Source of the DNA: Macrostomum lignano
Taxonomy: Eukaryota
Length of the DNA: 64,000 bases
Assembly: GCA_002269645.1 (NCBI GenBank)
Contig: NIVC01000896.1
Span: 1 to 64,000 of the forward strand
Direction: 5' to 3'
Shown: piece by piece, positions 1-64,000 of the stretch
Layout of the letters: each line of letters begins with the position of its first letter
Position numbering within the stretch: the stretch's first letter is position 1
Program-made: the position numbers and the translations under genes
The notes under the pieces: model-generated
The model's database searches: none
Told to the model about the DNA's origin: nothing
Seen by the model: the letters and a program-made list of their open reading frames with translations, nothing else

Positions 1-598
1 GCTTGTGTCTTAATTGGATCGTGTCTTAATCTGTACATATTTCAACAAATTATTTGACTTAGTGATTGGACTGACTATATGGACAATGATTATATTTAAA
101 AAAAGTTTTTTTTAACTTGAATATATGTTTAATAAATAATAACTAGGCCAAGTATCGCGTTACGACCCCTGGTTCGATTCTGTGCACCGTTATCGTGAGA
201 TTCAAACCCAAACGGAGGAGATGGTGTTTGCCTAAAATATGAACACAGAATAAGCAGCATTGCCTCACTGCCTGCTGGCTGTGGGATGGTCATGGTGTCA
301 GCAAAGTTGTTGCACCGCGGTGTCAACAACCCTCTCCTCCGAGTAGTGATTTTTATACCAAATTGCTTGTACTTTTACAAGCTTACTTCTCCTCTATAAC
401 AATGGTACCATATTTTCTACTTATAGTAGAGAATTAGATAGATATAAACTGCAACTGGTCCGTAAGAGCTGGGTATTTACCAATCATGTTAGCTCAGAGA
501 ATAGAATTGCAAGCATAAAATGTCTGCAACTTTTCTGCTTGCTTGTTAATTAACCCAAATAGCTATTATTCTCCTTAGGAATTTCTGCTTGTCAAACC

Positions 599-1829
599 AT
601 GCAGAGTCGAGTCGTCGTTATTAAGCTAACAACCCTAGCTTTGATCTGCTTGCTACTAGTAGCTAGAAGCAGTCAGCCTGCCAGAGTTTACACTCGCAGA
701 TACCTGGGCTGCTACGCGGACTCGACGACTCGAGACCTCCCGGGACTCGCGGTGTCACTGCTCTGCAGGGCTACTCGGTGCACTCGGTTGCTCACTGCGT
801 CGTCCTTTCCACCGCGGCGACTCTGGAGCGGTGCGGCGACATTTGCTCGCTCGGCGGGTTCTCCAACATGAGCGTCCAGATGGGCCAGGAGTGCTACTGC
901 GGCTGGAGCTACGGCAGGCACGGCCTAGCGGCTAGCGGAGCTTGCAGCCACAACTGCTTGGGAAATTCTTCGCAACAGTGCGGCGGACCCAGTGCCAATT
1001 CGGTTTACGCTCTCGAATATAGCCGTAGGTTGTGCTGAGCTAAGACTCAGCAATGGACTTCTCTGCTATTCATAAAGGGGTCTTTTTGTCTGCTTCCTAC
1101 CCAAACAGCTGGTAAAGTACATAGCGCCTTTGGCGTACATAGCGGTCCTTTAAAACTTCGCAATAGCAATAGAGCCCATAGGTTTGTCTCTTCTCAGCTC
1201 TTCTCTCACCACTCTCTTCTCAGCTCTCTTCTCTCACCTCCCTCTTCTCAGCTCTCTTCTCTCACCTCTATATTCTCATGTCTCTATTCTCATCTCATAT
1301 TCTCTCCTCTCCTCTCTCTTTTTCTCAACTTTTACTCTCCCTTCAGTTCTCTCTCGTCTCTTTCTCTCCTCTCCTTTCCTACTTCATCTCCCTACTTCTC
1401 TCCACCCCCATTGCCTCCTCTCTTCTCCTTTATTCCCTTCGCCTCTCCTTTCTCCTATTTCTCTTCCCTTCCTCTCGCCGGCAGTCATGCTGCCATGCTG
1501 CAGGTTCTTTATCTGGCCCTTGGGGTAAAAATTTTGCAGACACCTGCTCTAGAGATACCGTAGATTTAAAAGACGAAAACTCATTTTTCGATTTTTTCAG
1601 ACCCGACAATTTTCAAACTCGCCGAACGAGCCAGCATCGCCGTGCTCAGCAGCCACTCAGTCTATTGGAATATGACTGCCACCACAGCTGCCACTGCCTA
1701 CTCGGGTGCAACGCCGATTGCCAAGCGGTAATTTTCTCGCCGCTATATCAGCTGTGCAGCTTCATCAAGTTCGGCCTGGTGCCAACAGCCCTGGCTGGAA
1801 TGGATGGCGACTTTTACGTTCGTTACTGA
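599..1829 (+). CDS. Secreted WSC + PAN/apple-like protein, copy 1 (exons 599-1024, 1601-1829; two apparent 1-nt deletions at ~751 and ~1693)
   Basis: Signal-like N-terminus; YLGCYADS..RDL, C..IC..GG, QMGQECYCGWSY, C.GNSSQQCGG..ANSVY WSC pattern; phase-1 intron gtaggt...ttcag; exon 2 C-L-L-G-C-N-A-D-C...LC..KF.LVP..DGDFYVRY matches the paralogs. Restoring one G and one A gives a 218-aa ORF. Confidence 0.8.
1140..1546 (+). mobile_element. CT-rich hAT-type MITE, 5'-truncated copy (intron of WSC copy 1)
   Basis: Shares ggtcctttaaaact.c.caatag head, CT-rich core and tatctggcccttg.ggtaaaa...ttgc.gac.cctg tail with the copies at 22210 and 40058. Confidence 0.65.
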
Positions 1830-3775
1830 CGCTTGAAGACTTGCAATTGGAGACGGCACTGGAAACAAAATACCTAACTAATTCACTTAATATCCTTACT
1901 AGTTGCTCTACTTCAGCATCCAAAATTGAGACAGACTTTTAGCTTATTGTACGTGTGCGGAATCCACACTGCAAACTGCAATTTAAAAGACATCCACCAA
2001 CTTGTAAACCGTCTGCTAGTGGTTTCAACGCACTATTTCACTACTCTCATGTTCTTTGATTTTCAGCCCTTACAACTCTATAATATTACTATAAAGTAGT
2101 TAGGCTTGGAAGTAAAGGCTTCTTTTGTTTTCATTCTCTTGTTTTGCCAAGTTGTGAGGCCTCCGACTAACATTTCGCAGCTCCATCTTCAGCTGCTTAG
2201 GGTGCAGCCACTGTGTTGTCGGTTAGGTGAATATTTCATGTCCAGGTAGTTGGCTGTGAGAGGCCTTTTTTGTTTGATTCTCTTCGTAACCATGAAGGAT
2301 GCAAGCGTAACAAAAGGGGAAATTTAGTGATGCATTGAAGAGGGGCCATTCTTTAAGTCTATTGTTAATTCATGACGCTTCATTCAAAACCAGAAATTGC
2401 AGTAAGACTGGAAAGATTTTCTTTAATTGGCTGTGTTAGTAATGCAGCACTCTACTTGAATTGGTTTAGTCTGAGTTGCTAGGAGTAAAAGAAAGAGGCA
2501 TTGGGATATTTGAATAAATGCCCCATTAATTTTTTCATGTCCATTTTAAGAGCTGCTAATGCTACCTCTCTGGACCAGTAAATGCCCCATGGATAAGAAA
2601 AAATTAGTCAGTATATTTAGGTATGAAAGCTTTCGTGTTTTAAGCTATTTTTTTTTAATGTAGCCTTAAACTTTTGCCACGAAAAATCGCCTGAAAGAGC
2701 TGAAGAGTCTCGTGTCCTTGGATAAGAATTGCCATATACTACAAATAAAAAATCAATATTTTCAAGTATACCTGCGGTATTGAGAAATTTGAGGTAGGGA
2801 ATAGTGGTTTTTTTAAGTCCCATGAAGCATATTTACTGTAATACGGAAATATCTGCACATTTAGGTGTCTGGTTTTATATGAGGGTTTTTATACTCAGCT
2901 ACTCATAGTAGCCATATAATTTTCCCACTCGTACTTTGAGGAATTCATCGCAGGATAAATTAATCATGATTTTTGTAGATGAGATTAGTAGCTGAATTAA
3001 TTGAATAGAGCATTGCAAAGTAGGTAAAGTAAGTGAAAAATGAGTTATTGCAGATCATTGCTGATGCATGTACCGTATTGAAGAGTAAAAAAGCTCATTT
3101 GTGTTGTATGATGACATTCACCGTCACTGTACATTAGTCGATTCGTAAAACTTCGATGTTGGTATATAATTAGTATGTTTGGATGCACACTAAAGGTGAC
3201 TACATGTACGATATCTCTTGCTAAATTAGACACCAAAGAGTCGCTACTGGCTTTGCTCAATAATCTTTCTCATAAGCCTTTTGTCTTGTTTGTCTTTATT
3301 ATCAAGCATACAAAATCACCTCAACGGTACTTCAGCTGCACACTCCTTAATCCTTCATTGCTTTCATTGCCTATCCCTACTGCAGAAGTGCTTCACATTT
3401 CCTTTCAAATGTACAGCTTCGACTTGAAGACAAAAATTCCTTAACAATGTTGAGATCTTCTACGATTGAAGAGCTACGAGTAGCTGACGTTCTTAAAGCT
3501 TTTATTTGAAGTTCTGAGCTCTTGTTAGTTAAGCCCCTTTAAAAATGCATGCGCGTAAGTTGTGCTGCCCGATCAAGAGCATTTAAGGTGTTCCCGATTT
3601 CTCGATTCTCAGCAACCCATCAAATGTTTTAGCCCCTTGAAGAATTAAAGCTCACTTAGAAGCATTATCATCCTAAGAGCATATTCTTTGCTTCCGAAGA
3701 AAATATTATGCATTTTCATTTCACAGTTCTACTCTTAGTAGTAGAACCGCACATTAATAGTGCAAGTCCAAAGCC

Positions 3776-3782
3776 TATAAAA
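3776..3782 (+). promoter_or_regulatory. Candidate TATA box of WSC copy 2
   Basis: TATAAAA about 45 nt upstream of ATG 3828. Confidence 0.3.
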
Positions 3783-3827
3783 GTCTAAAATCAGGCGTCG
3801 CTTCCTCTCGCATCTTGCTAAGCCACA

Positions 3828-4239
3828 ATGCCAGCTATTCTTCTCAAAGCGGCCGCTTTAGCCCTATCTTTTCTGCTCCTAGCAGAGAGGAGTCTGTCAG
3901 GCAGGCTGCACAGCCGCAGCTACCTCGGCTGCTACTCTGACGGCAGTTCGCCACGCGATCTGCCCGGACTGAAGGGAGTCACTTTGCTAAAAAGCTTCTC
4001 CGTGCATTCGAATGCTCACTGCGTCATTCTGTCTTCTTCAATGACTCTGGAGCTCTGCGGCGACATCTGCTCTCTGGGAGGCTTTCCTTACATGGGCATT
4101 CAAGGGGGCCGGGAGTGCTACTGCGGCTGGAGCTACGGCAGTCGAGGCCTGGCAACATGCGGCTCATCCTGTACTGGGAACTCTTCCCAAGAGTGCGGCG
4201 GCGCGTGGGCCAACTCTGTCTACGAGTTGAAATATGAAT
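3828..4239 (+). CDS. Secreted WSC + PAN-like protein, copy 2, exon 1 (signal peptide + WSC domain)
   Basis: MPAILLKAAALALSFLLLA signal; YLGCYSD..RDL...CGDICSLGGF.YMGIQGGRECYCG...C.GNSSQECGG..ANSVY; donor gtgagc at 4240, phase 1. Confidence 0.9.
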
Positions 4240-4278
4240 GTGAGCCACTTCGGTACTCTTAGAGCCCTATAGACCATA

Positions 4279-4710
4279 GGTCACATGCGACCCGCAAAGC
4301 CTCTCTATCCGGCCCTCGGTCCTTTAAAACTTCACAATAGCAATCCGGTCCATAGGTTTGTCTCTCACCTCTCTCTTCTCAGCTCTCTTCTCTCACCTCT
4401 CTCTTCTCAGCTCTCTTCTCTCACCTCTCTCTTCTCAGCTCTCTTCTCTCACCTCTCTCTTCTCAACTCTCCTCCTCACCTCCCTCTTCTCAGCTCTCTT
4501 CTCTCACCTCTCTCTTCTCAGGTCTCTATTCTCATCTCATCTTCTCTCCTCTCCTCTCTCTTTTTCTCAACTTTTCCTCTCCCTTCCCTTCTCTCTCCTC
4601 TCTTTCTCTCCTCTCCTTTCCTACTTCATCTCCCCTCTCCCTCCCCTCTCTCCTCTCCTATTTGATCTCTCCACCCCATTGCCTCCTCTCTTCTCCTTTA
4701 TTCCCTTTAT
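4279..4710 (+). mobile_element. CT-rich hAT-type MITE, partial copy (intron of WSC copy 2)
   Basis: Head cacatgcg.cc.gcaaagcctct.tatccggcc aligns to the 22210 copy; absent from the paralogous intron of copy 3. Confidence 0.65.
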
Positions 4711-4778
4711 TTATTATTATTGTGCTATAGACACAACCATAGTGTTAACTACAGACACGACATATTTAGCTACCAAAT

Positions 4779-6255
4779 CTAAACTAAAGACTATTTAATG
4801 TCTTAAATGAATAATAATAATAATGAATAATAAAGAGAGGGGGTGGAGTGCGCGACTGAGGAAAGAGGCGAGAACGGAGAGCCAATCAGAATGCAGTCAA
4901 GGGAGAGAGAGATAAGAATAACAAGATTGAGCTAGACAGAGAGAGAGAGAAAACGGAGTAAACAGAGACAAGTGAAGGTGAACTAAGAAATGACTAGGAA
5001 AGTCGCGACACTCCCCCCAATTTGAATTTTCGAGTACCAATAGAAATTTGAATTAGAGTTCAAGAAACAACTTTAAAGCAAATTTAACAATGGTGTACAA
5101 ATACGACTAAGAATTTCAATACAAAACCTGTGGAGACTAGAGTGAATGCAAATTTGACCAAGAAATTTCACGTGTGCGATTTTAATGAATAAATTGTTAC
5201 GAGTATAACCAATGAAAAAACTGAAATAAGGCGCTTTTACCCTCCCGTTAATTTAAAAAATTAAATTAATTTAATTTTTTACATTGTGAAAGAAAAAATT
5301 GAATGACGAATTAACGAGGCGATCCGGCAGGCGATGAGCGAAGAGACGATCCGGCAGGCGAGCCCTGAGGCGCCCCGGCCGAGAATTTGAACCGAGAGAG
5401 ACCGAGGACACCGCAGGTCGCAGGACGCACCTCCGGCAGACGATGAGTGAAGAGAGTCGAGACGATCCGGCAGGCGAGCCCCGCGGCGCCCCGGCCGAGA
5501 ATTTGAACCGAGAGAGACCGAGGACACCGCAGGACGCACCCCCGGCAGACGATGAGGGAAGAGAGTCGAGACGATCCGGCAGGCGAGCCCCGCGGCGCCC
5601 CGGCCGAGAATTTGAACCGAGAGAGACCGAGGACACCGCAGGACGCAGCCCCGGCAGACGATGAGCGACGACTACATGTAGATGGAGCACCGGCAGACAG
5701 TCGAGACGAGATGAGATGGGATGAGACTGCTCCGGCCGACAGTTGACGAGATGGGAGGGCGCAGTCGACGAACGATGAGACGAGGAGACTGGTGGAGGGC
5801 TACGACGATGGCATGGCCTTTGCCAGCCTTACTGAATTGACTTATAATGACTAAATTATTTTACATTGGGCGCCATGTAGAAAAAATACTAAACTAAAGA
5901 CTATTTAATTGGAGTTAAATTGAAGGAGCAGGAGGAGCAGTCGCGACTTTCCTAGTCATTTCTTAATTCACCTTCACTTGTCTCTGTTTACTCCGTTTTC
6001 TCTCTCTGTCTAGCTCAATCTTGTTATTCTTATCTCTCTCTCCCTTGCTGCATTCTGATTGGCTCTCCGTTCTCGTCTCTTTCCTCAGTCGCGCACTCCA
6101 CCCCCTCTCTTTATTATTCTGGGCTCAACCCCCCAAAGTTAAATGTTCTATAAATATATCGGTTTGGGCCCTGCGCCCACTTACTGCTCCTCCTGCTCCT
6201 TCAATTTAACTCCAATTAAATAGTCTGTAGTCTTTAGTTAAGTATTTTTTCTACA
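4779..6255 (-). mobile_element. Non-autonomous LTR element (TRIM/LARD-like) with a rearranged, fold-back 5' LTR
   Basis: 3' LTR remnant 4779-5010 (sense start TGTCGCGAC) preceded by PPT GGGGGGAG (5011-5018); PBS TGGCGCCCAATGT (5875-5863, tRNA-Lys(CUU)-like) next to LTR end ...CTACA at 5876; near-complete LTR in opposite orientation 5940-6255; no pol motifs inside. Confidence 0.75.
5330..5665. repeat. About 3 copies of a ~112-bp GC-rich tandem repeat inside the LTR element
   Basis: gacgatccggcaggcgagccc...gagaatttgaaccgagagagaccgaggacaccgcagg repeated from ~5346, ~5461, ~5572. Confidence 0.9.
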
Positions 6256-6758
6256 ATGCTTATTTGCCTAAAGTTTATTTTTCCTTTATGATCTCTTTCT
6301 TAGGTAGATTATTGACAATCGGCATCTATAGAATTCGTATCTTTAGTGTCAATATTTAATAACAATCGACTCGGAAAATGATTTCATAGCTGTCGCTCTG
6401 CTGCTGTAATTATTTTGCCAGTCCTATCAGATCTTATTCAGAATAGGAAGACAATTGCAACAGACAAAGTTGCAATAGACTTTACGCTAGGCAAACAGAA
6501 GTATGACGGGCTCGCATGTGTATTACAGCAGTTAAGCCCTGAATATTCATAATTTAAGAGCTTAAGGCAATATGATGCATTAATTGAGTTTGCCTGCGGG
6601 TAGACTGCAACACTGGTTAGGCCAACTGGTGGGGTTTTCCTAGGTAGCTAATTAGGCTCCCCACTACAGCTCCTGTTTGAATCCGTATTTCCATCGTTCA
6701 TCTCTTTTCTATGCTTCTTTTCAAAAGAGTTTTCTACTTCTTTCTGTTTTATTTCCAG

Positions 6759-6988
6759 TCTCGGACTTCTTCAAGCGATCCAGCCGAGAGTACGTCTCCG
6801 TGCTGAGCTCCGTCTCTGCCTACTGGAATGCCAATGCCAGCAGCCCAGCAAACTGTCTGTTGCTATGCAAATCCGACTGTCAATCTGTTCTGTTTAACGA
6901 GAACCTGCAGCTGTGTAGTCTGATGAAGTTCGCCCTCGTGCCGACACCTCTGGCCAGCGTGGATGGCGATTTCTACGTTCGATATTGA
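6759..6988 (+). CDS. WSC + PAN-like protein, copy 2, exon 2 (4-Cys PAN/apple-like domain); spliced protein 213 aa
   Basis: Acceptor tttccag; SDFFKRSSREYVSVLSSVSAYWNANASSPANCLLLCKSDCQSVLFNENLQLCSLMKFALVP; 412+230 nt = 214 codons in frame. Confidence 0.88.
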
Positions 6989-8408
6989 ATGAAATCGATG
7001 GCCAAAGAGCCGCGACGAGTTAAAGTACCTGACGAGATACCTTTTAGCCCAGAGTATATTAAAATAGCTTCAGTGTAGCTACTCAGAAAATTCAGAAAAA
7101 AATTGTGTTCAAGCGATTTTAAGTTTTTATCAACTGCCTGGATTCAAAATCTTATTACAAATTGTTTTAGAAATCTTGAAGTCTTCAGCACCTAATCAAA
7201 AAGCTCTTGCTATAAATGGCTGAGTATGCATGGGCTTTGGTTTAAACTGTAACAACATTAAATCTGTTTTCTTCTCTAGACTTGTTTTTATCATAGAAAC
7301 TATCATGAATTTGAATTGGTCCCATAAATGAACCTACTAAAATTAACTAAATATGTCTCTGTCAAGCCCAAAGATACAATTCTTTTTTCTCTATCTCGTT
7401 CTTTTGTTTGCGTACATCGTCTCAAAAATAGATCGTCTGAAAAAAATAAAATATCAAAAAAGTATAACTTTCCTTTCTCGATCGCACAGCCGTAGACGAG
7501 CCGTCACATCTTTTTATTAAATTTCACCAAAATTATTTAAAAGGAAATCGACTGCAAGTTAATGCTATCTCCAAAATTCTTGACAAAAATGCATAAGTCA
7601 AATCGTAAATTTGACGGTAGAGTTTTTGGGCCCGTTCTATAACGCTTGCGTATCCTTAAATTCGAACTTACGTTGGCGCCATGATGTAAAATTTTCGGTG
7701 AAATCATCAGTTAAGACGTCTTTCATAGATTTAATAAGCTTCTGAGGCAGGGTTGTACATGTATAAATAACCTAATCATTCTACTTATAGTAATTAACCA
7801 TGTGCATTGTATCCCAACCAATCAGCAAATTTCTCCCCTTTTGTTTTAATTTATTGTATAATTTTGTTCTAAAACGTTATTTTGTTATAAATTCCATTGT
7901 TTTTTTGTTTAAACGTATGTTGCTCACCCCTCCTCCTCTTGTAAATTACTATATTAGGAAGCAGTTTAGGCTGGAAAAATAAATAACTTGTTCTCTGGTA
8001 CTGCTTAATAACTCTTAGAATTTGAAGTTCAAAAGTTCAAAATTTCAAAAGTTTAAAAGTTCAAAAGTTCAAAAACTTCCGCTAAGACTTGTTTCGCTAT
8101 TTCTTTACTGAATAGGGAGAACTAAAGGTCGTGGAGACCCAGGACTAGGAGTCAGGATACAGAGAACTTAAAGGTCGTGAAGACCCAGAACAGGAGAATA
8201 AAAGGGGAGATTTAAGGTCGTGCAGACCCCAAGAAAGCCGTGCAGGCTGATAAAACTTATTAGGCGCTAAGAAATTAGGCATTAGGGGAATAAATTCGCT
8301 ACCGCTGGACACGCTTGATCCTCGGAAAACGCAGACATTTCGAATTGAATAAGAAAAAAAACAGTGTCTTACCGCTGGGGCACTACACGCTATCACGAGG
8401 TTTCTAGG

Positions 8409-9195
8409 TGTGACGTTGCTAGTTTAAGTGGTCCCGCAAAAGGGCCGTTGGACTATAGTTTCCCTTACAATTTCTCATTTTAATTTCTCCAATAGTTTAT
8501 TTTAACGTTTACTTGTAGTAGCGTGCAAATAATCTGTATCAACTGCTAATTCACTGTGTATTTGGTAGGCCTTGCGCTCGTCTGTGAATTTTGGCACGAT
8601 CGATAATTTCAAGTTCTCTCGCCAGCCAATGAAAAATCTCCGCGTGTATATTGCTAGCCCTCTGCGCTCTTTATTAACCCCCGCCTGGCGGCGGGCTCCT
8701 CACTTCTCCTCCGGCCTTCTGTCTGCCTCCCTTCTCTCGCCTGCCTTCTGTCTCGAGCCTCCTTATCTCTCGCCACGGCTCCTCTGTCTGGCCCAGCCTG
8801 TTTACACTGCCTGCCACTGTCTGCCACGGCTAACGCCAATCTCACCACTACGCATCTGCCTCTGCTGTGCTCATCGCCGTTACTCACCACGTTGCATCGC
8901 CTTGCATCACTCGCCTGCCACTTGACTGCAATTTCTAACTCACCTTCAATTCAAAACCATTGTTGCAGCCGCCAGTGTCCCAAAGCGCAATAAGTTCTGT
9001 ATTGACATTAACCAATTTGAATATTGATCTCAACAATAAATTAACTACGGCAGTTCCCTGCCTTGTACGCCAAGTGCTCCGCTACACAATCCGCTTCTCA
9101 AGAATTGACTCGATTCATTTTGGGACTACGTCTTACGACAACTCTCGTAAAACGGCCCTTCTAAGGGTCATAGCCTCTACGCCAATAACGTGACA
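8409..9195. mobile_element. Solo LTR (787 bp) with 5-bp TSD CTAGG
   Basis: TGTGACGTT...AACGTGACA termini; ctagg on both sides (8404-8408, 9196-9200); homologous to 10920-11792. Confidence 0.85.
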
Positions 9196-9689
9196 CTAGG
9201 AAATCACGTGAATTAGGGATTTCTAGGAAAAATCGTAGCTCGAAACAGACAACGCTATTGGAAGTAGACAATTCAGTGATAGTTTAATAAGATAAAGCAG
9301 TTAGGCCTAGCACAATTTGGAGAATAAATAGCGAGATTTCAACGGGGAATCACAAGGTCTACTACACTTCTTAAATCATTGCGCAAGCGTAAATTTGCGT
9401 TCGGTGAAACTTTCGTAAGTCACTTCGGCTTGTTAAGTCCCGCCGTAAATCTAAGACAGGTCGGACCTGTCGTAAGTCACTCTTTAGTTGTAAAAATGCA
9501 CAGCGCCGAATTCATTCAGTCAAAAACTTCGCATTTTACTGTATATTTCGAGTGAATTTAAAGACTGAAAATATCAAACACTAGCGAAAATTGTTAGTTT
9601 GAATTTTAAATAGCAGAAAACACCAATTGTGTTTAAGTCAGTCACGGTAGGAGTAGCTTCATTATCCGCTACCTTTCTGTTCGACCAGC

Positions 9690-10190
9690 AGCGGTGTCTT
9701 CAGCCAGTGCGGCTTCATTTTCAGAAGTTGCTTCCATGGCTAGCGGCTGATGTTCAGGTGGAAGAGGAATGGCTCTGGCTGTGGAGCACGCAGCATGCAA
9801 CAATGATGTTGCACACTTTACTCGGATTGAACTGTAAAGCTCCTCCGCTGTGATCAAGGCATCGAAATCTCGCTTTCAAAACACCGAACGCCCTCTTGAT
9901 TGGCACGCGCGTTTTGCTCAGTCGCCGGTTGAAATTTTGCTAGGAATTCGTCTGTGGATCTTTAAATGGCGTCATCAGAAACGGTCGGAGTGGGTAGCCC
10001 GCATCTCCAACTAAAAAGCCAGCGACCGTCCCATCCGCGAGGATATATTTTAGTGCAGATTGTTGAAAAATGGAGTCGTGGCTACTGCCAGGCCACGTTT
10101 GTAAATGCGAGATTGGCACTACATACGGCCTGAACATTGATCGAGTGAAATCCCTTTCTACGAGCGTATTAATGAAGATTCCACCGTCAT
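9690..10190 (-). pseudogene. Harbinger (HARBI1-like DDE) transposase, disrupted
   Basis: RKGFHSINVQAVC, WPGSSHDS, GDAGYPLRPFLMTP, FNRRLSKTRV.I.RAFGVLKARFRCL, IIVACCVLH motifs; frameshift and stop. Confidence 0.88.
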
Positions 10191-10919
10191 CGGTACTTTA
10201 TGTCCCCATACTCTGAGACTGGCTGACCGCCTTATCAAGCCGACCTGATAACTGCTCCTCAAATATACATTCGTGTCGCAACCCGGGTCGGTTTGGGTGC
10301 CCAGTCCCGAGTACAATATGTTTTACGTAATATAACAGGCGTAGTGACGCTCTGTCTGTACTTTTATGGATACGAGCAGGCGTGACGACGCTCTGCAATA
10401 ATAGTTCGATCCCTTTGGTGTTGTGACACTCAGAGTTCACGCTGCGGCTCGAGGTGGTGTGACACTCTCAAGTGCTTCTAGTTTCGATACTGTAGGTTGC
10501 ACACACTATATAAAGTAACCGGTACAGTACTACAATAATACACAATATACAACGCTGCTGTGCTGCAGTGGTCACAGTCACAGGCGTGAAGACGCTCTAG
10601 CAATGGAACCACTGCTACGGCAAGGCCTCGGAAAAGCTGAAAAGCGAATGAACTCGGTGTCTTACCGGTGCCAGAAGCTGTGAGGCTCGTTCGAATATCG
10701 TCACCACTTGACTGCTTTATTTTGCTCGCAATAAATTGAGTCTTCGCAGAAAGAGACCGTCGATACGGCTCGTTTGAGTATCGCTAGTTTAGTTTGAAGA
10801 GCTAGGCGCGGGGCGCAACGCGGGGAGCGGGCTGGGCCAGGCATGAGCACTATTTACCACATAAACAGGGTAGAGGGGCCGACAGCGAGAGAGAGAGAGA
10901 AACGCCAAACATAAGAAAT

Positions 10920-11792
10920 TGTGACGTTGCTGTTTAAAGTGGTCCCGCAAAAGGGCCGTTGGACTACAATTTCCCTTACAATTTCTCATTTAAAATTTCC
11001 AATTGTGTATTCTCACGTTTACTTGTAGTAGCGCGCAACTAATCTGTACCAATTGCTAAATCACTGCGTACTTTGTAAACCTTGCGTACGCCTGTAGGGT
11101 CTCGCGCGATCGATAATTTCTGTTTCTTGTTTTCCCGCGCCAGCCAATGATAACTCTCCGCATATATTATGTTAACCCTCCTGCGCTCCTTTATTAACCC
11201 CGCCTGGCGGCGGGCTGGGGTTTTTTCCCCCCCTTCTGGCCTTTCGTTCGTCGCCTTCCTTCGTTCTGGCGATCCTTCGTGGCCTCTTGTTTTCCTTCTC
11301 TCTCCTGTCTGCCTCGTGCCTTCTTATCTCTCGCCACGGCCCCCTCTGTCTGGGCCAGACTGTCTACGCACTCTTGCTCCACTGTTTACTGCCGCGGGCT
11401 AACGCCCAATCTCACCACTACTTGTCTGCCTGTCTACTTGCTACTCACTGCCATTACTGTGCTCACCGCCATCACTTACCACGCTGCGTCGCCACTGCCT
11501 CTTTTGTCAACTGCTTGACTTCATAACTCCAATTACATTCAAAACCATTGTTGCAGCCGCCAGTGCCCCAGAACGCTATAAGTTTTGTATTGACATTAAT
11601 CAATTATCATATAAATAACGACAATAAATTAGCTTACGGCAGTCCCCTGCCTTTATACGCCAAGTGCTCCGCTACACAATCCGCTTCGCAAGAATTGACT
11701 TCGAAATTACTTTTGGACTACAACGACTTCACGACAATTCTCGTCAAAACGGCCCTTTTGAGGGTTGTAGTCACCACGCCAATAACGTGACA
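10920..11792. mobile_element. Solo LTR (873 bp) nested in the Harbinger element
   Basis: Same TGTGACGTT...AACGTGACA termini as 8409-9195 and colinear with it; AAAT on both sides (4-bp match only). Confidence 0.8.
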
Positions 11793-12149
11793 AAATGACC
11801 TCTCAGCCAATCAGCGCGCCCGCCGAGCAGATCCGACTGAATGGGGCTAGAAAAGAAAAACACAAAAACGCAAGCCCAGCCAACCAGTGGCCGCCGCGGG
11901 GAAAGACTCAAGCTGGGCCGAGCACCCCCCCCCCAACCAGCCAGAACTGTTCTGGCGATGGCCGCCTAGGGCGCACGCAGAAGCAACACAAAAAGTGCAA
12001 GAGAACTCCACCGGCCAGACACCACATTCGCATCATATAATTGATCTTGCCGCCAAAGCGTTTCAAGCAGCCTTGACCAATCGATATTTAAGTTGAGTGG
12101 CAATTATAAAGATAGCATACAACAGCATAAAGAGAAGCTGATACTTGGA

Positions 12150-12960
12150 ATGCAATCAATTCTAACGCAGCACAAAAACGCGCGGCGAACTGGTCTACGG
12201 CGGAACTCGAGACGCTGCAAGAAGCAACGACCGAGCGGAGAGGTTACCGGGAGAGCCCCGCAAACACTGCCGAAGCGAATTTTCGCAAAAAACGCGGATG
12301 GCAGCAAATTTCCGATATCGTGAATGCAGTCGGTGGACAAGGACGTTCTGGAGAGAACTGCCGAAAGCGGTGGTCCGACTTCAAAAGTCAACTGAAGCAC
12401 AAAGTAGCCAGCATTCGCAAGGAGCAAGCTAAGACAGGAGGCGGTCCATCACAGGCCCCACAGCTGTCGAGTTTAGAGAAGAAGGCGGTGCAGTCCATCC
12501 GAAAACAGGTCGTGAAAGGCGAGCCACGTGGTGTTAACACACTGCAGCTGCCTAAATCCAATAGTGCATCATCAAGCTCGGCGGCCAGGTACATTGATAT
12601 CGCAAGTGCGCCTGCTGATAAATCTGTCGGAGCAGTTGGCAGAAGCGCATCGCCTGAGTACGAGACAGCTGACGACGAAGAAGTGAAGAGTCTGTTGCCA
12701 ACGCCGCTGCTAAGAACACGAAGCGTCGGCCAGAGCAAAGCAAACTTGGGCTGATAGAAAGCTTGGAAATAAAACGTCTTCGGGTGGAGGAAGCTCGATT
12801 GGAAGTTGAAAACGACAGATTGTTCGTCGAGAGAGAGAGAGGCTGAAGATCGCAACGGAACGTTTAGGCGTTGAGCAGGAAAGAGTGACGATAGAAGAGA
12901 ATAATCGAGGTAATGAGAACCGTCAACAGCTTAATTTTAATGACATGATGTGTCAAAGGA
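12150..12960 (+). pseudogene. Harbinger Myb/SANT-like DNA-binding protein
   Basis: KRAANWSTAELETL...KKRGWQQISDIVNAVGGQGRSGENCRKRWSDFK...KTGGG; start ATG is one base out of frame. Confidence 0.82.
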
Positions 12961-14007
12961 CACTAGGAGCGTAATTAAGCAATTCGCTAGGTCTTATTTG
13001 TATATGCGAATGAATAAGGCACCCTTGTTTGAATGTTTTTAATGTTTTAAATACAACAATGGAATCGACCTGTGACAAAATGGTCATGGCTCATATTGCT
13101 TGTAATGGTAATGGATAAATGAGCATGATTTTGTCTTACTTTAATTTAAGAGTGCAACGTGTGTTTTTTACGAATTTAAGTTCCAATTATGGTAAAATCA
13201 GTTCCAAAAAGACCACTGGCGGAGGAAAAAGTCAGGCATGAATTCTTAAGTTTGATCGCAGCTACTGCGTAAGTTACGAATTTATCTGCGAAAAATTCAC
13301 CCAACGCACTTAAGAACGTTCTGAGACGGTTCTTAACTCTCGTGCGTAAGTTGGATCGAACGACGGAACTTACGAAAGTTTTACCGAACGGGCCCTTTAT
13401 GTACGAGTATATTACTTTAAGTTTCATGCAAGCAGTTTAGTTGAAAAAACACCATTCTATTGTCGAAAAGGGAGAGAAAAGCCTGCAAAGTTATAGCTAA
13501 GTTAGTTTCGTTTGAATTCCAGGCAAAGCTTTTGCAAGAATTTTGGGAATACTTTGAGCGGGAATTATTCTGTTCTACTTTTTTGCTCAATGATAGAAGA
13601 TCAGCAAGCGTAGAAAGCTGCATTCGTGACCTCTTTCGATGGCTACTGCTACTCCTTTTTAGAACTCCTAGGAATGTTCTGTTTTTAGGGTTCGCTTCAA
13701 GTTAGTTCCTGTACTATTGAGAAGCTTTTTGTACGCTTGAGAGGCACAAAAAGGATCCACAAACAGGTCCCAAGCCGGAGCATATAAGATAATCGACAAA
13801 CAGCTATATTATAGCATAGTATAAGTTTACAGTTTACAGTTTACAGTTTACAGTTTACAGCTTATGTAAACTGTAAGATGTAAACTGTGCATACATCCTT
13901 TTACGACGATTTTTTCAATAAAGTTGGGTTTTTTTAACAAAATTAAAAAAGTGCTTTTTCCGAATTAGAGAGTTTCATTTGGTTGTTGCTATCTTCGTTG
14001 TGCCCAG

Positions 14008-15508
14008 ACTTCAGGCTTTCCATAAGGCTCACCCTAAGAGGTGTTCAGATAGGCAGTAAGTGCTACCGCGGCTGGAGCTACGGCAGTTGAGGCTTTTACT
14101 GTGCTGGGAACTCTTCCCAAGAGTGCGGCGGTCCGTTGACCCACTCTGTCTACGAGTTGAAATATGAAAGAGAGCCAGTTCGGTATTTCAACCACCCTTA
14201 ATTTCCTATCTAAAACTTTCGGTGGCACCTAGTTCTAATATAGTGTTAACTATGAACACAACATTATATCTAGCTACCCATATTAATATTGTTTGCCTAC
14301 AGTTAATTTTTTCGTCATTATCTCTCAGTGGTTGACTGGTTTTTCAGGTAAATCATTGAAAATCGGTATCTATAAAAACTCAAAACTTCTGTGTCAAAAA
14401 TGTAATAACAAGCGACTCAAAAATGACTTCATTACTACTGCTGCTGCTGCTGTAATTATTGTGCCAATATAGGAAGACAAGCTCCATGCGTTCTACTCTG
14501 ACTTCCCTGCATAAGGCAAATATTGGACCACATTTTTTGCTGTTTTCAGCAAGCCGGTTCATTAAAACAAATTAAATGAAAAATTATAGACGAAGTCAGA
14601 AACGCAAGCTTGTTGCATTCGCATTGCAGCATTTCCGCTCACAGAATTCATTAATTTACGAGCTTCACGCATGCAGGGCTCCAAGTCCGCATGACAAGGT
14701 AAACTGCAGCATCGGTAGTCAACCGCTGAATATTTGCTAACCAGCAAAGTCAACTCCCACTGCAGCCAGTAAATATTTTTTGGGATCAGGGTCTCGCTAG
14801 CTCAGGCTTTAACGTACGGTCAATGGCAGAATCCACGGAAGGGGGCACATATTCCCCCTCCACTCAGTTTTGGCCAAAATATTTTTTTTCGTATATTTCC
14901 GCCTTGTTTCAGCAATTGTTTCACCGATTACACTACCTTTGGAATGGCTTCGTATAGATTGGATTCCCTCCATTTTTTTCAGTATCCCTGCCTGCATATG
15001 GTGCAGAAAGAATTGAGCGCAAATTTGATAAACTCTAGTTCCTACTAGGCTTAGCTATCTCCAGATATGATAAAATGAAAAAGACTTGATGATAGATGAC
15101 ACAGACTAGATAGCGATGATTTAGCTTTCGATGGTTAGGTTAATTAAGTTAAGCAATTAAGCAATAGTAATGACTAACGTGCTTTTCGATAACTAATTTG
15201 TTCCAATGTCCATTGACTATCTCGCTTCTGTTCTCTTTTTTCAAAAGAGATTTTCACTTTCTCTACTACTAGCTTGCAGTTTCAGACTTCTCAAGCGATC
15301 CAGCCGAGGGTACATCTCCGTGCTGAGCTCCGTCTCTGCCTACTGGAATGCCAGTGCGAGCAGCCCAGCAAACTGCCTGATGCTGTACAAACCCGACTGT
15401 CAATCCGTCCTGTTTTACGATAACCTGCAGCTGTGCAGCCTGATGAAGCTTGCCCTTGTGCCGACATCTCTGACCATTGTGGATGGCGACTTCTACTTTC
15501 GATATTAA
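14008..15508 (+). pseudogene. WSC + PAN-like copy 3 (decayed duplicate of copy 2)
   Basis: WSC remnant ~14008-14169 with TGA, deletion and donor mutated gt>ga; exon 2 15280-15508 with 1-nt deletion and a Cys>Tyr change; intron and 3' flank align to copy 2. Confidence 0.85.
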
Positions 15509-16154
15509 AGCGAATCGATAGCTTAAGAGCCGAGACGAGTTAAAGTACTTGACGATACCTTCTTAACTTTAGTAATAACACAAGCAAAATCCAAATTTTA
15601 TCAGCTCGAAGTCAACGACGACTGAAGTAATCCATCGTCTGCCAGTAGCATTATCTGTGCTGGGCACAATTACACAATATCGATCAACTTTTGAATCTTT
15701 AGGCTTCAATATTTGAAATTGTGAATGATCAGTTTAAGGATCAGTTTATAAAAATCCCGTCTTTTGTCGATATGAAACCTCCAGCTAACGGCATGCCCCT
15801 CCGATTTCCGGGGCATCTCGTTGATGAATGAAGTGGGGGGAGCGGTGTGCGAGGGTTGGACGGATTAGAGCTACCCCGATCAGTTTTATGCATCGATCAT
15901 TATTGATTCATCAAATACATACATACAATACTTTCATGTTGTGAAGTATTCCAGGTGTCAATTAAAGCACTTGATAGCACTCGTACGAGCTATGCTCTTT
16001 CTTGCTACTGCAAAACAAGCTGCTGGGATACTGCTCACCCAGCTAATTAAAGGTTTAGCCAATCAAATACGCCTGGGTTCTTCCAAAAAGAAGATAATTG
16101 TCAGTTTTTAGGGCAATAGGAAAATTCTTCGCCGTGATACTCGAACAATCCATC

Positions 16155-16548
16155 ATGATACTCGGCTTCTTCATCTGTTGTCTTTTCTCGGTGTGCTCAG
16201 GCAGCCTCCTCGGCAGGTCCTACATCGGCTGCTTTCGAGACAATACGGATAGAGACCTCTGCGCTCTAGACAAAGTAGCAGAGATTTCTGGTATGGAAAT
16301 CAAGTCATATAGGCCCTGTTTTATCTTCAGCTATTCCAATATGACCCACGAGCTTTGCAGCGACGTGTGCGCTCTGGGCGGATTTCCCTACATGAGTCTT
16401 CAGTACTCAAAGTTCTGTGCCTGCGGCTGGTCCTACGGTCGTCATGGACAGCTGAGCGAGTCAAGCTGCTCTATGAACTGCTCGGGAAACTCTTCACAGA
16501 TCTGCGGCAACAGCATGATAAATTCTGTGTTTGCTCTAAACTACGAAA
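16155..16548 (+). CDS. Secreted WSC + PAN-like protein, copy 4, exon 1
   Basis: MILGFFICCLFSVCSG signal; YIGCFRD..RDL...CSDVCALGGFPYMSLQYSKFCACGWSY...C.GNSSQICG..INSVF; donor gtgagt at 16549, phase 1. Confidence 0.9.
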
Positions 16549-16681
16549 GTGAGTTGTGTTGATTCCTGAACACATACAAGTTCTAATGCTATATGCAGGC
16601 ACGCACTCATACACACGCTCACACAGGGTGTACAGCGGCCCTTACTTTCTAATCGTCAGGCACGCACACTCGCTGTGTCTT

Positions 16682-17767
16682 GGGGCTGGCCCGTGCTATA
16701 GATTTAAGAGCAAGGAGTAAGAAGTTAGGAATCAGGAGTGCTCCTAGCAAGGAGTGAATCGATTTTGTGTCCTATGGAGTTCAAGAATCAAGAGTTAGGA
16801 GCTAGGACTTGTTCCAAGGATAGGAGTGAGGAGTTCTAAGGAGTGTAAGGTGATTGGCTAAGGAGTCTGCCAATCTGCGTGCTATATGAAACTCTTAAAT
16901 GTATGCACCTTAAGCAGTAATCCTAGGAATTAAAAAACAAGTTAAAACAAGTTTTATTACCCCGTGAAAAGCGACTACGAGCGCGTAAAGCAATAAAACC
17001 ATTTTAGGCTACAAGCCTGCGCATTTAATTAGTTGATAGACTAAGTCAATAAAAATGGTTTAACTGCTATTGTAAGTAATCGCTTTCATTTGATAAACAA
17101 CACTCGTATAAGAAGTATCGTATAAAGAGGGGCTATTAGAGACCATAAAATTGGTAATTATTGTATTCAGCAAAACGTGCCCGTTTTTGGCACAGACAAT
17201 AGAACATGCACATGTCGAAATCTAAGATTTGTGATGATTAAGGATGCAACCTATGTTTGTTGAAAGTGTCGTTAATTCTCATTGAGCGGAAGTCGTGACA
17301 CAGTACGAAATTCTTCGAAAAAGCTTGTCTTTTTGCTTAAATTGCCTGGGTCGCCGATCGTTGGCTCCCTCATCGTCCGAGCCTAGGTCGCTATCCGAAA
17401 ACATGACAAAAAGACAATCCTACTAACCTAAGAGTAAAATTTGGGCCCTTGAATTCTTATCTAGGAGTTAGGAGCTAGAAATGAAATTCGCTCCTTCTAT
17501 AGGACACGCACTCCTAAAATTCACTCTTAAACGGCAACTCCTAGCTCCTAGCTCTTAGCTCCTACTCCCCGCTCCTTATTCTATAGCACGCGAGAAACCT
17601 TAATGAGGTCTCCTAAATTAACCAAGGAGTCTCCTACGTCCTTAAAGGAGCCTCCTAGCTCTTAAAATTTGCTCATGATTCTATAGCACAGAAAAGCCAT
17701 CAAGGAGTTAGGAGTTAGGACACTCTTAAGGATTTAGGAGTTAAGAGTATTCTATAGCACAGGCCCC
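16682..17767. mobile_element. Non-autonomous TIR element (Harbinger-like MITE) with AGGAG/CTCCT-biased arms
   Basis: ggcccgtgctataga (16688-16702) vs reverse complement of tctatagcacaggcc at the right end; internal ctatagcac sub-repeats; no ORF. Confidence 0.6.
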
Positions 17768-17930
17768 AGTTGATGAACTAAAACGCTGTACATTCGTCGC
17801 TTGCCTCTTACACAGCACTCAAGTTGCCCAACACACAAAACTCTATTATGGTCACTATTTCAACAACTCTACGTCTAGTCTGACTGTCGCTTCAAAATTG
17901 ATTGGTCATCACACCAGTCAGGTTATTAAC

Positions 17931-20900
17931 TGTTGTACTTTTCGTAGTAACGAAGACGAATGCAAGATGCCGAGTTAGGAAGAGATTGTAGATGCATGCA
18001 GCGCGTATATTTTCCGCAGCGAAGTAGCTGGCTGCTATACTTAAAATATGAATAAGGCTTCACCCATAAACCATAGAACTTAAGTTCATACACAACACCC
18101 CCATATTTTAGCAATTAACCTGGAGAGAAATAAATGACTGTTTTCTATTTTGTCTAACGATCAAATAAATCAGGAATAGGTCAGCCGATCAGGGGCTTTT
18201 CGGAGCCTCTGACTTCGACGAGAAACTTGGTACTCGGGACTTTGATCGCTGGTTGTCTCCACTTCAGCAGGAGTCGTAGTCTCCATTTCCTTCTCCTTGC
18301 TGCTGCCAACATTGGCAGGTCCAGGCGAGGTAATCTCTTGTGAGTTCTCTGTAGTCCTTGGCTTGCATCAGATGCATGAACAACCCGTCCTTTGCTGTCC
18401 AAGTAGGTATTTGATCCATGAAGTCCTTGGATTTCTCTGGGACCTTGTCTGACTTTCCTTCTACGTTGATGTAGACAGGAATTGGGGTAGTTAGCGGTTT
18501 GTCCCATTCTGTAAAGGTTGCAGTGAGGCGCGTTCTTGGGCGTTGCATAAACAGTTGTGCAGCAGGAATCGCTCCTTCGGAATTCGGTGTAGTGTTCTTC
18601 GAAAGGCAGAATGATATCAACACCTTCTCACATTCGGAACCTATGTCATTACTGTCCTGCTTCAGAGTCACTTTCAACTCTTGGATAGCTCTCTCCACAA
18701 TCCCATTTGACTGGTGATGACCAGGTGGTGTTAGGACATGGTTAATTAGATTCTTCTTGAGAAATTCTGCGAACTCTTTTGATCGAAAATTGGTTCCATT
18801 GTCAGTCACAATGTCCCATGTACTTAAATGTTCGTCTGCATGCTGGAATAAGAGAGTTGGCTGTGAGATTGGACAGCTGATGTACATCAATCCACCGAGA
18901 GAAGGAGTCGATGAGAACCAAGAAGTGTTTCTCCTTGAAATATGCTATGTCCAGATGAACACGTTCGAAGAAGAACTTTGCATCTTCCCATGAATGCAGA
19001 TTTGCATTTGTTCGCTTTCTCGAATTTAGTTGGCAGGAAGGACACCTTTGAACGAAGCTATTGATCTGGGCGTCAATGTAAGGCCACCAGAAGTACTCTC
19101 GAGCTAGTCTGATCATGCGCACAATGCCCGGATGATTCTCGTGAAGAATTTGAAGAATTTCTCTGCGCATGGACTTTGGAGGCACGATTCGGATCCCTTT
19201 GAACAGAATCCCGTTTTGAATGGAGTATTCCGCCTTGGATTTGGTGTACGGAAGCAGCTGTTTAGAAATTTAGCTTGGCCAACCTTGAGTAACAAACTTC
19301 TTGATAATATCAATTTCAGGGTCTCTGGTGTTGGCGACACGCCGAAGAATTGTCCCAGAAGAAGAAAATTCTACGAGAGAGTTTACCTCCAGAAGATTGA
19401 CATCAAAATTTGAAAACGAAGTAGAAGCGTTTGTTGAAGGAATTCTGGACAGAGTAACTGCTGCGAGCATGGTGTCTCCTTTTGAGTAAGTGACAGTGTA
19501 GTCATAGGATCTGAGCAGCAATGCCCATCTCTGGAGTCTCGCAGAAACTCGGTCAGGAACTTTTGTTGTAGAGAAGATGTACTGCAAAGGTCTGTGATCA
19601 GAGATGATTGTAAAATGACGGCCTGCCAGAAATTGATGAAAATATTTTACACCCTCGATAATTGCAAGAGCCTCCCGCTCAATGTTGGCGTAGTTGGCCT
19701 CAGCCTTGGTCAAAACTCTGCTTCCCAGCCATACAACTTCTTTTTGGTTCGTGTCGTGGGACAGCACAAATCCGACTCCACTCTGAGAAGCGTCGCAGGT
19801 TAGAAACAACGGCCTTTTTATATCATAAGAAACGATTCGACCTTCCGTTACAGCAGCTTTCAGTTGGGAGAACGCACTCGAGTGAACGACAGTCCATTTC
19901 CACTGAACCCCTTTCTTTAGGAGGTAATAGAGCGGCTTGGCGATCATAGAGAAGTTCCGACAAAAAATCCCGTAGTGTCTTAAGGTGCATATAGCACTTC
20001 TCAATTGATCCCGGTCTTTTGGCTCTGACAAGTTGGATAGAGCTTCCACTCTTGCAGGATCAGGCAAAAGTTTCCCATCTCGGAGGAGAAATCCCAGAAA
20101 TGTGACTTCTTTCTTGCACTCCTGAGTCTTACGCTCATTGATCTTGAATCCATGCTTTTTCAGTTTTTCCTTGACTTGCACCAGGATCTGTCGATGCTGC
20201 TCCATTGTTTCAGTGCCTAGAATGATGTCGTCCTGATAAGAAGCAGTGCCTGGTATTCCTTTGAGCAAGATATCCATAACTTCCTGAAATATCAGTGGTG
20301 CTGCCGATATGCCAAATTGTAACTTGCGGAAGGCAAAATGTCCTACGTGGGTGGAAATACACGTAAGATCCTGACTTTCTGGCGTTAGGGGAATCTGCAA
20401 GAATGCGTCTTCGAGGTCAAGCACTGAATACACTTTCGAATTTGGGATCTTTTGAAGGATTTCTTTCAAAGTTGGCAGTCGATATCGATCTCGGTCTATC
20501 AGTCTGTTGAGAGTGACTGAATAGTCTCCATACAGTCTAATGGGTCTCTTTGATCCTTCTGGTTTCAACACAGGAACAATAGGGCACGATACCTTAGGCG
20601 AGTGAACTGGGTAGATGGTACCTGCACTTTCCAGTCTTTTCAGCTCCAGTTCAACCAAAGTTTTAATTGAGAACGGAAGGGATCTGGCAGGAAAGCACAT
20701 TCCATCGGTAGAGGCCCCGTCCTTCAGGCGAAAGCTGGCCTGGAATCTTAAATTTTCATCACACTGCACTGGATGGCACAGAAATTCGTCTACCGTCAAT
20801 AGGTTGAAGGCACGAATAAAATTTATTCCTAAAATGGCTTGACTGGATGGGTCCCCGACATATATGTCTCCGCATGCCGTTTTGCCGTTTCTCAGCTCAA

Positions 20901-22175
20901 TCGTGACGTCCTTAGCCATGCCTCGTACGGAAACTGAAGCTCCCCCGAAAACTTTGAGTGATCGAATGTCCGCGTCAACCATGTGCAATCCGGCTTGCTC
21001 TACGATGGTTACTGGCAAAATTGTTACCTGACTACCAGAGTCGACGCACATATGGACTGTGGAATCACCGATCGTGCAGACTATTTTCCAGAGTTCGTCG
21101 CATGGAGTAGCCTTGATCACCGAGTACACAGCTGAATCAGGTGGATCAGCGTCGGTTGCTTCAACTTCCGCGTACGTGACTTTCTTGCTGCCACCGATGT
21201 TGGACCTGCATGCTCTGGCAATGTGCCCGGTTTTTCCGCACTTGTGACATGTCGCATTACGGAACTTGCAGGTATTTCTAAGATGACCCGGGTTACCACA
21301 GGAATGGCAGCTAGACTTAGAATGATTCGGCGTTGTTGGCATTGGCCTGGATACCGTTGGATACTTTTGGTTGCTGCCGGTCTTCTTGTGAGTGGTTTTC
21401 TGCACTGCTGCGACGGTTTTGCTCGAATCAGTAGCTTGAGATACGGACTCCGATAAGAGACTATCCTTAACCGCAGTCTCTAGATCCAGCTTTTCCTTCA
21501 CTAGTAATTTTTGCTTCAGAGAATTATCAGCCAGTCCGAAAATATACTGAGAAAGAATTAACTCTTCTCGCAGGTTGCCGAATTCGCATTTGTTGGCCTG
21601 TGTCTTCAGTCTCTCCAAAAACTTTGTCACCGACTCACCCTGTATTTGGACCATGGTATGTAGCAGATGTCTGTCGTAGTGAAGAAGGCGCTTGGGTTTC
21701 AAGTGGCTCAGTACCGCTTCTTTGATGAAATCGAACGTACACTTTGTATCGTTTAAAATGTCTTCTGGCTGCACAAGTGTCTCAATCAGTGAAAATGCGG
21801 CATCTCCACAAGTAGCAAGTAGAACGGCTTTGCTCTGGTCATTCTTTTCCGTTGCGCTAATGTAAAAACCGAGGCGCTTGAAATACTGTTCGACATCGGG
21901 TAGCACAGCGGCATCTCCCCCAGTCGGAAGTCGAGTCCGGAAGACATCGGGATGAAGATTTGGTGACTGCAGTATCGTCCCGCGGCGAATTAAATTTTCC
22001 TCGTCGCCATGTTGTACTTTCGTAGTAACGAAGACGAATGCAAGATGCCAAGTTAGGAAGAGATCGTAGATGCATGCAGCGCGTATATTTTCCGCAGCGA
22101 AGTAGCTGGCTGCTATACTTAAAATATGAATAAGGCTTCACCCATAAACCATAGAACTTAAGTTCATACACAACA
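17931..22175 (-). mobile_element. Full-length Ty3/Gypsy (Mag-like) LTR retrotransposon in the intron of WSC copy 4
   Basis: LTRs 22010-22175 and 17931-18097 (TGTTG...CAACA; 2 substitutions + 1 indel); TSD TTAAC on both sides; PBS TGGCGACGAGG (tRNA-Ser(GCU)-like); G-rich PPT next to 3' LTR. Confidence 0.97.
18181..21906 (-). pseudogene. gag-pol polyprotein of the Gypsy element (Gag, protease, RT, RNase H, integrase)
   Basis: Two CCHC knuckles, VDSG protease, YQDD RT, TCDAS RNase H, HHCC and LIDSFS/VTDNG integrase; in-frame TAA at 19272-19270 and frameshifts near 18815 and 18436. Confidence 0.93.
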
Positions 22176-22209
22176 TTAACTATTTTATTATTTTCCATCA
22201 CATGGGAGT

Positions 22210-22635
22210 CAGGGGGCGGCAAACTCTGGCCCGCAGGCCACATGCGGCCTGCAAAGCCTCTTTATCCGGCCTTCAAGGTCCTTCGAAACTGCACAATAGT
22301 AATTCGGCCCTTGAATGTTTGTCTCTTCTCAGCGCTCTTCTCTCTTCTCTCCTCTCTTCTCCAGCTCTCCTCTCTTCTCTCTCCTCTCCTCTCTCCTCTC
22401 TTCTCTCTCCTCTCCTCTCTCCTCTCTCCTTCCTCATCTCCCTCTCTCTCTCCTCTTTTCTACTCTCCTAACCTAATTCATCTCTCCTCTCTCCTCTCGT
22501 CTCCTCTTTGCTCCTTCATTTCCTCGCCTCTCATTTCTCCTATCTCCTTTTTTCTTTTTTATTCTCTCTCATCCGCAGTCATGCTCTATAGGTTCTCTAT
22601 CTGGCCCTTGAGGTAAAAAAGATTGCCGACCCCTG
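22210..22635 (+). mobile_element. CT-rich hAT-type MITE, full-length copy
   Basis: TIRs cagggggcggcaaac ... gattgccgacccctg; no clear 8-bp TSD. Confidence 0.75.
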
Positions 22636-23089
22636 ACAAACGAAATGAGCAAGCATTAAAAAACAGCGCACCCGTTGGTTGCCGCTGGGACCTCTGGTAA
22701 ACAAGGTGCAAGAAATCCTGTTCTTAACGACCTTCGGCAGCCTAACAATTGAAATACCAGGAAAAAGAACAATAAAAAAGTGTAATATATGTAATAGAGT
22801 AAAATATATATGTACGATTCAGGCTCAGCTGGAGATATTCCCGTACAGTATTGTTCGCGCAACTAATTGGAAAACTTGCATCACCCTCCTTTAAACCTCA
22901 GCCCAGTCATTCTCCTCAGTATCAGTCTGTTGATGGCGGTGTGAACGCTTAATCATCAACTCAAATTTTGTGATCACTCGAAAATTGGCCTCATTTAAAG
23001 GCGGTGTAAAAGGGCCTTTAGAGCTTCGTTTCGACATTGAATCACACATGTACAGTGTCCCTTAACCGGTTCACCAATATAAATTTTAG

Positions 23090-23322
23090 ACACGAACCGA
23101 TTTACTCGCAGCTTCAACAAGGTCTACTTCAGCACCCGAGTCCCGAACAGCACGCACTGGATCTCAAATGCCGGTAGCATACGCGAGTGCCTGTACCAGT
23201 GCGACACCGGCTGTCAGGCTGTAATCTTTGCCCAGCAACAGCAGCTCTGTTATCTACTCAAGTTCTCTGTGGTGCCGAATGAGTTGAACAGCACCGCGGG
23301 TGAGCTGTTTGTTCGTGGCTGA
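23090..23322 (+). CDS. WSC + PAN-like copy 4, exon 2 (not in the ORF track); spliced protein 208 aa
   Basis: Acceptor ttttag; TNRFTRSFNKVYFSTRVPNSTHWISNAGSIRECLYQCDTGCQAVIFAQQQQLCYLLKFSVVPNELNSTAGELFVRG*; 394+233 nt = 209 codons. Confidence 0.88.
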
Positions 23323-24439
23323 ACCAAAGGCGGATGTCGTAACCTATAGGCAGTCGACTGCCTGAACTGCTGAACAGTTTGAATTGAAAAATTCAAACCA
23401 GACTTTTTTTCTGAAAGCAAACTTATTGATATTATTTGCTGTTTTTAAGAGAAAGGTCATCATCAAGCTAAATTTGAATATTTTTCTTTTCTTGATTTTA
23501 ATGTACTTGTGTATGTACTCATGCAGAAGTGTAAAACCTCAAAGACTCGTTCACACCGAAATGAGTTAAACAATGAAATAATGCTACGAACAATTGGACT
23601 CATCTGATGAAGGTGTGAACGAGTTTTAAGAGACCTTAAATAACATTTTGAGACTAGATTATCTTTTGTTTATTTTAAAAATAATTACGCTCCTAACAAC
23701 TTAGCTAAATGTATATTGTCGTATTTTACTTTTCTTTAAAACTTGAGCTTTCTACCGATTAGTACTCAATGTCCTATATCATTTTAAATAAGAACTCTCT
23801 ATACTGTAATGTAATTAATTCAAAGGCAATAACAATAAAAGATTCTTTCGCTGTATTCGTTACGGTCTACTTCGTAAAATCATGCAGTCAGTAGTCTGAG
23901 CGGCAATTCATAACTTCAAAAAACACACAAACCTCTTGATAAGTTTATAGATTTAACAAAACAATATCAGACTGTAATGTGCGTTCAATAGTACTCTATC
24001 GAAATTCAACAGTAGTACGAAGATGCGTAGACATAATTTTCGACAGTTGTTTCAATAAAGTAGGCTTCTTCGACAAACTATGGAGTGCTTTGTTCGCATT
24101 CGTTTTTTAGTCACTGCATTGTTATCTCGTATCTTCATAATAGTGTTTCTGATCGTATTCAAAGGAATCTGTATGGAAAACCATTGCTGAGAAATAAAAT
24201 CTGTTCAACGGTAATGAAGAAGACTTCCTCATTCATTCCCAGGTTGCTGCCATGCAGTCCTATAGAAAAAAATAACCACTAGAAGCTGCAGTGGCAGGCT
24301 CAATATTGCAATTCTCTTGAAGGCCTCTGCAACTAAGCTTCAAATGCTCATAACTCCGGATCAGTTTATCTTAAATCAAAACTTTTTGCACAAGTTTGTT
24401 CAAAAAATTTTACAAGTAATGACTACGAGGTATAGGCGA

Positions 24440-24650
24440 TATATCGTGCAGTCGAAAACAATGCAGCTGCGTGATGGAGTGATGAAGACAAACATCGCAA
24501 AGTTTACGTAAAAAAGTGAGTCTTCAAGACATTGGGATCAATATTTACACATGCGCTACGTCCTGATTCAACGGTAACTTTTAGGAGTCCTAGCTTGCCT
24601 AGAACAGCTGAGTGGAAGCTTTCCAATTTTCTGCCGTCAGGAGACATCGG
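24440..24650 (+). repeat. Dispersed repeat, second copy at ~51350-51545
   Basis: Shared gtgcagtcgaa...gatgaagacaaacat...gagtcttcaa(a)gacattgggatcaatatttaca...gagacatcg. Confidence 0.7.
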
Positions 24651-26279
24651 CCCGCTCAAGTCTCTACGCAAGTCACCAAGTCCCCAAGTCTCTCCGACAC
24701 TCTTCTTTCTTCTCTGCTTTCAACTCTTCTTTCATTTCTACTCCCTTCTCCTCTCTCCTCTATTCTCTTATCGAATCTCTCACCTCTCCTCTCTTCTGTC
24801 ATCTTCTCTTTCCCTATCTCATTCCCTCTCCATTTGCTCTTCCATGTGGTCCGCAGCGGTGAGGTTGCCAGCCTTGATCTAGATAATATTTAAAATATAA
24901 GATACACCAAAACCATCCACATCTATCATTATTTCATTGTATACGCGAAGTGCCAAAGAAAAAATCAAATCTTTTCTATCAAAAAAGTAAAAACTTGTCA
25001 TACATGAATTTTCTGAAATAGAAATATAAAAGAGAAATGTTTAGTGCCTGTTTGCCATTTCAGCAAACGTAATGACGAAGTCTCGAGAGCCACGTTTTAA
25101 TTGGCATTTCGTGCGGTAGGAGGTCTTGAGAGGTTTGTCTAGAAATGCTTTCTTAGATTTTCGATTGTTAGCAGAACACGCAAATGTAAAAGCAGAAAGT
25201 AGAAGGATGCCTCGCAATTGCGAGTTTTAATGATTCCTCACGCTTCAGCACTCACGGTTTCATTCCTGTTTGATTACGATATCCACAAATGAACGACATT
25301 AATGCTGAGTCAATAGTGACACAGTCAACAGAAAGATGCTGTGTGCATATGCTAAGGAAGAGTTTCGTTGATTTTAGATATTTCCTCGTTGTGGTTACAG
25401 TTGAGGATTACGAGTATTCCAGTTTTCGTCTCGGAAATTTATTTGAACATCATAATTACATTTTTCAGTTTCAATAGTACAATATCTGGGCTTTACCATG
25501 CCTTAACGGCAATAAATGATTTAGTTATGCTTAGCTACTCGGAGTAAGATCATAAAACTATTTCATCCAATCTTTATTAAAATATTATCGTAAAAGTGGG
25601 ACGTTCAATAAACACTACTTGCACTAAAAAAGTATATAAGATATGTAGCTCAGTTCTGTATTTTTGTTTTCTGGTTAAAATTTTTTCAAGTTCAATAAAT
25701 GAGTAACTTTTCAGAGCAATTATTGCCAAGTATTTAGTGATTGAGAGATCATAGTGTTCTTTTGTTATACTCGTACTTCCTTAGCTGAAATCATCTAAAG
25801 CGTTCATTTAGACCGCCGTAGCTGATTGTAGATTCTGCTCAAACGCACAAAAACTGGTTTAGAATATTCTAAAAGAAAATATATCACATACCTGGCTAGA
25901 TACTTTGAAAACATTTCATTTTATCAGAACGGTGCTTGGGAATGCATTTTCATGCATATGCTTCAATGGAGGCCGAGGTCACCGCGGGCGGAAGTCGCGC
26001 TGCCTTCAAAAGCAACCAAGAATAAGGACACTCCGTCTAGCATACAGACCCATATTTAAAGTAGGAAATTTTTGCATTAATACTTTTTGCTGTCAATTTG
26101 ACTGTAGAGGTTACTAGTATTGGTTTAGGATATTGGTGATGTAAACATTCAGATTTTCCTTGATTGAAGTGTCCTTTGTGGGCGGCCGTAGATTGCCGTA
26201 GGTGTTAGGGGCGGCTAGCTTTTTAACCCTCAACTTGTGCTCTGCTCGCGGTGTCGCACACCTGCTTAATTTTTGCGAG

Positions 26280-26537
26280 ATGGCTGGCCTTGCTAAACTT
26301 ACAGCCCGAGAATTGAAAGCCCAACTCTCCGCGGCTGGCCAGCCAACTACTGGTAACAAGAGAACTCTGTTAGCGCGTCTGAAAAGTCTGCAAGGTAGAG
26401 ACCCTGAACAAGACGACTCAACCAGCAGACGAAAGGAATCAACTGAAAGCGAGATCGACAGCCAACCACAGCCCCAGCCACCGCCCCCCAACCGCCACCG
26501 CTCGACGAACGAGGCAAGCGCTTTTTGCATCCCCTAA
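26280..26537 (+). other. SAP-domain mini-ORF, probably the 5' remnant of a transposon ORF1
   Basis: LTARELKAQLSAAGQPTTGNKRTLLARL fits the SAP consensus; ORF ends after 85 aa with no downstream exon found. Confidence 0.55.
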
Positions 26538-27381
26538 ATGCGCCCTTGGATCATCACTTGCTAACTCGGCTAAGGCAAGTTGGTGGATTCACAAGTTTTT
26601 AATAGCTTTTTTATTTGAATTTTTAGCGATTTTAACTGAGAAAAATTGCATTTTTGCTCTCTAATTTCAGTCTAAAAATTGCAGTCTCTAATTTCTCAGT
26701 ATATTTTCCTGTCTTCTTCGTCTCTTCCTTTGCATGCAATTTTCTAGCTCTTCTCTTTTCTTACATGTATAAACTCTTGAAATGAGAAAATCCGATCCGC
26801 CAGGCGAACTATCTTATCTTTTGTATCGAAGAAAACGCAACAATATGAAAACGGGAAATTTCCAAACCAAAATAGCTTCTTTAGCTAGCGGCTCCAACCC
26901 TAGAATTCTAGATATTAACCTAGCTATAATATCTATACTTGACATCTATAGTTTTATGGTCCAACATAGCGGGCTCTTTGTCTGAGTTGATTCTTCCTCG
27001 CTGGAAAAAGAACAGCCGGCAGTAAGAGAAGCTTTTTTCTGAGTTTCTTGTTCTCCACCTCTCTGAACCAAGGAAATCTAGATCTAGCAGCTGGAATACC
27101 AACTCTTTAGTGGAGGCGCTCGGACCCCGGACACTGTAGGCTGGCGCGATTCTTTAGGCTGGCGCGATTCGAGGAACACGAGCTCCTTTTTTATTACACC
27201 CAAATAAGTTATTTACGGGATCTTGTCACAAGACTTTAGCTCAATCGGACTTGCCTTGTCTGACTTGCCTCGTCTGACTTGCCTTATCCGTCAGCGATAC
27301 GCAGGGAACCTGTCAGCTGCGAGAAGTTCTTGCTTTTAAGTAGCCGCAAAACCTTCACGGCTGCATGGGGAATTGGTAGCC

Positions 27382-28471
27382 ATGCAGTCTTTCGCTATTC
27401 TGCTCCTCTGCCTCCTACCTGGGGCGCTCGCAAACCTGAACTGGGACCCGGGCATGCGCAAACAGCTGGCGGCCTACTGGAACCCCCAAAGTCCCTACTT
27501 CTTTGAAAGCTGTGCCGCCTCTAGCACTGGAAGGTGTTGCAACAGCCTCAACAGGGGCTTCTACACGCTATCGTACGACGCCGAGTCAAACCGAGACACG
27601 CCGTGCAAGCCGAACACCGGGGCCGTCATCAACGACCCGAAGCCGGTGTTCCGGCCGATCCTCGGCGAGCGGTGCCCCTTCTACTTCTACTGGTCAAACC
27701 AGGGCTTCGCGAGACTGACGCTGAGCATGCGCGACTGGAGCGTGCAAACTCGGTCGTACATCGGCATCCAGGAAAATCAAAACACCGTGTGCTCTGGTCT
27801 GCCGCCCCTGCGAATCGACCCCTTCAAGATTCGCTACCTGGAGCTGGAGCTGCGTGCCAAGGTGTGCTACAGGGGCGACCGCAGGTACGCGCACGGCCAC
27901 GTGTCGCACTACCTCACCTTCTACAACGATCAGGAGCGGTACGAGCACGCAATCCGGCTCAACATCTTCCAGTTCTGGAGTGCCCCGCGTGGTGCCAAGC
28001 CTCCATTCTATTGGAACCTCAAGACATTCGACGAGCAGTCGATCGACCCGCATCCCAACCTACGAGCGAACGTGTGGAACCTGCATGGCAAGCTGTGGGG
28101 CTTCAGCCGCTACGACGCCTGGGAGGACCCGGACCCCGGGTGTAGGTGAGTCGCCAAAGCTCTCACACTCACCCCGTTGGGTTTAAATCGATCGCAGCAA
28201 TCACTGAACGCAACAATTCGCTCAATCGCGGGCGCTTTTCTCTATGCTCCATCTTGTCCATCGTATTTGTAGGTCGCCGATTGAGAACGTGCCGTGGCGC
28301 AAGTTCCACATCAACGTCCAGTCACTGATTCACGGCCTGGCCAGGGACGGCCACGTGCCGCTGTCCTACTTCCGGTCGGCCAAGTGGGTGGGCAGCATCG
28401 TGACCGGCGTGGAGGTGTGGGGCCAGGCCTCAGTAACCGTGGACGCGCGCAACTACCGTCTGATTGGCTGA
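27382..28471 (+). CDS. Secreted protein of unknown family, GH12-like motifs (exons 27382-28145, 28273-28471; 320 aa)
   Basis: Signal peptide MQSFAILLLCLLPGALA; GC3-rich codons; phase-2 intron gtgagt...ttgtag; 764+199 nt = 321 codons; AATAAA at 28516; paralog has the same intron position. Confidence 0.88.
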
Positions 28472-28967
28472 TTGCCGTTGCACCTGAATTGTAGCTGTTT
28501 GGGTTACGTGATATAAATAAACTAGTGAATGAAGACGCTGTCGTCTTCAAAGGTGGGACGATGGTTTATTATGTCCATTATTGTTTATGGTTATGACCTA
28601 TTTATTTAACCCAAATTAAGAACTAATTAAGAAGCTATATTGTGTCTCTATCTTTAATGGCTATTACATTTTACAAATTAAGAACTTAAAAGCTGCTTGG
28701 GCTATGATTATAATTTAATTTAAACAAAGTTTATGCATAGCTGTTTAAATATATTAATAAAACTACTTATAAAACGGATATAAATTGCAGGCATATATTT
28801 ACTGCTAAAAAACATCTTAGTGACCAATATTTCCAAACCCTAAATACCTTACGCCAAATATCCAAACTAAATGGTGCACAATTCAGTCTCGACGAAACTG
28901 TAGTCTCGTGCAGCAGGCTATCCCACCAAGTACCACTAGAGTATTTATAGGACGTAAAACTCAAACG

Positions 28968-29152
28968 TGGGTTGTTGTTGGGAGTGTTGTTGTTGTTGGG
29001 GTTGTTGTTATTGTTGAGTAGGGGTTGTTGTTGAGTAGGGGTTGTTGTTGTTGGGGTTGTTGTTGTTGTTGGGTAGGGGTTGTTGTTAGGGTTGTTGTTG
29101 TTGTTGGGTAGGGGTTGTTGTTAGGGTTGTTGTTGTTGTTGGGTGGGGGTTG
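28968..29152. repeat. (GTT)n / GGGGTT low-complexity tract
   Basis: Direct inspection. Confidence 0.9.
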
Positions 29153-29959
29153 CGTAATGCATTTTCACCTGTTCCGACAGGTAATCAAACAGGTATTAAG
29201 ACCTTTTAACCTAAGAATAATCAGTATTCAAAACTGATTTAGTTGCATAGTGCATCCGTAGTGCTGTTTTTAGACACCAAACTTGAGTCTCTAGGCCTTG
29301 CCAATGCAGAGTAATTAGCAAAAGTATGCTCAAAATTTGCCTAAAAACATCCTAAAAATCCAAAGGCAATTTTCTCAAAAATACGAATTTTCCAGCCATA
29401 TTCGGCTCAGTTATTCGGCTACACAATATTGAAAATGCAGAAATATCGGTGCGCAAAAAATTCTTATTTTTCGACTTCAAAGTTTGTACCCCCAAATGGG
29501 CCGTTTTTCAATTAACAGGTAAAAAGTACATGTTAACAGGGGTTTTTTCCAGAGTGTCTTGCGTCGTCATTCGATGGGCTACAATTTGACACTACACTTG
29601 AAAAAATTCGCCCAATTTAAAAAAAATACCTCAACATTGTCTGATTTTCTGCAGAGCACCCGGCCTCTTTTTTCACTGGTTTCCGGGCCCCTGCTCTGCA
29701 CAGGTAGGTCTAAATGCTTAGAAAATTCAGGAAAACAAATTTCCATATGTTTGACACGTCGTGTTAAAGCCTCAAAATCGTAGCATAAAACACTTTCTTA
29801 ACTTTGGGGACTACTTTTTTTAAAACGTGATGCAATTTTTCAAAAACGACGTTTTAAGGCACTTTACGGCACCTGGGCAATTTTTTTAGTGCCCAATCGC
29901 CAGATCTCGGTTGTTTTCGAATAGAGAACATTCAAGTAGAGTCATTTTGATGTAGAAAA

Positions 29960-30350
29960 AAAAATAAAGTCGGAGCACCTGCTTTAGCGGCTCCGGGGTC
30001 CGCGCCTCAGCACGCGGCACGTGACCTGTCAACCTCGGGCGGCACCCAGCACGAAGCAGCTGGCTGTCAGGGGTGCCAGCCCGGCTCTCGTGCACAGGTC
30101 AGCGCTGCTGGAAGTGAACTCCGAAGACCGCTCGCAGCAGGCTTGGGTGGGCCAGATCCAGCTGCCGTTCCAGGAGGAGACACTGAGCATCCACGTCTTG
30201 GCGTTGTACAAAAGTAACGTCTCAACCACTGCGGCAAAAAAAGCTGCGGCCTTCAGACGGTCTGGCAGCGCACAGTTCTGCAGAACGGTCCGGAGGCGAT
30301 CGGCCTCTGCGCTGCCTCCAGACAGCGAGGGAAAGCGTGCCCATGAACCG
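29960..30350 (-). mobile_element. RTE-clade LINE 3' fragment
   Basis: AAVVETLLLYNAKTWML and LTGHV motifs resemble the post-RT region of RTE ORF2; frameshifted. Confidence 0.55.
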
Positions 30351-30788
30351 ACATTAGAAACATGACCCAGTTAGAAACGGTTGCTAACGGTGCAACAGGT
30401 GAAAGGCTGTGATTAGTACGTTTCAGGCCTTTATGACAAGGTGATACTGGGAAGTGAAAGCAGAGCCACGAATTCGGCTACTCCATCTCCTTTCATTCTC
30501 TGCGCACACATCAGCGAGCTCTCATGGAAATAGCGGAAGGTTGGTCAAAATTCTTCACTCTCAAGGCAACAGAGAACTTGTGGATTGGGAGACTGAAGGA
30601 TAGGGAGCTAAGAGAGCCTAGTCCTCTAAGACTTGCAGCTACCTGAAATGGCAATCAAGGTAAAAGGTCTGGGGTATTGATCTTAAGGTTTGAGGACGCA
30701 GCCGATGTACGATAGTGAGGATCGGTGGCACATGCTTTACACTCGCTCGGCTGGACACCACGTCAAGGACAGAGCTTGATTTATTCCG

Positions 30789-31606
30789 TTAGTGAAGGGG
30801 AGGCAAAGACAAAGACAAAGACAAACCGAGTGTGGCGATGGCGAGGCAGCGAAAAGCCAGAGGATGCAACCTCAGTCGATGGTATTTATTTCATGACTTG
30901 TTAAAACGAATTAAACTGATTAAAAATTATAAATTAGCGAGGAAAAAAAATTCAACCGCGAGCAACCCCGCGCAGCCACAAAGGTGGCGGCCTAAATAGG
31001 CACGCGCACGCACCAACGCACCACCACCCCACCAGACAGCCAGCACCCAACAGCCCCCCCTTGCACTAACAGCGTTAGCCCTCGCGGGCTCGCGCAAACC
31101 GGTGCATTAGTGAAGGGAGGCAAAGACAAAGACAAAGACAAACCGAGTGTGGCGATGGCGAGCAGCCGAAAAGCCAGAGGATGCAACCCCAAGGCTAAAC
31201 AAACAAATGAATGAACGAAGGAGAGAATTTACGAAACGGGTGGAAATAAGGCTAGGGATAAGAACGGAAATAAAACTTTGAACACAAGCAAAAGTTATCA
31301 AAGGCAGCTCTCGCTAAAAGCACCAGCAAAACGCGAACCAGCCCGCACAGAATCAGCAGATTGAAGGTAGGCAGTCACAGCATCACTTCGCCAGTCACCG
31401 ATGCACTTCACCTCTTGAACAGATAGTCCGAGACGGTAGGCCCAGGTGGCACCACCTCTGCGCAGGCTGTGCGCTGAGAAAGAACGAGCGTCCTGCTCAG
31501 CAGTTGCTAGGCAGCGCTTGAGGAACCTGTCGAATCTTGAGGCAGACAGGACAACAGAGGATCCGCTCGCCAACTGGTAGGAGAACACAGGCTGCCTGCT
31601 CCCCAC
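30789..31606 (-). mobile_element. 3' end of an Ngaro/DIRS-type tyrosine-recombinase retrotransposon
   Basis: YR C-terminus FSAHSLRRGGAT...GDWRSDAVTAY (31606-31298), followed by near-identical ~82-bp direct repeats 31107-31188 and 30789-30871 separated by 235 bp. Confidence 0.8.
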
Positions 31607-31654
31607 AATTTTTGTGACAAAAACTCACCGCAATTTTCGTGACAAACCCCCGCA

Positions 31655-32100
31655 ATTTGTCACTCAAAATCAAACTGTCTGTGTCGTATTATAGCAGTTT
31701 GTTTTATCCCCATATCTTACCTTCAAATCATAGAAGAACTTGTACATTAAACGCTTTGATTCATCTAATATAGCCACATCTGTGAAAATTGGCTTGGCTA
31801 ATTTCGTTCTAGTTTTATAAAATAGGATCGCAACCAAGTGATTATTAAATCGGTGCAGCTCCTTAAAAGTAGGTTTCGATATACTAGTTAAAATAACATC
31901 CGACTCGGATGACTTAACAAGCTTCAAGTTTGCTCTTTTTCGTTCGTTCTCTAAACTCTTGCCGTAGACAGAATTATTGGCCAGTTTGAACAGGTCCTTA
32001 TCAAAATTATTAGTAGCTTCTGTTCTAAACTGGTTGTTCTTATCAATATAGGGTTTCATCCACGTTTCTTCTGTGAATGCAAGTGCTCTGTAACCTTACA
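31655..32100 (-). pseudogene. Protein-primed family B DNA polymerase fragment (Polinton/Maverick-like)
   Basis: WMKPYIDKN...NNFDKDLFKLANNSVYGKSLEN...KPIFT..ILDESK..MY.F.Y and a frameshifted DTDSL motif. Confidence 0.85.
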
Positions 32101-32490
32101 ACTTAGGCAAATAAAATACTGCAGCAGTTTATAATCAATTTTTATACCGCGTTTTGTTGTTTAGATTTTGTGTGAGTTTCTTGGTATGTTTTTTTCCTTT
32201 TAGACAGGTACCAAGTTCCATCCGAGCTTTCCATCATTTTGGACAATGAATATTCTCTGGAAAGGGTGGAAAGTCCGAGAAATAGTCGTGCAGTTCTGTT
32301 GGGATCTCTACATCCACCTCATAAATAGCAGGTGTTAAGAAGTTCCAGTTAGTAAAAATTTCGGGGAGTTTTTTTTTGTCAGGAAAAATTTCTGGGAGTT
32401 TTTTTTGTCAGGAAAAGTTGCGGGGAGGGGGTACTTTTTTGTCTCGAAAAATTGCGGGGGGAGTCTGTGCTAGGATTCCCCTCATGCATA

Positions 32491-33193
32491 CTACTCCGGC
32501 CCGATCGCAAGTACGCGCACGGCCAGGTGGTTCACTACCTTAGCTTCTGGAACAATCAGCAGCAGTACGGGCACTCCATCCGGCTCAACATCTTCCAGTT
32601 CTCGAGTGCTCTGCCTGGCGCCAGGCCGCCAGACTACTGGCACCGGAAGACCTTCGACGAGCAGTCCATCGACCCGAACCCCAGAATTCGCTCCAACGTG
32701 TGGAACCTGCATGGCAAGCTGTGTGGCTTCAGCCGCTACGACGCTTAGGAGGACCCGGACCCCGGGTGCAGGTGAATCCTGGCTTTTGACAGATTCCTCC
32801 GTCGTGCAGAAAGTGCGAATGAAGCTGCCTGATGTTGGACGGAATGCACTCGCTATGCTGCATGAACTGAGCATGAAGAGCAACTGTCACAGATTTGGTG
32901 GCCTTTGGGTGCACTTCATCCGCCGGTTACCTTCTGTTTTTCCTGAAGAACCTGACGAACCATCAGCTATACCAGACTCCGTTGCTTGCCTTCGCAGGTC
33001 GCCAGTAGAGCACGCGCCGTGGCGCAAGTTCCGCATCGACGTCCAAGCGCTGATCCAAGCGCCAGGGACGGCCCACGTGCCGCTGTCCTACTTCCGATCC
33101 GCCAAGTGGGTGGGCAGCATCGTGGCGGGGGTGGAGGTCTGGGGCGAGGCCTCTGGGACCGTGGACGCGCACAACTACCGCCTGATTGGCTGA
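32491..33193 (+). pseudogene. 5'-truncated paralog of the 27382 gene (exons ~32491-32771, 32998-33193)
   Basis: DRKYAHGQVVHYLSFWN...KWVGSIVAGVEVWG...NYRLIG*; TGG>TAG stop at 32746-32748; same intron position; N-terminal part (to about residue 165) missing. Confidence 0.88.
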
Positions 33194-33839
33194 TACGCTG
33201 TGCGGCTAGCCAGATGAGATGAATAGGAGTACAATGAGGCCACGAGCTGGTTCCGGTTCAATTTTGAGTTCTTCTGCTTTCCTCATGATCGCGAACCCCT
33301 CCAGAAAAGTCGAGATGATGAAGATAAAAATTGCAGGTGTGTAAGCTGTTGGCAACAACCTTATTGCTGTGGTTTGGGAGACAGCGGGCTGGCAGACCTG
33401 AGACGGCCTCTGCGGGGCGTCGTTCACGCCTACCTGCGTAGAGAGGCCGGCTCCCTTGAGAGCTCTTGAGCTCGGCGTAAGGGCGCATGGCGCCCCTTGA
33501 CCGACTTTCTGTCTCTGGGCTCCTCTCAGGCCTCACACGGCCTCTCTCAGCTCCCAGGGGATGCAAGCCGCATCGGGACACTGCCGGGACGCGAACCAGC
33601 GGAGTACAAGCCGGCCAACGAGAAAAATTCAAGGCCTGACAGCACGCGCACCAACCTTCCGTGATTACACAGTCGAGACAATCGGGCGCCTATGAAAATT
33701 TGATGCTCAAAGTGAGAATGTAGGAAATCAGTTAAACGGTAAATGCGCTACTAAGTGCGACGACCTGGTGATACTAAGGGCAGCTGTACATGTACCAGCA
33801 TAGGTCATGTATATTTCGTAAGCAATTTGTACAGTAAAC

Positions 33840-35999
33840 GCTTCCCACTCTCGCAGAACCAGCACGCTTTCCGCGCGGGCAGGTCTACCGAGAGTGCCCT
33901 CCATGTCATTGTTGACTTCCTAGAGAGGGCCGTTCTTGGCAGCGGCTTTGCTCTCTCGCTTTTTCTGGACATTGAGGGGGCCTTCGACAACGTCATCTTC
34001 GAGGCCTTTTGCAGTGCCCTGGAATCCAGGGCCACGCACCCTCACCTTGTCCGGTGGATCATGTTCATGATCCGGAACCGCACTGTTGTGGCCCACCTGA
34101 ACGGCAGCTCTCTTTCGGCGCCTGTCCAAAAAGGGGGCCCCCAGGGCGGAGTTCTCACCCCCGTTCTCTGGAACATGGTCATGGATGAGCTGCTTTGCAG
34201 TGATCTCCACGACCCCATTCTCAAGGTGGGCTATGCCGATGACGTGACCGCGATCTGCGCGGGCCCCTCGGTTGACACCATCAGAGATCTTCTGCAGGGC
34301 TTTCTGGGACGAGCGGAGCGTTGGGCAAACCAATGTGGTCTTAGACTCTCAGAGTCGAAAACTACAGCGGTCATGTTTACCAGCAAACTGCTCTGGACCA
34401 TTAAGCCCCTCACCCTCTATGGAAAGAACATTTCCATGGAGAAGCAGGTCCGCTGCCTGGGCCTCACTCTGGACCACAGGCTCAACTGGACTCCGCACAT
34501 TCAAACTAAAGCCAAAAAGCCCTGGCTGTCCTGGCTCAGATCAGGCGCGCCGTGGGCACCACCTGGGGGCTCACCCCCAGGAAGCTGTGGTGGATTTACA
34601 CTGCAATCATCCGCCCCTCGATCAGTTACGCCAGCCTCGTGTGGGCTAGCGGTCTGGGCGTCAAGAGTAACCTCGACGCTCTCTACAAAATCCAGGGCAG
34701 AGCCTGCCGCATGACTATGGGCGCTCCACCCTCTACTCCTTTTGAAGGCATGAATGCCTTCCTCTGTGCCCCTCCTTTGGATATATATATCAAAGGAGAG
34801 GCGGCGAAGAGCACCCGGCGTCTTCTGGATGCTGGGGTGGCCTTCAAGAAAGTGCGGGCCTTTAAGAAGCGGTCGCTTATCCCGCACTCTGACCTCTGCC
34901 TCAAGGCTCTAGAAGAATGTGGCGGGCTCAACATCCTCTCGGACTCGATCCCAGCCACCCTTCTCCTGAGCCAAAGGTATAAGGTCACTATTCAGCCTCG
35001 ACATGAGGCGAGTGACAGCTGGAGCGATTCTGAAGTCCACTGTTACACTGACGGCTCTATGAAGCATGGTCTTTCAGGCTTCGGAGCGTGCGTCTTCTTC
35101 AAGGGAGAAGTGGCGTGGAGCTACTCCCAGCACACTGGGCTCAACTCCAGTGTTTTTCAGAGCGAGGTGCTTGCCATCAGCTCCTGCGCGGCAGAACTGC
35201 GCCGAAGGCAGCTTAGCGGTCGGAAGCTTATTTTTCACTCTGACAGCCAAGCAGCCCTTCGGGCCCTCTGCCGCTGCACCACCAGCTCCAGGTCCGTCCT
35301 GGACTGCAACACCCAGCTCAACGGGCTTGCGCTAGGCAACCAGGTAGAGCTCAGATGGATCCCGGGCCACGCCGGTTTCCTCGGCAACGAGCACGCCGAC
35401 CTGCTGGCCAAGGCTGGCTCCGCCGGCGCGCTGCTGGGGCCGGGCCCGGGGGCCCCCATCCCCGCCTCGGTGATCAACTCCCGCGTTAAGCGCTGGGCTG
35501 ACTCCGAGCATCTCCGCAGGTGGCACGACACCCGGAATTGTAGGCAATCCCGTGCGGCCGTCCCCTGCCCCTCCCCTCTCCTGCGTAGAGCCCTCCTCAG
35601 GCTCAACCGCAGAGACCTCAGAGCAGTTAGCATGGCCCTCTCCGGGCATGGCTGCTTCTCTCGCCACCGCTTCCTTCAGGGCCAGCATTTTATCTGCCAC
35701 TGCCCGGTTTTCACCAGGGCCAGGCTCACTCACCTCGGGCCAAACCCGGTTCTCTCCGACGTTTGCAGGCCCGAGAGCATCCCGCTGCTCGTCCGGTACC
35801 TCAGGGACACGGGACGAGCCGATTTCTTCCCCACTGTCGGTGAGGAGGATCGCGCTGCAGGCGAGACCGACGGGTCCCCCTGAGCGACTTCACTTCAACG
35901 GAAGTCATTGGTCGCCAGGGGCTAGCGGAATGGGCGGTCTCCTCCGCCTCCCCGCTGCATCCGCCGGACGCCCCCTGCAGCTAAGTCAAGTAAGTCAAG
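33840..35999 (+). mobile_element. 5'-truncated non-LTR retrotransposon with RT + RNase H (I/LOA-like group)
   Basis: QHAFRAGRST, FLDIEGAFD, PQGGVL, YADD, YTDGS, WIPGH motifs; 1-nt frameshift at ~34520; taagtcaag tandem tail. Confidence 0.92.
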
Positions 36000-38166
36000 A
36001 CAGTAAATGTACTTCTGTAGAGTAACCAGTCTCAGAATGGCGACATTCTTCGATGCAGTAGATTCAACGCCATTTTTGTACTTGTGATGAGGACGAACTT
36101 TTTTTCCAAATTTCACGCCCGCTCATGGGCTTCCAACTTGCTAGCCTACTAACAGCAGGCCGTGGGCATTTTTCTCCTTTTTTCTAATGTTCCTAGAATT
36201 CATACTAGCAGGATTTCTGTAGCATATCTGATTTGCCATACCTGTAGTTATAATAACATAGCGCGGTTTTTGCTACTTTTGGGGTCATAAATCATCGCTT
36301 GTGAGCTGGTCTGACAGCCACCTGCGCCTCACTCAGTGTTAAGGCTGGCGCCAGATGGTCTGAAAGGATGCGAGCGGTAGCTTTTTTTCTCATTATTTTG
36401 ACAGGCCATCAGATTTATGAGGTCACGGCTTATTGTTCGTGTTCACTCAGGCGTTTAACAGCTTTGACAGCTATGCGTTTTACCCCTAAAAGTACTTTGG
36501 GAATTAGCGATTAGCGATTTGTCTTCACTATCTTCACTTTCTACATAGTAAGACCTTTCCAATGCATATTTTTTCATTAATTTTTGTAATTCCAACGCAA
36601 AAGGTCATAAATCATTATGTAGCGATTTTGAGTGATTTATGACCGCACCTGGCGCATTTTTGTGGCCCCAAGGGAACTGATAGGATCTTTTGTCACGTGA
36701 GTTTGAGTGGCAACAATTGCTCAGCCAATCAGAAAATTCGACGTCAGTTATAACAAATCAGCTTAGCCAATCAGCGTCGAGGTGTTCCATTTTAACAAAA
36801 TTGCGGTCCAGTTAAACCGGTGTTTTTGGTCCGCTTGGACCACAACTGGCTTGGAACTCGGCTGTCACTGACTTTCTGCTGACTGGCCGGGAACTCGCTC
36901 TCTCTCTAGCCCGACCGTCGTTTCTTGATCCCCGGATCGCGACTCCCCCCCATCATCATCAAGGACCAATCCCCCGGTCGACAGCAACGATCATCAAGAT
37001 TAAGGTCATCACCTGCTAGCTACCTGCGAAGTTTGTGACAGCATCATCCTGGGTCTACAGCTGCGAAGCACTAAGCCGATTCGGTCACTGTGGAATACCT
37101 GGTCTCCGGCTGTTGAGTTTTTGATTGGTTGGGTGAGAGGCTACCTAGACTTGCTTGATTGGGTGATTCCTTATCTGTCCCCTATCTCAATAGCTGGATT
37201 AGGCGCACAATTTTGCTCATTTTGTTCAGCAGTGATGTTATTGAGGCAGAAATCACTTAATAATACTGTTAGTAGTCTGATTACTCCAATTCAATTTGAG
37301 GTGTGAAAATCACATAGATAGATAGACACAGACAGACCATTTTTAGTATTAGGAAGTGATTGAAAGAGAAGGTTAAATCTGAAATTTTTTATTGGTTTTA
37401 TTTCTTTGTTCGCCGATGGCTCAGATGAGTAGCTAAGCTGGTAGGCGCCGATCGCAGTGGACCAATGGCAAGGCAGTTCTCAGTCGATCAACCTATCAAA
37501 TCAGTTAGCGAGATTCCCAACAGTGCAAAATCGGCGCTAGAGATGCACTTCTGTGCACCCTAGATTCGCCAAGCGGCTCGGGTAATGAATCATGCGGCCT
37601 CTGATGTTCGAGTTAGTCTATCATCAGCGCTACGAGAGGCTAGTTGGCGCGCTGAAGGCCAAAAGTTCAGTTAATCGTATTTAGCAATGTAATAGTACAC
37701 GTAGCTACCCCATAGACTCGCCACTGCAAGAATCCCCTGCACAAGTCCCCTCTGTACCTGCATGGCCAATGCGATCAAGTCCCAGCAGTGTCCCTTATCA
37801 TCGGCTATGACTTCGAGATTGACAGCAAAAAGACACTAGTTGGCAGGTAAGTGCAAAGCCCCTCCTAGTCGGAAGCCCGATTTCGAAAGTTCCGGTTTGG
37901 TGAGCAATGACGCACGGGCTGGTGGCAGTGGGTTAGTTAATAATCTGCGGATTGCCTGATCTTTAACTTCGAAATTCTCCGTGCTTGTCTCTCGCTGTCC
38001 CTCTCTTGGCTATAGGACCTAGACTGCTCGCCACAGATCAAGCTACCATGGCGCTGACCATCTGACAGGACCAGTAGTCAGTACTATAGTACAGGGGCCA
38101 GTACTCTAATTTATTTATTTCTGAGACATTGAGGCCCGAAGGCCAAAAAGGCCGAAACCCATCATA

Positions 38167-38262
38167 ACTTTAACTCGTCACGGCTCTGCAGCCATTGATT
38201 TCAATCAATATCGAACGTAGAAATCGGTATCCACGCTGGTCAGAGGTGTCGGCACAAGGGCG
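38167..38262 (-). pseudogene. Orphan inverted fragment of the WSC-PAN exon-2 3' end and 3' flank
   Basis: ALVPTPLTSVDTDFYVRY* plus gagccg.gacgagttaaagt, matching copies 2 and 3. Confidence 0.8.
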
Positions 38263-40057
38263 CACTCTCTCCGCGCTCTCACTGCTTCTGGTCCTGGGAA
38301 GCTGAAGGAGGCGTGCAGGAACGACCCTGAGCACATGGCCTGATCGAGTACCTCAGCTTCTCCGTGAGTCTCGAGTCCGACAAACTGCAGCTGATCGAGC
38401 GTGTCCGGCTTCTCCGTCAGCACTAGTATCGGCGACAGTCTCGCAAAACACAACGGCTATAGTAGTTCACCACGAAGAAACTTCCTCGACTGGCGGCATG
38501 ACTCAGGAATCTGCTCAGCTGGCGGCTTCCCTACGTGGGTCTGTAGGTAGGAAACTACCTACAAAATTTTTTATAGCAGTCTGAACCAGCTACAATAAAT
38601 TATGTACCGGTAATCACTCGCCGAATTTCGGTGGATACTTTACGAACTCTTACGAACTTTAATATTTCTAGCTGCAGCTGGTAGTACTATACAAAGTTGT
38701 ATTACTAAAAGTGGGTCGATTTGCTTCAGTAAATTGTTTTCCACTATTAAATATCTTGATGCACTTGCTGTTTCCAATTCTAAGGAGCTCAAGTGGGCTA
38801 TTATTAATTTGGTATAACTTCTTCACAAGAAAAACTTTTACGCTACATTTTTGCATGTTTTTATCAAGGACCACTAAAAATTACCGTTGTATACGTTACT
38901 TGAGTAGTCACTTGATTGAAGCATTCGAAAAAATGTTATTACGAGGCAACAAGTCTTTTAAATCTAATATGATACTTCTTCAACAAATTGTCTGACTAAA
39001 TATCACTGTATGTGTCATCAAAAAGTCTCACGTTATTTCAGTCGGGACCAGTTTCAAGCAAAGCAGATTTCCAAATCACGTACGAGATTATTTCGTTACA
39101 ATTTATAACAAAAATTCTATAAGTTGTGTAATACCTGAATGTTTTGTTTTAGAACGTTAATTTGATAATACTTTTTAATTACATTAGTGCTGAAAATGTA
39201 ATTTTTCAAAGATCTTTTGTAAACCGAACGTTTATATTGACAGCAGCTGTCAGCTTAAAATATAGTTCCTAGTATCAAGGAACTAACTAGCGTGATAGCA
39301 ACTACTGTATGGGTTGTACATAGAAAGCTATTGCATTAGCTTATAATATTAATTTATCATTTTGACATATAATTTGTAAATTGTAGAAGTGTACGGGGAA
39401 TATAAAAAATTCAGTATACATCAATTAATATACTAATAACAATACGCAAAGTAAATGTATCATGTCATATAACATTTTACATGTGTCCATACTTACCCGC
39501 TCTTTTATCACTGATTTATTTTCTATGTGATTTATAGTTTTTTAACCATATTTTGTAATATATTATATCTCTTTTGTCATGGTGATAGATTATTCTATAA
39601 TTTCATGTTGTGTCGTTGACAAAATATTAAAGGACGTTGCAAGTTTCAGACTTTAAATTATTCATAATTTTCGTTGATGCTAAATATTTAAAGTATTCTT
39701 TTTGTCTAAAAATAATTCGATTTCATCTAGGTAAATATTGCTATTACATAATATATTTATTGTTTATGACTCTGTTCTGATAGAATATAAAATGTCGTGG
39801 CAGTACTAAATTTGTGAGTTGAACAAATACTATTACAGAACACAGGACGCATGCTCACTGGAGCTCAGGGATTAACTTTTAAACGATTGACTTTTGAATT
39901 TTGTCTTAATGATTGCTTAGAACACACCAGCTAGGTGGAAATTAGTGATTTAGGACAAGAGTTTAATTGCCTAATTGTTGTCCATGTGAGGCAGCTCACA
40001 GCTGCAATATTCTGAAATAAATATACTGCACAATTGCTGTGGATACTTTACAACAAT

Positions 40058-40752
40058 TGTTGGCAAACTTTTTACCTCAAGGGCCAGATTGAAAATTCAG
40101 TGCCTGGCCAGAGTAGGGAGAGAGGAGAGGGAATCGAGAAGAGAAATAGGGGAAAAGAGAGGCGAAAAAATAATGGGGAAGAGAGTAGACAAGAGGAGAG
40201 ATGAAATAGAAGAGGAGAGAGCTGGAGAGGAGAGGAGAGGAGAGAGGAGGGAAGGGGGAAAGAATGGAGAAGAAAATGAAGATGAGAGGAGAGGAGAGAG
40301 GTGAGGATGAGGAAATGAGTGGATAGGAAAGAGGTGAGGATGAGGAGATGAGGGAATAGGAGAGAGGTGAGGAGATGAAAGGAGAGGAGAGAGGTGAGGA
40401 GATGAAAGGATAGGAGAGAGGTGAGGATGAGGAGATGAAAGGATAGGAGAGAGGTGAGGATGAGGAGATGAAAGGATAGGAGAGAGGTGAGGAGATGAAA
40501 GGATAGGAGAGAGGTGAGGAGATGAGAGGATAGGAGAGAGGTAAGGAGATGAGAGGATAGGAGAGAGGTGAGGAGATAGAGGATAGGAGAGAGATGAGAG
40601 ATGAGAGGATAGGAGAGAGGTGAGAGAGCCGAGAAGAGACAAAAGACCGAGCAGGCCGGATTGCTATTGTGAAGATTCAAAGGATCCAAGAGCCGGATAG
40701 AGAGGCTTTTCCGGCTGCATGTGGCCCGCGGACCGGAGTATGCCGACCCCTG
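40058..40752 (-). mobile_element. CT/GA-rich hAT-type MITE copy with an expanded ~30-bp internal tandem repeat
   Basis: Reverse complement of the 22210 copy at both ends (tgccgacccctg; tttacctcaagggccagat). Confidence 0.75.
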
Positions 40753-41083
40753 CTTTACAATGACGTAAATCTGGGGACAGTCTGTCGAATGTGATTAGCT
40801 AAATTAAAAATACACTTTTGCTGAATATAGCTTTAATACGACCTAAATTATCATTTGAACATTCACTGTCGGTTTCACCAATGCTTGATTCTTCATTTTA
40901 ATGTAAAAAATAAAGCGCTGTAGCTCTTTAATCTGACATATTTGTATCGAAGTATTTGGAGCAATCTACAATACTATTTTTTAGATCATAATATAGAACC
41001 TGGCTTACAATATCACTATTATTCATGTAAAACTAGTTATGCATCACAAAGTACGGACTTAATTGAAGGAACAAAAGACCATA

Positions 41084-42081
41084 ATGTCAATAATTGACGA
41101 ATTGCAAAAGGCAGCACGCCACGGCAACAACGAACAGGTCAAGCAGCTGATCGCCAAGGGTGCCAACATTCACGAGTGTGATACAGCCCGTTTGACGGCC
41201 TTGCACAGGGCCACGGCCAATGGCCACATCGCTGTGATGACCACACTCATTGAGGCTGGCGCCGACATAAATTCTGAGGAGGATTTAGGTCGGACGCCTA
41301 TCTATTGCGCCTGTCAGAACGGCTTGTTACCGGCAGTGAACTTTCTCATCGAGAACAGAGCCGACGTGAATCGACCGCGCAAGAATGGCAGATCGCCGCT
41401 CTATGCTGCTGCAGCCAATGGCCATATTCTGGTGGTGGAGACCTTGCTTAATGCTGGGGCCCTTGTGGACCTGCCATCCAGCACAGGCTGCTCACCGCTG
41501 TACGCGGCCAGTCAAGAGGGTCACGTGGCCGTAGTGGAGCATCTGATTGGCGCAGGCGCTGATGCCAAGCGGCGGAACAACGATGGCTCAACTGCGCTGC
41601 ACGTCGCCAGCTGGTGCGGTCGCATAGCCGTAATTCAATCTCTCATTGACGCCAAGGTTGACGTCGACGCACAAGACGATTCGGGAAAGACGCCGTTGCA
41701 CGAGGCGTGCCTCGCCAAGAACGTGAGCGTCATTCGAATGCTCATCGACGCAGGCGCTGATGTTAATCGACAGGACAAGAAGGGCTGCACGCCGCTGTTC
41801 TTTGCTTCTTCAGTCGTGTGCCAGCCTGCAGTTCGCATTTTGCTGAGTAACGGTGCTCGACCTCAGCTTGCGTCCATTCGGCCTCCATTCTCGCCTCTGC
41901 AGGTTGCTTGCTTCATCGGATCGGGTGAAATTGCCAAAGCCATCCTGCAGCACAGTCCAGAGGCTGCAGAGCGTCTGCCTGCATCGTGTACATCGCTTGC
42001 TAAAGAATGTCTTGAGCAAGTCCCTAAACAAGCGTTGCCAATGGGTGAAGACATAAAGGACGAGCTGGGAGCAAAGGCTCA
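41084..42081 (+). CDS. Ankyrin-repeat + Mab-21/cGAS-like receptor (cGLR), exon 1 (about 9 ankyrin repeats)
   Basis: Repeated T/S-P/A-L-H/Y..A...G...V..LI..GADVN units; donor gtgagt at 42082, phase 2. Confidence 0.92.
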
Positions 42082-42989
42082 GTGAGTAGTGGTTAATTGC
42101 ATTGACATTCGTTGTAAATATGTGTTCTTTTTTTCAAATTATTTTCAAGTTATTGTCTCTGACTCTGACTGTACAGGGTTGAACGCTTGTCTGCAAACTT
42201 TTGCTGGATTCAGACCTTGGCTGGTTCCCATTACCCAATATTTCACGTCTTCGAGTTTTCATATCTCCAAAATTTCACATCTTTGAAATCTCAAATCCTC
42301 AAAATTTACATCCCTGAATTTCACATTCCCTAATTTTTTCACATCCCTGAAATTTTACATCTCCGAACTTGGCATCTCCAAGATTTCACATCTCTGAAAT
42401 TTCAGACCGTCAAAATTTCACATCTGTGAGCCATTGATTTGCTATAGAGCGCCCACCCCATTTTTCCGGCTCCGTACGTCAGCCGGCTTTCTCTCTCTAA
42501 CTCTCGCCCCCTTATCGGTACTCGTAGTAAGCAAAGTGTACATTTACGACCACCACCCCACGCAATGCAGTAGCCGACTAAAAATTAAATAAATAGCATC
42601 GTCTCGCCCACTGTGGCTTTCGTACTTCTTCGTGCAACTGCCAAATCATGCATTGAACTCTTACAACATCCACGAAATTTCACTTTCCCAAAATTTCAGA
42701 TAAAGTTTCTGATTTAAGCCCATAGACTATTTCGTGCCTTACGTAAGTTATTTCAACACTAGGACTAGCTTAAGAAGAGCCTAGCAGAGGGCATCAATGG
42801 TTTGTTGTCTGTGGCCAAACCAAATTAAATCATGTGGTAGAAATCGTGCCTGCCGTGTCGTAACAGATCAACTCAATCAAAGTAGACAATCGACCCGCAC
42901 AACTCCAAATTGACCCCCCCCCAAGCACAGAACTCACCAGTTGTCACTACCAATCACACCTTTAGACCAGAGTTTCTCTTCGGACGTCG

Positions 42990-43510
42990 GCTCTCATTGA
43001 ATTCGCCGTCCTTCCAGAGGCTCCATGGCTTTCCGCATTGGTTCAACAAGTAGTATTGCAGCAGCATGCTGAAAATAATTCTTCAACGCAGTAGCGCCAT
43101 AGCGATCACCACGATAATTTCGGATCTCTAAGATAAAACACTTAAGAACGTAGTTAAGATCGCACTTGCTCAAACTCGGATAGTCGTTTGCGGGTGCCAA
43201 TGGCAAGTCACTTAAGACAGCTTCGACTTCAGCAAGACTAAGTGATTCAAAGCAAATAACTCCAAAATTTCACAGAAAAGGTTTAGTAGAGATAGTGACA
43301 ACCTACTCACTCTTAAATACCCAACACTGTCGTTTTTGTGAACGGCATCAAATCAACATTTCTCTGTGGTTAAAATGTACGAGCGTACAATGCGAATATG
43401 GCCAAACGGCGTATAAAAATATTATTTCCGTTTACTTTAGTCTATGGTCTGAAGCATAAGCTTCGGACTCGCATCCGGACCTCGGCTTCGCCTCGGCCAA
43501 GAGACAAATC
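42990..43510 (-). mobile_element. Crypton-like (DUF3504-type) fragment in intron 1 of the cGLR gene
   Basis: DLNYVLKCFILEIRNYRGDRYGATALKNY resembles the Crypton/ZMYM domain N-terminus; hairpin-like ctcggcttcgcctcgg near 43478. Confidence 0.55.
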
Positions 43511-43620
43511 CTCTACTTTTGCTTCAGACCAATGAAATAAATAAAGGGAAATAACTTTCATGTAAACTTAAATTTGTCCTGGATCCCTATCTCAGTGGTA
43601 CACAATACTTTACTTTACAG

Positions 43621-43973
43621 AAGCGATGACGTCACAGACTCCCAGTTGAGCAACAGTCTGCACTCGCAATTCAAAAAAGCCGGATTCACTTGTCAAATGT
43701 CAGCTTTCCAGTCTGCATGCAGTGACGTCATGCAACAAATTGAGCAGAAGAGGCGAGACTGGGAAGACATCTTTGTCGTTGGCAGCTTCTCAGAGGGCTG
43801 GGGAAACAGTTTGAGCAGGCTGATCGGCAAGACGGATGTTGAGTCTGACATTGATGTGGCGGAGTTCTTTCCTGGCAGAATGTACCACCTTCGCGGCAGA
43901 TGTCGGTGCGAAAGTGTCAAGGAGGAGGATCTGGTTACCTACGATAATGGTCACGTGACGGTGACTGGACTAA
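43621..43973 (+). CDS. ANK-cGLR exon 2 (nucleotidyltransferase active-site motif)
   Basis: Acceptor tttacag; VVGSFSEGWGNSLSRLIGKTDVESDIDV; donor gtgagt, phase 1. Confidence 0.88.
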
Positions 43974-44265
43974 GTGAGTCATTCACGGGCTGCGTTGTAT
44001 TGCTGTTTCCGAAGGACAAAGACTTGATATTTGTAATCTAGCTACCAGAAATGAAAGATTTGATCGTCCAACAGATGGTGGAAGGCAGCTGGTGGGTGAA
44101 TTGCCTGTGACGCCGTCTGCCCAGAGCAAACAACATGCATACAGATACAGTAGCCGACATGTATCGAAGCAAATACACAAGGGCTACTGTATATGAATGC
44201 AGTACACCGGTACAAACTCACACAGGGGTGTGCACTTGCCCTGACAATTTTCATCGTCAGGCAGA

Positions 44266-44406
44266 GTAACACATCCACTGTGCCTTAGAGATGGGCCCAT
44301 ATGAGCATACGAACGGCTCAAGTAGCTCCTCGGTGACGCCCTAAATGAATGTGGCGCGACCGAGATTCGAACCCAAGACATACAAAGCAGCCGCGCTAAC
44401 CGCTAG
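44266..44406 (-). mobile_element. tRNA-derived SINE (same family as 48810)
   Basis: B box GGTTCGAATC; body gggcgt.accga.ggagctacttgagccgtt shared with the 48810 copy. Confidence 0.75.
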
Positions 44407-44539
44407 ATTATGGCTTTATAGATTATGGCTTTCATTGCCTTTTTGTCTTTGTCGAAAGAGAAATGGTAGCAGGGTAGCACTGGAAAACACGAAAAGATAA
44501 AAATTGAAATTTTTACCCCTGTGCCTTCACTGCTTCCAG

Positions 44540-45358
44540 CCAACAACCCAGCCCAGCCGGAATACGGCTCCTGCCTGAGACCGGCTTTTGATTTTGTCAC
44601 AGCCTACCGTTGCTGCAGCTATCCGCACGTCGAGGTGGTCGAAAACCCAAATCCCGATTCTCACCTCAGCGACTCACTGCTCAAATCGCTGACCCAATGC
44701 GTCCGCGAATCGAACTGCCACCTAGTGACCGCGGCGCCACCGGGCCAGGGCGGCCAGCTGCTTCGTGTAAGCACCACTTTCTTGGAAAGGCTCACCCTTC
44801 GCAGCCTCAGCGATGTGCAGGGTCAGCTCTTCATCCTGCTCAAATACCTCATCAAGAAGGTGCTGTCTGAGACTGTGAACGGTCTGAAGACCTACCACGC
44901 CAAGAGTCTTCTGTTCTACATGCTGGAAGAGACGGCACCGGAGGACTGGCAGCCTGGAAGCTTGGTGGCTCTTACGCGACAAGCACTCCAGCTGCTGCTA
45001 CGCAACATCAAGAGCAGCGGTAAAAGGAACAGCGAGTGCATGCCCCACTTCTTCATGCGCGATGCCATCGTGTACTTTAAGAGCGGACACAGTTCGAAGA
45101 AGGAGATTAAAGAAGCTATTAATGGCACCATCGATAACCTGCCGCGTCACCTTGCCCACTTCAAGGACTTCACCCTGAAGCCTGTGGACAGGCAGCCTCC
45201 GACATTCTACTTTCAACCATTCATGAACATTCCATGGATCAGGGTGACAGCTGGGTACAGCTCGGACGCTCCGCTGCAGTACCACGAGATATACGACTGT
45301 GTTCGCGATATCCTGGTCCGGCTGGCGCGCCAGGACACCCCCGAGCAGGCGGTGACAG
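44540..45358 (+). CDS. ANK-cGLR exon 3 (third acidic residue and Mab-21 helical lobe)
   Basis: FDFVTAYRCCSYP; RVSTTFLERL; FILLKYL; LKTYHAKSLLFYMLE...W; MPHFF; acceptor cttccag, donor gtgaaa, phase 1. Confidence 0.9.
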
Positions 45359-45589
45359 GTGAAATGATGATTGAATATTGTCTGCCGGCTCAGTATGTGT
45401 CTCATAGAATAATGCATTGCGTAGAGTATGAAGTATTCAATTCTTTAGCCTGTTTGCTTCTAGTTTGCTGAGGAGGCAAATGAAACCCGCTAGGAACGGT
45501 TCAAACCGATGCGTATGTCACTTCCCCCCTCACAGCTGCCTTATTTAGCCATTCTATCCACCCAAAACCTTGCATAAGCAGCGCGCCCT

Positions 45590-46345
45590 TATCTTCCCTC
45601 TCCCTCTCTCTCCCCTTCTCTCTCCCCCTCTTCCCTCCCTCTCTCCTTCCCTTCTCTCGTGCTCTCTCTCCACTGTCTCCCCCTTTTTTCCCCTCTCTCC
45701 CCCTCTCTCCCATCTCTCCCTCTCTCCCCCTCTCTCTCCCCTCTCTCCCATCTCTCCCTCTCTCCCCCTCTCTCCCCCTCTCTCCCATCTCTCCTTGTCT
45801 CCCCTCTCTCCCCTCTCTCCCATCTCTCCTTGTCTCCCCCTCTCTCCCCTCTCTCCCATCTCTCCCTCTCTCCCACTCTCTCCCCTCTCTCCCTCTCTCT
45901 CCCATCTCTCCCCCTCTCTCCCATCTCTCCCTCTCTCCCCCTCTCTCCCATCTCTCCCTCTCCCTCCTCTTTTTCCTCTCCCCATCTCTCCCTTTTGTCC
46001 CCCTTCTCTCCCCTCTCTCTCCTCTTTCTCCACCTCTCCCCTTCTCTCCCCGCTCTCCCTCTCTCCCTCTCTCCCCCTCTCTCCCCCTCTCTCCCATCTC
46101 TCCCTCTCTCCCACTCTCTCCCTCTCTCCCTCTCTCTCCCATCTCTCCCCTTTCTCCCATCTCTCCCTCTCTCCCCTCTCTCCCCCTCTCTCCCATCTCT
46201 CCCTCTCTCCCCCTCTCTCCCATCTCTCCCTCTCCCTCCTCTCCTTCCTCTCCCCATCTCTCCCTTTTGTCCCCCTTCTCTCCCCTCTCTCTCCTCTTTC
46301 TCCACCTCTCCCCTTCTCTCCCCGCTCTCCCTCTCTCTCCTCTGT
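45590..46345. repeat. ~750-bp homopyrimidine (C/T) minisatellite in intron 3
   Basis: Units such as ctctctccccctctctcccat; + strand is almost purine-free. Confidence 0.95.
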
Positions 46346-46369
46346 CTATGTCTCTGTCTATCTCTGCAG

Positions 46370-46944
46370 GCATCATTGACAGACTGCCCGATTGCGCCCA
46401 AACTGTCCGGGAAACTCTGCGCGCCATCGCCTTTGTCAAATACAACAAAAAAGATCACGCCATTCAAGTGTTGCGCAACATGAGAGGTCATTCTGTCAGC
46501 CGGCGAATCAATTCAGCGGATGTAACGGGCCAGCAAACCGTGACAGAGTTTGTGTGGCACCATCTCACCATCTCTGACTCCGCTTGGAAGTTCTGCTTCT
46601 TCATCAATGAACGACCAACTCTTCATTTTCTTAGCCAGTTTATTGCACACCTGTTTCCAGTCATCTTCAACGATTGTCACCAGTATTTCTTCTTCAACTT
46701 TGACGCCCTGAAGATGTGTCTGATGCTGGATTTAGTCGGTGATGTAGCGGACGATGCAAAGCACTGGTTCAAAGAGGTCTTGCTCAGCGAGGACGCCGAT
46801 GTTCAAGAACTGATCATGGTGATGCAGCACTGCCGGGACATCCCGCTTTTGCTCAGCGTCATTCGCAAGCACAACAGTGTCATTCTTGACCATCACGATT
46901 CAAGGGACAAACTGCTTGAGCTGATGGAGGAATTGGTGAGCTAA
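46370..46944 (+). CDS. ANK-cGLR exon 4 (C-terminal helical region, stop TAA); spliced protein 914 aa
   Basis: Acceptor tctctgcag; open frame to TAA; 998+353+819+575 = 2745 nt = 915 codons. Confidence 0.8.
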
Positions 46945-46956
46945 CTTGCTCTGCAA

Positions 46957-47190
<234 letters not shown>

Positions 47191-48809
47191 TATGTGACCA
47201 AATGAAGGGGTCGAAAGTGTATTCAGGGGCCCCGATTTGGGCCCTTTGAATAAAGAAAGGCCAAAAGCGATCGTGTACCCAATCTTGATAGCAAAAAATT
47301 AAAACTGAGCATATTTTTTCATTTTTCACAGATCCCTTTTTGGAAAAAAAGTTAGGAAGGGGTACAGTGTATGGGACGATTAAGGGACCAAGCTGTGGGC
47401 CCCTATTTTTCAAGGTGTGTGCAAAATTTTCTTAGGTCGATATACGAGTATTGCACGTTTGACCAGTTTTACATTTGACTCCTTTCCCACTTTGGGCCCC
47501 TAATTGGTCCCTTTTTGTGCCCCTTATTATTTGCCGTGTGCCCGTGTGCCATAGACCAGGATAAAATTCTTCATCCGCCTTCAGGGGCACAAAACGTACG
47601 GAGGTTTACCCCGTCATTGGGCACTCTGAAAGGGGCACAGTAAAAAAGCTACTACCCAGCTACCTATATGCATAGTTATTTGTCACGCAAATTCTCTCAC
47701 TAACAGCAAAGCTTCCTTGTCTCTTTCAGCCCGAACTTCAGGAGCAGCGGTGCTTGGAGACGCTGCAGGATTTGCGAGCTCGTCTTTTACAGTGACCTGA
47801 CAAATGCCCGGTTACAGCTTTTACGTGTTTATCAGTGGCGGCGCAGGGGGGGCAGAGGGGGCTACTGCCCTCGGGTGACCACCCCATCACCCCCCAAAGA
47901 GGTGAAATCCTATTTAAGTATGCTTCTATTGATTTTTTCGACATTGTTAAAATTTTAACCCTTTTTCTACATACTTTTTGTGAATTACTAATAAAATCCT
48001 GTAATAATTTCACCACTCCATACAACATGTTACTTACATGTTCATGTACATTCCGCTGCCTGCCACACCCGTTTCTCTCTACATTCCTACACCCTGTTCA
48101 AAAATCACATTAATACTGCCTCAGAGTGTCATTCCTGGGGTGGTTCCTATGATCGCTGGGATGGGGGGTGACCACCAACCACTGCCCCTGCGTTGCTTTG
48201 TTACTTTTTTTCTATACTATATTTTTACCCTGACTGTACTCGTACTTTTACCCCTCTACCCATGACAAATTGGCACGATTGATACATGGACCAGTGTATG
48301 GACCATGGACCAGATTTTTAGTGTCCTTTTTGTACTCTTAGTTTGCTTTTTCTGTGCATGTATAGTCAAGTAGAGCTTTCCACTAATGAATATGAAGATA
48401 TAGTAGTATGTTTAGCCATGGAGATCATTTATAAAGAGTTAGCCCGAGTGGTTTAAACTCCGTCCTTGAAGAATGTTGACGTCCCTGCCCTCCCCCTTCA
48501 CTGACTCTGACCCTGCCCACAAAGCCCATTTGCTGATCTGTAAAAGTATAAGTCCGGCATTCCTGTATCATTTCTCAACAAAGTGGACTGCAGAAGCCAG
48601 AGGGAATTTGATTGCTTGCATTGGGTACACATTATTCGCTCCCAGTCTGACTTCGAACCCGGAACCTTCTGGAAAAGGGTCATGAACTCTCTACTCATAG
48701 CAGGTAATTATAACTCTGATCCTTTCAAAGAAAAAGTTATGAACTAGTGTAGTAAACAATCAATTTATAAAGCTACTAAGTTCATAAAGAATGGCATTAG
48801 CACAAACAG

Positions 48810-48990
48810 AGGGGGTGAAGTTGGTCGAGCGGTTAGCGTAGCTGCTTCGTGTACCAGCGGTCTCGAGTTCGAATCCCGGTCGCGCCGCATTCATTTTGGG
48901 CGTTACCGATCGGAGCTACTTGAGCCGTTTGTGCTAAAGTACACCCATGAGGGCCGGCCCCCAAGGCACAGTGGCTGTGTTATAAAAAAA
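48810..48990 (+). mobile_element. tRNA-derived SINE
   Basis: A box TGGTCGAGCGG, B box GAGTTCGAATCC, non-tRNA body shared with the 44266 copy, A-rich tail. Confidence 0.8.
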
Positions 48991-49639
48991 CTTAGCATAC
49001 AGTTGCAGTGCTGGAACTATTGGCTGTGCATATGGCCACCATTTTCTGTGTACGTGATAGAACTGATGTACATCCAATATCATTTTAATCCCTTAAGACC
49101 TGAACTTGAGTTCTTCACACAGGTGTACTTGTCTTTGATATTAGGGACCATGCTTTTTTATGATTATACCTTTCTGTAGTTTATTTTTGTCGCAATGTCT
49201 TCATAATTTTATGTTTTGGTTGTCTTTTTTATTAGCTATTTATTCAGATCACTGGTTATCTATGTATTTTTCGAGGTGGTTAGTTGAATTTTCCACTGTT
49301 ATCGGATCTTTACTTATAGTCTGCTTTGATGTGTCAATTGATCATGAGCCTGTGGAAAAGTTATATTTTGGCTAAATAAATTATGGGTATTAAGTACTAA
49401 GTATTAAATACTATTAACAATACTTCATTATACTACTGTATATTGGGGTATACTATATTAGGGTATTATACTACTATTAAGTAGTCCTTGGAATTAACCT
49501 ATGAAACGAGGATAGAGATGTTAGAAGAGGCGTGGAGATCTAAAGAGGAGAGAGGGAGAGAATTAGGACGGGGGATTTATATTTGTCAAAGCATGTAGAA
49601 GTGAGAATCACATCAGGACATTCATGAATGCTTTATGTT

Positions 49640-50052
49640 CTCTCTCTTTTTGGAGAGAGGCAGAGAAAAAGCGGAGAGAGAGGGAGAGGGGAGGAGAGAA
49701 GGAGGGGGAGGGATAGAAGGGGAGAAAGTGAGACAGGGAGAGAAAGAAGGGAGACGGGGAGAGGGGAGACATGGAAATGGGAGAAAGAGAGAGGTAAAAA
49801 AGGAAGAGGGGAGAGAGGGAGAGGGGAGGGGGAGAGTGGAAAAGGAGAGGGTAGAGATGGAGAGTGAGAGAGGGGGAGAGGGAGAGAAGGAGAGGAGTGA
49901 GGCGGATATGGAAGAGAGGGAAATGGGAAGAGATATGGGAAGGAGAGAGATGGAAAGAAGAGAGATGGGAAGAAGAGAGATGGGAAGGAGAGAGATGGGA
50001 AGAAGAGAGATGGGAAGGAGAGATATGGCAAGGAGAGAGATGGAGAGGCGAG
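49640..50052. repeat. GA-rich low-complexity/minisatellite tract
   Basis: Includes ~15-bp gggaaggagagagat units. Confidence 0.92.
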
Positions 50053-50917
50053 ACAATGTAAGTATTATGAAATAGTGTGGAATTTTTTTTTTCTTCAAAA
50101 TTTTTGCGTCTTTTGGCATAGGAATGCTTTTTTCTGGTTCCAATCCCTTTACCTTGATAATAATCATGAAATGTGTTGTAGTACGTTTACGCGCTTATGT
50201 ATTTGCACTCTATAAGGTAAAAGCAACACTGATATTTTCATTTCGTACGGCATCTTCATTGACACGGTACATTTTAGGGTATCTTTGATACCGGTTGCTC
50301 CGATATTATAAGCTTTCTTGCTCACACGCATTGTGTACTTTTTACACGCATACTTTTGAACTTTACCATTTTATTTTTATCGCAGTATTTGTTTGTTTTG
50401 AATAGATAGTGAAGTAAATAGGTGTTCTAAATAGCCAATAGCTCGTTATCATACTTGCATATTGATCCGATCGCGTATCGATTGACTTTACCTTGAGAGG
50501 TAATATACAATTAAGACTTTATTCATTTCTTCAAGGATGTTGTTCTCCTATAAAGTGGGTACTATTGGTCTCGTTATTGGCCGAATGAGGAAATACATCA
50601 GAGCGGTCTGCATGGCCCTTCTGGGTCACCACTAGACACCCAAATTTCGCGAAACAAACATATCATAATTGTAATTCGATTCCGCAAATTGCGAAAATTG
50701 GAATCCGATTGCGGATAACTGCCACAATTACAATTTCTTGGCTTTCAATTTTGGATTGCAATAATTGCAATTTTATTGTCAATTCTAATTGCAATTCTCA
50801 CAATTAACGCAATTAGATTGCAATTATGCTGATTTTACAATCGGACACACGATAATTGCACGATTATTGTGTTTTGATCGGGCAATTTTCCCGCAATTAT
50901 CGCAATTATGGCTTTCT

Positions 50918-51263
50918 GCATAGTGAGGGCTGCTTCACCCGGCACCGCTACCTCCAGGGCCACGTGGACGCAGAGACCTGCCTCTTCTCGGGCCGACCCT
51001 TACCCTTGAGGAGGCGTGTAGGCCTGAGAATACCCCCCCCCCCAGCTGTCCCGTTTCATTCGTGCGACTGGAAGAGCTGAGTTTTCCCAGGGCACGTGAC
51101 TCACCGGCTCAATGCTGGTGAATCTGCAGGAACCGCCTGCGGAACGCCCTGAGCAGCACCCCTCCAACGGGAGGCCGTCTGGTTGCCAGGGTTTTGCGAC
51201 ATGGACGGCCATCGTCTACTCGAAGTTCCGCTCGCGGACACCCTGCGGATAAGCTAAGCTAAG
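50918..51263 (+). mobile_element. 3' fragment of an RNase H-type LINE related to 33840
   Basis: EGCFTRHRYLQGH matches HGCFSRHRFLQG; ends ccctgcggataagctaagctaag. Confidence 0.75.
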
Positions 51264-51979
51264 AAGAGAGAATGCTTTAGAAGAGCTGGAAATTACACGG
51301 TATTGGATTGGCTCCCGGCCCCGGAGCAATATATCAATATTCAATACGCAATATATTGTGCAGTCGAACACATTAAGAAGCGATGAAGACAAACATTTCT
51401 AAATACACATAAAAAAGCGAGTCTTCAAAGACATTGGGATCAATATTTACAATTGTTACGTCCTAATTCAACAGTAACTTATAACAATCCTTGCATAGAA
51501 CAACTTTTTAGAATCTCCCCAAATTTTTGCCGCCATGAGACATCGAATTTCGTCAGTTTTCAGTATAGAAACAGGAAAAATAGTTAGCAGTATAACAAAT
51601 TTCTGAGAAAATTTTAACTTGAACATTAAATTTTGACTAGTGAGTATTCAGGGTTGTTTTTTTCGACTGAATACCCCTGAATACCGATTGAATCAAGGGT
51701 TGTTTGATTTCTGATTGTTAGTTGCAATACAATGATCATACGCTTTGCTTATCTATTTTTAGCATTCAAGATTCAACCGATTCAAATAGTTTTTGGTGAG
51801 CATTTTCGCGTCGGTCCGGCGCGTGTCTTCCTGTGGAGTATGAATATCTTTTTCATTCGTTATCTAGACTTAGCATTAACACACAGTTAATTACTGATTC
51901 GGTGCCTGCGGTTGTTAACGATTTCTATTTGAATCTAGTCAAAATGGCTTTTTCTAAAGGTTTTAAGGCTTCTCAATAG

Positions 51980-52350
51980 CTATCCGGTCCGCTTCGGTGA
52001 CGTAACGCGGGACTGCAGCGAGCAGCAGCAGCAGAGCGACTTGACGAAGCGGGTTGGAGCTGCATTTGCTCTGAATATAGAGTAGTAGGTGAAAGCCGTC
52101 ACCTCACTGCGGTTATCCAGGTCTGGTGAATGATATTGTGGAGGGAGACGGAGGGATGTAGAGGGCGGATGTAGAGGGCGGATGCCGAGCTCATGGCCCG
52201 AGCTTAAGACTTACCAGCTACATGTAAGCAGACTCTGCTTTGATCTCTCAGCATCTTAAAAATTCACTCCGCAGTCACACAGCAGGCGGACACTGCAGGT
52301 CAATATAAATGCCCCAAGACAGAAATATGCAATTTGCTGCAATTAACCAG
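51980..52350 (-). pseudogene. Decayed paralog A of a small two-exon secreted-protein gene
   Basis: YFCLGAFILTCSV...SRVCLHVA | DLDNRSEVTAFTYYS; intron 52214-52123 gtaagt...caccag; lost ATG, indels and W>stop. Confidence 0.5.
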
Positions 52351-53004
52351 GCAGCTCTAGCTTTCAACAGGGGCTGTCCCTCTCAGAGGCGGTGGGGATG
52401 GCTTTAGGGGTGACTGCAGCTCATTAATATCTGGGTCAGAAGGTGCTGGTAACTCAGCTCACTGCGGCCCCTCCTCCCTCCCTTCCGGACCGCGCAGGAC
52501 AGGAATATCTTCCCTATTTTCCCTACTGGGCTCGTCCGTGATGCTGTTAGTTATTTAGTTTAATTGGGGCTAGAATTTACAAAATATTGAAATAATTTTG
52601 AAGTGGAGATTGGAGGCTGCAGTATCAGCACTGGAGAGATTGGTGCCAATGTAATAGGAGAGCAATAAATGTTTTACTGCTGCACACAGGGTAGTTCGCT
52701 GGTGAGCGCTTACCTGGATAGGCGGGGCTGGCTTGTATTGTGGAGGTTGGACTGAAGGTAAATTAGTAACCTGAGCGTGTGGCTGGATGCTGAAATGCGA
52801 TATGAAAAACTGAAGCGCATCAACATGAACAAATATTTGGTATATCAGTGCATCAGCAGCCACAGAGAGTTGCTAGAAGAAGGTGGGAAGATAAGATGAA
52901 ACTAAAAGCACTGCTGCTTATGCCGGTACTACACCCACCTGTAACCAACCCCAGCACACACCTGTAACCAACCCCAGCACTCACCCGTAACCAACCTCTG
53001 GAAA

Positions 53005-54050
53005 CCTCTGGTGCTCTCTGGAAAGGAGAGTTCAGCCCTGCGGGTGGCCCGGAGGTAGCGCATGAGCTGGTTAAAGTTTTAGGGTTTGCACGCTTCAGTA
53101 ATAGATGTGTGTGGCCCGAGGTAAGTGAGTCTGGCCCGCGTGAAGGCGGGACAGATGCTGACGAAATGCTCAGCGGTTTCGTCACCTGAGTTACAGAAAC
53201 TGCAGATGGCGTTGCCCTGCAGGTACTGGTGCCTAGAGAAGCAGCAGTGACCTGAGAGGGTCATGGTGGCAGCCCGGATGTCTCTGCGCGAGAGGCGCAA
53301 GAGGAGCTTCCGGAGCTGGTGAGAGGGCTGAGGGACAGCGCCTCTGGATTGCCTGCAGTTCGTGCGGTTCGCCCAAGTCGAGCGGTGCTGAGTCCTGATC
53401 CACGCTTTGATGCGCGAGTCGATGACACAGCCAGGAATCGGGACAAGAGGTTCGGGGCCGAGAGAGGAGCCGGAGGCGCCAACTTTTGCAAGGGCGTCAG
53501 CCAACTCATTTCCTCGGATCCCCACATGCCCGGGAACCCACTTAAGGGTAATTTTGTTGGTGGGGCCCAACATGTTGAGGAGTTTGATACAGTCGAGGAC
53601 TGTAGCAGAGTTGGTGCTGCAGCCACTGATGGCGTGCAAGGCAGCTTGGCTGTCCGAATGGAAAATGTTGTTCTTCCCGGTAACACCAGTGGCGAGGAGC
53701 TCTGCGATGCAGGAGCTCTGCGATGCAGGAGCTGATGGCGAGAACTTCATTTTGGAAGACACTGGAGTTGACCCCAGTGTACTGAGCGTGGGTTGCGATG
53801 ACCCTCCCGTTCAGGAAGATTCCAACACCAAAACCGGTATTGGCTGACTGCTTAGAACCATCGGTGTAGCAGTGAAGCTTACCAGGGTTCCAGTGGTCAT
53901 TGATGGTATCGCGCGAGTCGATAGCTACAGAGTAGCGTTGTCTCAGGTTGAGCGTTGAGGCAATGCCATAGGTGAAGACGCGATTGGCCTGACACTCGAT
54001 ATATATAAGTTTCGACGCTGACTTGGCAGTATTGTAGGAGTTCACTTGCA
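53005..54050 (-). mobile_element. RNase H-bearing LINE 3' fragment, same clade as 33840
   Basis: YTDGSK, FQNEVLAI, HSDSQAAL, WVPGH, CRQSR, LSGH motifs; internal duplication and frameshifts. Confidence 0.88.
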
Positions 54051-54257
54051 ATACACAAACAACACGTCAGTTTTAGTATTAGGAAATATTGAGCACGATA
54101 CATTTAGTGGATAAGGCTTAGGGGTGGAGAACAAAAGTAGACAGATTGAAGAACGTACATAAGTAAGAGAGTACATCAAGATATTGTAGAAAGGCGCACA
54201 GAGTGAAACAGGTAAAAACACCACCCCCAAACACTAAATAAAGAATAAAGAATAAAA

Positions 54258-54618
54258 TCAACCCAGCCAAGTCACCACAATCTGGCGATTGTGGTGACAA
54301 TAGTGGTGAGGAAGTAGTGGTGATTGTGGTGAGGAATAGTGGGTGAGAGCTGTCACCACACTTTGGAGTTCCAGGTCTGGTGAGATAATACTTGTAGAGA
54401 GAGACGGAGGGATGGAGAGTGCGGATGCAGTGAGCGGATGTAGAGGGCGGAGGCCCAGCTCATGCCCCGTGCTCAGCAGACTTACATGTACCAGCTAAGC
54501 TGACTCTGCTGTTATTTCTCTGAATTCGGAAAAACCAGTCCGCAGTCACACACCCTGCGACGCTGCAAGCCAATATAAAAGCCCCGAGTCAAAAATATAC
54601 AACAGCTGCGATCGCCAT
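54258..54618 (-). pseudogene. Paralog B of the small secreted-protein gene (exons 54618-54486, 54376-54258)
   Basis: MAIAAVVYF*LGAFILACSVAGCVTADWFFR...GT | YLELQSVVTALTHYS; phase-1 intron gtaagt...caccag at the same position as in paralog A; TGA at codon 10. Confidence 0.55.
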
Positions 54619-54765
54619 GGCAACCAGGCAGCTACAGCTTTTACTCGTAATAGGGGATGCCTTTCACAGAGGCTGTTGGGATGGCCTTGCAGCAGACAGA
54701 CTGCATTTGAAGGCGCTGAGTCCGGCTTGGATGGGGGTGTTGTATATGCAGTTATGCATGATAGA

Positions 54766-55180
54766 TAGACTGTAACGGGTGATCCAAAAAATGGACAAAC
54801 TTTGTAGTGAAACTGTGCCAAGGCAATACAGTGAATCTTTACAGGCTCGCAGCAGGTGAATCCTGACACCTGTAAGATTTTTTCTGCCAACTTTAAAATG
54901 GATATCTTTATCCAGTTTCCTAAAATAGCCATTCTAAATTTAGCCAACAGTCACTTTCAACTTGAAGCCATAGACAGTAGATGTGTAATTGTAGAAACAA
55001 CCAAAGACACTTTCGACTTAAAGCCAAAGACTATTTGGAATATTCATTGCAAAGTTGGCAGAAAAAATCTTACAGGTGTCAGGATTCACCTGCTGCGAGC
55101 CTGTAAAGATTCACTGTATTGCCTTGGCACAGTTTCACTACAAAGTTTGTCTATTTTTTTGGATCACCCGTTATAGTCTA
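54766..55180. mobile_element. MITE with ~130-bp near-perfect TIRs, bounded by TA
   Basis: 54766-54894 is the reverse complement of 55051-55180. Confidence 0.88.
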
Positions 55181-57307
55181 TGTTCAAACCCCCGCGCTCC
55201 GTAACTTGTATTGCTTTATAAATGAGTTCACTGGGAAAGAAACAACAAAAAATAAACGTGCCCCATTGACACAGCCCGAAGCGGCATTGCAAGTCGAACG
55301 ACTTCTTGGAATGAATACACAACATGGCATCGCAACGCAGTAGATGGAAATCTGCATCGCCAGCGGAACTAACGGCAGTGAATGCCACGAGTACATTGAA
55401 GCTCGATATCAGAGCTGTACCAAAGTTCGACCTGGAGTCTCGAAGACATCTATTGACGCAATGGATTCAGACGTGGAATAGCTTTGAAGTGATATCAGGC
55501 CAGACAGATCTGCCAGAAGGCAAACAGAAGAAGCGACTGCGTCCCTGCGCCCTGCAATACTCACTGAGTCTGGAGACACTCAAAGTAGTCTAGAACCTTC
55601 CCGACTTGAAAGCAGAAGCCAAAGACGACCCGAACAGCATCGTAGAGGCACTGAAGACTTTCATCACAGGAGAAAGAAACGAAACCTTCGAGCGTCGAGA
55701 ATTTTGGATTCTCGAATTTTGAATTTTGAATTTTGAATTTTGGATGCGAAACCAGCAAGCCGACGAGTCATTCAGCAATTGGTACATGGCTCTGAAGGAA
55801 ATTGCAAGCAGATGCAATTTCTCCAGGTGCTGCAAGAACTGCGAAGAATTTCAACTGAGAGATCAAATTGTCAACGGACATAGGGACAGCAAAACCGTCG
55901 AGAGACTGCTCGAACAAGGAAACGACCTCAGTCTGGAAACGGCAAAGAAGATATGCGAGGCGGCAGAGTCCTCACACAAAAAAGCTCCGTAATGACGAGT
56001 GAGCAGAGCATATCTACACTTAGAAATAAATCTTCCTACCAGAGAAACAAGTCTGTTCTGCCACCAATGCAAAAAACAGCCCAGTAAAAGTTCGAAAACC
56101 TCTGACCTACACTCCAAAGACTACCTGTAAATTCTGCGGTGGAAAGCATGAGCAGAGAAAAGAAAAGTGTCCAGCATGGAAGAAGACATGTACGAAGTGC
56201 GGTAACGCAAATCATTTCGCTAAGCAGTGTAAATCCAGGATGCATAAGATTAGCGCAGTTAAACCAGGACCAGAAATTGGATCCCTCATCTTAGCAACCG
56301 CGAACCAGCTACAGAGAATCACTATCGAAGTGAAAAGTCAAGGGAACTGGTACAAGGTAGATTTCCTGCCTGACACAGGAGCCAGCATCAACGCTATTTC
56401 TGAAGTGGATTTGCATCTGTTAGGCGAACACCGAGACAATTTGCTTGGGAGCAGCATTGAGCCCAAAGCAGTAGAGGGAAGTAAGATAGAAAACTGGGAA
56501 AAATTATTTCTCGAGATGCGGCTGGGATCCACAAATCTAAAGTTCGAAGTCTTCATCCTTCAAGGAATCAAAACTCCAATCATCTCACGTCAGACATGCA
56601 AGGGTCTTCAAATAATTCATACAGACTTCCCGAAGCAGCTACCGAAAAAAGCACGAAATTCAAACTGTGTCTTCATAGTCACCCAGGGAACAAATGATAT
56701 CAGAGTTCCCCGAAGTATTCAGTGGAGAAGTAAAGCCGATGCCTGGCGAGAAATTCAGAATCCAGCTAGCAAAAGGGGCAATACCCTTCTCCGTCTCGAC
56801 TCCAAGGCGAATCGCGGGACCTCTGAAACCAAGACTGAAGCAAGAACTGGACGAACTCGGAGAACAAGGCATCATAACGAATGTAAGAGAACCAACCGAG
56901 TGGTGCGTGCCAATTACAGTCCAGTCCAAAAAGGATTCCGACAAGATTCGACTCTGTGTAGATTTGCGCAACTTGAATAAATTCGTGACACGTGAAAGAT
57001 ACCAAAGCAGTACTCCGTTTAAAGTAGTATCAATACTGCGAGCAAACGCACGATACTTTACGACAGTAGATGCTCTGAAGGGATATCATCAGGTACCGTT
57101 GGACACCGAGTCGCAAAAGCTGACAACATTCATGACGCCATATGGCCGATATATGTATGTCAGAGCAAACCCCCGCGCTCCGTAACTTGTATTATTGCTT
57201 TACAAATGAGTTCACTGGGAAAGAAAGAACAATAATAAACGTGCTCCATTGACACAGCCCGAAGCAGCATTGCAAGTCGAACGACTTCTTCGAATGAATA
57301 CACAACA
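55181..57307 (+). mobile_element. Internally deleted Ty3/Gypsy (Mag-like) element
   Basis: 5' LTR 55181-55324 (TGTTC...CAACA) followed by TGGCATCG; decayed gag with Zn knuckle, DTGAS protease, RT N-half (IRLCVDLRNLN, VDALKGYHQVPL, FMTPYGRY) fused to a 5'-clipped LTR 57166-57307; no TSD. Confidence 0.88.
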
Positions 57308-60054
57308 GGGGGGGGGGGTTGTGGCTGCAGTGGTCCAGACCACTGGGAGTGCACCATGGATGAAGAAGGATGATGCAGAAGTATGGAACAATAGAAAGCT
57401 AGAAGAGTCAAGAGTTTACTGTATTCATCATCCATGGGCCGCTAGAACTGCAGTCTCCAAACAGCCACCAATGGGAGCAGCTTCTCGGTGCAGAGAGCAG
57501 CTGAAGCTGCCTGAGCAGTAGTAGCGTGACACAAGTGGATGAGCCACATCTTACAGTCACTCGTGAGTGCGCGAATGTGCCGTGCAATAAGATTTGGCTC
57601 ATCCACACTTGCATCACACTACTACTGGCGGGAGGGTTAGAATTTATTTGAATTTGCTAGTCATTTTCATATCAGTTAGGTGAAATATAGAACAATACAA
57701 GCAATTTGTACATTTTTGGTATAGTAGACTAGCCATTTAGACCCCCTCAGGGGGCCGTAAAATGTCCCATTTGTGCACCTGAGTGTAATTAAACTAATTA
57801 ATCAAAATTTTGATTAATTATTTAAGAATTCGCTTTTTTTCATTTGTAGCAAAAATCATTACCCCTTACTCAAAAATTTCAACAGTCAAAAAGGTTACCT
57901 TCAGCAGCCCAAAACCCTTTCTCAATCAGCAAAAATTACCTGTCCAGTCAACCAAAAATCAATAGTGCGTATCTTCATTAGCCTGGGTATATTCTGGTTC
58001 CCAAACAGATCAATACGCCGATCCCTGACGGCTGTAAAGCTCTTTTATTAGCATAAGTCAAGGCATCAAATCTCTCTAAAACACATTTCCCAGTAGCAGA
58101 AATTAGCAATATCTCATGGACTGAATTAAACGTTTCACTTAAGCCGTACTTCTTTGGCTATTTAACAATCACGCAACAGCCTAAAACTCCCCACTAAAAG
58201 TCCCACACGAATTTCTATTAGCCAAAAACAAAAGCCTTGACATTTTAGGAATGTCCTAGAAAGTTAGGACAGTCAGGACATCTTAGAAAGCCCCCCAGGA
58301 GAATTTAAATCTTAGGAATTCCCCCATAAGTCTTTTATGGTTGACATGGCGATTTTTCTATGATGAAACCCTAACCCTAACCCCAAAACTGACTCTAAAC
58401 CCTAATCCTAAAACCATGGGTGTCTTAGAATTTTAGCAATTCCCCCATAGGCCTTGAGCCTCAACTTCTCAGCAGCTCCCTCATAAGCCTCAAAATCTCA
58501 AACAATTCCCCCCGAAAGCCTTGACCTGTCAGAAATTCCCCTCATGAGTCTTGGCACCTCAGCAGCTCCCCCTTAAGCCACAGAATTTCGCGGGCAGTCC
58601 CCCTGGACGTCGATTTCCGGTCAGAGAACAGTAATATACGAAATATCGGAGAGCTTGTCAGAATATCAAGCGTTTATAATGATTAGTTAAATGTGGTTAA
58701 CGATTTAGCAGAATATTTTAATTTCAACATACGATAGATTCTTCACTTTGCAGTATCTGCAGAAACTTAACGTACTGGGAAAACGTTTATTCAGCCCCAT
58801 CTGGATCGGTGTTAAATATCAGAGTGTGCAGTTGCAAGATAAATTTTTGCATGTCGCGCCAACCCCATGCCGGATACCAACTCTCACAGATAAAGCAGGT
58901 GCTAGATTTAGATTGCTTTTTTGACTTTTGCAACTGGGTCTGACTTTTACTCAAATAATAAAGTCTGGCCTGGGTTTGGAAAACTGACTCTGACGAAATT
59001 TGCACAATTTTATCTACAACTCTGTATAAAACTGCATGGATGCCAACTGCAGTATCCAGATCAGGTTCCACTAAGTAAATTTAGAGTGTGGAAATTGACA
59101 AACATTGGAGAATAAATAATTAATATTAGAAATACGTTTTTCTCGGAAGCCTTGCAAAGTTTGCATGCCTATGGCAATGGTGTAATTTCATTTCGCAAAG
59201 GTTTTGCGGGAGTTTTTTCACACGTTTTTCAGCATAAAAACGATGAAGCTGCTTTGAGCTGTCAAGAATGTCGTTTTTTGGCATCCATTTTATTAGAAGC
59301 AGGGATGCCAACTCTCTAAAGACCCTGACGCACTTTAGGCGACAATGCCCAAAATTTCTCTTCATGGTAATGACCGGCCATTGCTTAGAATTCTAATTTT
59401 AATGCAACCAATTAATTGAAGCCAAGTGTTTTTCCAGCATCTGGCAAAGCGTATCGAGCCTCCTCCGAAACGAAATTAAATTCGTCCTAGGTCACGTGGC
59501 CCATCTCCCTGCAGGGCTAATGTCCATCTTTGCAGCCGTCCATGTAATTAGTTTAGGGATGGCTGCAGAGCAAGGGGTGGGTGACTCTGGTAACCTTTCC
59601 CTTAAACCCCCTAATCGGCATCGACTGATAAGAATTCACGACAGCGTACATAAAGTGCGTACATTAGGTAAGAAAAAAGGAATCAGTGTGTTGAAATTTT
59701 AAGCAATACGGGCTGGGTGCAAAGGGCAGAAAAAGAATCAATGGTCGGGTGTGTACATTCAGATTCTCTGACCCTGTCTGACTGGCAGTGACTCAGCTAA
59801 CTCATTAATTTGAGCACTATACTAGCAATCAGCGCCCCCCCCCCCGTTGGGGAGCCAAAAATGCAGTACAAGTTTTTTTAATAAACTACATGTAGCGTCT
59901 CTTTGCAATATACCTCAGAAGTCCCTTGTAAGCCTTGACATGTCAGCAATTCCCCCCACAAGCCTTAACATATCAACTTCCCCCCTATCATCTCAGCGAT
60001 GCCCCCCAAAAGCCTTGAAATCTTAAAAAATCTGTCAACCTTCTAACCATAACC

Positions 60055-60117
60055 CCTAGCCTAACCCTAACCCTAACCCTAACCCTAACCCTAACCCTAG
60101 CCCTAACCCTAACCCTA
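60055..60117. repeat. Interstitial telomere-like (CCCTAA)n, about 10 units
   Basis: cctaaccctaaccctaacc...; shorter arrays at ~58368 and inverted at ~62806. Confidence 0.9.
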
Positions 60118-61942
60118 AAGCATTGACTTGGTGAGAATTCAGTAATTCTCACCAAGAGTTATTATAGCACTACAGCATTATAGCGATTCCCTGCAAGCCT
60201 TGACATCGTAGGGATTCCCAAATGAATCTCTTAACTTCGACATGACGCTTCTTTTATTTTTTACATGACGTTTTTTCTTTCAGCGACACCGGCCCCGTGA
60301 GGAGCCAACAACTAATGTAATAAAAAGTTTTGAAAAAACTACATGTAGTTTCTGACTTTAGCCTTAACATCTCAGCTATTCCCCCATGAGCCTTGACATC
60401 TCAGCTATCCCCCCCCCCCGTAAGCTTTGACATCAAAGGTAATTCTCCCCTAAAGTAACAGCACACAGTTTCATGTGACGTTTTTTACATCACACTTCTT
60501 TTATGTCTGACATAACGCTACTTTTGTCAAGGCTTTATTCTACTTTTGAATAAACTACATGCTTAATCTACAGCTTCTCTTTGCAATAAACTCAGCAATC
60601 CTTTGTGAGCCTTGACATCTCAGCTATTCCCCTCGCAAGTATTAACATCTCAGCTATTCCCCTCTTTTTCACATGACGCTTTTTCTATCAGCGCCTCACG
60701 TGGCGAGCCAACAAAGAATGTAATAAAAAAATTGAGTAAACTACGAGTACATGTAGCTTCTGGCTTTTGCCTTGACATCTCAGAAATTCACCCGTAATCC
60801 TTTACATCTCAGTTATTCTCCATAAGCCTTGACATCATAGTAATTCTCCTCAAGAGTCACAGCACAGTTTTACGTGATGCTTCTGTTATTTTTGACATGA
60901 GGCTTCTTTCGATTTTTACACGACACTTCTTTCATGTCTGACATGACGCTTCTTTTATTATTCCATGACGCTTCTACGATTTTTACATGACGCTTCCAGG
61001 ATTTTTTCATGACGTTTCTTTTTAAAAAGTCTTTTAGTTTTCCTGACGTTAAAAAGCTTTAATAAAAAAACTCTACTCTCTGAAAATTCGAACCATCGTC
61101 GCTGCATTTAGCAGTTCAGTCTATTCACCTCTATAGGCTAGCTCTCATCGTTCTGATAGCATGAAATTTAGCACTTATATAATTCAACACTTTAAACTCG
61201 ATCCAAGCATAGAGTAAATCACACGAAGCAGTTATGACATAATAAATTTCTCAGTCAGTCAGTATCAGTTAACAATATGGTTACGCAATCTGAATCAAGT
61301 CTGGTGCTACGCTTCCACACTGCATTTCCATTTCTAGTCGGAGTTACAATTCAGTTTTGAAGCAATCTATTTCAGAATCAGAATTCAACCAGTCAGTTTT
61401 TTCTCTAGCATTCTTACAATGCATTTCAAGTCGAAAAGTTTGCTTGACCTTTGCAAAAAAGCATGTTTTTTGGAATATTTAATCCCTTTAGCATTGACCA
61501 ATTTCTTAGCCAGAACACATGTACCGTCACGGGAAAATTTCTGATCGAACAGTGCAAGTCTCATGAAAATCGGTCAAGCCGTTTTTTCTCTAATCTATCA
61601 CTGCTCGTGACTTCCCGACTATGCGCCAAAAAATAAAATTATATTATAAGGCTTTTCTTTATAATAGCGCGTTTTAGGCAAATAGCAGCAGGCTAAGCAT
61701 AAGGTTGACGGTTGAGTCTGTATTGAAACAGAAAATTGATCTGTGGGGAGTAGTGCTAATCTGGGGGAGAAGTGCTAGTTTGGGGAAGCTGTACTAATCT
61801 GACTTATACAATAAAGCAATAAGTGTAAGAAGATTGCAAATCAAATTGTAATTGCAAGTTGAAAACATTTCAAATGCTTTCGATTTATTGGGAAATTTGG
61901 AAATTTGTGACCGCCTGCTAAGGGTTTGGGCGAAACAGTGCA

Positions 61943-62422
61943 GGTGAACCATTGCTAAACTGCTGGTAAACCATTGCTAAACTGCTGGTGAACCATTGCT
62001 AAACTACTGGTGAACCATTGCTAAACTGCTGGTGAACCATTGCTTAACTGCTGGTGAACCATTGCTAAACTGCTGGTGAACCATTGCTAAACTGCTGGTG
62101 AACCATTGCTAAACTGCTGGTGAACCATTGCTAAACTGCTGGTGAACTATTGCTAAACTGCTGGTGAACCATTGCTAAACTGCTGGTGAACCATTGCTAA
62201 ACTGCTGGTGAACCATTGCTAAACTGCTGGTGAACCATTGCTAAACTGCTGGTGAACCATTGCTAAACTGCTGGTGAACCATTGCTAAACTGCTGGTGAA
62301 CCATTGCTAAACTGCTGGTGAACCATTGCTAAACTGCTGGTGAACCATTGCTAAACTGTTGGTGTGGTGAACCATTGCTAAACTGTTGGTGAACCATTGC
62401 TAAACTGTTGGTGAACCATTGC
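61943..62422. repeat. 22-bp minisatellite ggtgaaccattgctaaactgct, about 21-22 copies
   Basis: Head-to-tail near-identical units with no spacers. Confidence 0.97.
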
Positions 62423-62874
62423 AAATTTTAAGCTATTTTTAAAGAGAACTGAATGAAAGACAACGAAAAAATAAACACTGTGTCAACCAAAAAAAAGCGC
62501 CCGGTCGAAAATAAGACTCATCTGGATATGCTGAGATGTCAAGGCTTACGGTTGGGGTTTCTGGCAAATCAAGGCTAGTAAATTGCATTGCTGTCAAGTC
62601 TCGTCGAAATGATTACTGAAATGCTGTGGCTTTTGTGGGAATCGCTAAAATGTCAAGGCTCAAGGGTGTCAAGGGTGGGTGAACTGCCGAGTTGTTAGGT
62701 CTCATTGGGGGGAATATCTGGAATGCTTTGGCTCAAGGCTCATAGGGAGCTGCTGAGATGCCAACATGTGGAGAGTTACTGGGATGCTGTGAGCTTTCAG
62801 CAGGATTAGGGTTAAATCATAAAAGAATCCCCCTGTCGACTATGAAAGATCGACTCATGCATGGAGGAATTGCT

Positions 62875-63030
62875 ATTGCCCAGTGGTCCAGCGCGGATCT
62901 CTCATGTGCCAGCGGCCCTGGTTCGATTCCAAGCGCAGTCGGGGCTATATTGGAATCTCAGCCTTGGCTCTTCTCGTGCCATTAACGCCCTTGATGGCCA
63001 ACCCCCAAAAGCACAGTGAAGTGTACATTG
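62875..63030 (+). mobile_element. Probable tRNA-derived SINE (different family)
   Basis: A-box-like TTGCCCAGTGG and B box GGTTCGATTCC, no complete cloverleaf. Confidence 0.5.
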
Positions 63031-64000
63031 CTAGCGATAAATTAAATTAGCGCCGCTGTACACTCCTGTGTGAGTGTGTGCCTGCGTACGTATCCGCGCG
63101 CTTGTATATATGGGCTCAGGGGAGTCGGCGGAATGGGCAGTAATGCCTCTCGCCGGTTGTGTGCCAAAGGAGGGTTCAGCGAAAGTCAGGGTATAAGGCA
63201 ATGGCCTTTGAAACGATCGGCGGCCTCCATTGCACTCTACCCCTCTAATTCACACAGTTGTCTGCAAGCTGCGAGGCAATAAATATAACGATTCGGACAA
63301 AAAATCAGAGTCCTTTGCAGAAAAAACAGTTTTCCAAATTTTTAAAACACTGAGACTTGAATCAACAGACTAAATTTTAACTAAAAAATTCTTAAATCTT
63401 TTGCAGTAAAATAACAGAAGGAGTGCCAAACTAAACATGCTCAATTGCTAACACGTTTCGATGCAATCGTCATCTTCAGGGCACGCTGTAACAAACACAA
63501 CCTCAACAACCATATATTTATAATCATAATAGTAAAACAATAGACAATGATTTCTTTGCAAAGGATCATTGTCACAACACGCTGTGCAGTCTAACAAGTG
63601 ATAGTGGATAGCAGAACATTTTAGCGAATGTTCTCTAACCCAGTATGTAGGTGTCGCTTAGTTTTCCCTAAGCGACACCTAAGAGAAAACGCTCTTATCA
63701 GCTGAGCAACAAAATTGATAGATGACAGCACCCTTGAGAGAAAGAGTAACAAGTCTTTAGTCTGCTAGCAAAACGGCCAATCTTTTCAGTATACGGAACA
63801 CAATGCAAATCCGGCATTTAAGCAATTTAAGCATAAACAGGGCGAGAAGTTTCTCACATACTTTATATATGTATATACGAGTAAATCCAGAAACTTGTCG
63901 AGAAAATTCAGTTAGGCAAAGTACCACGGTAGAGCGACTAGTGCTCGTTCTGTGGTCGTTCCATAGCGCTAAACATGGTTTCGACACAGGCGAATTCCAG

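Follow-up and report, generated by a model that had tools for sequence, protein, structure and literature searches.

The closest described systems to the protein reported here are the GH12 endoglucanases and xyloglucanases. In Cel12A from T. reesei, the nucleophile E116 lies within the motif E-[LI]-M-I-W, the general acid/base E200 lies within G-T-E-P-F, and residues C4 and C32 form a disulfide. The GH11 xylanases, which are the partners of GH12 in clan GH-C, require two conserved Glu residues. Genes of the GH12 type have also been reported in animals: a passage of one article (PMC5664137) describes GH12-like genes of Xiphinema index, a dorylaimid plant-parasitic nematode, as horizontally acquired and lists the dorylaimid genes among the plant cell-wall degrading enzymes of plant parasites.

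Here we analyze a gene from the flatworm Macrostomum lignano whose product was originally predicted, from by-eye comparison of motifs, to be a possible glycanase of horizontal origin with GH12-like catalytic strands. M. lignano is a free-living diatom feeder. We favor, with a probability of about one-half, the view that the gene encodes a horizontally acquired extracellular glycanase or transglycosylase that would combine a clan-GH-C-like scaffold with a non-canonical second catalytic element.

An intact, host-integrated gene

The gene occupies two exons on the plus strand of the window (the whole 64,000-nucleotide stretch of DNA that was analyzed). It begins with an ATG start codon at position 27382, and its spliced coding sequence of 963 nt specifies 320 amino acids. 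The features of the gene, and of a second, truncated copy, are as follows.

27382–28145, plus strand: exon 1, comprising codons 1–254 and 2 nt of codon 255; encodes the probable signal peptide and most of the predicted jelly-roll domain
27382–27432, plus strand: probable signal peptide, aa 1–17, MQSFAILLLCLLPGALA, read from the sequence
27943–27945, plus strand: codon for E188, the nucleophile proposed in the original prediction; the family column is variable
28146–28272, plus strand: intron of 127 nt, GT-AG, phase 2 in codon 255, directly 3′ of the Cys254 codon
28273–28471, plus strand: exon 2, comprising codons 255–320 and the TGA stop; in the AlphaFold2 model it contributes helix 270–279 and the final two strands, 291–305 and 307–319
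28412–28414, plus strand: codon for E302, in the motif G-x-E-x-W-G; a near-invariant Glu and candidate general acid/base or key binding-cleft residue
28516–28521, plus strand: AATAAA polyadenylation signal, 45 nt past the stop
32488–33190, plus strand: 5′-truncated pseudogene (coding 32488–32772 and 32996–33190), equivalent to aa ~161–320

Along its entire length, the product matches the NCBI hypothetical protein BOX15_Mlig032870g3 from Macrostomum lignano with 100% identity; the latter is encoded on a 343-kb contig. Judged by eye, its N terminus (MQSFAILLLCLLPGALA followed by NLNW) is signal-peptide-like, and the conserved domain begins directly past this segment at N20-W-D22-P-G, a stretch that reads G-F/W-D-P-G in the family alignment (A2). 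Trp, Phe, and Tyr together account for 14.3% of the residues, and nine residues are Cys. The GC3 value of the gene is 0.83, as compared with 0.60–0.67 for neighboring host ORFs, and the GC content of the window is 0.45. The original prediction of an intact, aromatic-rich, and probably secreted 320-aa product with GC3-rich codons and one late intron is therefore upheld, and the two motifs to which it drew attention, RYE188HAIRLN and TGVE302VW, were placed correctly at the codons given above.

The neighbors of the gene within the window are an LTR-retrotransposon pol gene, non-LTR RT/RNase H ORFs, an ankyrin-repeat gene, and a Mab-21-like ORF, and a WSC-domain ORF is located ~11 kb upstream. Because retrotransposons and animal-type genes surround it, the gene resides in host DNA, and these surroundings led us to exclude contamination as its source. 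This setting on a 343-kb contig, together with the GT-AG intron, the AATAAA signal, and the probable signal peptide, establishes a real, intact, host-integrated M. lignano gene. The proximity of WSC sequences had been put forward as functional context, but nothing connects the WSC ORF, 11 kb distant, to the gene.

A tblastn search of the window with the protein recovered a single further copy, with ~72–74% amino acid identity. This copy starts at the equivalent of codon ~161, where it abuts transposon-like sequence upstream, and carries an in-frame TAG (32746–32748) in place of W247. Its intron is at the same position as that of the intact gene (TGC AG/GT). Upstream, both on the minus strand, are a fragment of a Phage_integrase-type tyrosine recombinase (31298–31606) and an ORF (31670–32059) containing NSVYGKSLEN, which we take to be a polB-like motif. 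A diverged paralog had been cited in support of the gene; a second copy indeed exists, but its 5′ truncation and in-frame stop codon identify it as a pseudogene remnant rather than an intact gene. Consequently, the Gly that it has at position 188 carries little information on constraint at E188.

Relatives of the protein and their distribution

The original prediction had called the protein unrecognized, and curated libraries bear this out: no match to it was found in Pfam (hmmscan, E ≤ 10) or NCBIfam, and none to its domain in PHROGs. Among PDB sequences, the best E value was 1.3 by phmmer and 2 by a profile search. A word-indexed homologue search returned the query protein itself as the sole match, and just two proteins when profile A1 was used. 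An exhaustive HMMER (phmmer) scan of 1.84 billion cluster representatives, which stand for 15 billion source proteins, recovered 58 relatives at E ≤ 1e-3, with 26 of these at E ≤ 1e-10, and the best full-length relative is 35% identical. Literature searches for the locus tag, for horizontal transfer in M. lignano, or for Macrostomum glycoside hydrolases yielded nothing relevant, and they turned up no data on expression or activity.

The relatives are overwhelmingly non-animal. M. lignano is the only named eukaryote in the family across this entire set of representatives and source proteins, and the remaining members with names come from archaea or bacteria, namely hypothetical proteins from Ca. 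Pacearchaeota (HOI97355.1), Ca. Paceibacterota (MFA6094904.1), and Planktothrix agardhii/rubescens, the last of which is a 63-member cluster found in complete genomes. In a locus search of 185,579 species genomes with alignment A4, the Pacearchaeota locus was joined by just one further contig, 93% identical, from a ‘Saccharibacteria’ MAG, and scans of IMG/VR gave no match. One relative (P0039) is encoded on a 252-kb scaffold between a gene for a DnaB-type helicase and genes without known function, and its setting can be called phage-like because polB, RecA-like, dCMP deaminase, intein, and Tad6 genes are found nearby. These searches thus place the protein in an undescribed family whose members are for the most part from uncultured prokaryotes. 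Its distribution, which takes in DPANN archaea and CPR bacteria as well as Planktothrix, the phage-like scaffold, and a flatworm, is unusual.

The relatives usually exceed the M. lignano protein in length and have a signal or membrane anchor at the N terminus and C-terminal extensions that vary. A PG_binding_1 domain is present in two of them (P0005 and P0049) and falls below the Pfam cut-off in a third (P0043), one relative has a PEGA domain, and another (P0044) includes, as a fusion, an entire GH10 xylanase domain (PF00331, E 2e-82). The Planktothrix copy is located 48 bp downstream of YceG/MltG, whereas the Pacearchaeota copy adjoins a gene for a 1545-aa protein with a Melibiase-domain match. 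No consistent operon was found among the gene neighborhoods of the prokaryotic relatives, whose contexts are heterogeneous (including four beyond those from Planktothrix and Pacearchaeota). For this reason, although MltG adjoins one copy and PG_binding_1 is fused to others, we dropped a firm assignment as a peptidoglycan hydrolase. The DPANN archaeal members also argue against a strictly peptidoglycan-directed role.

Eukaryote-like copies and the origin of the gene

Several short matches of higher identity (43–58%) proved to be exon fragments on long, gene-poor ENA contigs with 38–40% GC. One contig (L005) has two divergently oriented copies with at least three introns each, a second contig (L013) from a different sample has a locus syntenic with the first, and a third (L014) has one copy with at least five introns. 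The last intron of the minus-strand copy on L005 matches the M. lignano intron in both position and phase, interrupting the codon after Cys254 (TGC AG/GT). The tblastn exon break on L014 falls at the same residue as the M. lignano intron, and the splice site of the plus-strand copy on L005 is ambiguous. The Pfam domain ‘HTH_animal’ is present in an ORF on contig L013, so the source organism is probably an animal. Note that a blastn comparison of L005 with the window found no shared DNA.

In a neighbor-joining tree (constructed without support values), the M. lignano protein and the protein reconstructed from L005 form one clade among prokaryotic or phage-like members. These two proteins are 50% identical, as compared with 31–35% for the nearest prokaryotic or phage-like members. 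The L014 exon that corresponds to residues 50–104 is 63% identical to the flatworm protein and is the most M. lignano-like of the eukaryote-like copies in this region. Residues C53 and C137 co-occur only in the M. lignano and L014 copies, where they may form an extra disulfide.

Because the intron is common to the M. lignano gene, its pseudogene, and the L005 copy, the transfer appears to be old. Furthermore, given that M. lignano is the sole named eukaryote among the 15 billion source proteins, the parsimonious history is one ancient transfer event, with a prokaryote or virus as the donor, after which the gene gained introns and was duplicated. Horizontal acquisition of the gene by the animal lineage is thus the most likely origin, and the family distribution and the neighbor-joining tree agree with the microbial source that had been suggested originally.

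Predicted fold and relationship to GH12

Structure prediction with AlphaFold2 gave a pLDDT of 35 when the single sequence was supplied, and therefore we used only the model based on the 30-sequence alignment A2 (pLDDT 83.3, pTM 0.86, 172 residues at pLDDT ≥ 90). This model is almost all β, with long strands at residues 124–131, 152–163, 170–182, and 187–200, and it ends with one long helix that precedes the last two strands. When compared by Foldseek with the PDB, the first 18 matches are to GH12 proteins, as are about 40 of the 50 matches listed, with E values for the GH12 matches of 3.6e-6 to 1e-4 and a probability of 1.00. These include proteins from T. maritima (Cel12A, 3o7o_A, the best match at E 3.6e-6), H. 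grisea (1olr), B. licheniformis (2jem), and T. reesei (1h8v). The remaining matches are to chains that we take to be GH11-derived, such as 5tvv and a 7xna fusion, or CFAP20-type jelly rolls, such as 7ung_XA, 7som_A, and 6u42_3W. No match to the model was found in BFVD at E ≤ 1e-3.

The superpositions are loose, with TM-scores of 0.31–0.37 on the query and at most 0.48 on the target, rmsd values of 7–13 Å, and 7–14% identity. The jelly roll and the GH12 structures expected from the original prediction were thus recovered as a match of fold type but not as a close superposition. Because the TM-scores are below 0.5, we regard it as probable, not proven, that the model represents a distant, enlarged variant of the GH11/GH12-type (clan GH-C-like) β-jelly roll.

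We also examined GH12 membership at the level of sequences and profiles. Among 30 family members, no match to PF01670 was detected at E ≤ 10. Alignment by hhalign of the family profile (A2) with T. reesei Cel12A gave a probability of 0.07%, and alignment with a profile of 38 verified PF01670 proteins gave a probability of 0.7% and an E value of 0.08. The Cel12A sequence used here is validated by its match to 1h8v_A at E 5e-145. By these measures the protein is not a GH12 member, and therefore the GH12 assignment is retained for the type of predicted fold but not for membership by sequence or profile.

A permissive local hhalign of the family with GH12 is co-linear from end to end but non-significant (P = 0.17). 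In this alignment, G300, E302, and W304 are placed on G198, E200, and F202 of GH12, helix 270–281 on the single GH12 helix, and F102 and W104 on the invariant W48 and W50. Residues C44 and C75 are placed on C4 and C32, the two invariant Cys residues of the GH12 alignment, whereas it is A190 that falls on the nucleophile E116, with E188 two residues earlier on D114. Here the family and GH12 coincide at 12 invariant positions, as compared with 7.8 expected, a borderline excess (p = 0.054) that we took as non-significant. We consider this co-linear correspondence to be suggestive only.

Conserved residues and possible activity

Near-invariant residues in alignment A2 are G20 (N in the query), D22, C44, C52, G59, Y61, F102, W104, Y126, G128, Q130, N132, G139, R158, C162, Y177, C254, G281, G300, E302, and G305, and W304 is also counted among those conserved family-wide. 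Conserved acids in addition to E302 are D22, E42 (23 of 29), and D249 (25 of 30). From strand periodicity and the co-linearity with GH12, we infer a glycan-binding cleft whose walls are formed by the conserved aromatic and polar residues. Position 302 is Glu in 29 of 30 members, within G-x-E-x-W-G, and the most distant subfamily keeps this residue as G-P-E-x-x-G. In the model, E302 is on the penultimate strand (291–305), after the long helix (270–279). We infer that E302 is at the position of the GH12 general acid/base, for which the alignment to E200 is non-significant. The proposal that TGVE302VW is the counterpart of the acid/base region of GH12 is in keeping with this conservation, this location, and the permissive alignment.

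The strand that carries E188 is variable at the corresponding positions. Among the 30 members, column 188 is occupied by Gly in 18, Phe in two, His in two, and Glu in one, the query alone (A2). Column 190 is Thr in nine, Glu in six, Gln in six, and Ser in three, with Ala in the query, and column 194 is Asp in 12 and Asn in 11 (A2). Judged from these columns, the family has no conserved nucleophile on this strand. Because the GH12 nucleophile is not conserved (Thr, Glu, or Gln at column 190 and mostly Gly at column 188), the family is not a classical retaining GH12 family.

In the glycanase or transglycosylase reading that we favor, the protein would be a secreted, disulfide-stabilized single domain of ~303 mature residues in which E302 would serve as the proton donor, and the second catalytic group would be either another carboxylate (such as E42, D22, or D249) or the substrate itself. 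The protein would act on an envelope polysaccharide of microbes or algae and would serve the worm in digestion or surface defense. The gene would have entered the animal lineage horizontally from a prokaryote or virus before M. lignano split from at least one other, probably animal, lineage, and would have acquired its introns and GC3-rich codon profile after the transfer. The associations of the relatives (the GH10 fusion, PG_binding_1 domains, MltG adjacency, and Melibiase-domain neighbor) are consistent with a glycan role. A more specific proposal, which we advance only tentatively, is that these proteins constitute a third family of the GH11/GH12 clan that has kept the acid/base Glu, has a non-canonical second element (substrate assistance or a carboxylate from another strand or loop), is spread among DPANN archaea, CPR bacteria, cyanobacteria, and large phages, and was captured by a macrostomid ancestor, in which it expanded and gained introns. 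The M. lignano protein would then be its founding animal member.

The alternative that survives best, although we consider it rather doubtful, is that the protein is a non-catalytic glycan binder. Such a lectin- or CBM-like jelly roll of the GH-C type would use its aromatic residues, its Gln, Asn, and Arg residues, and E302 to bind sugar without cleaving it, and could function in the worm as a pattern-recognition, mucus, or adhesion component. The family-wide lack of the canonical nucleophile would be explained in this way, and jelly rolls of this kind can be enzymatically inactive, as exemplified by the CFAP20 matches. The fusion in which a relative is accessory to a GH10 xylanase fits a binding module equally well, and other relatives have PG_binding_1 or PEGA domains. 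However, 29 of 30 members and the distant subfamily have kept a single Glu at exactly the acid/base position, a pattern more typical of catalysis, and the form that most members take, a stand-alone secreted domain of ~300 aa, is large for a CBM.

A divergent GH12-type retaining glycanase that uses E188 as the nucleophile and E302 as the acid/base, at least in the eukaryotic clade, is unlikely. E188 opens strand 187–200, which is co-linear with the GH12 nucleophile strand, and is on the face of the canonical site. Of the eukaryote-like copies, four with introns (on L005 and L013) and one further cluster (P0029) have Glu at position 188, and all of these also keep R192 and N194. However, the equivalent residue is Pro in L014/P0013, Ser in P0098, and Gly in the pseudogene, as well as Gly in 18 of the 30 aligned members. 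In addition, the residue that faces the GH12 nucleophile in the permissive alignment is A190, and there is no PF01670 signal. The original assignment of E188 as the nucleophile is not sustained by these observations, and E188 may matter in one sub-clade at most.

It is also improbable, and slightly more so, that the protein is a jelly roll unrelated to carbohydrates (toxin-like, protease-inhibitory, or structural) whose likeness to GH12 is that of a generic β-sandwich. TM-scores below 0.5, a non-significant profile match, and the inconsistent operon context would all be compatible with this explanation. Nevertheless, the PDB matches are specific, being nearly all of the GH12/GH11 type rather than lectins, capsids, or GH16 proteins, the co-linear motif correspondences include the Glu strand, and the partners of the relatives are carbohydrate and cell-wall domains. 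Finally, a polysaccharide lyase, which might be proposed from the conserved Arg, Gln/Asn, and Tyr residues, was not adopted because the structural matches listed are nearly all of the GH11/12 type and not polysaccharide-lyase jelly rolls.

Implications and comparison with known systems

If both the fold and a catalytic role for E302 hold true, the proteins would form an unnamed carbohydrate-active family with a known scaffold and altered catalytic machinery, one that spans poorly understood episymbiotic DPANN/CPR microbes and a bloom-forming cyanobacterium and that has been domesticated by an animal. The M. lignano gene would then add a further case of prokaryote-to-animal transfer, in this instance to a free-living flatworm. 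Should the proteins prove to be a third family of the GH11/GH12 clan, they would define a CAZy-type family that is new and has a novel specificity, which might be for polysaccharides of microbial envelopes or of algae. If they are merely a binding module or act on something other than glycans, then this would be an orphan family of modest interest. M. lignano is a genetic model with RNAi and transgenesis, and therefore the physiological role of the protein can be tested directly.

What appears to be new is the family, for which the searches found no entry in Pfam, NCBIfam, PHROGs, or the PDB, and its defining catalytic feature, which would differ from that of its structural neighbors. The jelly-roll scaffold is known already. 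So too are microbial GH-C-type genes in animals, given the transferred dorylaimid genes described in the cited passage (PMC5664137), and consequently an animal GH12 copy, which the original prediction considered would be notable, would not be without precedent.

The model's best structural matches, the GH12 endoglucanases and xyloglucanases (Cel12A from T. maritima, 3AMH/3O7O, and from T. reesei, 1H8V; the H. grisea enzyme, 1OLR), resemble the flatworm protein in being secreted (a prediction for the latter), in having a single β-jelly-roll domain, and in the C-terminal order of a helix, a Glu strand (G-x-E-x-aromatic), and a final strand. Unlike these enzymes, the flatworm protein is ~100 residues longer and has three family-conserved Cys pairs, no equivalent of Asp99 is evident in it, and the nucleophile motif E-L-M-I-W is absent from its family, in which the equivalent column is Thr, Glu, Gln, or Ala. 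The GH11 xylanases have a jelly-roll topology of the same type as the model, but GH11-derived chains rank below GH12 in the Foldseek comparison, and no sequence relation to them was seen. Ciliary jelly rolls of the CFAP20 type score lower (TMq of 0.21–0.25) and, unlike the flatworm protein, are intracellular, ~185 aa in length, and without a signal peptide or disulfides; their resemblance to the model would appear to be one of fold type only. The dorylaimid GH12-like genes, as described in the same passage (PMC5664137), provide a precedent for a microbial GH-C-type glycanase gene in an animal genome, whereas the M. lignano gene codes for a member of a separate, unnamed family.

Genomic surroundings of the gene

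The following features were annotated around the gene and its 5′-truncated pseudogene.

16098-16562 (+), WSC-domain ORF (PF01822, E 2e-15)
18264-21906 (-), LTR-retrotransposon pol/gag ORFs
27125-27170 and 27240-27290, tandemly duplicated short sequences within the presumed promoter region of the gene (ctgtaggctggcgcgattc twice; gacttgcct-type three times)
28960-29150, 40072-40689, 45501-46491 and ~46950-47300, simple or low-complexity repeats
31298-32470, transposon-like remnant directly 5′ of the pseudogene, with ORFs at 31298-31606 and 31670-32059 on the - strand
33755-35883 (+) and 53079-54051 (-), ORFs of non-LTR retrotransposons (RVT_1, RNase_H)
41063-42085 (+), ankyrin-repeat ORF of 340 aa that looks intact
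43574-45471 (+), Mab-21-like ORF (Mab-21_C, E 1.6e-6)

The original prediction placed the gene beside glycan-binding WSC genes. A WSC-domain ORF is indeed present, but 11 kb that include a retrotransposon separate it from the gene, and nothing ties the two together. The ankyrin-repeat and Mab-21-like ORFs are ordinary host genes. Within the LTR retrotransposon, an 878-aa ORF carrying a zinc knuckle, aspartyl protease, RT and RNase H is adjoined by an integrase-like ORF of 208 aa. The plus-strand non-LTR ORF begins ~560 bp 3′ of the pseudogene, and the RNase H-bearing copy on the opposite strand is related to it.

The promoter-region duplications sit 90-250 bp 5′ of the ATG, and a (GGGGTTGTTGTT)n simple repeat is found just 3′ of the gene. 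Repeat tracts in the window are rich in Ser/Leu/Pro and Gly/Glu/Arg and yield long spurious ORFs on both strands. A separate tetranucleotide repeat within the ORF at 46880-47413 is read as (DRQT)n.

Insertion of the transposon-like remnant may have removed the 5′ half of the pseudogene. The remnant includes part of a tyrosine recombinase (Phage_integrase, E 1.2e-5). One of its ORFs, for which Pfam returned no match, contains the motif NSVYGKSLEN, which we take to be polB-like. At 32350-32450, beyond the two ORFs, come short T-rich direct repeats.

Genomic contexts of family members elsewhere

Multi-intron family members reside on eukaryote-like ENA metagenome contigs (L005, L013 and L014), which are probably of animal source.

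L005 4973-7628 (-) and 7998-10368 (+), a divergently oriented pair, with L013 syntenic
L014 6728-10925

The L005 minus-strand copy and, judging by its exon break, the L014 copy have in common with the M. lignano gene an intron position after Cys254. Family fragments are scattered over at least a dozen ENA contigs, which suggests a multi-copy family.

The Planktothrix member (L008/L009, 7001-8221) is a conserved chromosomal gene located 48 bp 3′ of YceG/MltG in a RuvX-DUF1292-YceG cluster. Another relative, P0039 (L001, 8001-9236), is encoded on a 252-kb phage-like scaffold, surrounded by a replication and nucleotide-metabolism block (polB, RecA-like, DnaB, ligase, dCMP deaminase and an intein) rather than by an obvious lysis or tail module.

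The only direct tie between the family and a known carbohydrate-active enzyme is P0044, a JGI metagenome protein of 773 aa in which the family domain (~aa 156-440) is naturally fused to a GH10 xylanase domain that is present in full (aa 455-766).

Follow-up and report, generated by a model that had tools for sequence, protein, structure and literature searches.

A Macrostomum lignano gene of five exons is found on the plus strand of the window, the 64,000-nt stretch that was analysed (contig NIVC01000896.1, positions 1 to 64,000; assembly GCA_002269645.1), at positions 41084-47795. The 933-aa product consists of nine ankyrin repeats, a nucleotidyltransferase with a predicted cGAS/Mab-21 fold and a C-terminal extension of roughly 270 aa (Table 1).

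Table 1. Exons, introns and sequence features of the ankyrin-nucleotidyltransferase gene (positions in the window)
Feature	Position	Strand	Description
Exon 1	41084..42081	+	Start ATG, nine ankyrin repeats, beginning of acidic linker
Ankyrin part of exon 1	41084-41977	+	aa 1-298
Intron 1	42082..43620	+	1539 nt, GTGAGT...TTACAG
Repeat in intron 1	42235-42425		16-nt tandem repeat
Exon 2	43621..43973	+	Transferase N-lobe with 20-residue loop
G387-S388 codons	43781-43786	+	Exon 2
D409-I-D411 codons	43847-43855	+	Exon 2
C427-x-C429 codons	43901-43909	+	Exon 2
Intron 2	43974..44539	+	566 nt, GTGAGT...TTCCAG
Exon 3	44540..45358	+	D468, Mab-21 helical lobe, core end (about aa 660), start of C-terminal extension
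D468 codon	44590-44592	+	Exon 3
Pfam PF20266 region	44830-45063	+	Exon 3
Intron 3	45359..46369	+	1011 nt, GTGAAA...CTGCAG; about 750 nt are CT-rich low-complexity repeat
Exon 4	46370..46935	+	Most of conserved C-terminal helical domain
Intron 4	46936..47729	+	794 nt, GTGAGC...TTTCAG
Repeat in intron 4	46957-47191		(GTCT)n microsatellite
Exon 5	47730..47795	+	66 nt: last 21 codons, PELQEQRCLETLQDLRARLLQ, then stop TGA

Gene structure and integrity

All five exons are open and in frame, with no frameshifts or internal stops, and all four junctions are GT/AG. Their positions and splice motifs are identical to those of PAA65593.1 (BOX15_Mlig024325g2), an RNA-seq-guided gene model representing an M. 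lignano copy that is 94.7% identical to the window gene. Three of the junctions (42081/43621, 43973/44540 and 45358/46370) had been proposed in the first-pass annotation of this DNA and can be retained. The GTGAGT donor of exon 1, at 42082, is also present in L003. The intron 2 acceptor at 44540 is backed by paralogs and by PAA65593.1; an alternative AG 12 nt downstream is used by the UniProt partial model P0001.

The first-pass annotation ended the gene at 46944, with four exons and 914 aa. Its last codons (VS and a stop) represent intron read-through, as GAATTG/GTGAGC at 46935/46936 is a donor, and its stop codon (46942-46944) lies inside intron 4. With this donor and exon 5, the gene extends to 47795 and encodes 933 aa. 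The exon 5 peptide is 100% identical to the C-terminus of PAA65593.1 (tblastn). No entry in the public collection matches the full-length product exactly, and the only model there of this exact copy is A0A1I8IZF0, a partial protein of 630 aa; five exons and 933 aa constitute the correct model.

Intron 1 occupies the same position in PAA65593.1 (2191 nt) and in paralog P0010, which has introns of about 105 nt (intron 1) and 80 nt at the same two positions as the window gene. Intron 3 is present in PAA65593.1 with just 304 nt and is missing from P0010 and JGI contig L001; its removal from the window gene yields gap-free alignments with both. Has the window copy decayed? Expansion of the CT-rich intron 3 to 1 kb, three times its length in the sister copy, might block splicing; translation would then end at 45471, giving a truncated protein that lacks the C-terminal domain. 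The lack of this intron in more distant relatives, the partial public model, the missing record of the full-length product and a retrotransposon-rich neighbourhood would also be consistent with a decaying or non-expressed duplicate. However, the five exons are open, the splice motifs are intact and the same as in the expressed sister copy, and a dN/dS of 0.26 points to constraint since duplication. The long polypyrimidine stretch ahead of the AG is, in our own assessment, suited to an acceptor. A decayed copy is very improbable; the gene is intact and genuine.

Is the ankyrin exon part of the same gene as the Mab-21 exons? Because M. lignano resolves polycistronic precursors by trans-splicing, gene models may fuse neighbours, and two separate genes might have been joined here by prediction. 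Against this, exons 1 and 2 are in phase with neither a stop nor a new start codon between them, and in P0010 an intron of just about 105 nt separates the two parts. A single open reading frame covers both parts in RNA-based models of the 95%-identical copy and of many more distant paralogs, including TransDecoder products of boundary-trimmed transcripts. Such a merger is extremely improbable, and the single gene first proposed stands.

Ankyrin array and nucleotidyltransferase core

Nine ankyrin repeats, counted by eye from the sequence, occupy aa 1-298 (Pfam Ank_2, E 1e-72), in agreement with the approximate number given earlier. The array matches generic ankyrin-1/2-like arrays (PDB phmmer). 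By combining the repeats with a cGLR core in one polypeptide, the protein has the layout that Li et al. 2023 (Fig. 1C, Table S2) describe for ankyrin-fused cGLRs.

The core is a divergent Mab-21 relative, detected by profile-profile and fold methods and missed by curated Pfam thresholds. The HMMER check that had been suggested upheld the ankyrin part. PF03281 (Mab-21 nucleotidyltransferase) gave no match at E<=1, and PF20266 scored 23.4 bits, just under its gathering cutoff of 24.1, such that gathering thresholds for these two families do not assign the protein to Mab-21. The helical lobe that the first reading had recognized is nevertheless recovered by PDB matches to cGAS and to Sp-cGLR1 (8gjy; E 4e-5) and by hhalign against known cGAS/cGLRs (probability 99.0, E 4e-18). 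A search of the PDB with the AF2 model of the core (pLDDT 86.9, pTM 0.87) returned cGAS, Cv-cGLR1, Sp-cGLR1 or MAB21L1 as all of the best 50 matches (Foldseek; E down to 2e-8, probability 1.0, TM 0.43-0.59). The N-lobe assignment stands on this predicted fold and on the profile-profile evidence, and the model has the bilobal cGAS/Mab-21 nucleotidyltransferase fold expected of a cGLR. The protein does not group with OAS-type enzymes: no Pfam match to OAS/OAS1_C was found, and OAS is absent from the best 50 Foldseek matches.

The catalytic residues noted at first pass are present as G387/S388 (hGS), D409/D411 (SDID) and D468 (AFDFV), which correspond to G54, S55, D76, D78 and D135 in core numbering. 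The first four do not vary among 14 paralogs that are 36-48% identical, and at least 90% of these keep D468. As judged from sequence, the protein carries the catalytic motifs of a cGLR, i.e. hGS, [D/E]h[D/E] and a third acidic residue. D468 pairs with D319 of human cGAS (hhalign, probability 99.0). In a relaxed hhalign comparison, GS pairs with cGAS G212/S213 and DID with EFD 225-227, a region of low confidence at the sequence level; a strand starts at DID in the AF2 model. S388 and D409 are exactly 20 residues apart, as had been noticed, and this spacing is common to every paralog that covers the region. The loop itself is poorly modelled (pLDDT 57, AF2). The Cys-rich loop reported to follow the DxD is represented by C427-x-C429, and these residues form part of a conserved Cys/His set that also includes H422, H444, C476, C510 and H511.

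Could the core be a non-catalytic scaffold, acting via protein-protein contacts of the ankyrin and C-terminal regions? MAB21L1 and MAB21L2 (PDB 5EOM), which are developmental proteins, share the fold and the Pfam C-lobe family with the window protein, and MAB21L1 is among the fold matches. In four paralogs (P0030, P0035, P0031 and P0027), at least the third Asp is lost, and five family members were not flagged active in vitro. However, MAB21L1 and MAB21L2 are single-domain proteins, and according to Li et al. 2023 (PMC9980059) no functional active site is predicted in Mab21L1-3, whereas the window protein keeps the active-site residues. Nearly all paralogs retain GS, DxD and the third Asp, although their overall identity is low. 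In comparison with the 95%-identical copy, dN/dS is 0.26 over the full length; the enzyme core, at 0.13, is more tightly constrained than any other part, which indicates purifying selection on the core. The protein is not placed with the MAB21L1/2 type because its active-site residues are intact and conserved, and a scaffold role is quite improbable.

Family, C-terminal domain and named systems

Li et al. 2023 (PMC9980059) have already described ankyrin-fused cGLRs as an architecture. Among the cGLRs in their Table S2 are entries with Ank_2 under PAA accessions, and Table S3 has five named PAA entries, all from M. lignano; a Macrostomum row is absent from Table S5. The gene belongs to a known kind, in a family already classed as predicted cGLRs. 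Five M. lignano members were expressed in that study as constructs that start just before the enzyme core and lack the ankyrins. In the screen of 140 enzymes there were 15 actives; the five constructs (#89-93, e.g. PAA86972.1), with dsDNA or poly I:C as ligands, were not flagged (PMC9980059). The earlier suggestion of an 'uncharacterised invertebrate immune signalling system' was thus overstated.

The family has more than 30 clusters at 90% identity, and all 10 full-architecture representatives checked are from M. lignano, which carries dozens of ankyrin-fused cGLRs. The window gene is one copy in this large expansion, here found only in Macrostomum and in unassigned metagenomic contigs. We know of no measured enzymatic activity for any member of the M. 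lignano ankyrin-fused family. PAA65593.1 and the screened constructs are of the same family as the window protein, with the same architecture and C-terminal domain, and the M. lignano ankyrin-fused cGLRs share with it the GSFxEGWGNSL...SD[IV]D motif and the 20-residue spacing. PAA65593.1 differs from the window protein at 49 residues, 12 of them within aa 8-37 (the first two ankyrin repeats).

The extension past the Mab-21 domain was first given as ~190 aa; with exon 5 included it is about 270 aa (661-933), most of it predicted as a confident helical domain (AF2 model of P0003, a homolog with 52% identity; pLDDT 85-98 for the greater part of the domain). It is conserved in all full-length paralogs, with no structural match in the PDB or BFVD and no Pfam match. 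This is a separate conserved domain that had gone unnoticed.

Human/mouse cGAS (e.g. PDB 4K97), Cv-cGLR1 (8GJW) and Sp-cGLR1 (8GJY) have the same bilobal fold as that predicted for the window protein, and share with it GS, [D/E]x[D/E] and the third Asp, as well as the C-lobe motifs RxS(F/T)..E, KYL, SYH.KT and H(Y/F)F. Identity in structural alignments is only 11-23%, however, and the GS-to-DxD loop of the window protein is about 9 residues longer. The cGAS zinc thumb has no sequence match in the window protein, which has its different Cys/His set instead. Also unlike cGAS/cGLRs, it has a near-neutral pI (7.3 for the core, 6.2 for the whole protein) and carries an ankyrin array at its N-terminus and a large domain at its C-terminus.

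RNase L has nine ankyrin repeats, which bind the OAS product 2-5A. The nine-repeat array and the link to cGAS/OAS-type nucleotide signalling may be likened to those of the window protein, a resemblance only: specific sequence similarity was not detected, and RNase L is absent from the 60 PDB matches listed. The array is fused to a synthase in the window protein, and to an effector in RNase L.

Proposed function

What role might this protein have? The best explanation, and a fairly probable one, is a ligand-gated nucleotidyltransferase of the cGLR type, whose cyclic di- or oligonucleotide product would act as a second messenger in innate defence. At rest, the enzyme would be inactive. Upon activation by ligand, the G387/S388 loop and a D409/D411/D468 metal site would join NTPs into the cyclic product. 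Binding of a ligand or partner, or autoinhibition of the enzyme, may be the task of the ankyrin array, of the C-terminal domain or of both, and the 20-residue loop would occupy the place of the cGAS activation loop. A protein or other non-nucleic-acid ligand seems a likelier activator than long dsDNA or dsRNA. The pI of the core offers a hint in this respect, compared with values above 8.5 in nucleic-acid-sensing cGLRs (Li et al. 2023; PMC9980059), as does the behaviour of the five paralog cores in the screen.

Alternatively, the enzyme may be active outside a cGLR-STING pathway, with another product, e.g. linear 2'-5' oligonucleotides (as with OAS) or a nucleotidylated substrate, or with a non-STING receptor, which could be its own ankyrin array or C-terminal domain. 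Most platyhelminths are reported to be without cGLRs, other flatworms examined having none except Mab21-like proteins, and Schmidtea reportedly has neither cGAS nor STING. With the human STING ligand-binding domain as query, no STING was found in M. lignano; this is a weak test, as the 357 candidates reached vertebrates and one hemichordate only and the word prefilter is too insensitive to reach flatworm homologs. The atypically long active-site loop, the conserved extra domain that matches none of the known folds and the 2-5A binding by the array of RNase L also fit this alternative. On the other hand, the top folds are cGAS/cGLRs, with no OAS among the best 50, a Pfam signal for OAS1_C or other such domain is absent, and the array resembles generic ankyrin-1/2, with no RNase L among the 60 PDB matches listed. 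M. lignano retains other antiviral genes, e.g. Mx, and a retained STING is therefore plausible. Activity outside the pathway is considered rather unlikely, and the ligand-gated cGLR reading is preferred.

Among the innate immune sensors of animals, cGLRs form a major class, and activating ligands are known for few of them. To our knowledge, all of these ligands are nucleic acids and none of the repeat-fused cGLRs has been biochemically characterised. Should ligand sensing or autoinhibition prove to be the role of the ankyrin or C-terminal modules, non-nucleic-acid cGLR ligands could be sought through this family, which would also allow testing of whether cGLR signalling can run without STING. 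M. lignano is amenable to transgenesis.

A bolder proposal, regarded as unlikely, is that the Macrostomum ankyrin-cGLR-C-terminal family is a self-contained, STING-independent sensing system that was retained and expanded. Its own C-terminal domain, or an array acting as that of RNase L does, would sense ligand or product, and the long loop would be a new activation switch. Such a reading places the expansion in a phylum that has otherwise lost cGLR signalling.

Gene structure and relation to the sister copy

The ankyrin/cGAS-like gene of the window and its architecture are real, and it has kept an intact, conserved set of catalytic residues. The first-pass annotation had drawn four exons (41084–42081, 43621–43973, 44540–45358 and 46370–46944). 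These have canonical GT...AG borders and join in frame to 914 amino acids and a stop, but a fifth exon was missed. PAA65593.1 (BOX15_Mlig024325g2), the product of a sister copy at locus L003, carries the same residues across all three junctions of that model, and runs on beyond '...LMEEL' with PELQEQRCLETLQDLRARLLQ. In the window, GAATTG/GTGAGC at 46935/46936 is a splice donor, and an exon at 47730–47795, directly preceded by TTTCAG, encodes exactly these 21 terminal residues. Donor and exon together make this a five-exon gene that encodes 933 amino acids. The terminal 'VS*' of the shorter model was rejected as the protein end, as it represents intron read-through past the donor.

The corrected product aligns with PAA65593.1 without gaps at 94.7% identity. 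At L003 the four intron positions and the splice hexamers are identical to those of the window gene, with intron lengths of 2191, 589, 304 and 965 nt versus 1539, 566, 1011 and 794 nt in the window. The annotation behind PAA65593.1 was built on RNA-seq assembled along the genome, and trans-splice and poly(A) evidence defined the gene ends (PMC5730564). The exact 933-residue product is absent from a collection of 15 billion sequences; PAA65593.1 (933 aa) falls in the 90% identity cluster of A0A1I8IZF0 (630 aa), a partial model of the window copy. The third junction is uninterrupted by an intron in a metagenomic relative (contig L001), and the spliced window sequence aligns with the product of that contig, P0003, with no gap across this junction. 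In P0010, a more distant paralog (locus L002), the introns at the first two positions are just ~105 and ~80 nt and the third is absent.

Could the locus represent two merged genes, one encoding ankyrin repeats and one a Mab-21 protein? This is unlikely. The earlier assignment of both parts to one gene holds, as a single open reading frame spans them in many transcript-derived models and the ~105 nt intron that lies between them in P0010 is too short for a gene boundary. For the family the ankyrin-enzyme fusion can be taken as established; for the window copy it is very likely.

Two observations concern older gene models. In A0A1I8IZF0, exon 3 is joined at a second AG, 12 nt further on than 44540, a choice that removes four residues (NNPA, window 44540–44551). 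NNPA is kept in paralogs and in PAA65593.1, and this site was therefore rejected as the main exon 3 acceptor; it may serve as an alternative, or be an artefact of gene prediction. A0A1I8IZF0 and A0A1I8G0B9, the older models of the gene pair, have a common end, ...YFKSGH, within exon 3, and no splice site or stop that accounts for it was found in the window.

The enzyme core

A Pfam search of the window product bears out the ankyrin part of the first assignment, with a strong array (Ank_2, E 1e-72). The Mab-21 C-lobe (PF20266) stays below threshold, at 23.4 bits versus a cutoff of 24.1, and the Mab-21 transferase family (PF03281) gives no match. Searched by sequence, the PDB yields Sp-cGLR1 (8gjy, E 4e-5), with the match confined to the C-lobe. 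An AF2 model of residues 334–630, built with 27 paralogs in the alignment from a segment of A0A1I8IZF0 that differs from the window gene only by the 4-aa alternative acceptor, is confident (pLDDT 86.9, pTM 0.87). All of its 50 best PDB structural matches are cGAS, Cv-cGLR1, Sp-cGLR1 or MAB21L1 (probability 1.0, E down to 2e-8, TM 0.43–0.59). With hhalign, a profile of 14 paralog cores, 36–48% identical to the window core, matches a profile of nine known cGAS/cGLRs that Li et al. (2023; PMC9980059) list in their Table S3, with probability 99.0 and E 4e-18, and D468 is aligned to human cGAS D319. At a relaxed threshold the alignment extends end to end and places G387/S388 at G212/S213 and D409-I-D411 at E225-F-D227, with low confidence in this N-lobe stretch.

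Is the core a functional enzyme or a Mab21L1-type scaffold? The catalytic residues proposed at first reading are intact: none of the 14 paralogs departs from the G, the S or either aspartate of DxD, and at least 90% of them have the third Asp. Compared with the 95% identical sister copy, where counts are small, dN/dS is 0.26 for the whole protein, 0.13 for the core, 0.39 for the ankyrin array and 0.45 for the C-terminal extension. Taken together, the fold matches, the D468 alignment, the conserved active site residues and the dN/dS values argue for a predicted functional enzyme under selection rather than a scaffold. A pseudo-enzyme is a rival explanation, and a decaying copy is unlikely.

The 20-residue GS-to-DxD spacing was correctly reported and is common to all paralogs that cover the region. 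A GW...G...SD pattern in the loop is invariant, and nowhere is the AF2 model less confident than here (pLDDT 57). Long loops are also found, by our own count, in predicted cGLRs #10 (~28 residues) and #15 (~31) of Li et al. (PMC9980059), neither of which is marked as active. A set of conserved Cys and His residues in the core (H422, C427, C429, H444, C476, C510, H511) suggests a putative metal site, distinct from the cGAS zinc thumb.

Flanking modules and possible mode of action

The region after the Mab-21 domain comprises ~270 residues, instead of the ~190 first estimated, and is conserved in all full-length paralogs. It was modelled on P0003 as a proxy, the closest contiguous homolog (52% identical), and is confidently predicted to form a helical domain that includes a small sheet (pLDDT 85–98 over most of ~200 residues). 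No Pfam family matches the region, and structural searches with the model gave nothing significant, with best E values of 0.38 in the PDB and 0.13 in BFVD. Weak TPR-like and YscY matches were rejected (TM <0.3 over the query). No other part of the protein is as poorly explained as the C-terminal domain.

A search for an RNase L-like affinity of the ankyrin array gave only generic ankyrins among the 60 PDB matches listed. Within 30 residues of repeats 1–2 (aa 8–37, window 41105–41194) lie 12 of the 49 amino acid differences from PAA65593.1, and dS between the two copies is higher in repeats 1–4 (0.19) than in repeats 5–9 (0.04). Another paralog may have contributed this excess divergence by gene conversion, or the repeats may have diversified locally.

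The protein is best read as a ligand-gated cGLR whose product would be a nucleotide second messenger; the role of sensor or autoinhibitor may fall to the ankyrin array, the C-terminal domain or both. What might the ligand be? The core is near-neutral (pI 7.3), and nucleic acid-sensing cGLRs have a pI above 8.5 (Li et al., 2023). Table S3 of that survey names five PAA entries, all from M. lignano (constructs #89–93); they begin just upstream of the enzyme core, lack ankyrin repeats and carry GSFxEGWGNSL...SD[IV]D as in the window gene. For all five, the Note column by which the survey singles out its 15 active enzymes is blank, and no activity with dsDNA or poly I:C is flagged for any of these paralog cores. 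The pI and the assays hint that the window enzyme is not a simple dsDNA or dsRNA sensor.

A different product or a different receptor is a further rival to the ligand-gated cGLR as framed here. A search with the human STING ligand-binding domain matched only vertebrates and Ptychodera, its reach being too short for flatworm homologs, and no STING sequences or Macrostomum counts were found in the supplements of Li et al. (PMC9980059). A 2026 study reports Schmidtea to be without cGAS and without STING.

Family distribution and genomic surroundings

At first reading the gene was taken for part of a possibly uncharacterised system. Proteins of its kind have already been described as a bioinformatic class, one sampled biochemically without success, and the window gene therefore adds a member to an existing class. 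Li et al. (2023; PMC9980059) catalogued ~3000 animal cGLRs, some of them fused to ankyrin or TPR repeats, list Ank_2-bearing cGLRs under PAA accessions (Table S2), and find most platyhelminths to be without cGLRs except Mab21-like proteins. No later paper on flatworm cGLRs was found. The gene is of moderate interest for the uncharacterised role of its ankyrin and C-terminal modules, for the family expansion in a phylum that has otherwise lost cGLRs and for the experimental tractability of M. lignano.

The family forms more than 30 clusters at 90% identity, with many members of 800–1000 aa that carry ankyrin repeats and Mab-21. Sizes range from ~800 to ~1600 aa, and one model has 3379 aa. All 10 full-architecture matches recovered are from M. 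lignano. An exhaustive profile search gave 808,032 matches, swamped after ankyrin columns entered the profile and therefore uninformative on the spread of the enzyme or C-terminal domains. Immediately ahead of the annotated P0010 start, at L002 4323–5950, are additional ankyrin-repeat open reading frames, and the P0010 model may be N-terminally incomplete, with many more repeats.

A few family matches are unlabelled or mislabelled metagenomic fragments. Two flatworm-type cGLR fragments, 52–58% identical to the window gene, are MEE4247562.1, deposited as a 'Kangiellaceae bacterium' MAG protein, and L001 (JGI sample 3300040779, contig Ga0450782_029656), from an environmental metagenome. A splice acceptor in L001 coincides in position with that of window exon 3, which makes the contig eukaryotic DNA; the Kangiellaceae entry is most likely contamination of a bacterial bin.

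Within the window the gene is the sole copy, no paralogs having been found elsewhere in it, and it sits amid retrotransposon remnants (see table). Rfam and tRNA scans of the window gave no match.

Repeat and retroelement features around the window gene
Feature	Position	Strand	Remarks
LTR-retrotransposon polyprotein ORF, 878 aa	within 18264–21906	-	zinc knuckle, aspartyl protease, reverse transcriptase, RNase H
Integrase-core fragment	18264–18890	-	downstream of LTR polyprotein ORF
Second retroelement	32600–36000	+	reverse transcriptase 33755–34714, RNase H 34552–35883
AG-rich 27/120-nt repeat	40211–40628		upstream of window gene
CT-rich low-complexity array	45598–46365		~750 nt, fills intron 3; complement type of AG-rich upstream repeat
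(GTCT)58 microsatellite	46957–47191		in intron 4
Further RNase H fragment	53079–53762	-	

Within the window, GC content peaks at the second retroelement (0.61 over 34001–36000). The three low-complexity arrays that flank or interrupt the window gene produce long spurious open reading frames on both strands.
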